From: Intoshia linei
Taxonomy: Eukaryota; Animalia; Orthonectida
Reading direction: 5' to 3'
Length of the DNA: 56,296 nt
Assembly: GCA_001642005.1 (NCBI GenBank)
Contig: LWCA01000088.1
Span: forward strand, 1-56,296
Shown here piece after piece: positions 1 through 56,296 of this stretch (positions are counted from its first letter, which is position 1; each line of letters starts with the position of its first letter). Made by a program: the position numbers and the translations under genes. The notes beneath the pieces were generated by a model. The model worked only from the letters and a program-made list of their open reading frames with translations, had not been told where the DNA came from and ran no database searches.

Positions 1-129
1 AAAGTAGATACAAATTCTCCAAACATACAATTTTCATTCGTCACAACACTTAAACAAAATTTTGTATTGTTAAAATCACAATATACTGGTGAAATTGAAA
101 TCTAAAAAAACACTTATTAGTTTTTGTTG

Positions 130-640
130 TAGGTAATTGGCGCAATGATTACAAAGAATTGCAGAATCCTATTGACGCATACAAAACTCACAGAAAATTT
201 ATACAAAATCCTATCAACTTCATAAAATCTGGATGCATTTTAAATGCTCGATGGAATGAGACATTATATGCTATAAAAGCCTATATTATAAATATAGACA
301 GATCACCTAAAGTTTAAAAAGTTTGCGATTTTATCGCTGATATTTGGTCTCAATGTTGGTTCATCTGCAGATATCAAAGATTTGCAAATGGAATTCATTA
401 GAAGAAGAATTGTTATTAAATGTAACATTATTATTATTTATTTTAGTAACCTAATGTATTAAAATGCTTAATTAAGCATTGGATCCGTGAAAACTCTTTC
501 AGTAATAGACTTAACATTTCATATACCAATGAAATAGCAGAAAGAGCTTTGAAATGCATGGACGAATATTCGATCAGATGCAAATCGGATGAAAAATTGG
601 AACTAATTTATATACAAAAATTTAATAATTACAATTAACA
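130..640 (+). mobile_element. Degenerate Sola2-like transposase remnant (C-terminal part), apparently intron-containing
   Basis: Translates NWRNDYKEL...KSGCILNARWNETLYAIKAYI...KV*KVCDFIADIWSQCWF and later TNEIAERA. This resembles the RDDY..EL / PGAxHxARWM / NDxAER pattern I associate with Sola2-type transposases. One in-frame stop. Confidence 0.45.
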
Positions 641-820
641 TAGCTGTAAATTATTTTATTTACCAAGAATTCAATCTAATCAGAGGGGTACGAGGGTAAA
701 TAAAGTTATATGAGCTAAATTACTTTTTCATTTTTTTTAAAAATAAATTAAACTGTCCCGCCTGAGCAAAATACTGTTAAATAAAAAACTAAATATTGTA
801 TCATATTCTATACCATTTCA

Positions 821-965
821 CTATTGATATGATAACAATTACAACCGATGTGATAATAACTAAATTTAATGTGATAATATTTTGCAACCCAATAAAATAA
901 CCACAAGCAATGTGATAACAGCAATTATCAATGTGATTATTACTAAATTCAACGGGATAATCAAA
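821..965. repeat. Imperfect ~21-bp tandem array with core (a)tgtgata(a), probably subterminal repeats of a transposon
   Basis: Recurring atgataac/atgtgataat/atgtgataac/atgtgattat/gggataat spaced at roughly 20-40 nt. Confidence 0.5.
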
Positions 966-1749
966 TTATAAAGGGTTTCTGGTATATTTGACCAACAATT
1001 AAATTTTAATTAACGGGAAACGTAATATTGTTGAATCGCACTACCTATGATATATTTTTTTACGTTTAAAGTGTATATTTACAGTAAGCGTCACCTACAT
1101 GGCCTATGAAAAAAAAGTGTGTTGCAATTTAAATTTTAAATATGTATGTGTCTAATTAAGTTTATATCTAGCAAATGTATGTAGCGCAAATAATAATTTA
1201 TGAAAATTAATGTGTAATAGAAATAAAATGCGTCTTTAGCCAAAATTTTACTAAAAATTGCCTTTCAAAGCATAAATCCATTGATATAAAAATTACAATT
1301 TTCTATTTGTCACATTGTGAAAATTAAAATTATGTCATAATTATGATGAAAAAAAAAACAGAAATTAGTTGACCCCAATATTCAGACAGCACACCTTTTG
1401 AATAGTTGTAATAATTTATGTTCCGATACTTAAAATGAATACTTAAATTCTAAAGATAACCCGAATATAACTGTACATTGTACAAGACAATTGGAAAAGA
1501 TTCGATATTATGTCTGATATTAAACGACTCGACGTAACTATTATGATTAGAGAATTTTTGAGAGAGCGACAGCTGACAAAGACTAGAACTGTATCTAAAG
1601 ATATTTCAAATCTGTTAATCGAAAAGGAATATATCGTCTGCGATGAATCTGATGAATCTGATAATGATTTTAAAATTATCAACATTATCATAAATTTTAA
1701 TTTCAAAATATTATATCTTCACGGCCAAAACCACAAATTACTATTTTTT

Positions 1750-1995
1750 TAAAAAATGAAAAATGTACTAGATTTTAAACAATATAAATTGTGGGATAGT
1801 TTTTAAAATCATAAGCATTTAATCTTTTTAAACCCAATAGAAAACGTAATTAGTAAATGGAAAGAATCAGTTTGTAGTAATAGAAACACCACTGAGGCAC
1901 AACTTTTCGAAAGTATTCAAAATGGTTTTTTAACAATTACTCAAAGCGATTGTGATGACTATTGAAGAAACATAAAAGGTACATATGAAAATAGA
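1750..1995 (+). mobile_element. Tc1/IS630-type transposase C-terminal remnant
   Basis: FLNPIENVISKWK...EAQLFESIQNGFLTITQSDC matches the (SP)xLNPIE third catalytic motif. The frame is disrupted. Confidence 0.6.
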
Positions 1996-2736
1996 TTTTA
2001 TTAAAACAAATTACGGACTAAAATTGTAAATTAAATTATTTATTAAAGTTATTCTTCAATTCTAGTTTTTAGTTTACAATAAATGTATTTTTATAATATT
2101 TTACAATAAAGTGAGTAGCGTAATCGGGTGTATAACTCATAAAAATGAAGTTATAAATACATTTGGTAACGAGATAATTATATTAAGTACTAGCAGTAAT
2201 TTCAATGGTGTACTACTAGAAACTTATATATCAAACATTATATTTCATGTAGAAAATAAATTAACATAATATATTCATTCTAGAGTGAAGTGAGTTTAAC
2301 GATAGTTACTCTAAAGTTGCTCCATCGTTACTAAGTGCAAAAACTTTTCTGAAAAGTGTAAAAACAAATATAAATACCCTGTAATTTAATTACATTGATT
2401 TAATATAATGATAATGTGAAATGACATGTTCAGTAGAGCCTACTGTATATGACAATACGCATCATTTGGTAAAATTTTTTAGGTTTTTCATTTTCAGGTG
2501 GCCTGAAGCCTTGTAGGTACGCTCTGCTTGGGAATTTGGGACGGAATTATTATTTGTACAGCTTAAAAACCATATCACAAATTTAAAAACAAAATAAACA
2601 TTTCGTTACAAACCTTTTGTATACTACCATATATGTTTACAAACCAATATAAACGTCTATAGTTTCCATGGAGTGTTATTATTGTTTAGGCAGCATTGTC
2701 CAAAATAGAAATTTAAAATCAATATAAAATTTTATC

Positions 2737-5700
2737 ATGGATAGTTCATCTGTTGATAAAAGTAATACTCCGATATGAATCAATTTCACATTTACAATTA
2801 AATTTAGGTGCAATGTATGCAAAAAATCCTAGGTATATTAATATTTATAATTCATTATAACTTATTTTAGTTATACTCAACCTACCACCGCTTATATTCA
2901 ACCGGCCGGAGGCTACCAAGGAGCTCCGCAAGTAAATTTGTTTTTATTCATTCTTTATTTGTTTTATTTTATAAATTTCTAATTAATATTTGAAAAACTC
3001 CAAATATTTTTTATCCAGTCTGAAATCAAATTACAAAATATTGTATATCACAAATTAAAATATTTTAGGGCACATTTGTCACGCCAGGGGGCGGTTCTAA
3101 TAAATAAATAAAAACCGATAACCATTAAACTAATTTGATTGGATGCTGTCCATCCATCATATATGATAATTCATTCCGACAGTATATATTCTCTAAATAT
3201 GTTATAATCACAATCTCAATGATATGAGTATTGGAGATATGTTTTATAATAAATTATATTCAATTTAAACTTTTAAGATTACCATATATCTTTTTTAATT
3301 AAAATATATATATAATATATTTTTTTTTAATATAGGCAGCATATTATGCTCAATACACAGCGCCGACAGTTTCACAACCACAACAAGTGGGATATCAGAC
3401 AGGATATCAACCTCCATATATGGGAGCAACTGGTGCATATACTGGAGTTACAGCCGCATATACTGCTGGAGCTGCCCCATACACTGGAGCTGTTGCTGCA
3501 TATACTGGAGCAACTGCTGCGTATACTGGAGCACCAACCGCATATACGGGGGTTACACCAACAGTACCTCAGAATAGCACCGACAAGACAGCAAATTACA
3601 TGCAATATTATCAAACCGCACAGGCAGCGGCGCAGCCTCAACAGCAATACGCATCTGCGTATAACACATATCAGTCAAACGTTCAACCAGGTAATTTTAA
3701 AAACCTATTAATATTTACAAGCATTAGACGCTAAGGGTTAATGATAAAAACTTGAGTTTATATAAGCGTAACTGGTCTGATCAGATAATTAATCTCACTT
3801 TAATTTTACTTTATGTTGAAAAATTAATCCAAAAATATTTTTTTATAATTGGATGTGTAATTGTAAATTTAACCCTTTCACGGTCTGTATTCTATGATAT
3901 ACACAGCATAATTTTGAAAAACTTAATTCTTTTATTTTCATACATTTTCACATAGGTAATTTAAAAAAAAATACAAGTTTAAATTAAAACATAAATTCCA
4001 GACGTGTGGTGATGCATCATAAAATAGTATCAGACAGTGAAAGGGTTAACTTCAAATAAACTAAAATTGAAATGCGACTTATTATCTGATTAAACTAGCT
4101 TGAAAATTATTTATTTTTAGCTTATCAACCATATGGACAGGCTTACACCAATCAATATGCTGCAAGCTACCCAGTTCCTACTGCACCAGCTGGTGGAAGC
4201 CAACCAAAGTTTAGTAGGTTTGATAATTCTCAGACTGCCTATAATGGGGGTATTTTTTATTATTTATAAATATACATTAAGATATTAATTAAAAATTAGT
4301 AGTAGAAACTACTGTTAATATACTAATTTGATATTTGAAATTCAATTCTGAAGAGTATAGTATGGTATATGTTACCTCTTTATCGACTCATAATATAATC
4401 TACAAATTGATCTAGTTAAATTTTAAAATAGTAAATATAATGAAACTTGTATTCTTAGTGGGAATTTCTCACATCCACAAAATTTCGGTGTTTTGATTGT
4501 GAAAATACATGTTATATAATAGTCTATCACATTTTTATTTTTAAAATAGGTAATTTGTGATTTTTACTATGTAGATCTAAGTTTCTGGTGTTGAAATTTA
4601 CGAGAATATAAATGATTTTATAAAGCTTCCCGATTTGATGTTTTTTAAATTTTTAGGAATGTTTATTTTTAATTAAATGCTGACAGACATTCATTTTTAT
4701 ATAAGTAAAAACTTGTTGATTTTTTATTAATTCAATTATTTTAAATGTTGTTTAGCTGCTTATAACAGCCAAGGATCTCAGCGAGGAGCAGTTCCTAATG
4801 CAAACTATTGTATATAATTATATTATGTTATATAATTCAATTTAGATCAATCGGTGAGAACTCCATACAGCAAAGATAATTTAAGGTAATTTCACTTTTA
4901 ACATCGAATGGAAATGTTTGTTTTTATTAGTTTCTTATTGTGTAACTAGAGAAAATTATTTTACTGAAATTATTATTTTTAATAGAAATTTTATTATGTA
5001 TTTATGTGATAACTTTGTACAATTGGGGATTGATTATTTGGGGAGTGTAAAATATATTTAAATGTGTATTACTGCCATCAGTGACCCATAAATTTATTTG
5101 GTTTATATGATAAGTGTATGTATTGCGATTCATTGATGGAATTATCATTATGGTCCAAAGTGCCTTACATGGTACTGTATTCATAAGTATATCGATATGT
5201 ATAATTTACAAGTAAATGGTTATACTTGAGCATGCTAACTGGGTGGCGTTTTTCTATTTGATTGAAAATCAGTACTTGTCTTAGATGTATATTCCTCACA
5301 GCTGTATTTAAATTATTATAATTTGAAATATATTCAAGTTGTAATAAAAGTCACTACAATGTAAATTGGGCCGAAATTTCTTCTCTTTGTAAACTAAGCT
5401 GTTTTATACATGGTACAACTGTGTATTGTAGTTATAAAGCCAGACACGTTAAAAATTTTGTATAATTTGTTTTAATTATTTAAAACAATCTGTTAGCATT
5501 GAATGAGATGAAAATTTTCTAACCTTACAAACTTATCAAATGAATACATTAGTAATACATTTCTCACATACCTGATAAGGGAATTTTAAATATACGAATA
5601 TAATGCGTCAATTTTGACACAAACGATATTGTTGGTCATAGTTGTTATCATTTAATTGAAAATATATTTATTAATTTACTTTAATATTTACACAACCCAA

Positions 5701-8700
5701 CAACATGGTGTTGGTTTAAATCTCTATTGTATTATGTTGGTAGTACGAATCCTTGGTGTAAATAAATGTAATGTATGGAGTAAGTTGCAAATATACGCAT
5801 TATATTATATCTAATTTATGTTGATAAGTTCATTACTCGTTTATTATGTATTCCCAATTTAAAGTTAGTTTAATGAAAGTTTATGTGCAGTATCAACAAT
5901 ATAAGGATTATATAATCGATCATTATTACGATTGTAGTGTTGGAATGATACTCACTATGAATTGAATTGTGGTGTTTAACCTATGAATAGGATATGGGAG
6001 GTAGTGTAAATGTAGATCTGGTCATAATTATAAATTTCATTTTACGAAATGAAAATTATATCCCGTTTAAAGTGTTCATAATGTAGATTATGCTATGACG
6101 AGTTTCATATCGTTGATTTTATCATTTTACATTAAGGTGTCCCATAAAAAAATTATAGTTCTATGATATGAATACATATATGATAGATATACGAAGGTGT
6201 GAAGATAGCTTAGGCAGTTATGAAAAGCATAATATTTACTATGTTAATTTATTATAATCGTACACATTACTATTTTAGGGATATTGTGGTTTGATAGAGG
6301 TTTTCTTTTTAATAATGATATATTTATGTAACACGCGCTCTGCTATATAATTACAAGCCAGTGATTTATCTATATATTCAAGATTTTGATTGCAATATGT
6401 ATCATATCCTTTACATTTATCTTCAGATTCTGTAACCAAAGCGGTCATTCTGTCATTGTATTTTAAAATTTTTCCATTCTACCTTTTTTATTGTTCATGG
6501 CAGTATTATGGGTTGTAGCAGCATTAATCTAATTTTTATTTCAGAAACGGAATTTTTTTTGTCGTTGATTTTTTAGTAAATATATAGGAAAAATGTAAAT
6601 GGCGAAATTGTAAAACTGGCTATTTGCATAAAAAAGACAATATAATTAATTATGCTAGTGATATATACATCAGGTGTCTTGTTCTTTTAAAACTTGTTTA
6701 AAATTTTATGAATTATAATATGAATTTGTTTCAATTCTATCAAATTATAAAAAATTTTGTATTCTCATATATCAATAATATTTCGTTAAATACAAAATTT
6801 TATGATTAGTAATGTTAATTATATTTGGTTAATGGTTATCCATGGTTCTATCTAATAATACAATGGAAGGTACACGCAAAATATGAAATAACCACCAGTG
6901 TGAATGAATACTCCCGTTTTAAGGTTGAAACGAAAACTAGACGAACATTTGATTGTGATTACGGCTGATCACCTAAAACCGTCCCAGTGTCCCGGGGGCA
7001 CTCGTTAAAACTATTTTTCTTATCTTGTTATCAAATTGTTTGTAGTATATATTAATAAATTAAATTAACTATACACTTATCGAAAACATGATACTACTAA
7101 ATTTATTTAACACGTTTTAACGGAAGCTTCATTAAGTTATGCAAATTAAATTCTAAACTATTTGTCAGGTGTTTTAATTTCTCGTGAAATTCACTATACC
7201 ATTTCACTTTTACCCTTCAGCTAAAATGAATGCAAATTTGCATTCAAAATAAAAAACTTGCCGAAAATTCAGTTGAGCGACATAATCATCGATTTCACTA
7301 ATTTTCTTATATTGATTTTTTCAAATTTTGTGGTTTTTTTTCACCCAATTTTTAAAGATTATGAAGATAATTTTGGTGGCAAGATTTGGTAGGGTTTTTA
7401 AGGGAACATTTTAAAAATATTTTGACAGTAATTCAATTCACATGTAATTTATATCTAATCTTATTTGTAAAAACTATATCTAATTAAATAATGTATTATT
7501 ATTGTTTAAATTTGAAAATAAGTGATAATATTGTTTAACACTTTATCAACCCATTTTATGTCATATTGAAATGATTTATTAAATATGATCTTTTAACCGC
7601 CCATTATTTATTATTGAAAAATTCATGTTTTTTTAATTACATAATTGTGTATGTTGAACCCTAAAATTACAGGAAAACTCATGAACACTTGATATTGTGT
7701 CATTTGAACGTTATGGTATGATGTGTTTATTTTTCCGCTGAGTCCACTGATTGATAAACACTGACCAAAATTATCACGAATATAATGAATTCTTGTGGAA
7801 GTTTCGTCATGTAAGGAAACCAGTACATTTTCACAGCTAGATGACACATCTGAAAAATGTTTAAAAGCGCTGCCCTGAAGTTAACATTGTATATGAATAA
7901 TTTATTTGATTGGTCTACGTTATTGGATATATTGAAAAATATAGCGTTTTTTATTTTTATACACATTGAAGTATTTACTTTTTTCTTATATAATTAAAAT
8001 ATTATATTCTCTGGTTACACACAATTTAATATAGTCAAAACCTTTGACATTTACACATAGTGTTACCATTCAATTGATTTAGGGGTAATGATCGCCGAAA
8101 TTTTTCAAAAAATCAAGATGTGTCTCAATTTGGTATTATCAATGACTATTTACGTGTTTATTGTGTTGATGTGCTTTAAAATAACCCTATTGAATATAAT
8201 GTATCTGAGGTTGAAGTGTATATTTGCATTATGTTACACAATGCTTGTCTTCCATTTATATTCATTTAATTTAGGACGGAGTGCTCCAACAGTTAGAAAA
8301 ATAAATATACCGAACGCTGTAGAAATAACAGGATTACCATCAACCATAACTAAGGATAGTGTCAAAGACAAGATATCTAGTATTGTGGCGAATATAAAGG
8401 TTTTTTATAATGTTATTCACCCCATTTGAATTATAGTTGGACCCAATTACCGGAAATGATATGATTGATATAGAAAGAAACGATAAAGGTGAACCGACTG
8501 GAAAAGTTGTTGTTCACATGTCAGCTGGTAAAGATGTTGGAGAAATTATTATGTGGCTTAACGGTATTTTTAAATTTAATCTGATTAATTTAATTTCGTA
8601 GGAAAAGAAATGTGTGGAAAAATTGTCAAGGTAACTAATGCGCAGAAAGAAGAACCCATACCGAACAGTTCATACGCTCCCTCAAGTGATAGAAGACGTG

Positions 8701-9461
8701 ACAGTTCACGTGGTGGCAGCGGTAGTAGAGGCGGAAACAGAGACAGAGACCGTGGTGGGTCTCGAGGAAGAGAAAGCGGAGGAAGGTTTAGGGGTAGCAG
8801 TGGATCAAGACGGGGTGGTAGAAGTGGCGATAGTAGTAGAGATAGATCTAGTGGTGGAAATAACAAAGACCTTCGTCCTGGAGATTGGATATGCAGCAAT
8901 GAAAAGTGTTCAAATAACAATTTTTCTTGGAGAACAAATTGCAATAGATGTGGTCATGACAAGCCATCTGACGGTCAAGGCGCTTCTTCAGGTGATTCTC
9001 GTCCCAGTATGTTGTTTTTTTGAATATGATTAATTTTCTATTTAGGTGACAATTCAAGATTTAGTAGGGATAGACGTGGATCTGGTAGAGGAGGGTCTCG
9101 TGGTGATGGATTCAGAGGTAGCAGAGGAAGTGGACAAAGTAGTTTCAGAGGTGGAAGCGGAAGAGATTTTCGTAGTAGAGGTGGCAGCGGCAGTGATTTT
9201 CGTGGTAGGGGTAGCAGCGGTAGTGATTTTCGTGGTAGGGGTAGCAGCGGTAGTGATTTTCGTGGTAGAGGCGGAAGCAGTGGCGAATTTCGTGGCAGAG
9301 GCGGCAGCGGTAGTGATTTTCGTAGCAGAGGAAATTCAAATGGTGGTAGAGGATACGGTCGAGGACAAGACAGCTATCCTAGAACACCAAGACTAATGAA
9401 CCCCATTGGAAGAGGAGGACCAACAGTTATGCCTCCGCGATATCCTAATTCACAAACTTAG
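2737..9461 (+). CDS. FET-family RNA-binding protein (FUS/EWSR1/TAF15/cabeza homologue), 12 exons
   Basis: Exons 2737-2761, 2808-2832, 2871-2931, 3336-3690, 4121-4249, 4756-4809, 4846-4885, 8083-8132, 8275-8399, 8437-8563, 8602-9006 and 9046-9461 join in frame via GT-AG introns. Domains: Y/Q/A/G/T-rich N-terminal low-complexity region; FET-type RRM (IKLDPITGNDMIDI..KGEPTGKVVV..IMWLNGKEMCGKIVKV); RGG boxes; RanBP2 zinc finger (RPGDWICSNEKCSNNNFSWRTNCNRCGHDKP). Confidence 0.9.
3412..3558 (+). repeat. Seven 21-nt coding repeats (xxYTGxx heptads) in the FET low-complexity domain
   Basis: PPYMGAT GAYTGVT AAYTAGA APYTGAV AAYTGAT AAYTGAP TAYTGVT. Confidence 0.85.
3873..4045. mobile_element. piggyBac-like MITE in FET intron 4
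   Basis: TTAA on both sides (3869-3872, 4046-4049). 15-bp TIRs ccctttcacggtctg / cagacagtgaaaggg with 1 mismatch. Confidence 0.8.
9165..9332 (+). repeat. 30-nt coding tandem repeat (DFRGRGGSGS, ~5.5 copies) in the FET C-terminal RGG region
   Basis: gattttcgtggtaggggtagcagcggtagt and variants in tandem. Confidence 0.85.
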
Positions 9462-9577
9462 ATGTTTTAATTTGATTTGTAATAAATATTTTATTATATT
9501 TAAATTTATTGTTATTTTATTGTTACCGTTAATGGGCGCAATTTTGTTTTATTTTCAAACAGGTAATATTTTTTAAA

Positions 9578-12500
9578 ATGAATTTTTCAAATGTTTCTCG
9601 TTGTATAAGATCTGATGGGTATCGTTTTTTAATCTTTTATATTAATATTTTAGTGATAATAAATCTGAATCTCAACTCTATCATTCATTTGGTCATAATA
9701 GTAAATTTGATTGCAATGATCAAGGTTTAATATATTTTCATGTTCCATTAATCACTGAAATAGTAAATATGGAGTATTTATGAAGTTTTTCATGATTTTT
9801 AAATTAGAAAAACTAAAACGGCATGTATTGTACAATTTATAAATTAACATTTTTATTGGATTTCTGAGTGATTAAATTGGAGTTACTATTAGCAGGTCTG
9901 TTGAAATATTTTTTTCTTAAGTTAAACTGAACGTTTTTTGAATTATGAACTAATATCAAAATTTATCTTAGATGAACTTTTTTTTAATTACAGAGTACAT
10001 GTATGAATCTTTGGGTAAATTTTTAAATTCATATTTTTGTGTCAATTAATAAATATTTATTTATCCAAATTGACTTCGATGTTTAGCCAAATTTGTTTAA
10101 TTGATTCAAAATGTATTAAATTGTTAAAAAAATTAACTATATCAAAAATATAGATTTAATCGGATAATTGAGTCCTAATTTTAAAATTATTTTCCTGTCT
10201 CATTCTTTTTCTAATTTTCATCTTCTAAGGATGGTGAATTAAGGGTATTGGTAATGTATTGCAGAGATATCCAACAAGGCGATCGACATTTTATTACATT
10301 GTATTTATATTATAATTTAACAAATTTCAATATTTCGTCTCATAATATTATTAACATTAAAATGAGTTCGTTGCATTAGTTCAGGGGTGCACAAACTGCG
10401 GCCTAGGGTAATCCATGTGATCATAATGCAATACATTGTACAATGTAAATATCATTTTAATTCAAATTGAAAAGTTTAAATAAGATTTTATTCAAGGATA
10501 ATTCAATATTTATATCAAAAAGTTACATTTTTGATTTCGGCCACTATCTTAAAATGGATTTAAACTTTCTCAGTATTTAAGTAAATTTTTTGCGGCCGTA
10601 GTATCAAGGAATAAAGTAGCTTTACGGCTGAATTGGTAGAAAGGTTGTGCACCCCTGCATTAGTCGATCGCATCAATAACTAGTTGGACACCTCTGATGT
10701 ATTGGAATTTAGAAATAACAACAAAGAAAAAGTCTGTTTATATAAAAGATTTGGGTATATATGATGTGTTTAAACTGTAATTGTATTAAGATCAAAAAAT
10801 ACAACCAATGTTCAAATTCAATAAGTTTAATGATTTGCAATCGTACATGTTCAACACGGTTTGTTTAATACACTTGTTTTCTCAATTCATTATTTTACAA
10901 AATCTTGCTTTATTACATTTCGGTGTAATAAAAAATAGCATACAATTTATATAATTATAAAATCAACTAAAATTTCCATTTGTATATCTAACTATGAGCA
11001 TTACTTTTATCAATCTAATTGGTTTATTTCATCAAGGTATATTATGGAAATGATTCATTAGTCGTTTCTTCTCCGACAGGTAAGCCAAACCGATCATTAC
11101 TAAAAATTGTATTATTAGGCACTGGTAAAACTACACTGGCTGAGTTAGCGATTTTGCGATTAATACGGTCAGAATCAGAAGAATGGAAAACAATATATTG
11201 TAATATTTTTAAATTCATGTATTATCATTACCATTTCCAAACCTACCGTACCGCGACGTTTTTTTCGGGACCTGGACGAAAGTTTTCCAAATGGCGCATT
11301 AATAAATGTATTTTCTTGAGTAGCATAACTGTTTTGTGTGTTAATGTACAATTTTAACCAATGAGCCACATAGAGGTGGTTATGGATATATGATACTACG
11401 AATTGTTGGTGAGCTTTTTTAGGAACTAAATTTATTTTCGGGTACATCGACCTAGGTAGGTTTGGCTGTGATCATTACTAACATTAATATTGACTATAGC
11501 TGACAATAACCTTAAATAATGTTTCTATAAATTATTAAATAACATTATAACGTATTTACATTTTTGTAGTGGCTCCAACGAAAGCTGTATGCAAGGAAAA
11601 AGTGGCCTTATGGACAGAAAAATTTAAAACATTTTCAATAAATACCACTGAATATACGAGTGATGTGGATGAAAATAATCCACATGAATATAACATTATT
11701 TGTGCTACACCAGTATTTATAAGATAGAGCATAAAACTAGTATAATATATTTTATTGCAGGAGAAATGGGATAGTTTTACTAGAAAATTAATTTCTTTCA
11801 GAAGTATTATGGCTAAAGTTAAATTGCTCGTTTTGGATGAAGTATATACTTACAATTAATTATTTAATTCAACTGAAAAAATATAACAACTTTTTATATA
11901 TTTTTATTATTTGATAATCTGATTTAAACAGCTTCAAATTCTTGGAGAAGAATCCAGAGGTGCTACTGTAGAGGTTATTGTTTCAAGAATGAAATACTTG
12001 TACCCAGATTTGAGAATCTTAGCAATATCTGCTACAATGCCGAACACTATCGAAGTATATTTTAAAAAATAAAATTTTTTATAATTTAAAATGCTATTAT
12101 AGTTGTGCAAATGGATTAAAACTGAAACCAAATTAGCGCTTTCATTCAAGTACTTTAGTTATAAAAATTTACTTAATACCTTTTAACAACACTCTGAAAA
12201 ATACATTATTTAAATGCAGTATTATTTAAACCCATTATTTAGAAATCCCGTAAGGAATGGAAAGGCCCGTCTAAAATTTTTTTAAAATAATGCGACCCAC
12301 TTTATATTTGAGTTTGACATGGCTGATATACATTGTATATGTATACTAAAATAATTATACAAGTTAATTAATAGCGCGAATAATTTACAAATTTATATTT
12401 AAATCTGTATATATAATATAATAATATCTATTAAATATTGACTTACTAGCCATTAATAATAAGTTATTATCTATTATTATACACAAATGTATTAATATAT

Positions 12501-15500
12501 ATCATTTTAAATAGGTTTGCTGCATCATTTCGTCCTGTACCTTTAAAAACTATAATCTTGTGTTTTCCATTTGATTCCATAAATTGCAGTAATGTTTTCA
12601 AGTTTGATGTCAATTTGAGTTATAAATTATCTTCTCTTATAACCAAATATTCATCTTCAAAGCCGACTTTAATAGTAAATTTATATTTTTTTAATTGACA
12701 TTATTATGTATTATATTAGTTTTGCGCATCTCGGAGCAGTGTTCAAAATACTGCATCGGTTTTGTTAAAGCAACACAGACTAAGTCTAACTACCGAAATT
12801 AAAAACATCCTAAGAATTCAATCATCTTTATTGAGTGACAAAGTTTTACAGGGTAATTTTTAAATACGTTATTTAATATACAAAAATGTATTTATCAAAT
12901 GTATATGTTACAGTGCGTTTGGAGTTTTAGTCAATCTTCAGAATAAACTTCAATTTCGTTTTCGTCGTGTAAATATAGATTTTTATTTAAAGGGTTTGTG
13001 AAAGTGGATTTTTCCCTTAAGGGTTGTTAAAAGTTTATTTTGAAATGATGGATATTGAAAAAATGTAATATTAAATAAAATCCTTCACTTTGAATATACA
13101 CTGAGTTCCAAGTTATTGTGAAAACATTAATAATTTAAAAAGTAGTCACTTATAATTATATATAATAATATAGTCCATTGTATTTTAAACCAAATTCACG
13201 CAAAAAATATAATTAAATTTTACATATTAATATATCCAGTGGCGGATCCAAGGGGTGCAAAAGGTGTAGTTGCACCCCCTAAATTTAAAAAAAAATTTAA
13301 ATAATGTTTTGTAAAATAACTGAATAAGGTTTTAATTTATTAAAACAATATATGGCTCATAACGGCAAATCTACAGTGTTTATTTAATGATAATTATAAT
13401 GTATATAATGATGTAGATTCTACATGATCAATTATAGATGTAGACTACATCTACTACTCTACTCTACAGAGCAAATATAGAGGGATCTGACATTGAAACT
13501 TTTTTAAAATTAACATTGCAATTTCTTTTTTCGATTCTATTTTAGCTGAACTCAGCCTTCGATTTTTCAGTGGTCAACAGATTTTTTTGAAAGAATTTTT
13601 TCTACATCCCACTTATTTTAAAACAAGTCATTTTGAAGATTTGAAAGAATTCGTAGAAAAATATGAATTATTTTACCATGCATATCATTAGATGAAGATC
13701 TCAAAGCAGAATATACTAGATAAAAAAAAAGAACTTGATTCAAAGACCACTATCATACAATTAATCGAAAGCTGCAATTCTAATTTGTTTCCAAATATTC
13801 ATCAACTATTAATTATTTTGGTAACATTGCCAATCACCTCATGCCAATGTGAATGCTCCATTAGCATTTTGAGAAGATTAAAATTTTTTTTAAGATCAAC
13901 AATGACTGGTAATCGTTTATATGGATTTGACCTTATGAATTTTCATATTGAAAGTTTGGTTAATGAATTTGCAATACTTCATCCAAGAAGACTGGACCTA
14001 GTCGATTTAGGATTATTTGATAAACAAAAATAATTAATTAAATTTTAATCATTTTTTTTTATTTTTGCAAAAAAATACAAATTTAGAAACTATTGTATAA
14101 CAACCTTTAAATGAAATTAAAAGAAACGCCCTAAAAAATTTTTTTGAGTTGTTTATCCATGGATTTCGTGAGGTTTTCAATTGTTTTTGCATCGATTGTT
14201 TGATTTCTGTTAAAAGTGCATGCCATAGATCGTTTTTGATTGGTATTGTTTATTCCCACTGTATATCTTTCTTTTAATTATGGACCACAGATTTTCAATA
14301 CAATTAAGATCGGGAGAATTTGGCTGCCAACACATTATTTTTTCAGATCCATAGCCATTTGATAAAAGATATTCTTTTGTATGACGGGATGCGTGATATG
14401 GGGCATTATCATTCATAAAAATGAAATTTTTAAGAAAGCTTTTTCTTTTTTTTTTATTCATGAAAAACGTTATTTTTTAAAAACGCGTAGTATGTTTCAG
14501 AATTAATTTTGACTCCATCATCTAACTTAAAAGGTCAAATAATAGTGTTTTTTACAATGCCTGCCCAAATCATTATACTCCCACCCCTTGATTCCGCTTT
14601 AAACAGTTTGGTGGTAATCTGTTATTCACTAACCAACCCTTACTCCACGAATCTGGCCCATCTAAATATATTCTGGTTTCATCGGTAAAAATTACATTTA
14701 AAAAATTTATTTTCATGTAATTTTTAGCCCAGGATAAAAATTGTCGTTTGGTTAAACTTGGTTTATTTTTAGCATGGCTGACTTTACCAACCGTTTTTAA
14801 TATTCTGCATCTCGTAGTTTTGGGTGTATCAGTTAATCCTGATGATTTAAGTATCTCTAGAGAAGTGCTAAGAGAGTTTCGAACCATTTCTAGTTTAATA
14901 TGGATATATCTTTAACAGATACTCGTTTGAATGATCCCTTTGCCTTTGTTTTTCGCTTGTTGAAAGGGTTTTGTATATATCGACGGATTGTGCGATGATC
15001 GCATTCTAACTTTGAAGCTATTTCATTTATCGATATTCCGTTATCCAAATTTTCAGGATTTTATCCTTTTCGTCCACAGTAAGTGATGTTGATTTACCCA
15101 TAATTATCCTAAATTTGGATTAGCATAATAATTTGGCACACTAAAAATTACCCAAAAATATAAAATCTTAAATAGAATACTTTTTTGGAAACGTGATAAT
15201 TTTTTTTGTCACAGTAAAGTCTTATATGATCAATGATTAAATTATGATAAAAAAATTAATAGAATATATATATGTATATATATATATAGAATAATAGAAT
15301 GTATAATAACTTGGAACGCAGTGTATATGCAGAGCTAAACCTACTATACCAAAATAAAACAAAAAAAAGTAATAAAAAAATAGAAATGAGCTCTGTGCTT
15401 AGAAAAAATTAAATTTATCGAAAAAGCAAAAAAAGGCCTTATTTTTCAATGTCATGATAACTGTTGCGTCTTTAATTTAAAATTTAATTTAAATTAAATT

Positions 15501-18500
15501 GATATAACCCATAATTCTTTAGCAATATTGCCTTTTTTTATTATCAGGTTTCGAATATGGTAGATTCGTCTTTGTCTAAACGAGAATATAATTAATATGT
15601 ACCTTTATTTATAAACGTTATATATGTAATTGTAATTTTAGATTTAGTGTTGGGTGGAATAGCTTACCATCATGCTGGTATCAACATTGAAGATAGAATT
15701 ATAGTTGAACATTTATTTAGAAATGCATATCTGAAAATTTTAGGTTATATATTTTAATTAATAAGCTAATACGTACGCGTAGTTGCAACTAGCACGTTGG
15801 CTATGGGTGTTAATTTTCCTGCTCATCTAGTTATAGTTAAATCTACAAAATACTATTCAAATAGTGGAATTGATGAATACTCGATATTACAAATCAATCA
15901 AATGATTGGTAGAGCTGGTAGGCCGCAGGTAGTTCATATACAATGTATATTATACATGTGCAATTAAGTTAAAAACGTTATATTTGAATAATTTTTTATA
16001 CAGTATATGAAAATTTTTCTAATTAAAAAATAAAATACATTTAAAAAAATTATTCCTCCTTAACTAAGCATAATTCACTTTGTAAATACTTTTTCTTGTA
16101 CACTTCTGCCGGTAATTTTATGAGCCAGAATATAATTAAAAAATTTATTTTCAATCAAAATAAATTATAATTAAAATATATTTTAATAATCTTAATTCGT
16201 CATAATCTAATGATGTTTAATTAATTAATCTTAGCTATCATTAATTGACGATTTTAAATGGTGCGGATAATTTGTTTGATTATTAATTTAAGCATTAATT
16301 TATCGTTGACTTTTTTTGTATCAGATTTTTCAGTATCAATTTGAACACGTTTTAGTCGAAATAATAAATAATTTTTGTTATATAAATAACGTGATAAATA
16401 ATATAGAAATTGTTTTCTTTGTATGTATTCAATGAGAAAAACTTATGCATATTGAATATTTATGAAAAATATGAATCCCCGTAAACCCAGATTATGAAAA
16501 ATAAAAATAAAAACTATTAATTTAGTAATTTTTTTAGTATGATACTTCTGGGATTGCTATAATTATGACTACTCCGGAAAAAAAAGTAATTAGATTTTAC
16601 CACATTATGATAATATATTATTAATATAAATCAAACATAGATGTGAACAATTTAATCTAATTGAGGATACTAAATTCTTGCAGCATTATTCTTATTTTTT
16701 TTAGTCCAGAACGTAAGATAAATTTAGTGAGTCAAATAAATCACGCAACTTTGTACCTTCAAAATGAAAAACAAAAATTACCATTATTTTAAAAAATAAA
16801 AAAGGCATAAATATTAAAAATTAAAGTCTTCACGGTTAAAAAAGCAGTTTACTATATATTTCTTTCTATTTGAAAATCGTTTCATTAAAACATAAAATAT
16901 TATATAATTATTATTAATTATATTTATAATTAATTTGGTCACATTTAATTAATTATAATTAATTTTAATCTTAATTAATATATTTAAAGCAATTTTACAG
17001 CAATTTGATTGATGGAATGCTACCTATTAAAAGTCAGTAATGTTTACATTTATAAAAAAATAATTCAATTGCAATCAGATTGTTAACTCTTTGATAATTA
17101 TCAAATAATAATCCATTGCACGCATGCGGCATGCGTACATATTTTAAATCTATAATTATCATATTATGCGTATTACTTGAAAAAAATTTAACCGATTAAT
17201 CCAGTGTTACATAATCGTATATATGGACCCTTAGCCTATAAAAAAAACTGGGATCATATAATATTTTAATAATTACATTTATTTAAGAATTGTATATTTA
17301 CAAATCAATAATATTTTGCGGTCCATGTAATTTGTATATTGGGAATTGGGTTGAATAAATATCATAGTTGGTTTAAAAATTTGATATAATAGATTGGAAA
17401 ATCATATTACTGAAAACTTGTTGGTCGAAATAGGTCTCAATAATATTATTGATTTTCATAGTGGAGTCAAGTGGATAAAAAATACCTTATGGTTTATTCA
17501 AAATAACCAAATGAACGTTGAAGGTATTATAATAATTGACTTTAATATTTAAAAATTTCAATGTACTTAAATTTGTAGCTATAAGCATAAATGATATATA
17601 TTAAATTTAGAAGTATTAAGAGATTGTATAACAAAATTGGAATTCATTGATGCCATATCAAATCGAAAAAAAATTTCTATTAAGGGTTATAAATATATTG
17701 AATTTTTAAATTTGATGAAATTTTAGAAAATGGATTAATTATTGTCAATCATAACATTTCATATGATAGCATGAAAAATATTATTGGATATAATGGATTT
17801 CCAACTATTGAAAATTTAGTAATGTACAATTCAATAATTTTATTATTATAAAAAATAATATAATTTGGTATGTTTATTAGATGATATTAACAATATTATG
17901 GCACCGTTATTAATCTATAATTCAAAAAATAATATACATTTAAAAAAATTATTCATCTTTAGCTAGGCACAATCCCGTTCGTAAATATACCCTTTCCCGT
18001 ACACTTCCACCAGTAATTTTATGAGCCAGAATATAATTAAAAAATTATAATTATTATTATTATACATCAACTTGTGCGTACTTTGAATTATTTCTTTATT
18101 TAGTTGCGTTTCATGTTCAGTTTAAAAGAATTTTCTTCAATGTATTTGAGAAGATCTGATAAAATGACTTTAAATAAACTTAATAATGATTCAACGAATC
18201 AATTAAGGTAATGTAATTTGTAATTTAAAATAGTTTACATATATATATTTTATTTATAATAATAAATTTTTATTAGATACAATATTAAAGGAAATGTGAA
18301 AAATAGCTTGGACAAGATATTTATGTGATTATATTATATTCTGAATATTTTGTCTTAAATTCTTAAAATTTATTTAAATTTATTTTGTTTAGTCTATTTC
18401 AAGCATCCTTATGCAATTGCAAAATTTTAGATTTTTCATTAAAACAGGATTTACTTCAAATATTTAGAGTAGGGAAAAAAATCTCTAAAGGTAAGACTGA

Positions 18501-20171
18501 TTTGTATATAAAATTGTTTATTCATTTCAAATAGGTTTAGTTCAGTATTTTATTAAATATGGTTCATTTACCATAACAAAAAACGCTATATATTGTTCAA
18601 GATATTTTGATACCAATATTTGGCATGATAGTGATTTGATAATTAAACAAATCTATGGAATTGGTATATATAATATTTTTTATAATATTTCACATTATAT
18701 TCATTAAATATTATAAAATGGTTTAATGTATTATTGAGTTTAAATTGTAATGAATATGTAATATTATCACAGGCATCATTATGTCAAATGAAATAAAAAA
18801 ATCAGGTTTCCGCACACTAGATTCTTTGAGGACATTGGAACCATCAACATTGCAAACTGTACATGTTGATATACTTTAATTAATCTTTTTAATTAGATAA
18901 TTAATAGAAAGCAAGACTTTTGTACCAAAATTTGCGATTCTATCAACTCTATACCGTTATATATACTTTTATTCAGCATATATAATATTGACGTAATTTA
19001 ACGATAATTATAATTATTTAGTCTTATTATAATTATATATTTAAGTATTATTATTATAATAATATGAAAAAAATGATACATCTAATTCGAAAAAATATTT
19101 TATATTATTTAGAAAAAAATAGACGTTAAAGTGACAATTATAATAAAAAATTACAATAAAGTCAGAGAACAGAATAATACTGATAAAATACGTTTTATTA
19201 TTGAAAGTGGTGATAGAAAGCTTTATACAAATACCATAAAGTAATTTCAATATAAAAATTGATATTACTTTAAAAATATTAGTACACTTTACATGATGAC
19301 TGATAATTGGAGTCGTATGATTTCTATTGATAGAAAATTAATTGAAAACGGAAAAATTACCGCAAATTTAATATCTGAAAATTTTGGTAATTTTTATTTT
19401 TCAAGGAAAGATATACAATTAACTCCCAGAAGTTCTAAAAAAGTTCCAAAATCCAGTTTCCAAAAATAGAAGATCAGATAGAATATATCGCCTATTTTAT
19501 TAATTTTTAAATTAAAATTGTTTTTTGGGTAATTTTTTAAACCGTAAATTATCAAAGTAGTCCATATGACCATCAAGGGTAAATTTTAATGTCATGATAA
19601 ATTACTAGTTTGTCTGTTTCATTAATAGGGTAATGTAAAGATTAGGGGTGTCAGACTCAATTTTCTGGTCAAATGTAAAAAAAATTATTATGCGGGCCGC
19701 ACAAAACAATATCTTTACTCAAATCATTATTAAATTAACAGTTTTAATTGATTAATAAAATAAAATAAAAAACAAAAATAACGGAATAAGTGCATAACTA
19801 ATGCTAAAATTATAATCACGATCACATAAATCATGAAAATATATAAAAAACTATAAAAAAAATATGGATAAAAAATTTTTGATATTATAAAAATTTATAT
19901 TATAACGCGAACCGCACAATTGACACCCTAGTACAAAAAAATGTAGTAAATTTATGTAACCACTAATATAATATGCTGTTTGGTACAAAATCCTTTATAT
20001 AATTCTAAAATAGTTGGATGTGACCAAATGTCAGCTATAAATTTTAAAAATGAACCAATACGGAAAAGATTACATGTCACAGAAAGAGTTGGAAATGTTC
20101 TAAGAAACTACTACCCTAGTTCAGTTTCATCCAAAAGAATTAGCATAAAACGATTAAAGGTTATTTTTTAA
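9578..20171 (+). CDS. HFM1: HFM1/MER3 meiotic Ski2-like DNA helicase, many exons; 5' and 3' ends less certain
   Basis: Spliced motifs: FNKFNDLQS; VVSSPTGTGKT (motif I); [10 protein letters not shown]; [11 protein letters not shown]; [26 protein letters not shown]; AISAT; [18 protein letters not shown]; KPTLIFCASR; YHHAG; [24 protein letters not shown]; [12 protein letters not shown]; Sec63-like C-terminus ending ISENFVGCD. Confidence 0.88.
10382..10657. mobile_element. hAT (Buster-type) MITE, 276 bp
   Basis: Perfect 13-bp TIR caggggtgcacaa / ttgtgcacccctg. 8-bp TSD cattagtt/cattagtc with central TA. Confidence 0.85.
11232..11470. mobile_element. MITE with 8-bp TSD (hAT- or P-like) in an HFM1 intron
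   Basis: Perfect TSD atcattac at 11224-11231 and 11471-11478. TIR core ccaaacctacc / ggtaggtttgg. Confidence 0.8.
13099..15323 (-). mobile_element. Tc1/mariner element with frameshifted DD34E transposase in an HFM1 intron
   Basis: TA-flanked 19-bp TIRs cactgagttccaagttatt / aataacttggaacgcagtg (1 mismatch). The minus strand encodes [12 protein letters not shown].. (from 15101), [15 protein letters not shown] and [13 protein letters not shown]. Confidence 0.9.
13237..14140 (+). mobile_element. Truncated hAT element nested inside the Tc1
   Basis: 5' end cagtggcggatcc..ggggtgca..tgcacccc. ORF 13692-14033 is a hAT dimerisation domain ([37 protein letters not shown]). 3' TIR not found. Confidence 0.8.
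16030..16145. repeat. Dispersed repeat, second copy at ~17930-18047
   Basis: Both copies share atacatttaaaaaaattattc...gtacacttc...gtaattttatgagccagaatataattaaaaa, in two different HFM1 introns. Confidence 0.75.
19643..19930. mobile_element. hAT MITE in the last large HFM1 intron
   Basis: Ends taggggtgtca / tgacacccta. Internal gcgggccgcac and gcgaaccgcac subterminal motifs. TSD degenerate. Confidence 0.6.
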
Positions 20172-20629
20172 ATTAGGGTTTTCCAATAGGTATTCCGAAT
20201 TTGTCAACTACTTAAAACGAATTATATTATTTTTTACATTATACGAAAATTAATGACATATTATTTAATTGATTGATTATTAATTGAATAACTAGGGCAA
20301 GTTTTTCCTGTCAATAAATTTAGAAATTTTTATTTACATTACATTTTACCTACAATATGTGCATATGTAATAAAATATGTATGTATGTACGTTAAAAAAT
20401 ATTCTGACATTTTGGAGCTGATAAATTTTTTATTTTCTTCATCCGGCTTCTTAAGCTTTTCCCTGCAGTTCCAAGTTAATAATAAAAAATTTCTACTATT
20501 CTTTTTAATCAATTTTTACCTTTAGCTAAATATGATAAAAAATATTTGTATCGATTCAGTATGAGGAGAAATATTATCATTTTTCAATAATCAAGCCAAT
20601 AAGATTTATTCAGTTATACAGTGTTTATT

Positions 20630-21466
20630 CAGGGCCATGTAAGTTGTTAGGGCCTACAATCATAAGCGACCTAATATTTTAATTTATTAATAGGTAATAT
20701 TGGAAAATTTCTTAAGTATGTCAAAATTATGTTGACCAATGAGATTTGCAACTATTATTTTTAATTTTTAGGCAGTAAACAATCGATTACACCAGTGATT
20801 CTCAACCTTTTATAACTCGCGACCTTCTTATAAACAACAAAAATTTTCGCGACCCCTCCCTTTATTAGAAAAAAACGAAACATTTTATATCTAAAATATT
20901 AAATTTACTTCCATTCATGTATTATAAAGAATTTTTCGAATGAGATTACAATAAATTTATTATATTACATACTTTAAACAATTTTGAAATCTTTTGAAGC
21001 TTAAAAAAATTATTACTAATGATTAAAAATATAAAATTACTTTAATTTAATGAGAAATTTGCCCCTTCAACACCGGGAATTTTTGTCTTTTATTTTTACC
21101 TTGAAACCCAGATTTTGACCTAATCATAGCTGGTGCACCATCAGTCCAAACACCGCATATATTGATCCAATTTAAATTTCCATCAATAAAAGTCATCAAT
21201 TTTTTTATAAATATCCATTATTTATGTAAGGAATTCACTACAAAATAAGAATTCTTCCTTAATTTCATTCAAATGAATACATCAAAAAAATAAAACTAAA
21301 CTATCAAATAATTTATAAAAATTTGCGACCCCCTGAGAAAGTTCGCAACCCCCGGTAAAGCAACTATGGATTAAAGAATATATAGACGTCCGAATTTTAA
21401 ATTTTTTTTTATATGGGCCTACAATTTCCATCTGACTGGCCCTATTGCTGACTCTCCACGGACCTG
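20630..21466. mobile_element. hAT MITE carrying a nested Buster deletion derivative (~20792-21368)
   Basis: Outer ends cagggccatg / ccacggacctg with TSD tgtttatt/tgtgtatt. The inner element starts cagtgattctcaacc, has gcgacc motifs, and encodes TDGAPAMIRSKSGF on the minus strand. Confidence 0.75.
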
Positions 21467-21997
21467 TGTGTATTTAATTCAAACCATTACAGTGCCTCTC
21501 ATTGTTACATTTTGGTCATTGTACAATGTATACAGGGATCTTTCTCGAAAGGGATAAATAAAATAAATTTAAAAATGTAGGATTCGAAAAAAATTTTTTG
21601 GAAGTGATGCATATTTCAAATTCAACAGTGGAAGTGAATTTTATCCTTTAGTTATATAAACGTTGATTTTTCATTAATATGATTTAGTCACCATTTAAAA
21701 TTTTATGTTTTTAACTAAAAAGGGCAAGATACTTATCATGAATGACGATGTGCGAATTGTAATTATAAATAAAAAATGTGGGTGGTAAGAAATAAAGAAT
21801 ATCGCATCGTTCAGGTCTCTACCTCTTTTTTCCGTTGTATGATTAACCAATTTAAAAATTGTAATGGTAATGAATCAATAACATTTAATAATTTTGGATA
21901 ATCTAAGTTAAAACTTTGCCAAAACTATTTATATATAGTTTATAACAATATTTTAGACAAACGTTCCAACAAAAGTGAATGAAAATAATGAAAAATG

Positions 21998-23366
21998 TTA
22001 ATCTAAAATATATTTATCTTTACACAATTGTACAATACTTTTTAAAACATTTTTGTCAAGCAGGGTTAGAGGTGTGTATGATTCATGAACATATTGGTAT
22101 GTTAACCAAATTAAATCATCGAAAATTGGAGTTTCTGTAGATGCAAACATTATAATAATATTTCGTAATAATGCTATTTTCTTGTACACGGTTGAATTAA
22201 TTTTTGTACTTTTATGCGTAAAACAGTCGTTTGTTTTTAGTTCAGTAGGATATAACCAAATGTAACCATTTTTCCCGAATATTGCTGACACTTGACATTC
22301 AAAATCATAAAAATGGGATTTTCGATGTCGAATCAAATGACATGGTACTTTGACTAGTTGTCCTTGACCCAATTTTCCATACTAAAATGAAATTAGTATA
22401 AAAATGTAAATAAAATGCATTAAAATAGAAAAAGATTTGTAATTGAGTTGAGTGAGACATCACTGATCAATGATCAATGCAACCACAAAAAAATCCAAGT
22501 TTTCACTCATCTCAGCTGAGATTCTCAGCAAATACAATGTCGGCAATTTAACTAATTATTAGAATATTTTGAAAAATATTAGTATTGACCTAAAGTAATG
22601 CCTAAAGTAAGACAAAAATATTTGGGGGAAAATGTACTGTCACGTTTAACCATGATCGTTTTGTCAATAGATTTAATTTCAAAAAAATAAACCCATTAAA
22701 AATGCAAGATTTAAAAAAATGTTTAAACAAATAGTTTATGAAAAATACCTTTCTATTTCTAACGTTAAGCAATACAGATCCATCTTCAAATTTCAATTTT
22801 CCTTGAACTTCTGCATTAATCAAATCTCCTTCTTTAAAATATGTACGCATGATTCTTTCATCAGTTTCACAATGACGTCTTACTTTTCCATCAGGTAAAT
22901 TGACTGAATTTAACATTAAAACGGCTCTCATATTAGAATGAATATCAACTAACCATCTTTTTTTAGAAACGGAATCAATTCGTCCAATAACAATATCTCC
23001 AACATCTCCCTTATACCGACCGTGCATCGAATTTACACAAATAAGCCTATTAAACCGTGTAGCCTGTCCTGAAACAGTCGAAACTATTGAATTGTTCAGT
23101 TCTTCAGTTTTATGAGATAATGACATGATAAATTGAGATTCAGGTTCAAAATTAGTTTTTCTCGTCATAATAGTTTCAGCTAAATGTTCATCTCTTAGTG
23201 AATCATATTCATCGTCGACTTTACAAATATCGTACTTTTCAATCAGCCGAGTGCCATATCCACGCAAAAATTTTTTCCCACAGTATATTTTTTGACCAGG
23301 AATACAAAAGTTTTTTAATTTCATCACATTTTCGCCTTCTTCCTCACAAACATTCAATCTATCCAT
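21998..23366 (-). CDS. EXOSC2: Exosome complex cap subunit RRP4, 2 exons (23366-22749, 22381-21998)
   Basis: LRGYGT; RYKGDVGDIVIGRI..KRWLVD..LMLNSVNLPDGKVRR..EGDLINAEVQ (S1 domain); KYGKLGQG..IFGKNGYIW (KH domain). Confidence 0.93.
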
Positions 23367-23446
23367 TCAACCCAAAATCAATATATTCGATAAAGTTATG
23401 TTTTTAATGACATATTGAATAATTTTTAAAATTGTTATCAATTTGA

Positions 23447-26400
23447 ATGATGAATGCACGTATGATTATTAAAGGATACATTGATCAAATGTCATTGGCA
23501 TATAAAGGAATTAAAGTTTTACTAATGGACTCTTTTACGGTTTATTTTTATTTATTTTTTGCCATTGAATTAATCATTATTTGTAATTTTAGATTTCTGT
23601 CACAAGTGTTGTATTACCTCATTCAGAATTGATATCGAGATCATTTTATTTATTTGAAAATATAAAAAATATTAATGTTGGTTCACAAAAAACTACAATG
23701 GAAGGAATTGCGTGTGTTTGTTTTCTTCGGCCAACCCTAGATAATATTGATTTGTTATGTACAGAATTAAAAAAACCAACTTATGGATCGTATTATTTAT
23801 GTACTTTATTTTATTATTTTTAAAGCGTCCTGTCGCATATTATCAGGGGAAGGTGCAGTTGCAAAATTTATAATGATTACCATCATGTTTAAAAAATTTT
23901 CAAATTTTTGAAAAAAAAAGAAAGAAAAAAAGTTAATTTATCTATTTTTCGTCAAAACTGTGGCTGGCCAAGTTTAAAAACTCATTATGATTAATAATAT
24001 AAGCATTTATATCTTAAACCATTTGCATCCGGTTTGTTGACTTACATGCACCCTGATTATTTGATAGTACCAAATTAATGTTAATATTTTTAAAAATTTT
24101 TAAATTTTTATTTGTATATCTAGATTTTGTTAATAAAGTAAAACCACATTTTCTTAGAACATTAGCTAATGCTGATCGATATGAATTGGTCAAAAAAATT
24201 TCAGTAAGATTTTTTTTTTTAAAATTTTCTTTTAGACTGTATTTGCCGATTTCGTGCCATTGGAACCACATCTATTTACGTTAAATATGAATGTTTGTTT
24301 TTTTATTACTGTAATAATTTTTATTTTTAGAATATATACAAAGTATATGAATTAATTATCATTATTTTATTTATTATCATTTCAGCAAGGCCACTGGGAT
24401 CCTGATTCACTTTCTCATTGCAAAAATGCTCTTTTATCCTGTTCATGCGCCTTGAAATTGAATCCACTTGTCAGATATCAATTTAATTCACAAATGTCTT
24501 TGCAATTGGCGTCTGAACTACAGGTAATATTACTTTATTTAAGTTTAAAATGAGTTACAATAAAATTTTTCATGGGGCTCATGGTGCATATTAGGGTTGA
24601 CAATCGATAAAAATTTATAACGGTAATTACTTACTTATATAAAGTAATTTAGTTTAAAATGTATGTCTGTTTATTTATTACTTGATTTTGTTTTATTTAA
24701 GTAAGAGCCGTAGTGTTTGAAGAATATCCATTTCTAGTATAATTTTTCGATGGTGGTGTTTTATCGCAAATTTCATTTTTAGAGTCCGTCAAGCTCAAAA
24801 CCACAATTATCGTTTTTTTTAAAATTAATAGATATTGAAATACATGAAATTTATACTTGTTAATATTTTAATTACATTTGTATTAATAAAAAATTTTGCT
24901 TCAAATGTTTATGGTAAAACTGTTTTAGATTGCAATTTTACATTCTGAAGAAATTAATACCACCGAAACTTATCACCATAATGCAACAATTATTATTTTA
25001 GACAGAAATATTGATTTAATTTCTCCTATTCTTACACAGGTAAAATTAGTACTCAAAAAATGATTAGGGTATGAAACTAATTTAAAATGTTATTAATTTT
25101 TTTATTCCACATTTCTAAATTATCATTTTAATGTTATTTACATGTCTTAATTGAATTTATGAACAATTTTTAAAAGGGTACATGATAATTCTTAATATTT
25201 TATATTAAAAATTTATTTTTATAAATCTAATATTAGTGGACATATCAAGCAGTAATACATGAAATTTTTGGAATTGACAATAATAAAATTTCTTCGAAAA
25301 ATGTTGCTCAAGGTTATACTTCCAATGCCAAAGAATCATTTGAATTTATTGTCAACCATGATGTGGATGAATTTTATATGATGGTATATCTATTCTTTAA
25401 AAATTAAATCAGGGCTTTCATGACTTTGTTTAAAATACCAAGTTTTGCACTTGAATATAGAGTGTTTCTTAAATTTTATATGATAATTTAAAGTTTTAGT
25501 TTCAAATTGTTTGGAAATTGTGTTATATGGTTAGCATTATGCAGAGAAATAAAGTATAAATGTTGTCTTTCTTAAATCACATGTAATATAAACTATATGT
25601 GAATAAGTTAAACGCTTTTCCGAATAGTTAACAGAATAATCTATTTTAACCAAATTCTAAGGATGAAATTTACTTTTATCTCTGTCTAGCGATAATAATT
25701 AATTTCAACATTTAGAATCGATATAAAAATATCGGAGATGTTTCTATTATCATAACCAAATCTATACAATCTTTAAAAAATAAAGAACCAGAAATTGTAA
25801 AAGATGCCAGTATAAATGATATGAAGGTTTCGTATGTGTTTTATATGTAGTCATTATATATAGAATCATATAAAACGTCACCAAATTTTCCAAAATAATA
25901 TAAACATTTGCACAAATCATATGAAACTTATAAATGAAGTGACCAACATAACAAAATACTTGGTTGATATTGCTAAAATTGAACAATCTATAATTTTTAA
26001 ACTTGAAAGTCAAGATAAAAATTATCAGGTAATGTCTTTTTAAAGCTAATGAGGAAAGAAACGTTGGTATTTCTTTGGTTTTTCAATTTATAAATATTTT
26101 TTATCTTAATGGATTCGAGACCCACCTGAAAACACGGCATTCAAAATTAATAAAATATTAAAAATGTAGTAACATGTTACAAAAAATTTCTTTCAAGTGT
26201 ATTATTTCCCATCCGTTCCTATGAAAATCGTTTGACATGCATCATACAATGTTTCGAAATCACTGTCTTTACATTTACTTGTAGTGCAGTGGTTCCCGAT
26301 TAAAATAGTGTACGGACCCCATTTCAAAATATATATTTTTTTGGGCCCTAAAGGAAACATGAAATATAAAATATTTATGAAAAAATTAAAGGTTTTTTCT

Positions 26401-27688
26401 CATACGATATTGTAAAATGGTGTTTTTCAAAATAATAATGGAAAAAGGGGATTTTCCATTAAGGGTATGTAAAATAGTATTTTTATTTTGGGGTTGAAAT
26501 AAGATATTTTTTCTCATAAGATTTGGTAAAATAGTGCTTTTCAAAAAAATATTGGAAAAGGGGAGTTTTATTTTTGGGTTTAATTATGAGGATTTTTCAA
26601 ATATATATCGGTAAAAGTCGATTTTTCCTGAGGGTTTGAAATGATATTTTTTATTAATGGTGAAATAAAAGTGGGATTTTTGAGATAATAATGTAAAAGT
26701 TATCTAGGCTTTTGGGTAAATTTTTAAAAACTGAAAACTCCGTAATAAATATTGAACATTGTCCTATAAAAATAAAAAAATTTTGATCAAATTTTTTTTA
26801 TATTTTATTTCAATTTCACGGACTCAATGGGTCCAGGAACCCCAATTTAAAACCACTGATTTAATGTCTCGAATGTCGTCTACTGTAAGACATTGGATTG
26901 TATTTTTTAATAAATTTTAATAAATTTTTATTTTAATTATAGAATGTAATATCAGTCATTAAAAACAAGAAAATATCCAATTTAAACGCTTTGAGATTGT
27001 GTTTAATATATTTAATAAGTGATTTGTCCAAAACAAAAGAGTTGGCTAAACAGTTTTTGACGAGAAATCAAACCTCTTACCAATACAAACTTGTATCCTT
27101 TTTATGAATTTATTTATTTTTTATTATTTAGTTTATTTCTAAAGTATTAAATACTTCTAAAAATTCTATATTTAAAAATCGTTATTTTAAAGATAAAACC
27201 ATAAAAACAGAAGAGGTATATTTTTTAATTATGTAGTTTGTATGGGTAATTACATGTGTTTAGAATCCAGTAAATATATTTGATCGTAAGCAAAGTGTAT
27301 TGGTAAATATTGTTAAAAAATTACATTACAATTCTCTTGATATTGAAAAATATCCATTTACCACTTGCATTCATGAATCTAACACTGAAAGGTACTTTTA
27401 TTATTTTAATCTATATGTATTTTTTGATTTTAATTTTCTTTTGGATATTTTTAATATTTTAAAGTTGAATATTTTCCATTTATTAAAAATCTTTTTAGTA
27501 TATCAAATATTATTGTTTTTATTGTTGGCGGTGCAACTTATGCCGAATCATTAGAAATACACAACTTAAACTTGGAAAATAAAAAATTTACCACCCTTCT
27601 TGGAAGCACAAATATTCATAATTTCAACAAGTAATTTTTTTTTGTTTTAAAATACTTTTTTAGTCTGATTAATGAAATGAATAATTAA
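23447..27688 (+). CDS. VPS45: Vacuolar protein sorting 45 (Sec1/Munc18 family), multi-exon
   Basis: KGYIDQM..GIKVLLMD; CVCFLRPT.DNIDLLCTELKKPTYGSYYLYF; LANAD..ELVK..FADF; WDPDSL..PLVRYQ; ILDRNIDLISPILTQWTYQAVIHE; IIVFIVGGATYAE..LLGSTNIHN. Confidence 0.92.
26287..26858. mobile_element. hAT/Buster MITE with an internal ~30-bp periodic array, in a VPS45 intron
   Basis: Ends cagtggtt / aaccactg. Flanks ttgtagtg/atttaatg (nnnTAnnn). Repeated gtaaaa..ttttt units. Confidence 0.7.
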
Positions 27689-27988
27689 ATTGTTTTTGTT
27701 TATTAAATTTTTACTTTATAGTTTTCATTATACTTGTATTATACAATGCAATATCAATAATACAAAATTAAAGAGAGAATAAGAGGCATACCTCACTTTA
27801 TAAACGTAACAACAGTTTATTACATTGCGTCTATGTAACTAACACGCACTCGAAACGAATTTGTTCATTAAAATAAGGTTTTCCTGGACTGGACCAAATT
27901 CTGGGTACACTCAGGATTAATTAGAAATTGCTTGAATACTTATCAACACCTTTAAACCCATAATTTATTGAATATTACTGAATCACTA

Positions 27989-28532
27989 TAGAGTTTCTCA
28001 TCAATATAAATTTTTAAGTAAATAAGACTAAGATTTATAGAGTATTTGAGAACAGGCTGATTATTGTAATGGATAATGTTAGGTTTCACCAGTGCAGAAA
28101 TAATTTCTTTATTGAGAAGAGAAAATGTAGAACAAATATTCTTACCACCCTATAGTTCTGACTTGAATCCTATTGAAAACTTATTCAGCGTAATAAAACC
28201 ACGCAACACGCGTCATAGGGCTAACACTCGAATTAGTTTAGTTACAAATATACAATTAGTTTTAGAAGAAATTAAAACAGAGCCTCTATTTTTCTCAATA
28301 CCTATAGATCCATGTGGAACAAAGTCAATATAATATTCAAAAGACAAGAAAACTAATGTGTAATACATACATTTTCATACATGTATTCATTTTAATTAAA
28401 ACTTTTAAATTTAGTCATAGACATTTTAATTCTTGTAAGATTATCATTAATCACTTCTACACTTGTTTGATGCTATATTGACACTTGACACTATATTGAT
28501 GAAAATAAAATTTATATTCATGAGAAACTCTG
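27989..28532 (+). mobile_element. Internally deleted Tc1/IS630-type element between VPS45 and ALG1
   Basis: TA-flanked ~26-bp TIRs (agagtttctcatcaatataaatttt / aaaatttatattcatgagaaactct). Encodes IVMDNVRFH and FLPPYSSDLNPIENLFS with a frameshift. Confidence 0.85.
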
Positions 28533-28619
28533 TAATATTTAATAACTATTAGTGACAAATTTATAATCATAAATGTCAGTACATTACAATAAAATTAAAA
28601 TCTTTGTACAAGTAATTTT

Positions 28620-30873
28620 ATGGAAAAAACTGTAAGTATTTTGGTTCTTGGTGATATTGGACGAAGTCCGCGTATGCAATATCATGCTTATTCTTTTTTA
28701 AAGCGTGATTATAAAGTTCAATTAATTGGATATCTCGGTAATTTTTTAACTTGTGATGTAGTCTGTTAAAATTTGAAACGTGTTAAATTTTCCTACTACA
28801 AGTACTGCATATGAAGTATACTATATCGCGATAGTATTAATTTAAGTTTCTCGAATGTTATTCATTATTCAATTTTAAAGACGTTATGAATAAGTCTGAG
28901 TAAATACGAAATAATTTACAACAATATTGAAATCTTACCTGGCGTTTTCGTAAAATTCAATTTTATTAATCTGATAAACCGTAACCTTCTTAATTTGATC
29001 TTATTATTTAGGTTTCAATTCATTTGATTTTTTTAGAATCACGAATATTTGAAAACTTAATGAACGAAAGACATCTTACCGTATTGCCAGTTAAAACATT
29101 AACTTTTTTAAATTGTAATTTTTGAAACGGAATGGGACCATCATTACCGAAAAGGATTTTATTCTTGTAATTCATCATTTTTTAATGCGGTTAATTTCAG
29201 TGTTTTACATTTAATTCTATTGTATCTAAAAATCTGACAGTAATTCTCAAACTGGCTAGATATTAACATTTTGAAGGTGCATTTGAAATTTGAGCATTTA
29301 ATATAAAATTGTTTTTGTAAAATTACTCCAAAAATATAAAACTGCCCACTAGAAATGAAAAAAATTGGGTATAATTAAATTCATAAAATATTTCAGATTA
29401 AAAAATGATAATTTTGTATTGAATTATACCGTCAGTTAAAATGGCTTCTTATTCCTGTTTTAATATTTAAATGAATATATTTTTATACTCTTTATCATTA
29501 GATTTACCAACCATATTTCGAATTCTTCTTAAATCATTATGGCTTTTTTTCTCTTTAATTTTCACCCTACTAAAATCAAAGCATAGCAATTACTTTCTAG
29601 TGCAAGTATATTTTTAACTAATAGGTTTTGTTCATATTTTTTTAGAATCCACCATGTTTCCCGTCACTTGTCGTTGTTTATCTTTTATGTAAAATCAGAG
29701 GTACAGTATTGATATGTGATTGGCACAATTATACCTGGTCTATCCTTGATCTACAATATATGACGGGTTTCTTCACATCTTATATTAGGAGCTTTGAATT
29801 TTTTCTTGGACGCTTAGCACATAAAAATATATGTGTTAGTAAAGCAATGCGTGAAGATTTGTGGATTCATAATATACAGTAGTTTCAAAATAAACCTTGG
29901 TTTAGTTATATATTCTAGTTCTTCCGTTTTGTATGATCGACCTCATGAAAAATATAAGAAATTGCAAGAGTATGAACGCAAATCATTAAAAAAAACTTTT
30001 CTATCAAAGTAAGACATGTAGTATTTTATCAATCTCTAGAACTCGATTGCAGTTTGAATTTGACTTTGAATTGGCGGCTAAAGAGAATTGTGCTTTTTTA
30101 ATCAGTAGTACAAGTTGGACTAGTATTTTTTTATTTAAATTATTAAAAATTAAATTTCATTACCTTTTTAGTCGATGAAAAGTTTGATACATTATTGGAT
30201 GCCTTGATTGGTTTACTTAGTAAATATCATCAATATTCTTGCTTTTAGAGTATGATGAAATAAAAAACAGAAATGTTTTGAATATACCAACATTATTGGT
30301 AGTAATTACTGGTAAAGGCCATTTAAAAAGTCGCTACGAAAATACTATCAAAAATTTACGTTTAAAAAATATTACATTTATTATGCCTTGGCTGTCTGAA
30401 ATGGATTATATCGATATTTTAGGTTAATTTAAATTTATTTTTTTTACAAATTATTCTAATATACTAAATTAGCGGCTTGTGACTTGGGAGTATGTTTACA
30501 TGCTTCAACTAGCAAATTGGATCTACCTATGAAAGTTTTGGACATGTTTGGGTCTAATTTACCTGTTTTGGCTTTAAATTACGATTGGTTAATTTTTAAT
30601 TTATTTTTGATGCTATTTAAACCTTTTAGTTTGGATGAATTGGTTATCAATGAATATAATGGCTATACTTTTGAAACATCTCATGATCTTTGCATTCACA
30701 TTATGGTATAAATTTATTTTTGACAATTTAAGTATGTTTAGAATATGCTATCAAATTTCCCTAATAATTCGTCTAAGCTAAATCAAATTCGGGATAATAT
30801 AGAAGACTTTTTAAGTACAGAAACTTGGGATAGTAATTGGAATAATGTAATGAAAAACATATTAATTGATTAA
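28620..30873 (+). CDS. ALG1: Chitobiosyldiphosphodolichol beta-mannosyltransferase, multi-exon
   Basis: [19 protein letters not shown]; VQNPP; DWHNY; YDRP; ISSTSWT.DEKF.LL.AL; VITGKG; [19 protein letters not shown]. Confidence 0.95.
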
Positions 30874-30876
30874 CAG

Positions 30877-33800
30877 TTAAATAACGTAATGTTGAATGAT
30901 CTGTTGAATATTCATTGTCTAAAAATAAATAGTTAATTTAAATTATTTTAATAGCAATTTAGTTTTATTTATAGCAAGGCGCCTGATATACCATTCTTTG
31001 AATCTTCTGAATCAGTGGTTCTCAACAGGAGAAACTTCCCTCTAAGGGACAATTTTACTATTTGAAGAAGAAATTGAAAATTCAGAAATTAATTCATAAT
31101 TCGAGTAATCTAGTTTTAGTCGAAAGATGCATATGCTCAAAATTCTCATTAATCATCGTTATAAACACTATTCTAATATATTTCTAATACATAATGGGGT
31201 GCATGAAAAAAATAATGGCTCAATGGGAATAAGAAAAAATTAGTTGAAATCCACTATTCTAAAGTGTAAAATTGAAAATTTAACTTGAAAATCAATTATA
31301 AATTTTGGATGAAATATAATACGGGTTATTATTCACAATTCATTATTTTTAATGGATTTTCATTTATATTCCCAAAATGGAGTCCACAAAGATTGGCCAT
31401 CCGTGTTTGAAAAAAAAATAATAATTTCCGTGATCCCTCAAACATTTTATACACCCAGTCTAAACCGAACATTGCAGTGACAACTGATTTAGGACGGAAT
31501 GTTTTTTTATCCTTTAAAGTTTAAAATAAACATTATTAGTACAAAATGTTACAAAATCGCCGCAAAAAGAATGATTAATAAATCTGGTTTTTTGTATTTT
31601 GAAGGGTAAAATTGTTTTTATTTTAATTAATAGTAAACGTACGTCATATTTAGTATGAGATGATATTTGAATGTTTTGATTGTTTATGGTATTAATGTTT
31701 AGAAGCATCTGCTCTTCGAATGGTGTTTTCATTTTTTTTTCCAACTTTAGAGATTTTATTTCATCAATTTTATACGAATTGACAGATTTCTATGTAAATA
31801 TATTAAAAATTAAAAAAAGTGTTTCTTACATTATTTATTATTACAAAATTTGTATTGTTAATAGCTAATAAATGATCTTCTGGTGAATTCGACATCTAAA
31901 TTTTGATTAAAAATAATAAATGGCAAACAGTGTTTCAGTAATATACTAGACTAGCTTGCCGAGAACACTCTTATTATACCAAAAAAATAAATTCACGTTG
32001 AAAATCTAACTTAAAAATTCTACTATTCACTATTATCCATAAACAAGTGGTTCCCAAACTTGTTTCAGGTGGAACCATCATATGACATTACTATTGAAAA
32101 TCTAACTTAAAAATCCTACTATTCACTATTATCAATTCTTTAAAGGATGTTTCCAAATTTGTTTCAGGTGGAACTGTCATATCACATTACTTTTTACTTT
32201 AAAGTGAATTATTCCATCTTAATTTTTTTAACACATTTGTGTAAAAGAATTTTAAAAACAATTTATTCCCATTTTTAATTTATTAGACAGAATGTGTGTA
32301 TAATATTAAAAATAAAAGAAAAACAGTCCAATCCTAAAAATTGTCATAAATAGCATAAATTCCAGCAAAATAAAATTAAGAAACCTATTTTGTCATTTTC
32401 AATGTGATGACATATATTCAGTATCAATTTAATAAATAAATCCTAAAAATTGTCATAAATAGCATAAATTCCAGAAAAAATAAAATTATAAACTATTTTG
32501 TTATTTTGAGTGTGATGATATATATTCAGAACCCATTTAATAAATACTTAAAAATATCAATTGTGTATTAATAATTTAATTGAATAATTAATTTTACCAT
32601 TATTGCAAATGATTGTAATATGAAAATGATTGATGTTAAAAATCCGTCCATACTTTTGGCCTTTTTTCTTATGAATGTTATTTTTCTTTTTAGCATTTTC
32701 AAATTAAGTTAAATTAAGCTAGTATCAAAACTTTTATAAATTCGTTGCCGTAAATATTGTTCAAAATGTATGGAAAATGAAAATTTGAAATTTTTTATGT
32801 GTGTTAACAGGATACAACTGTACAATCTGTAATTTTTTTTAAATTCTAGGGCTGTTTTCAAAAAAAAAAAGAAGGGAATTTGGAGTTTTGGCCATGAAGG
32901 TATAATTTTTTTAAATTTAAATTTATGATAATGTTTATGATGTTAAAATCCGCATTAGCGTATATATTTTTTAAATTCTCCAATCGTTTAATTTTCAAAA
33001 AGAGGGACAATAGGGGTTTTTGACCCTTAAGATGTGAAATTGGGAGGTTGAAATTTATCTTATTATACGCCCGGAAAAAACTGTAATTGAAATGTGGTCT
33101 TTAAAAAATTCTAAGAGTGCTAGTTATTTTAAAAAAGTAACACACACAGACAGACAAAAATCGCGTCGCATTTTATATAAGTTAGGATAAGTTTGTATAC
33201 GTATTAATAATGTTCCCTTTAAAACAGGGTTTTCCAACAAGCGGGATAGACTTTTGAAAATTGGATTATGCAACCGTTTTCAGTTGACATGCATGACTCA
33301 AATTATATTAAATTAAATTTAAATGGAATGAAAATATAAATAATAATTTTATTTGATAATTCACCTTATAGATTGAAAGTGATGATAATATACCTTAACA
33401 TTTTGAAAAATGAATCCATACAATGGCCATTTAGAAAGAATATTAAGAAATAGTCTTTGTAAATACAAACTATCATGTTCTAAGTGTGTATTAAAATGTT
33501 GATTAGCTTGATAAATCCTAGAAACCCACTCATTGGTGGGTAATTTAGCGACCGTTTCAATATATTTTGGAAGTATTTTTTTAATATATTTTTTAGTGGA
33601 GTTCAAACTTGAAAATTTTTGAACAATAGCAGATAAAATACTAATTTGATTGCAAATACCATTCTTTGATAGATTATTAGGTACATCAGCAATATAATAT
33701 CCTGATAAATAGTAATTCATTACCTATACAGTAGGTATAATTAAGTAAATTATTGAGATAATACCTGATTAAACTGTTCATTTATATGAAAATCGTTTCG

Positions 33801-36800
33801 TAAATTTTTCAAATCAAATTTGTCCAAATTGTGGACTTTTATTATTAGATATATCGGTCTACCCTTTTTGTAGTTTATGTCATGTAAATTTTTAACATCA
33901 TTGATGTAATCATTTAAGAGCAAAGGTATTTTACATTTATTATTTGATTTAGTATCATGAAATATCATGTAAACTTTGTAATTTTCTATTGTATCATCTT
34001 CTTCAAATGGATAACATTTATTATATTTTAGTAATATGTCTCTAGCGGTCTAAATTATCAATTTGAATTTTTTAATTTTTATATTTGAATTTTTTAATTA
34101 ATATACTAGTTTAATATATTACAAAAAAGTGCCCGGTATATATAAAAACATTGTTATACATAGTTATTATATTGTTATAATCTTTTGTTAAATTTTACTT
34201 TGTGAGAAACTTTTCAAAAAAATTAAAAAAACACAGTAAATAGTAAATTCCTGATTACCAAATACAAAATCTTTTGATAAATTTTTTTGCTCATATGTGT
34301 ACTCATATTTTAAGATTAATTCTGCCATACATTTGTAAACCTTAACCGAAATATCGTCTTGATTCATCTTACAATCCTCCCTCTCATCAATGACTAAACA
34401 TGTTTTCAATTGGTCTCATTTAATTTTTAACTTCGGAAAAGTTTAATTACTTTTCTACAAGTACAAGTTGTTATCTAGCGAATAATATTCTACTTTATAT
34501 AATTACCGATAATGATTGAATTTTGCAAGTAAAACACTTTTCACTTATGAGATATATATTTTCTTGATAAATGACTGAATTCTAAAAATGATAATTATAA
34601 CAAAATTAATTGATTCAGTTCAATATCTAAAATGGAGATTCTACATGAGTGGGATCACAATCTTGCGAATTTGATTATTTATGGGGCGATCATAATTTTT
34701 TAAAAAAAATCACCCTACGCAAAGCAGAACCTACCAAACTAGAGGCCCCGAAAATGAGAAATAAGTTCCTATAAAGATTTTTCGCAAATGACCCCCATCC
34801 ATCCTCCAAGACACTTGACTAGAAATTTAATTTAATTTAAAATTTAACATACAAAATAGTTATTATACTCAATAATATACTTTTTTAATGCTTTGTTGGG
34901 GAAAAATTATGATTTAATTTTTTATCAAAATCCAATAAATAATTACATCGTCGATCAAAATAATTAATTCCAATAAAATGAAAAAAAATGGGTTAAATTA
35001 CACTGATCTAGTGATTATCTTGCAAAGAATTTTTTTAAATTAAATGTGTCAATCAATATGAAAAAAATAATTAAAATACATGTTAATATTAAATAATTAT
35101 ACACGTATCAATAAATTAATACAGGGGTTCCCACACTTTCTTCACCGCGAACCGGTAATTTACTAAAAAATTTCTCGCCACCCACTAAAATGAAATTACT
35201 AGTAAAATTTAAAAAAATACTATAATATAAATTTAAAAATTAAAAAACATTATTTACATACATTAAATGTATTTATATTATATTTTAATTTGAAATATTT
35301 TCAAAAAAATTTTCCACGACCGTCAAGATTCAAGATTAAAAAATCAATGAAATTTAGAATATAAAATATCTATTGACATCTAATTTGAATATGTGAGACT
35401 ATAAAAAATAAATTAAAATTACGTAATTACCAATATATTGTTAAATTCCTTTTTTGACAAGTTATTTTGGTACAATTTAGTTTCAGGTACTTGTAAATGG
35501 TATATTATTGACTGTATCAAATCTAAATGTCAATTTTATTTTAAATTGAAAATGTTCTGAAATGAAGGAATGAAAGTCAGACAAAGTGATAAAAATATAA
35601 AAAATAAAATAAGCATTATTTTTAGCACATGTCAATGGAAGTAAACGTGTCATAATTAAATTAAAAGTAAAGTTTTTAAAAAACCTTACAAAGCTGGTAT
35701 GTAAATAATACAATTATTTTATATTACAATTTTTCCTTGTTTATAATTTATAATGAATTTATTAGAAAATTTTAATTATTGGATAAGGTAGATTATAATG
35801 GGTGATTTTTACGGTACCCCTAGATATATTTCAATGAGAGGGCCTTTTTTCCAAAAACTTGAGTAGTAAACATTACACTAAAAATAAATAATTCTCATTG
35901 AAAATGTATTTTATAGATTCAGAGTTGTCGCGAGGTAGGTCTTAATTAAATTTAAATTACCTTTGTATGGTGGATATATAATATTCTTTGCTGTATATAG
36001 AAAATCCTTTACAGCATTTATAAGTCGAATCGATGGTAAGAAATATAAAGTTAATATATATAATTGCACAAAACCCATATGAACACTTTCCCTAAATTAA
36101 TCAAATTACATGAGATCAAAAATGGTTTCTGACATAAATGGTACTATACAAAAATAAATTATTAATACAATAATGTAATAATTATAATGTAGTAATACAG
36201 ATTTTATAAAAACTTAATATTAATGAAAAATTTAAACAGTACGCTTCCAAGCTATAATTATCTATCAATTGTTTGCAAATTTGACAAATTATTTCATCTT
36301 TTAGGTATGAGCACTGCTTAGATTTCTAAAAAATATAATATAAAATTAATTATTGAGTTTTATAGGAGTATTTCGTGATCGTCAAACATTTTATCATTGA
36401 CTATATTTACAATCGCGGTACTATAATGTTTCAAATTGACAAACGGATGAGTTTATAATGCAGTGATTAATAATTAGTGTCTCAGGGTCCCTAGGGTGCG
36501 AAACTGAGGGTTCGTGCGACGAAACTAAAATAATAGTAAATTACTTTTAATGGCCACATGACCAATTCATATTTATTTTTCTTTTGCGAATCTTCCATAA
36601 ATGTGTGAATGTCTAAATTTTGTATTTAATATGGGTAACATTATGTATGGTATAACATAAAATTAATTTAAGTATTTATTTTATACATAATACACGTTCG
36701 ACCATCTTCTTGTTGCAGTTACCGAAAAGTGCATACTACACCAGGGCCGTGGACAGGGGGCTAGGGGCCATATAGCCCGGGCCTACAATGATGAGCGACC

Positions 36801-39800
36801 TACTTTTTAAATTTATTAATAGTTAATGTTGGAAAATGTCTTAAGTATACAAAAATTTCGACAACCAATGTGATTTCCAAAGGTTATTTTTAATTTTATA
36901 TAATGAACGATCGATTAAGCAATGCATGAGGTCCTTTTGTAAAAAATTTTTTATATGGGCCTATAATTTCCATCTGGCCCTGGCCGACTTCTGGCTCTCA
37001 ACGGTGTAGTAACTACAGACGTGCATACATAATACAATATTTTCAATAATAAATATCCATTCTAAAAAATTCTTAAAATAGTTTCCGAGTAGCGGAAAGC
37101 GGAACTAGCTAGCGCTTCAAGCTTAATTATGTTATGTGGCAGAACTCTGTAATATGCTGTATAAATTTCCATATAATTACATTTAAAAGATCTAACAGCC
37201 AATTTATTAATATGAGGATCATTAAAATTAATTAAAGAATCTTTGAGATAACCCTAAATATATATAAAAGTATTATACGTGGATAATATTAACTACATAC
37301 AGACTTGGTGTATATTTTATTAAGTCATTTATTTTCCTTTTAAAGAGAAAACCATTCGAAAACCATCTAAAATTTTCAAAAAAATAGGCGCAGTGCATAA
37401 TATATATCCCCAATAAATAAATGTGCCAATATTAAAATATTAACTTTGGAAAAAGTCCTGGGAACTCGTATCAATCCTTAAAAAAAGGATGACAAATAAT
37501 AGGGCAAATTAAATAAAATTCAATCACACAAGTTGTTTTGAAAAAGTTTATGGTAATAAAAAAAGAGAAATTTTCAAAATTAAAATAAAATAAAACTTAC
37601 ATTTGTCCATCGCAGTTTCTCTTTAACAGCTTCAGTATTATCTAAATATACTAAATAATTAAATTTAAAATTTATATTTTACCTTCATCTCGAGTATGGT
37701 ATTTAATATTTTGATTTAGTGGTCTAAATACATAAAAATAAAATAATAAAATACACTAATTAATGTTAATTAAACAAATTATATATTGTAAAGAATTTAA
37801 TAAAAATATATAAGTTTAATCAATACCCAATATTCTGGCGTCTAAAATGTTCGACTCCAAATTTAAGCAAAGAATTATGCATCCATTTATAATTTTCTGA
37901 TTTTTTTATTTCGTCCTCATACTATTATATTAAACTGAATAAAAAGATGATTTAAAGACTACAATAAATGAAAAAAAACGCCAAAACTTTTAATTTAAAA
38001 TAACGCTTTTGTAATACACTCAAAAAATATATAAAAACATTATTTGGTAATTATGGATTAATAAATGTAAATAAACTCAAATTTAAGTTTTAAATTAAAT
38101 TTACTTTGATAAATTTTTCTTGAAATAATTCAGAAGGAACGTTATATAAAGGTACTGGGGTTACATTTACTGGATCAATGTAACCTTTTTTGTCTTTATA
38201 GTTTCCATAATAATATCCTATATAGTAATATTAATTTATTAACTTTTTCATCAGTATAACTATGACAGTTTGTTGGCGGTATCAAAACCACCCTACCTTT
38301 CATAATTCAATCTATTAATTCTTACTTTCATACATTAGAACAAAACAAATAAAAGATTTAAATATTAATTAATAATAAATGTAGTAATACTGATAAATAA
38401 ATATTACCATCAAATTCACTAATTTCTTCCAATTTAGCCAATTGCCCTTTTTTACAAGATAGAAAATTTTCATCGTCAGATACCACATTTCTAATAAACT
38501 CAACATATACATTGTTCTAAAATTGTAAAATATAAATATACGCAAGTAATTTAAATAATCCCGTGCTATAAACATGTATTTTGTAAAATGTTATAAATTA
38601 TTATAACTTATAATTATAATATATGTATGGTAGTTTTTTTGAATAAAATTAAGGCAAGGCCTCAAAAAAAAATTTTAAATAAAAAAAATATAATTTTGAA
38701 TTAAGGCATTTTTAGAGAATCCTAAAATGAGCTGTTATAGGTAAAGGGGTGAGAAAAATAACAATAGGATTCAAGCAATAGAATAAGCAACATTGTAATT
38801 GTATACTTTTATGTGAAATAAAAAATTTTAATTATATTTAACGAACCATCTTTAAATTATTTATAATTTAATACCGATTCAATTTCTGTTAAAAAGGCTT
38901 CAATTAAAAGGTTGATTTGTTTAGCCTATATAATGAAATACATTTACAAATTTAAACTCCTTACATTTGAAGCATATATAACGCGAGTTTTTCTTTTAGT
39001 TTTAACAAGTAAACTATATTTTGATGGACAATATAAAGCCAGAATTTGATTGTACCTAAAAATACATTTCATCAATGTTAACATTCAACATTCAACAAAG
39101 ACAACTTACCACATAATTTTTTCAATAATAATATTGTGCTTATTTTCCCAATGACTTTTTTGTGCAAATATTATGAAATTGCTGTGAATCCCCAATAAAT
39201 GACAATTTTTGTCTTTAGAATTCTGTAAAATTTTAGTATTAAAAATAAATTTCTTATAATTTGCAATAAATATAAAAATTTACATAAATATGATAATATC
39301 GACAGAAATATGTATCACTATTTTTTATGCTTTTAGTTAATTCCAACTTAACATCCATTGGTATAGATTTTGGATCTGTTTGTCTGTTTATTTTGTGTCG
39401 GTCTTGATAATAAATTTAATATTTCAAATAAATCTAAAACCTAAAAATAATAGTGCAAACATTCGTCTTTCTTTTGAAATTTTAACACAATGAGTATCCA
39501 ATATATCTGATAATAATTGATCAAATATAATTTCCAAATTTTCTTCAATAATTGGTTCAGTGGGAGAATAAAACTATCAATACATTTTTAAATTTTTACA
39601 TATACAAATATCAATATAATATTTTTTAAAGCTTAATTATTAGTCATCTAATTTATCTCAATAATTTAAGTTAAAGTTTCAAATTTAAAATCGAATAATT
39701 ATAAAGAGGCTCGACGAAATTCATATAAAATTAAAAGTTTTTTTTAATTTCGTAACTATATTGTATCAAATTTAATATAAGTTAATGTAAAGTGCTAATC

Positions 39801-42800
39801 CACCCTCATGGAGAAGTGGCTAAGACTATGACATTAATCATCATTTTTCTATATTTATAGTGCATAATTTTGATTTTCTGGAGCTGATCAATAATAATAT
39901 CTATAAGTTTGGTTGGCAGTAATATTATTGCCTTTTTGATCAATCAACTAATTAATAATGTTCACTAAAGTGGAGGCGAGATACTTTAAAATTTTCTATA
40001 TAAACGCATTTAAAAAAAAGTATCTAACAATTAAGCAATGTTTTGTTGAAATTTTTTTTACTAATCAAGGGTAACACTGAGAAAGTGTTTGGGGATCACT
40101 GAATTAATACATTGTATATTTAATTATTTACCTCCTTTCTTAGTTGTAATTTACAAAAGCTATTCGGGTACTTCAACCCAAATTTGTAAAGGAATGTAAC
40201 ATTATCAACTACATATATCTCAATTTTTTCGTCATCCGTTGAATGTTTATCTTTTGATTCCAAAATAATTTTTGGTGTTTCTGTAATAGTTTCATTATTG
40301 TAATTGTTACACTTGTCAATATTCTCATTCTTTTGGTTTTCCATTTCTAATAAAATTAATACATAATCATTTTGACAAAATAATGATGTATACACACCTA
40401 TTATTAATTAGTTAATTACTTAAAAATTGAATATTTTGATAATTTTTGCGTAATTTTGAATCAATCGTTTTACTGTGTTTCCACGTACCATGATTCTATA
40501 ATAAAATATTATAATATTATATAAGTTAATAACTATATATATTTTGTTTAAATAAGTGTTGGTTAAAGTTGGTCATTTCCGCCGAGTGTAGCTAGGTATT
40601 ATAAAAACGTTTTACAGTGAAATTTTTTTAATTTTAATTGTTGAAATAAAGTTACGGCAAAACAATGCATTGAATTCCTCTTTTTAAAAATGACTATATA
40701 ATATTATATTATTAATATATTATGCATAAATTGTATTTTTGTGTCTTTCGACACAATACCTTTTCCTAACATTTTGTATGTCATCCCCATTTTTTCATTT
40801 TCTAATTAATAAATAAAGCAGGTATATTAAAATGTATATTAAAAATTTAATCCAAAATTTAGTTGGTAGCAGGAAGATTATTAATAATCATTTATTGCGA
40901 GATTATATTGATGTATTTCAAAATATAAAATTTTAATTTCAAAAGATTAGGAATTCCAACTTGGAATAACCCGTTTTATATAAATTATGGTTAAGTGATA
41001 TTTGAGAGCCAAATTTTTTTGAGGAGTATCACGATTCGCGACATTTCTTTGTACGTGTAGGGTGGAGCTGACATAAATTTGCGACGAATCGAAAAAGTTA
41101 TAAGGTTGCTAAACTAGAATCCTTTAATTTCCTAGGGTCAGTGAAAAATATTCAATTACAAAAATATTATAATAGATGTTATATAATGATTTTTAAATTT
41201 TAATAAATTAGAGTTTTTGAAAAAATTTTATCAAAGCCTAAAAATGTAGACCTGTCTGTTATTTATTTGTTCCATTTTATTTAAGAAAGTAAGAGTATAG
41301 AGTTTAAAAAATAGCACTTTTTAGTACTAATTTTTCGTTGATTAGATTGTATCGCAAATTTCATTTTAAGAAATGTCATGGTTTTTGACCTGGAAGGACT
41401 TAAATTCGGAAGATAAAAAATAGATATTAACGTCTTTGCGAAAAAAATGTAATTCAAAATTGGGTTTATTTAAATTCTACGATAATTTTATAATTATACG
41501 GTAAAACAAAGGGACAGACACACAGAGACATTCAATTTTATATAATAAAGGATTTAGTAAAAATATATGTCTGTTTATTAGGGTGTGCACTTTTTTAAAG
41601 ATCAAAAAGTATATTTGCATATAGGTGTATTTTTATATGCTGATCACGAATATGCAAAAAAATTCATTTAATTGAAATTTTTTAGGCAAAATTTTAAAAT
41701 GCATTTTTTTTTATTATTATTGCAACGTGAACATTAGTTTATTATTTAAATTATTAATTAATTTCATTTTTCTAATATCTCATGTCACAACCAAAAAATA
41801 TATTATTTAGAAAAAAATTGAGATTGGCACGTCCATACGGAATACTTATTAGTAAACCTTTAAGCAGCTCATCAAGATTACCTACAATAAAGAAAATCTT
41901 GGGAAGATATCATTTTTTACAATTGGCAAATCCAAGAAAATCAAAGCATACTCTTGGGATAAAACTGCAATAGAATTATATGATATCTGGAATAAATTTA
42001 CACTCGGTCCACTTCCATTATGTTTAATAAAATTAAAAATTAAAACTTTGATGAATAAATACATTTTATATGTTAAAATACTTCGTTATCACCATCAATT
42101 TAAAGAAACTTGGAACAGTATATTTATATTGAGAGATAAAAAAGTGACGATACAAGAGGAAGATGAAAAGTTTCTACAAATGCAGATAAATACAAACGAT
42201 TATCAAATATACTTTTTGAAATTCAAAAAAAAATGTCAAAAGTGCACACATTACTGTTTATTTATTTGTCTGTTACTATTTATTTATTAAAGTAATAAGC
42301 CTGGAATTTTAAGAATAACAATTCTAATACAGTTATCGAGGGTGATGTTTTATCGCAAATTTTATTTTCAGAAATTGATTCCTTCAAACTCAAAAACCCC
42401 AATTATCCTTTTTTTTTAAATCAAACGAATCTTAAAACTATAAAAAATACATAATCTGATAAAAATTTTAAAATCATCAAAATTATGATCAATTTCAATT
42501 TCAAAATCTTATTTCTTCACGGCCAAAACCCTACACCTGCTTTTTAAGTTAAACCACTGCAATAAATCTCAACTTTCTTCGAATTCGAACCTAAACCAAA
42601 AATTTTTTTTTTTTTTACATCGTTCACCTTTTAATCAAGTTTAATTTTAAGTAAATTGTTTTAAGTTAACACATATTAAATTCCAGTGTGAACCTACCAC
42701 ACCGAGATCCCTCTTCGTGGCCTCGACGATATTTTTGTAAATGGGAACTCATTTTCCCATTAACCATTAAAAAATTTATACTATTGAATATCATAACAAT

Positions 42801-45800
42801 TTTGTGTTAAATTGAAAATATCAAACCAAGAGCTTAGAGAGGTGACTGGGGCTACCTATATGATTGTAGGCGAATCTACAATTTTCAACATATTTCATTA
42901 AATCATCTAATTTAATATAATCTTATGAGAAAAAACCAACATTTTACCAACCCTTAAGGAAGAAATCCCTTTTTACCAATATTTTTTTTAAAAATCCATT
43001 TTTACCAAAGTTTTAGAATAAAAACTACCCTATCTGATTCCAAAAGAAAAAACCAAATTTTACCAACTTTTATAGAAAAAAATAGCTTTTACATATATTT
43101 TTATGAAAAATCCCATTTTACCAACATTTTAGATCAATAATTCTTCTGACTGATTCCATAAGAAAAAACCTGATTTAAAAAAAATTTTAAAAATCTCCTT
43201 TTACTAATATTTTTTTGAAAAAACTTAATCATTAATTTTTCGGAAAACAATTACAAATAATTGGACAACAAAAAAAATTCCCTTAAAAACCGATTTGTTG
43301 ATACATTAGAGTGGAAGACATAAAAAAATATGTAAATATTAATAATGACATAAGAAAAGATATCAGTGACTGTCTTGATTTTGTGTGCCCTTCGCTAACA
43401 TTTGAGAAACTGGGGAAAAGTCAAGAATGTAACTTTTTGATTAAAATATTTTAAATAGACCTTGAATACAATCTCATTTTAACTTTTTAATTTGAAGTAA
43501 AATGATATATTATATTATTATCAAATGTATTACCCACGGCCGCACGTTGTGCACCCCTGGTCTAGAGTCTATATCTTTGTAGGTTCGGCTCTGTTAAATT
43601 CAATCTTGCATATGTGGTTATATCTCTGGCTCATTAAATTTAAATTAATTATACGATAATTCGGTTCGATTTTTCACTAATGTTTCCTTATTGGTCACCA
43701 ATGTGATACAACTGAAAAAATGTTGAATATAGGAAACACCACAAAGAAATTATTTATAATCAGAGATTTATGTAACTATACATGATGAACATGATGTGAA
43801 GTTGCCTTGTGGATTGTGTGGTTTAATTTTTATTGGAACCCAAATATTTTTCATGTTCCGAGGCATTATGGACGACTTTGGTAAACCCTACCAAATTTGA
43901 TAATTCCCAATTTTAAATAAATAAATTATCAATTAAAATAATAAATTATCCATTTATATTATTTATAGGATAAAAAAATAAATATCCCAAATTACCTAAA
44001 AGTGTTTGGGAAAAATAATTATTTTAAATGAAAGTTTCAAAAGATAAATTACAATAATCTCATTGTTTAATAAATTTTTTTGCTTCTTTTTTAAGGCCAT
44101 CGATAACAAACCATCAGTTCTATCAAGTTTTTTTACATTTTTTGAATCTAATCCTAAAAATAAAAATTTACATAATTTATTATTAGATTTTACATTATAC
44201 AATAATATTACAAAGACAAATTACCAAAATTGTTCCTTCCATTTTCGTTTTGAGAATTCAATCTTTTGGTGTAATTATCTATATTACCTGGTTCAATAGG
44301 CTTGCCATTTGCTCCAATACTTCCAAATATGTGTGCAATATTTTCACCTCTTGATTTGATTGCATTTGATATTGGTATATTTAGAAAATTTTTCTAATTA
44401 AACTTTGTCATTGTATTTATTAATTTTGCATACATTTTTCATGATTTAAAAATAAATTAAAGTAAATACCTACTTGTTAGTTGATATATTTTCATTATCG
44501 AAAAAAGGTAATAATTAGAAAAAAACTAAAAATTACTGTAGTATTTAATTCATTTGAAAACGATATTAAATATCTAAAGCCATGCATAAAGCATTAGGTC
44601 AAATAGGTACTTGAGATAATTAAAATTTTATATAAAAAATTGAATACATCAAACAATTTAAAGTTAGAATCCAGACACAAATAAAATATTACCAATGCAC
44701 AATAATGGTAGTTAAATGGATGTCTAAGTGCATTAATAAATTGCATAGCTATAATAATCGGATAAATAATTCAATGAAAAATCCCTTAGTCAAGTGCATA
44801 CTGATCAGACACAAAAATTAACCCTAAAATTACTAAATGTTGAAATCAATTTTAAATTACAACCGCCAAGATCTCATTATTAAATATAAAATTAAACAAC
44901 TCATAAAAAAGAGAAATTGATATTTCTGAAACCTATAACCTTAATGTAATTGCGGTAATTTCATTTAAAATAATAATAAATGTTTTGTTCATTTAATGAA
45001 GCGATTATAAGAGTTATTCTGAATCTATAATCTTAGTCATTTTGAAATAATGAGTTCCGACTTTTTTATATAGACATTTCAATTTAATTATAATTATACA
45101 CCTTAACAGTCAACGTTCATATTCACGTTCATAGATATAATGTTTAAGCATTTAGTTTAGTTCACTTACAGTGTTTAAGTGAAAATGTTGCATTATCTGT
45201 ATCGAACTACACACTATGTACTTAAAAAACTAATTTTTTGATAATCAAAAAGTTACCTTATCATAGTTTTTTTTGTCTTGTATAGTTAAAGTATAATCGT
45301 TAATTTGTTTTTTAACGTACGTGTCATTTATCGTTTCTATTTCACCCTTAATTGGTTTCAATTGGCCTTTTATTAAAGTATTTTTGTCTTGTGGTAGTGG
45401 AATTAAATTTTGATTAAAAATGTTAGCATTTTCATAAACATCCAATTCATGAATAGATTCTTCATCTGGAAAATTAATTTCTTTTTTAATTTTGATTTCA
45501 TCATTTTCAACATAAAAAGAATTTAATGAACTAAACTTTGATATAAAATCTCCATTTTTATCCCGATTTATTTTAAAAATTGTATTGGTCACTTGTGAAA
45601 TTGATTTACTCAATTTCCTTTTCATGTAAAATTTTCGAGGTTCATATGCTTTACGTTTTCCGTTGCAATCATTCACTTTTTCATCTGTCATGTATTTTGA
45701 ATAATTTATTAGACGTATTGCGTGTGAATTTTTCAATCGTATTCTAAATTACACTCAACAGTTTTTTTTAAAAATAGTTTATATATAAACTAACAAAATT

Positions 45801-47480
45801 AAATTTACCCAGATTGCTTATCATTCTTGTTGGAATTTTCAATGTTACTATTTTGAGACAGTAAAACCGGCAGAGTTCCATTTTCTGGTCCTACAATGGA
45901 TTCACATTCAGTAATTGCATCCATAATGTACTGGTTTCCAGCCATATGTATGACATTATTTTCTGCAGTGCGAATCTGAATGGACCAACCGTTTATCAAT
46001 GTATTTATATTTCTAAATTGGGTTGTGTAATGAATAGTTTTGTATTTGGAGACCCACTTTTAAATAAATTTAACCGTTAACATTTAATTTTTAATCCCAA
46101 TATTTTAAATTTTTAATGTTACTTTTTTGTAAACCAAATAAACAAATTATTGTAACCGTGGTTGATACATGCTTCCTAAGACCATACGTTAGTTACATTT
46201 CAGCAAATTTTAAAATATTTGGTTCCGAACCACTGATATGCAATTAATGTAAACAATAATAAATAGGCATACTTATAGTAATAATAAATAAGAGGGTAAA
46301 AATTACACTTTTTCAAGGCATTCTACAGCTAAATCTTGACAAATCGTAAACGAGCCAACATTCATCATTTCATAGCTTTCTAAATATCGCGTAAATGACA
46401 AAATTAACAAATTATATAATTTAATTACTATGTAGCTTGACTGTTATGTACTTCGTACAAACAGCAGCCAGTAATTTAATATTTGTTTCTGATAATTGTG
46501 GATTAATATATATTTAATTACCATTATTGATTTCAACGTCCAAACAAACACATTTTTCACTAAGTATACTTTTCCATTCCAACATGGAAGGGTGATAATG
46601 TCTTGGAATACTAATATCACAAAAAAGTACATTAATACATTTATCACGACAAATCTTTGCTTGGCTGTTTTCAAAATTTGATGAATGTCTAAATATTTTT
46701 AAAAAGTTAAATTTTAAAAAATTTTGAATTTGCGCCAAATATTATTGTATATAGGTCATTTTTTATAAATTGAAATGATGTTTATAAAATTTACCTGATG
46801 ATAAAGTGAATCAACTTTTTACTCGGTATACAACAACACAAAAGTGCAGCTAAAATTGCCCAAGAGTTATTTTCTTCATTTTTATTTTCGTACTTTAAAG
46901 TTTGCGCGATAATTGAAATGGTCAATTCATTAATATATTTTATAAAGCGAATAGCTTTTTGAATCAGAATATTGGCTTCATTAATATTTTCATACGTTAT
47001 CAAAGGTTGCTTTATAAAATTTAAAACCTAGATTTCATATTATTTATCTGATTAACCAATAAAAATACCGATCTATGCAATTTTACAAATTCAGTGTAAT
47101 GTTCATCATCCTGAAGGTTGGTGTATGTATCATTAATAGGTTCAGTTTTGAAACAAAATGTTTCCTTCTAAAATTAAAAGTAAGGATTTTTAAATTAGTT
47201 CAGTATAGATAATGATTTGTTCTTTGAGGGTTAAACGAAACAGTAAAACTAACAAAAATATTGTCATTAAAACGGATATGGTGACTTGCATATTTAAAAT
47301 AGTTATTTTTATATTAACCTTTATATATTCATCAATAATATCCTGCTTTGTGGTTAAAGGTATTTCGACATTTTGAGTCAAAGTATGGGGTGCATCTATC
47401 ACTACCTCCAAAAAATTTTCACTAGTCAATGGGTTCCATTGAGATTTTTCAATTTCAAATTCTATACTTGAATCATCCAT
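30877..47480 (-). CDS. Myosin-XV-like tail protein (MyTH4-FERM-like-SH3-MyTH4-FERM), no motor domain in the gene as read
   Basis: MyTH4-1 (VLNFIKQP..ILIQKA..NEL..WAILAALLCCCIPS; PRHYHPSMLEW..LDV); Myo15-like GWSIQI..MAGNQYIMDAITECE; SH3 (YVEFIRNVVSDDENFLSCKKGQ..GYYYGNYKDKKGYI); MyTH4-2 (KDSLIKF..LKDEIICQICKQLIDN); FERM (ILPKY..EW..FLNILSKWPLYG). Last exon 30918-30877 reads TMNIQQIIQHYVI*. Some internal exons are not fully resolved. Confidence 0.8.
31013..31256. mobile_element. hAT/Buster MITE
   Basis: Ends cagtggttctcaac / gttgaaatccacta. Flanks ttctgaat/ttctaaag. Confidence 0.7.
31951..32032. repeat. Dispersed repeat end, inverted copy at ~51164-51248
   Basis: ctagct..ccgaga.cac..ttattatac.aaaaaaataaattcacgttgaaaatctaacttaaaaat is nearly identical to the reverse complement of the 51.2-kb copy. 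Confidence 0.8.
31998..32192. repeat. Tandem duplication (~96 bp x2) including a hAT-like end
   Basis: ttgaaaatctaacttaaaaat..ttgtttcaggtggaac..acattact occurs twice in tandem. Confidence 0.8.
32330..32547. repeat. Tandem duplication (~109 bp x2)
   Basis: aatcctaaaaattgtcataaatagcataaattccag...gtgatga.atatattcag...atttaataaata occurs twice. Confidence 0.85.
32860..33187 (+). mobile_element. Helentron/DINE-1/Lep1-like non-autonomous repeat; related pieces at ~1690-1750, 24740-24830, 41300-41552, 42330-42545, 53400-53462
   Basis: Shared cttcacggccaaaacc and tatcgcaaatttcattt motifs (either strand), and a 3' acagacagac-type microsatellite followed by ttttatata. The superfamily assignment is inferred. 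Confidence 0.5.
36742..37010. mobile_element. Second, uninterrupted copy of the hAT MITE at 20630
   Basis: cagggccgtggacag end. Shares gggcctacaat..agcgaccta..atttattaatag..ttggaaaat..cttaagtat and tatgggccta.aatttccatctg with the 20630 copy. Confidence 0.8.
41580..42200 (+). mobile_element. Degenerate DNA-transposon 5' remnant (possibly Sola2-like)
   Basis: Broken frames LYDIWNKF..IKLKIKTLMNKY..FILRDKKVTIQEEDEKFLQMQ, antisense within a myosin-tail intron. Confidence 0.35.
42920..43559. mobile_element. hAT MITE remnant with a periodic ttttaccaa array and a TIR identical to the 10382 family
   Basis: ttgtgcacccctg ending at 43559. The ~30-bp units are the reverse complement of those in 26287-26858. 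Confidence 0.6.
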
Positions 47481-47682
47481 TTAGTAATCAGAATGTACAC
47501 ATATTTTATGAATCGGAATGTATGAGTAATTTAAATTTAATAGTCTATTTTCGGTTGGCTAATTACGAACTTTGCAAATTGAATTGATTTCTGGGCATAG
47601 TTACCATTTTTAATCACAAAGAAATTCATTGGTTTATAGGCAATGAACAACTTAAATTTAGGAAATATATGGTTAAATGGTT

Positions 47683-50600
47683 TTATTTACAATAGTCATA
47701 ACAAAATAAATTTAATTTTTGGTTTAAATTATGATAAGTTTGCAACCTTTTGTAGTCTTTATATACATCTTTATTAATGTGCACTTTTGCAGCACGACAA
47801 ATGGTTTTTATTAAATTTGTATCCATATCTTGAAAAATTGGTCCTTTGAGATATACTAAATTGTTAAATTAATACATTAGATATCTTGTATTTCTCAAAA
47901 ACCGCGCAAAATTAAAAAATGGCAAAAATTCGGTCACCCTCATAAATTTTAATAAAATATAACTTAATGTTCATTATTTCAAAAAATATTTATATATTGT
48001 ATTGGGTTGTCTTTTATATGAATTTACAATGAATATTTAGTGCTCAGCTAAACCGACAAAACTACCAGGGAGCATTAGTTACATAACCCCACCTATGCCT
48101 ATGTGATGCCACGACCCCTGATACACATTATCACTATATGCATGAGATATACCAAATAATCGTCTTAAAATTACATTCAATTATTTTGTTAGACCCAGAA
48201 ATTCTATTTTTAGCCATATTTTGTAAAATTCCAATTTGCGTATCCACTTTCTTTTCACTATTTAGATATTCAGCTTCAGATAAAGTCTATAATAAAAAAT
48301 ATAGAAAATTAAAAAATTTTTTACTTGATTTAATTTTAGAAAATTATTTAACTTGATTTCTTTTTCTGAATTAACCAATTTAAAAAAGTAATTCTTAATA
48401 AAAGTAGAAATGTATGGACAAAATGGTAATAATAGATTTAAATAGTTGACAACGATCAAAAGCATCAATTTTAAAGAATGTAATTGATTTGGGTGACTTT
48501 TTGAATATTCCTAAATAAAAATTTATTTACATATTGTTAACATGTAAATTTTTTTACCAAATAAATATCGCAAAATGTAAATTTGAAAAAATCATGCAAT
48601 AGAATTATAGCACTGTGAAATTCAAATTTATCCATATGAAATGAAACATCGTTCATCATTTTATGTTTTTTTGACAATATCCAATAATCCATCTCCGTAT
48701 AATCTCTGATCTACATTAGAAATAAACGTCATTGTTAAAGTAGTACATGATAATAAATATTAATGCATTATAATAGTATTAATAATATTATTTTATATTA
48801 AAATTTATCAAAGTTACCAATATATCAATGTTGTTTAAATTATTTTTTTCAAATCCCATAATAATAAATCTAGAGGCCTGCCAAATTTTATTGAGAAATC
48901 TATTCCATGCTTCAAATTCATCCAAGTTTATATTGAGAAACCGAGCTAATTTTGAATAATTAAATTAAAAAAATTTATTTCATGCGCCCAATAAAGTGTA
49001 TAAAATAAAAGTACACGTTGAACAATGAGAAAGCAAAGAAATTCTTAACGCATCAACTCCACATTCTTTAATGTTTTTAGAATTATTTTTATTTACTTTG
49101 ATTGACTAAAATTAAATAAAATTAAAATTTATCAATAAAGAAAAATATACCTGACCTCCTTCGACAATTTGTAATGGATCAATTACATTACCGACCGATT
49201 TACTCATTTTTTGACCCATGTGGTCTCGAATAATAGAATGTATGTAAACCTTAATAAATATTTAAATAAATATCAGATTATATTTATTTATATATATCAA
49301 TATATTTGTGACATACCGTATCAAATGAGAGACGATCATCAAGTTCGATGGATAGCATAAGCATTCTAGAAATCCAAGCATTAATTATATCTGATGCAGT
49401 AAAAATTAATCGCTTTTTCGATTTTATATCCTAATAATGATTTAGTTTATAAAAATTGAAAAAAATAGATACTCACTTTATAGATGTGAGGTATTAAAGC
49501 CGAAGAAAACCATGTATCAAGTACATCTGTTTCTAAAATAGAAATTATAAAATAAAATAGAATGCAAAATACACGATTTTCAATCATAAAAGTAAACTAA
49601 ATGAATCTAAAAATGTGTTCTGTAAAGTGTAAGATCACTTTTAAAAGCGTATATATTAGTCGTCCCAAAAAAAATATTTTCGACTTCTTCTAGTCTTTAG
49701 AATATTTAAATATAAATGGCCCCCTATTGCTATTAAAAAAAATGAAATCATTTTTGCAAATTTATACGACTGAACCTATCTACCGAGAACCCTCGAGGGT
49801 ATGTTTGTATTTGATTTGATTTACGAAATTTTTGTAAAAAAAATCTCAATTTTTGCTAATTGAACATTAAAAATCAATACATTAATTTAATAATTTGCTA
49901 TTAACATCAATAAGACATTTTTTGTTGTGTGTAATAATTTTTTTATTCATTTCATAATAAAAAAAATTAAGTTCGACAAATAAATAAGGTGATAAGGTGG
50001 GTAAGAAGGATAAATGTTAATTATTCTTTACAGATGCAAAAGTGATAATTATATTTCTCACAACGAAAAATACCATTTTGCCTTGGCTGTAAAACCCTTG
50101 TTTTCTAAAAAATGAATGGAATGAGAAGATAATTTTTAATAATCAGAATTGTTTAAATTATAACTTAATAAGACTCATTATAAATCAAAATAATTTTAAT
50201 TTAAAAATTTGTAAAATATTGGGTGAAAAAATACGTTGAAAAAAAAATAAGACTGAAATCTTAGAGCCCTAGGTGGGCCTAGTTGGTCATTTGGACAACA
50301 CTGGTTAATATAATGATTAATTACCTTGTGAAACTTTTACATTACATTTTCCAAATTTTTTTTCAAAATATTCTTCAGCTTCACTAAGACTTTTCTTTGC
50401 ACAAAATTCTGTATTATTATCCTAATTTTTTAAATTTAACGTCTAATATAAATAGTAAATAATGAATGCAACTTTTTGGAGGCGTTTCAATCAATTACTT
50501 TAATTGATTGATTATTATGATTAAATTTCATAATACATTTACTTTCTAAAACGATATCCGATTTTAATGTCTATTCATTCATAAGATTTATTTGAGTGTA

Positions 50601-53600
50601 ATTGTATAAAACTATGAAACATTAAATAATTATTTAATTTACACCAATATTCACATAAAAAATCATGATATTTTTACCTATCAATTTTATTTCACTAAAC
50701 TATATGAACGAGTTCGAGAATTTAAAATCATAAATTTAAATTTAAAAAAATTTACACATGGTACAGTTGTTTCCATTTAACACACACAAAAAATTTTAAT
50801 CCGAATAAGTGACGCCTTCATGGTTAAAAAACCATTTTAGTATTCATATATTTTATTAACATTATACTATGTAAAACAAAAAATGTGAAATAATTAAGTT
50901 CAAAAATTAAAAAAAAAGATTACTCTGATAGAGCTTATTCCAGTTGATATAAATACAAAAGTTCAACCCGAGAAATCTACCATATTATCAACCAATATTT
51001 TTCAAATATTTCGATTAAAATAAAAATTGAAAATTTAAATATTGATCCTACAATTTCAAAAAAAATGTTCATTGAACGTCTACACATTTCCAATAAAGAT
51101 ATAATAAAAATCTATATAATTCATTCCTTCGAAATTTTTTTTATTGTTTTTCATATTGCATTTTAGTTAATAGTACGATTTTTAAGTTAGATTTTCAACG
51201 TGAATTTATTTTTTTAGTATAATAAAAATGTGCTCTCGGTAGAGCTAGGTGCTGCAATTGGCCATTGCAATGGTTTGGAGGTTAATTGTATGAAATAACA
51301 AAAATGGTCATTTATAAATAACCATAATGAGAATAAATATTTTTGACAAGTATTATTCTAGAAAATGATAAAATAAAATTTGAACTTTTCAAAAATTTAC
51401 TAACATCAATGCAATGTATTGATTTTTAGGTGTGACACATTAAGGTAGATATAATATTATTTTAAAAAGTTTACAACTTTAATCCAATAAATAGGTAACT
51501 TGTGACCCCAATCAATTTGTCTTGACAGACACCATGATCTAAATTTGAAAATTATAATATAATATATCCAGAGTATAAAGTCATATTAATGTAAATGGAA
51601 CCATGTAAATTCATTGGTAAATCATAACATTAATAAATAACAATAAATACTCGTTAAATCGATTATTTAACCAATGCATAAACTCGGTTTTATATTTTTC
51701 AGGAATAAATGTAAGCTTATCTTCTTTCAAAATCTAGTAAAAAATAAAACAAAGAAAGTCATATAAAACATTAGATAACTTTGTAGATGATTCCTTGCAA
51801 TCCAAATGCCATTGATTCAAAAACATTGGTTCGATTAAATCACCGGATCGTCTATTTATATATTAACACAAAAAGTACATAGAACATACATATAAAATAA
51901 TGTACATATATTTGAATTTGACAGTCACTAAATGACGGGTCGGAATAATGGAATACTATTCTAAATTAATAGTTACTCTTAGAAAATTACTTAATTATGT
52001 CAAAATCATTTACCATTAATATTATATTGAACATAAGAATCAGTGATGTGAAAATAATTCAATCAGAGTTCTCAGCATCATAATTTTTTTAATGTTTATA
52101 CACTATATAGGGAACAATGTTGGCTCTTCACGATCATGGGTTTATTAGGTTAATTAATTTTTATGAAAAATTCCACTTTTAAATATAGTAAAAATTACCA
52201 TAAACCGTCTAAATTAACTAGTAGCAGTAACAAAGTCAATTTAAAATTTTAATACAATTAATTTTACTGGCAGATAGAAACGTCTGTTTTGTAATCATAA
52301 ACCTTAACCAACCTTCCAGTGCTTGATAAAATATCTGCAATTAATTCACGCATTTTAAATCGATTTATTCCCTAAAAAAGTATATATTTTCTCCACAATA
52401 TATATCATATTGAGGCTACTACAAACTGTAGTTTTACTTAATTAGTTGTGATATTATAAAAATCGAATCGTTTTTCAAATTTTGGTGACAACTGGATTAA
52501 TTTATCACAATAATTAATATTCTAACATACCTTTTAATTTTTTAAAGTCTTATTAATTAATAAATAACAAAACTAAATTAATTAATTACTTCAAAATGAC
52601 AAGAAACATTGATCATATTTCCGGATTTATCTATTGTACAGTTCCCTAAACCGAGATTGTGCGATTTGGCTATTGTAAAATCTTTATTGTCGTGTAATGG
52701 TGTAATTTTCATTGCTCCTATCAATTTAATTAAAGAATTACTAAAATATAACCTGTTCCAAAATCTTTGTACACCATAGTATCTGCAATAATGGGCAATT
52801 TTGTTTTAAGAATAGGATGGATGGCGAATTTTTTATTAAATTTTAAATAACGAATATCGTCGGGATTGACACATATTGCAACATCAGCTAGTAATGTTTC
52901 AGGTCGTGTAGTTCCGATAGTTATATATTGTCCAGCTAATTTCAAAAATCATGTATAAATAAGTGAAATTATTTGACATACGCATTTGATCAATTTCATA
53001 TTTAATTTCAAACATTCGACCGCAGTTGACAGGTTTAAAATACGACGGGAATTTTATTTTATTTCCCGGTTTAATAGATTTCTTTTGGACCTATATTTAA
53101 TTTATTAAAATTTCCGCAAAAACATTGAATTATCAAACAAACAGTTGATACATCTATTAAGGGTGACGTTTACCGGTATACATTTTTTGAATTAATATGT
53201 TGTAAATATTTTATACTTATACCGCTTATACAGGTATATAAATATTTAATAACTAATAAAAAATTTTAAAAAAAATTAATTTAGGATTTTAACCAGTAAA
53301 TGCAAATTTCTGATATTGACATTTATCTTACTTTCCATACCAGAAATAAAACTGACTCAAAATTTGTGTTTCGTAATTTTTTTTTATTTCTGGGAGTGCT
53401 AGGTTTCTAAATAAACGGTTACAGACATACACATACTTTAGAAACTTATACTTTATATCAGTATTATCCATAAATTACCTCAAAATCAGCAATAGAAGTT
53501 TTAAGAAAACAACACCAATTTACGCAAGACATTTTTCTTTTAATTTTTCCTTTATCAAATAACTGAATAAAAGAATCAATAACACTCTCACAGTGTACCT

Positions 53601-55418
53601 AAAATAAATATACATATATTTCATACAGTTTGTAATTTTACAAAGAAACTTTAAAAGTTGCTTAAAAATCAAAAAATTAAAATATAGAATAACAGAATCA
53701 ATAGTATTGTAGTAAAAGTCCCAATCCACACCAAATCCCATTTTCTTAATTTGTTGGCATATTTTTAATTGTTTTCTAAATTTAAATTGAAATGTTCTAA
53801 AAAATAAATAACACTCTTTATTCCATTTTTCAAAAATTATTTTTCTATTTTTTTCAGGTAGTTCATTTTCTTTCATGTATGCCAACACTTTAGTATATGT
53901 TGCTATACCGGCATGATCTGTACCTGGAATCCATTTTGTAGTTAAATTTTTATAATTTAACCTAAATAAAAAATTGTAAAAGTGTGAAAAAAGAAGGATT
54001 CTTACAAATGGTCGACTGACCAGTGGTCATTATGCCAAAACGAATTTTTTTAGATATACAACAATCATTACCATCTACAATAAACATCTTGTAAAGTACC
54101 ACCAAAAGCGTGTCCTAGGTGTAAATTTCCAGTGATATTTGGAGGTGGTAAAAACAGTAACGAATCAACTTCCTAATTAAAAGTGTAATATAATATATGC
54201 AACCCGATTAACTAAATATTATCAAAAGATTTCGAAAAGCTTAAACATACAATCAGAGACCAACCTACCCATCTCGAGGTCACCCCAAAATGAAAAATAG
54301 ACCCATAAAATGCAATTCAAAAACTATGCAGTGTCATATAGCCAGTAATTTTATCAGTCAAATTGTGTTCATATCCATTGACGACTTTCAAACAGATCAA
54401 ACATTTATTGTTTTTTAAACAAACACAAAATTTTACATTTTGATGAACTTTTTAATTATTATATATTATATAGTTTTATTATAAAATTTATACGAAAAAA
54501 TTTATCTCGAAATCTATAAAACACAAATTTTGATATCTCATAGTCTAAATTTTATTGAATGGTGGACAAATAATGAAGAATATACTCATTTAAAACCTTT
54601 GGCCCTAAAATTATTTTGTGTGTCATTGAGTTCCTCAATGATTGAAAGAGTTATTAGCATCGCAGGAGTATACAATAAAAGATCAACTCATATTAAATAG
54701 CCAAATTACTTCAAATAAGAATGATTCTAAAGTGCAACTAAATTCTTAATAAATATTAATTTAAATTTAATCTCAATAGAATTCAGCTATTCATTATTAA
54801 AATTACAAGAGAAAGTTAACAATTTTCCATTATTAAAATTGATAAATTCTTTTTAAAAATGAAGGCGATAAATTTTAAAATAATAAAATAAATCAAAATT
54901 TTTTCGCATAAATTTTAAAATAAAACTTAAAAAGTTAAAGTTCAATTCATCAAAATATAAAATTTCGTGTTTGTTTGAAAAAAATAAATGTTTGATCTGT
55001 TTGAAAGTCGTCAATGGATATGAACACAATTTGACTGTTTGATAAAATACATACTGCATATAGCCTAACCGTTAGGCCCTAACGAACTCTCTAAGGCTCT
55101 TGGCATGATATTTTAAATATATATTTCAGGCAATTTTCAAATTTGACCTAATTAATTAAGGGATACATTTAAACTAACACTAAATTTACAACTTTTAGCA
55201 GTAACATTACTTCAATTAACAGTACTTTTGAAAAATTTTCATTACAGATTTCTTCTAGTAATATATCGCTTTCTGAAAAATTTCAAGTTACATGATTTAT
55301 AATTATATCAAGTTATTAGGACCATCTGGTATCCTTCTGGTAATTAATAGTTCAATAATGTTTACATACCATTGGGAGGAGACTGTGATGTACTTTCTTC
55401 ATGTTTTTTTTTCATCAT
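47683..55418 (-). CDS. Valyl-tRNA synthetase (divergent, probably the mitochondrial type); termini uncertain
   Basis: [16 protein letters not shown] (HIGH); [12 protein letters not shown]; [15 protein letters not shown]; [17 protein letters not shown]; [14 protein letters not shown]; [11 protein letters not shown]; DVLDTWFSS; [18 protein letters not shown] (KMSKS); CGVDALR. Confidence 0.92.
54325..55060. mobile_element. Foldback element with ~180-bp inverted arms in a ValRS intron
   Basis: 54355-54409 is the perfect reverse complement of 54983-55037 (55 bp). Imperfect pairing extends inward to ~54505/54895. Confidence 0.85.
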
Positions 55419-55689
55419 AATAATTTAGTGAGCGCAAAAATAAAATTTAAAAATAACAGTAATAAGACAACAAAATAAGTTAAATGAAAAATTGAAATTT
55501 TGATTTAATAGACTTAATAGTAAAAGATTAATTTATTATTAACCGTGTACGTCAATTGTTATTAACATTTTTTGATTCACGTATAATCAATGAATGTGAT
55601 GAAATTTAAAAGCTATTAAGTTTAAATACGACAATTTATAAAAATTAAATTTATTAAATTTCTATGGGATCGTTATTGTTGCTTTGAAA

Positions 55690-55910
55690 TGAGAAGCTAA
55701 ATCTTCGCATTGTTTTTGATAGGTTCAGTCGCATACCGGCACGGACATCTAATTTAATTCTTTTTCTTTAATTTGTTAGAATAGAAAATCCAGCCTCACA
55801 AAACTATGTTGTAGCAAAAGTAATAATTACTTCAAGGGTACTTTCAGTCACAAATGGATAGATATTAAACATACTACACCAAAAACTACCAAATATCACA
55901 TTTTAAGCTA
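55690..55910 (-). mobile_element. hAT/Buster transposase C-terminal remnant
   Basis: FGSFWCSMFNIYP..FATT*FCEAGFSIL..KLDVRAGMRLNLS, with stops and frameshifts. Confidence 0.75.
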
Positions 55911-56296
55911 TCATAGTACATAAACATATCATATAACATATTTCCAAAAGTGCCACTAGAAAAATCAAGGGACTATATAAAAATTTTTCTATTTGTGGCC
56001 AAAGTAAATTATACATTGTAAGACCCATAAAATTTTTTATATATATTTTAATGTATTAATATACAATTTATTTCAAATAGATCAATTCTCTTGTAGTTTT
56101 ATTTAATAACTCACAAAACATATTCCTCCTTAATGTTATCATTCACAACATATCTTGCAAATACATCAGTAGATTCGTCCAATTGTAAACTAAATTTTAC
56201 TAGGCTTTTTCGAAGTTCCATAACTTCTGCTAAATTTTTAAACCTTTTACAAAGGAATTGATTTAAGTGCCCCTTTTTGTTTTTCGCCAAGTAGAA

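Follow-up and report, generated by a model that had tools for sequence, protein, structure and literature searches.

An expressed gene for a class-XV-type myosin tail without a motor in the orthonectid Intoshia linei

Myosin classes are defined on the N-terminal motor domain (PF00063), and Drosophila Myo15/Sisyphus and MYO15A are class XV myosins. An initial annotation of a contig from the orthonectid Intoshia linei (LWCA01000088.1; the window, analysed over its whole length of 56,296 nt) described a gene with a class-XV-like tail and no motor, directly downstream of a valyl-tRNA synthetase (ValRS) gene. Two explanations were proposed: a stand-alone cytoskeletal adaptor, or half of a split myosin whose motor is encoded elsewhere and joined by protein interaction or trans-splicing. 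The question raised by this locus is whether it encodes a tail alone and, if so, what kind of protein such a tail would be.

The headless myosin-XV-like gene comprises 32 exons on the minus strand, from 47627 to 30877, and an open frame of 1427 residues runs unbroken through all of them, from the ATG at 47480-47478 to the TAA at 30879-30877. Most boundaries given in the initial annotation were confirmed: its lower coordinate, 30877, is the exact end of the stop codon; the in-frame TAA placed directly before the ATG lies at 47483-47481, as the last of four in-frame stops within the 147-nt RNA-supported 5' leader; and the same-strand ValRS frame, said to end about 200 nt upstream, has its last ORF piece ending at TAA 47685-47683, 203 nt above the ATG. 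The distance of about 54 codons to the first MyTH4 domain needs revision, for exon 1 does have 54 codons but exon 2 adds a further 33 before the exon that carries MyTH4, and Pfam begins to match this domain near model residue 108. The features are as follows.

30877..47627, minus strand: whole tail gene with its 1427-codon frame; its 5' limit is set by the RNA contig that reaches furthest.
47319..47627, minus strand: exon 1, with the 147-nt leader, the ATG and 54 codons, from RNA contigs, leader translation and alignment.
46307..47167, minus strand: exons 2-5, pre-MyTH4 helices and MyTH4 domain 1, residues about 55-245 (Pfam, phmmer).
44053..46012, minus strand: exons 6-9, weakly matching RA-like F1 lobe (RA_2 below cut-off), then a long N/K-rich insert (RNA joints).
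38875..40495, minus strand: exons 10-16, FERM-like region ahead of the SH3 domain (phmmer match to myosin XV only; precomputed PF26570).
38105..38516, minus strand: exons 17-18, SH3 domain (SH3_2 below cut-off; alignment with a crinoid myosin XV, P0003).
35431..36612, minus strand: exons 23-26, MyTH4 domain 2 (Pfam on the deposited protein, P0001; RNA joints).
30877..34581, minus strand: exons 27-32, C-terminal FERM and stop codon (phmmer against 5mv9_A; RNA joints).
47683..54387, minus strand: ValRS gene, the upstream neighbour (tRNA-synt_1 and Anticodon_1 matches; own spliced contigs).
30741..30918, plus strand: last exon of a convergent glycosyltransferase (ALG1-like) gene (Glyco_transf_4, E 0.0018, below cut-off).

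Expression of the gene is documented by spliced contigs from three runs of a single study (X2, X3 and X4), which together cover it and skip 18 listed introns, each bounded by CT..AC (GT..AG when read on the minus strand), whereas the DNA run X1 reads through the same introns. The three runs were treated as RNA on account of this splicing, as the record gives no RNA label. These joints account for 18 of the 31 introns; the 13 others were placed from P0001 (a truncated 'hypothetical protein' whose source is the whole 56296-nt contig) together with canonical sites, and were checked by exon-length sums of 846 and 2547 nt, which equal contig record coordinates. The summed length of exons 10-31 gives the 2547 nt of contig X2 rec1, and only one of six splice combinations tried yields both the 1427-residue frame and the 846 nt required by contig X4 rec10. 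The model corrects the 1231-residue deposit, from which four exons are absent and in which the last exon is wrong. At the 3' side, the last glycosyltransferase exon overlaps the last exon and 3' UTR of the tail gene, and contigs X2 rec1 and X4 rec10 bridge the two genes.

The encoded protein has the order MyTH4, FERM-like, SH3, MyTH4, FERM, which is that of class XV tails. Pfam found MyTH4 in two of the 104 minus-strand ORF pieces, at 46794-47027 (E 2.7e-6) and 36185-36325 (E 4.1e-5, under the curated cut-off); E-values for the first domain ranged from 2.7e-6 to 3.2e-6, and the second was matched on P0001 at residues 806-887 (E 1.2e-9). SH3_2 on P0001 633-676 (E 0.006) and RA_2 on ORF pieces and P0001 (E 0.007-0.014) fell under their cut-offs; exons 17-18 also align with P0003 where its SH3 region begins. 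The C-terminal FERM was identified by a phmmer match between P0001 799-1161 and residues 107-457 of the myosin VIIa MF2 chain 5mv9_A (E 5.8e-7). No IQ motif was detected by Pfam in exon 1 or P0001, and no PH family in any Pfam scan. A PLEKHH/MAX-1-type protein was rejected on this lack of a PH domain and on the presence of a second MyTH4 domain, separated from the first by an SH3; for the PLEKHH type, the earlier view that the remaining motorless MyTH4 proteins have a different architecture is correct.

Class assignment was based on comparison with three reference proteins, among which the myosin XV, P0003 (myosin-XV-like, 2811 aa, from the crinoid Antedon mediterranea), is the sole invertebrate protein. 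In phmmer searches, the model scored 139.7 bits against P0003 (E 1.4e-44), compared with 61.3 bits for the myosin-VIIa-like P0002 (E 6.3e-21) and 41.0 bits for the myosin-VIIb P0004 (E 8.5e-15); among these references, class XV is the nearer class and class VII the more distant one. Only P0003 aligned with the stretches preceding the first MyTH4 and the SH3 domain. Its match comprised three colinear phmmer domains, the first covering P0003 858-1140 (the MyTH4 domain 1 region) and the second pairing model 654-864 with P0003 1842-2059 (55.7 bits). A homologue search with the first MyTH4 exon gave no matches, and PF26570, a family named MYO15, is precomputed in the database for P0001 and was not reproduced with the Pfam copy used here. 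P0003 carries Myosin_head at 62-728 and its best IQ motif at 791-810; model residue 13 corresponds to its residue 858, about 45 residues past the last IQ motif, and from residue 13 onward exon 1 is homologous to the part of myosin XV that follows the neck. Judged from this alignment, the Intoshia coding sequence starts just past the point where the neck ends in its full-length relative.

A cut falling exactly between neck and tail, together with a tail that is intact and expressed, would suit gene fission, in which a class XV motor-plus-neck gene resides elsewhere and the two products cooperate non-covalently or share cargo; the present data cover one scaffold, and a motor gene on another would be compatible with them. 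Fission is nevertheless unlikely in our judgement, given that the 12 residues before the homologous region contain no evident docking module, that the contigs have no trans-spliced leader, and that we know of no case in which a head protein and a tail protein assemble into a myosin. The more specific proposal of a naturally split myosin, with motor plus neck as a separate Intoshia gene and head and tail cooperating as two polypeptides, has a very slim chance of being correct; if true, it would be the first myosin with motor and cargo-binding tail encoded apart.

On the scaffold itself, Pfam Myosin_head was found in none of the 104 minus-strand ORF pieces, motor motifs had no match in 3110 six-frame pieces, and the best motor HMM hit had an E-value of 1.9. 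The tblastn search with a motor domain that the initial annotation had suggested for the genome was carried out for the 56-kb scaffold, where no motor match was better than E 0.11. As a control, an HMM built from three tails was applied to the real tail exons and detected them weakly (E 0.0013 to 0.08); searching exon by exon therefore has low sensitivity in this divergent genome. On this scaffold, then, the tail features of class XV are present, and neither the PF00063 motor domain nor an IQ neck was detected.

The 5' ends of the contigs bear directly on whether motor exons are spliced onto the tail. They lie at 47627 (X2 rec9), 47568 (X3 rec13) and 47593 (X4 rec16), each at the contig's own first or last letter, and the ValRS contigs (X3 rec14, X4 rec17) are separate, so that a myosin-class tail without a motor occupies its own transcript, as in a headless derivative. 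About 50 nt separate the furthest end, 47627, from the end of the ValRS gene above it, and transcription is inferred to start in this gap below the ValRS mRNA; contigs cannot prove a start site, and assembly drops rare isoforms. The last ValRS exon is probably 47855-47683: enumeration of its 3' exons gave either none or 4577 solutions, and the 288 nt remaining on X4 rec17 can be accommodated, tentatively, by two terminal exons. Misassembly at 47480-47700, raised earlier as a concern for the ATG/ValRS junction, was rejected, as DNA contig X1 rec3 is continuous over 47137-48308 (it may derive from the same sample as the scaffold) and RNA contigs of a later study match 47319-47627 with 0-1 differences, reproducing the leader. 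Trans-splicing of motor exons gains no support from the three RNA contigs, which end in the leader without foreign letters. A point against the model is an X2 contig in which 47444 is connected to a repeat at 51146.

The tail could also be a headless isoform of a larger gene, with motor and neck exons upstream of ValRS and past the scaffold end; such an arrangement would place ValRS inside an intron of >8.8 kb on the same strand, with an internal promoter as the source of the observed RNA, the route by which headless Myo10 is described as arising (PMC6345916). The scaffold ends 1.9 kb above ValRS, at 56296, leaving exons further upstream outside it, and the tail gene tolerates one intron as long as 3557 nt. 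Against this, at exon 1 no contig of the three runs branches or contains foreign letters, the scaffold part upstream of ValRS (54388-56296) gave no motor signal, any acceptor must lie below the TAA at 47481, and the median Intoshia intron is given as 57 bp in PMC6543705. We regard such an isoform as very unlikely.

Extreme divergence invites a further reading, in which the locus is a decaying relic, a functionless transcribed pseudogene left by deletion of the motor exons. Searched against 1.84 billion representatives, a 120-residue FERM exon retrieved no record other than its own, FERM_M was undetected by Pfam in P0001, and human MYO15B was, in the accounts of PMC7947357 and PMC13249394, long regarded as a transcribed pseudogene. 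Divergence alone says little, however, because the whole genome of Intoshia linei is fast-evolving, and the 1427-codon frame passes through 32 exons without a break, 31 of 31 introns are canonical GT-AG, and all five tail modules are alignable. Decay is accordingly highly improbable.

Intoshia linei transcribes an intact gene for a class-XV-type tail alone; neither the assembled RNA nor the scaffold shows a motor. The initial proposal of a motor-less class-XV-like tail gene is thus borne out by spliced RNA contigs, the TAA before the ATG and a better match to myosin XV than to myosin VII; between its two explanations, the stand-alone adaptor fits the data and trans-splicing gains no support. 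Since no motor appears in assembled RNA or scaffold, the protein is likely a motor-free cytoskeletal adaptor, and a stand-alone headless class XV derivative, likely acting as a passive adaptor, is with good probability the best explanation. An ancestral myosin XV gene may have lost, or been parted from, its motor and IQ exons. The product would be unable to walk on actin and could serve as a passive scaffold or linker, with MyTH4 contacting microtubules and FERM/SH3 contacting membrane receptors and cargo, their usual partners. Should a motor-bearing partner exist, it might instead compete for cargo, the behaviour reported for headless Myo10.

Myosins without a head have been published before, namely the Myo10 isoform and plant class XI genes, and no headless class XV gene is described in the titles and abstracts among the matches listed for headless myosins and myosin XV. 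Our searches found no literature on myosin classes in Intoshia or on the locus prefix A3Q56, and one supplement of PMC5583752 contains no mention of Intoshia or of headless myosins. Myosin surveys search by motor domain, so tail-only descendants go unnoticed. Retention of an expressed, intact double MyTH4-FERM tail despite a drastically reduced genome suggests a job without an attached motor. A motor-independent tail role has so far been supported mainly by the headless Myo10 isoform, and the Intoshia gene offers a natural test case for MyTH4-FERM tails acting alone.

Compared with the class XV myosin P0003, the Intoshia protein has the same tail order but lacks the motor and IQ neck, starts 12 residues before the equivalent of P0003 residue 858 and is much shorter (1427 vs 2811 aa). 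Headless Myo10, a brain isoform of vertebrate myosin X with its own start, is described in PMC6345916 as a MyTH4-FERM product without the motor and, like the Intoshia protein, is encoded by its own transcript. It shares its gene with the full motor-bearing form, and it keeps PH domains and a single MyTH4-FERM unit, whereas the Intoshia gene belongs to another class, encodes two such units and has ValRS directly upstream. The plant headless class XI genes AtMyo11E2 and Poales Myo11E4 are reported as transcribed, stand-alone genes that lost their motor exons, AtMyo11E2 having lost its IQ exons as well (PMC3850447). They resemble the Intoshia gene in being tail-only, stand-alone and transcribed, but their tails consist of coiled-coil plus DIL rather than MyTH4-FERM, and they are recent duplicates adjoining a motor-bearing parent, whereas no parent is visible on the Intoshia scaffold. 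Human MYO15B, a class XV paralogue, is presented in PMC7947357 and PMC13249394 as having a motor thought non-functional and an unknown role; on that description the loss concerns conserved motor residues and not the motor as a whole, whereas the Intoshia gene carries no motor or neck coding sequence at all.

The tail gene, a minus-strand gene of 32 exons running from 47627 to 30877, encodes a MyTH4, FERM-like, SH3, MyTH4 and FERM tail without a motor. A Pfam scan of 104 minus-strand stop-to-stop pieces of at least 38 residues, spanning 30007 to 56296, returned two MyTH4 matches and no Myosin_head in any piece. Together with the ATG at 47480, preceded immediately by a TAA, these results confirm the earlier observation of a tail-only gene. 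The two matches are:

46794-47027, minus strand, MyTH4 (Pfam E 2.7e-6)
36185-36325, minus strand, MyTH4 (Pfam E 4.1e-5, below cut-off)

The protein database lists the locus product as P0001, 'hypothetical protein A3Q56_01253 [Intoshia linei]', with 1231 residues; its scaffold measures 56296 nt, and the window thus covers it in full. A Pfam check of P0001 yielded MyTH4 (E 1.2e-9), with SH3_2 and RA_2 matched weakly. Residues 799-1161 of P0001 align with the C-terminal MyTH4-FERM of myosin VIIa and VIIb (solved structures, four sequences, E 5.8e-7 to 3.2e-6).

Splicing was assessed with four sequencing runs: X1, a DNA run, and X2-X4, which stem from a single later study, are of unrecorded kind and are not registered as RNA. 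X2-X4 contigs omit segments with CT..AC ends in the tail gene and in the upstream valyl-tRNA synthetase (ValRS) gene, and segments with GT..AG ends in a plus-strand glycosyltransferase gene. Since X1 contigs are continuous through these segments, X2-X4 hold spliced RNA. At least 18 tail-gene introns appear as joints, among those listed; the other 13 were placed from P0001 and canonical splice sites. All introns (31/31) are GT..AG. One of six splice combinations yields both a 1427-residue frame and, between 37181 and 39440, an 846-nt exon sum, the exact requirement of the X4 record 10 coordinates. Exons 10-31 total 2547 nt, which places 31643-31789 at positions 2401-2547 of X2 record 1, matching the contig coordinates. 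When P0001 is mapped to the window, exons 1-3 and 5 are missing from it and its last exon (31045-31107) is wrong; according to the RNA contigs the protein has 1427 residues, versus the deposited 1231, and its FERM F3 lobe is complete. Set beside this gene structure, a transcribed relic is a very improbable description of the locus.

The stop codon is a TAA at 30879-30877 (minus strand). There, RNA contigs continue into the convergent glycosyltransferase gene, and the 3' ends of both genes overlap; each 3' UTR is therefore antisense to the other gene's last coding exon. Within 30741-30918, the tail-gene stop and the end of the last glycosyltransferase ORF (30873, plus) lie 4 nt apart.

To place the protein among myosins, the 1427-residue model was compared with three longer relatives obtained by protein search: the fish myosin-VIIa-like P0002, the crinoid myosin-XV-like P0003 and the fish myosin-VIIb P0004. 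Among these three references, phmmer scored P0003 at 139.7 bits, P0002 at 61.3 and P0004 at 41.0. Three blocks are colinear with P0003 (model 13-289 with 858-1140, 654-864 with 1842-2059, and 951-1368 with 2190-2610), and neither of the other two references matches the pre-SH3 block or the first 95 residues. Database annotation assigns PF26570 to P0001, a family named MYO15 in a protein atlas, with myosin-XVB clusters among its nearest neighbours; our own Pfam scans did not reproduce PF26570. In P0003 the motor spans 62-728 and the best IQ lies at 791-810, so by alignment the Intoshia protein starts about 45 residues past the neck, after 12 residues of its own.

A motor was sought on the scaffold by several routes. 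With the three full-length myosins, tblastn gave 15 matches at E up to 10; the sole motor-region one (P0003 450-478, E 0.11) lies within the tail gene and has the look of a chance match. None of six motor motif patterns matched any of 3110 six-frame pieces. On the references themselves, the P-loop, switch I and switch II patterns were each found in 3/3 and a fourth pattern in 2/3. With a motor HMM derived from the three references, the best E-value on the scaffold was 1.9. Real tail exons were picked up only weakly by a control tail HMM (E 0.0013, 0.012 and 0.078), so searches of this type have limited sensitivity here. Conservation is usually far stronger in motor domains than in tails. None of the remaining scaffold genes is a myosin:

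elsewhere on the scaffold, RanBP2-zinc-finger RGG protein gene
elsewhere on the scaffold, RRP4 gene
elsewhere on the scaffold, Sec1-family gene
last ORF ending at 30873, plus strand, glycosyltransferase gene, convergent with the tail gene
13692-14911, 28070-28333, 54485-54700 and 56114-56296, elsewhere on the scaffold, transposase remnants: hAT (dimerisation domain) and DDE_3 (Tc1/mariner-like)

A gene fission that left the motor at another locus is, in our view, unlikely.

With a GC content of 0.21-0.35 per 2 kb, the window is rich in AT, and introns in this animal DNA are very short. The tail-gene intron 40496-44052 (3557 nt) is very long for this genome and contains a plus-strand ORF of 144 codons (41856-42290) with no Pfam match. 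High-copy repeat fragments at 50560-51379, 46433-46466 and 31884-33296 lie inside ValRS and tail-gene introns, with word depths of hundreds to thousands in DNA and RNA-like runs alike. One of the scattered transposase remnants lies directly upstream of ValRS.

At the 5' end, four in-frame stops in the 147-nt leader bar any extension of the frame inside exon 1. The three contigs reaching exon 1 (X2 record 9, X4 record 16 and X3 record 13) end at 47627, 47593 and 47568, each at its own first or last letter; none therefore carries foreign 5' letters. Class I tRNA-synthetase and anticodon-binding matches lie between 48540 and 54026 (Pfam, minus-strand pieces), and ValRS contigs are records separate from those of the tail gene. 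The remaining 288 nt of X4 record 17 fit putative terminal ValRS exons at 48286-48175 and 47855-47683, and the ValRS RNA would end near 47680. In the stretch 47627-47685, by contig-coordinate arithmetic, about 50 nt separate this putative end from the first RNA-supported tail-gene base, so the tail-gene promoter must overlap the 3' end of ValRS. It is in our judgement quite unlikely that the tail RNA is an isoform made from an internal promoter of a larger gene, one of whose introns, longer than 8.8 kb, would have to enclose ValRS.

In X2 only, one contig (depth 30) breaks off after codon 12, at 47444, where 36 nt of coding sequence have been read, and continues through seven foreign letters into a high-copy repeat at 51146. 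Both sides of the joint are T-rich, and the contig contributes no motor sequence; it may reflect a polymorphic repeat insertion, a second partial copy or a chance fit.

The interpretation of the locus as a motor-less class XV myosin, framed initially as either a stand-alone adaptor or half of a split protein, is partly supported: the best-supported and probably correct reading is a headless class XV myosin derivative that is expressed and stands alone. Transcription of such a gene would start at about 47630-47660, its motor and neck exons having presumably been lost or separated, and the product would act through its MyTH4, SH3 and FERM modules as a passive adaptor or cargo competitor.

Among open-access papers, with supplements covered in part, we found none that deals with a class XV gene lacking its head or with myosins of Intoshia. 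Related cases are described elsewhere in the family: PMC6345916 presents headless Myo10 as an isoform without the motor, and PMC7947357 and PMC13249394 describe human MYO15B as being without conserved motor residues and of uncertain status. Stand-alone headless genes, as proposed here, are described for plant class XI in PMC3850447.
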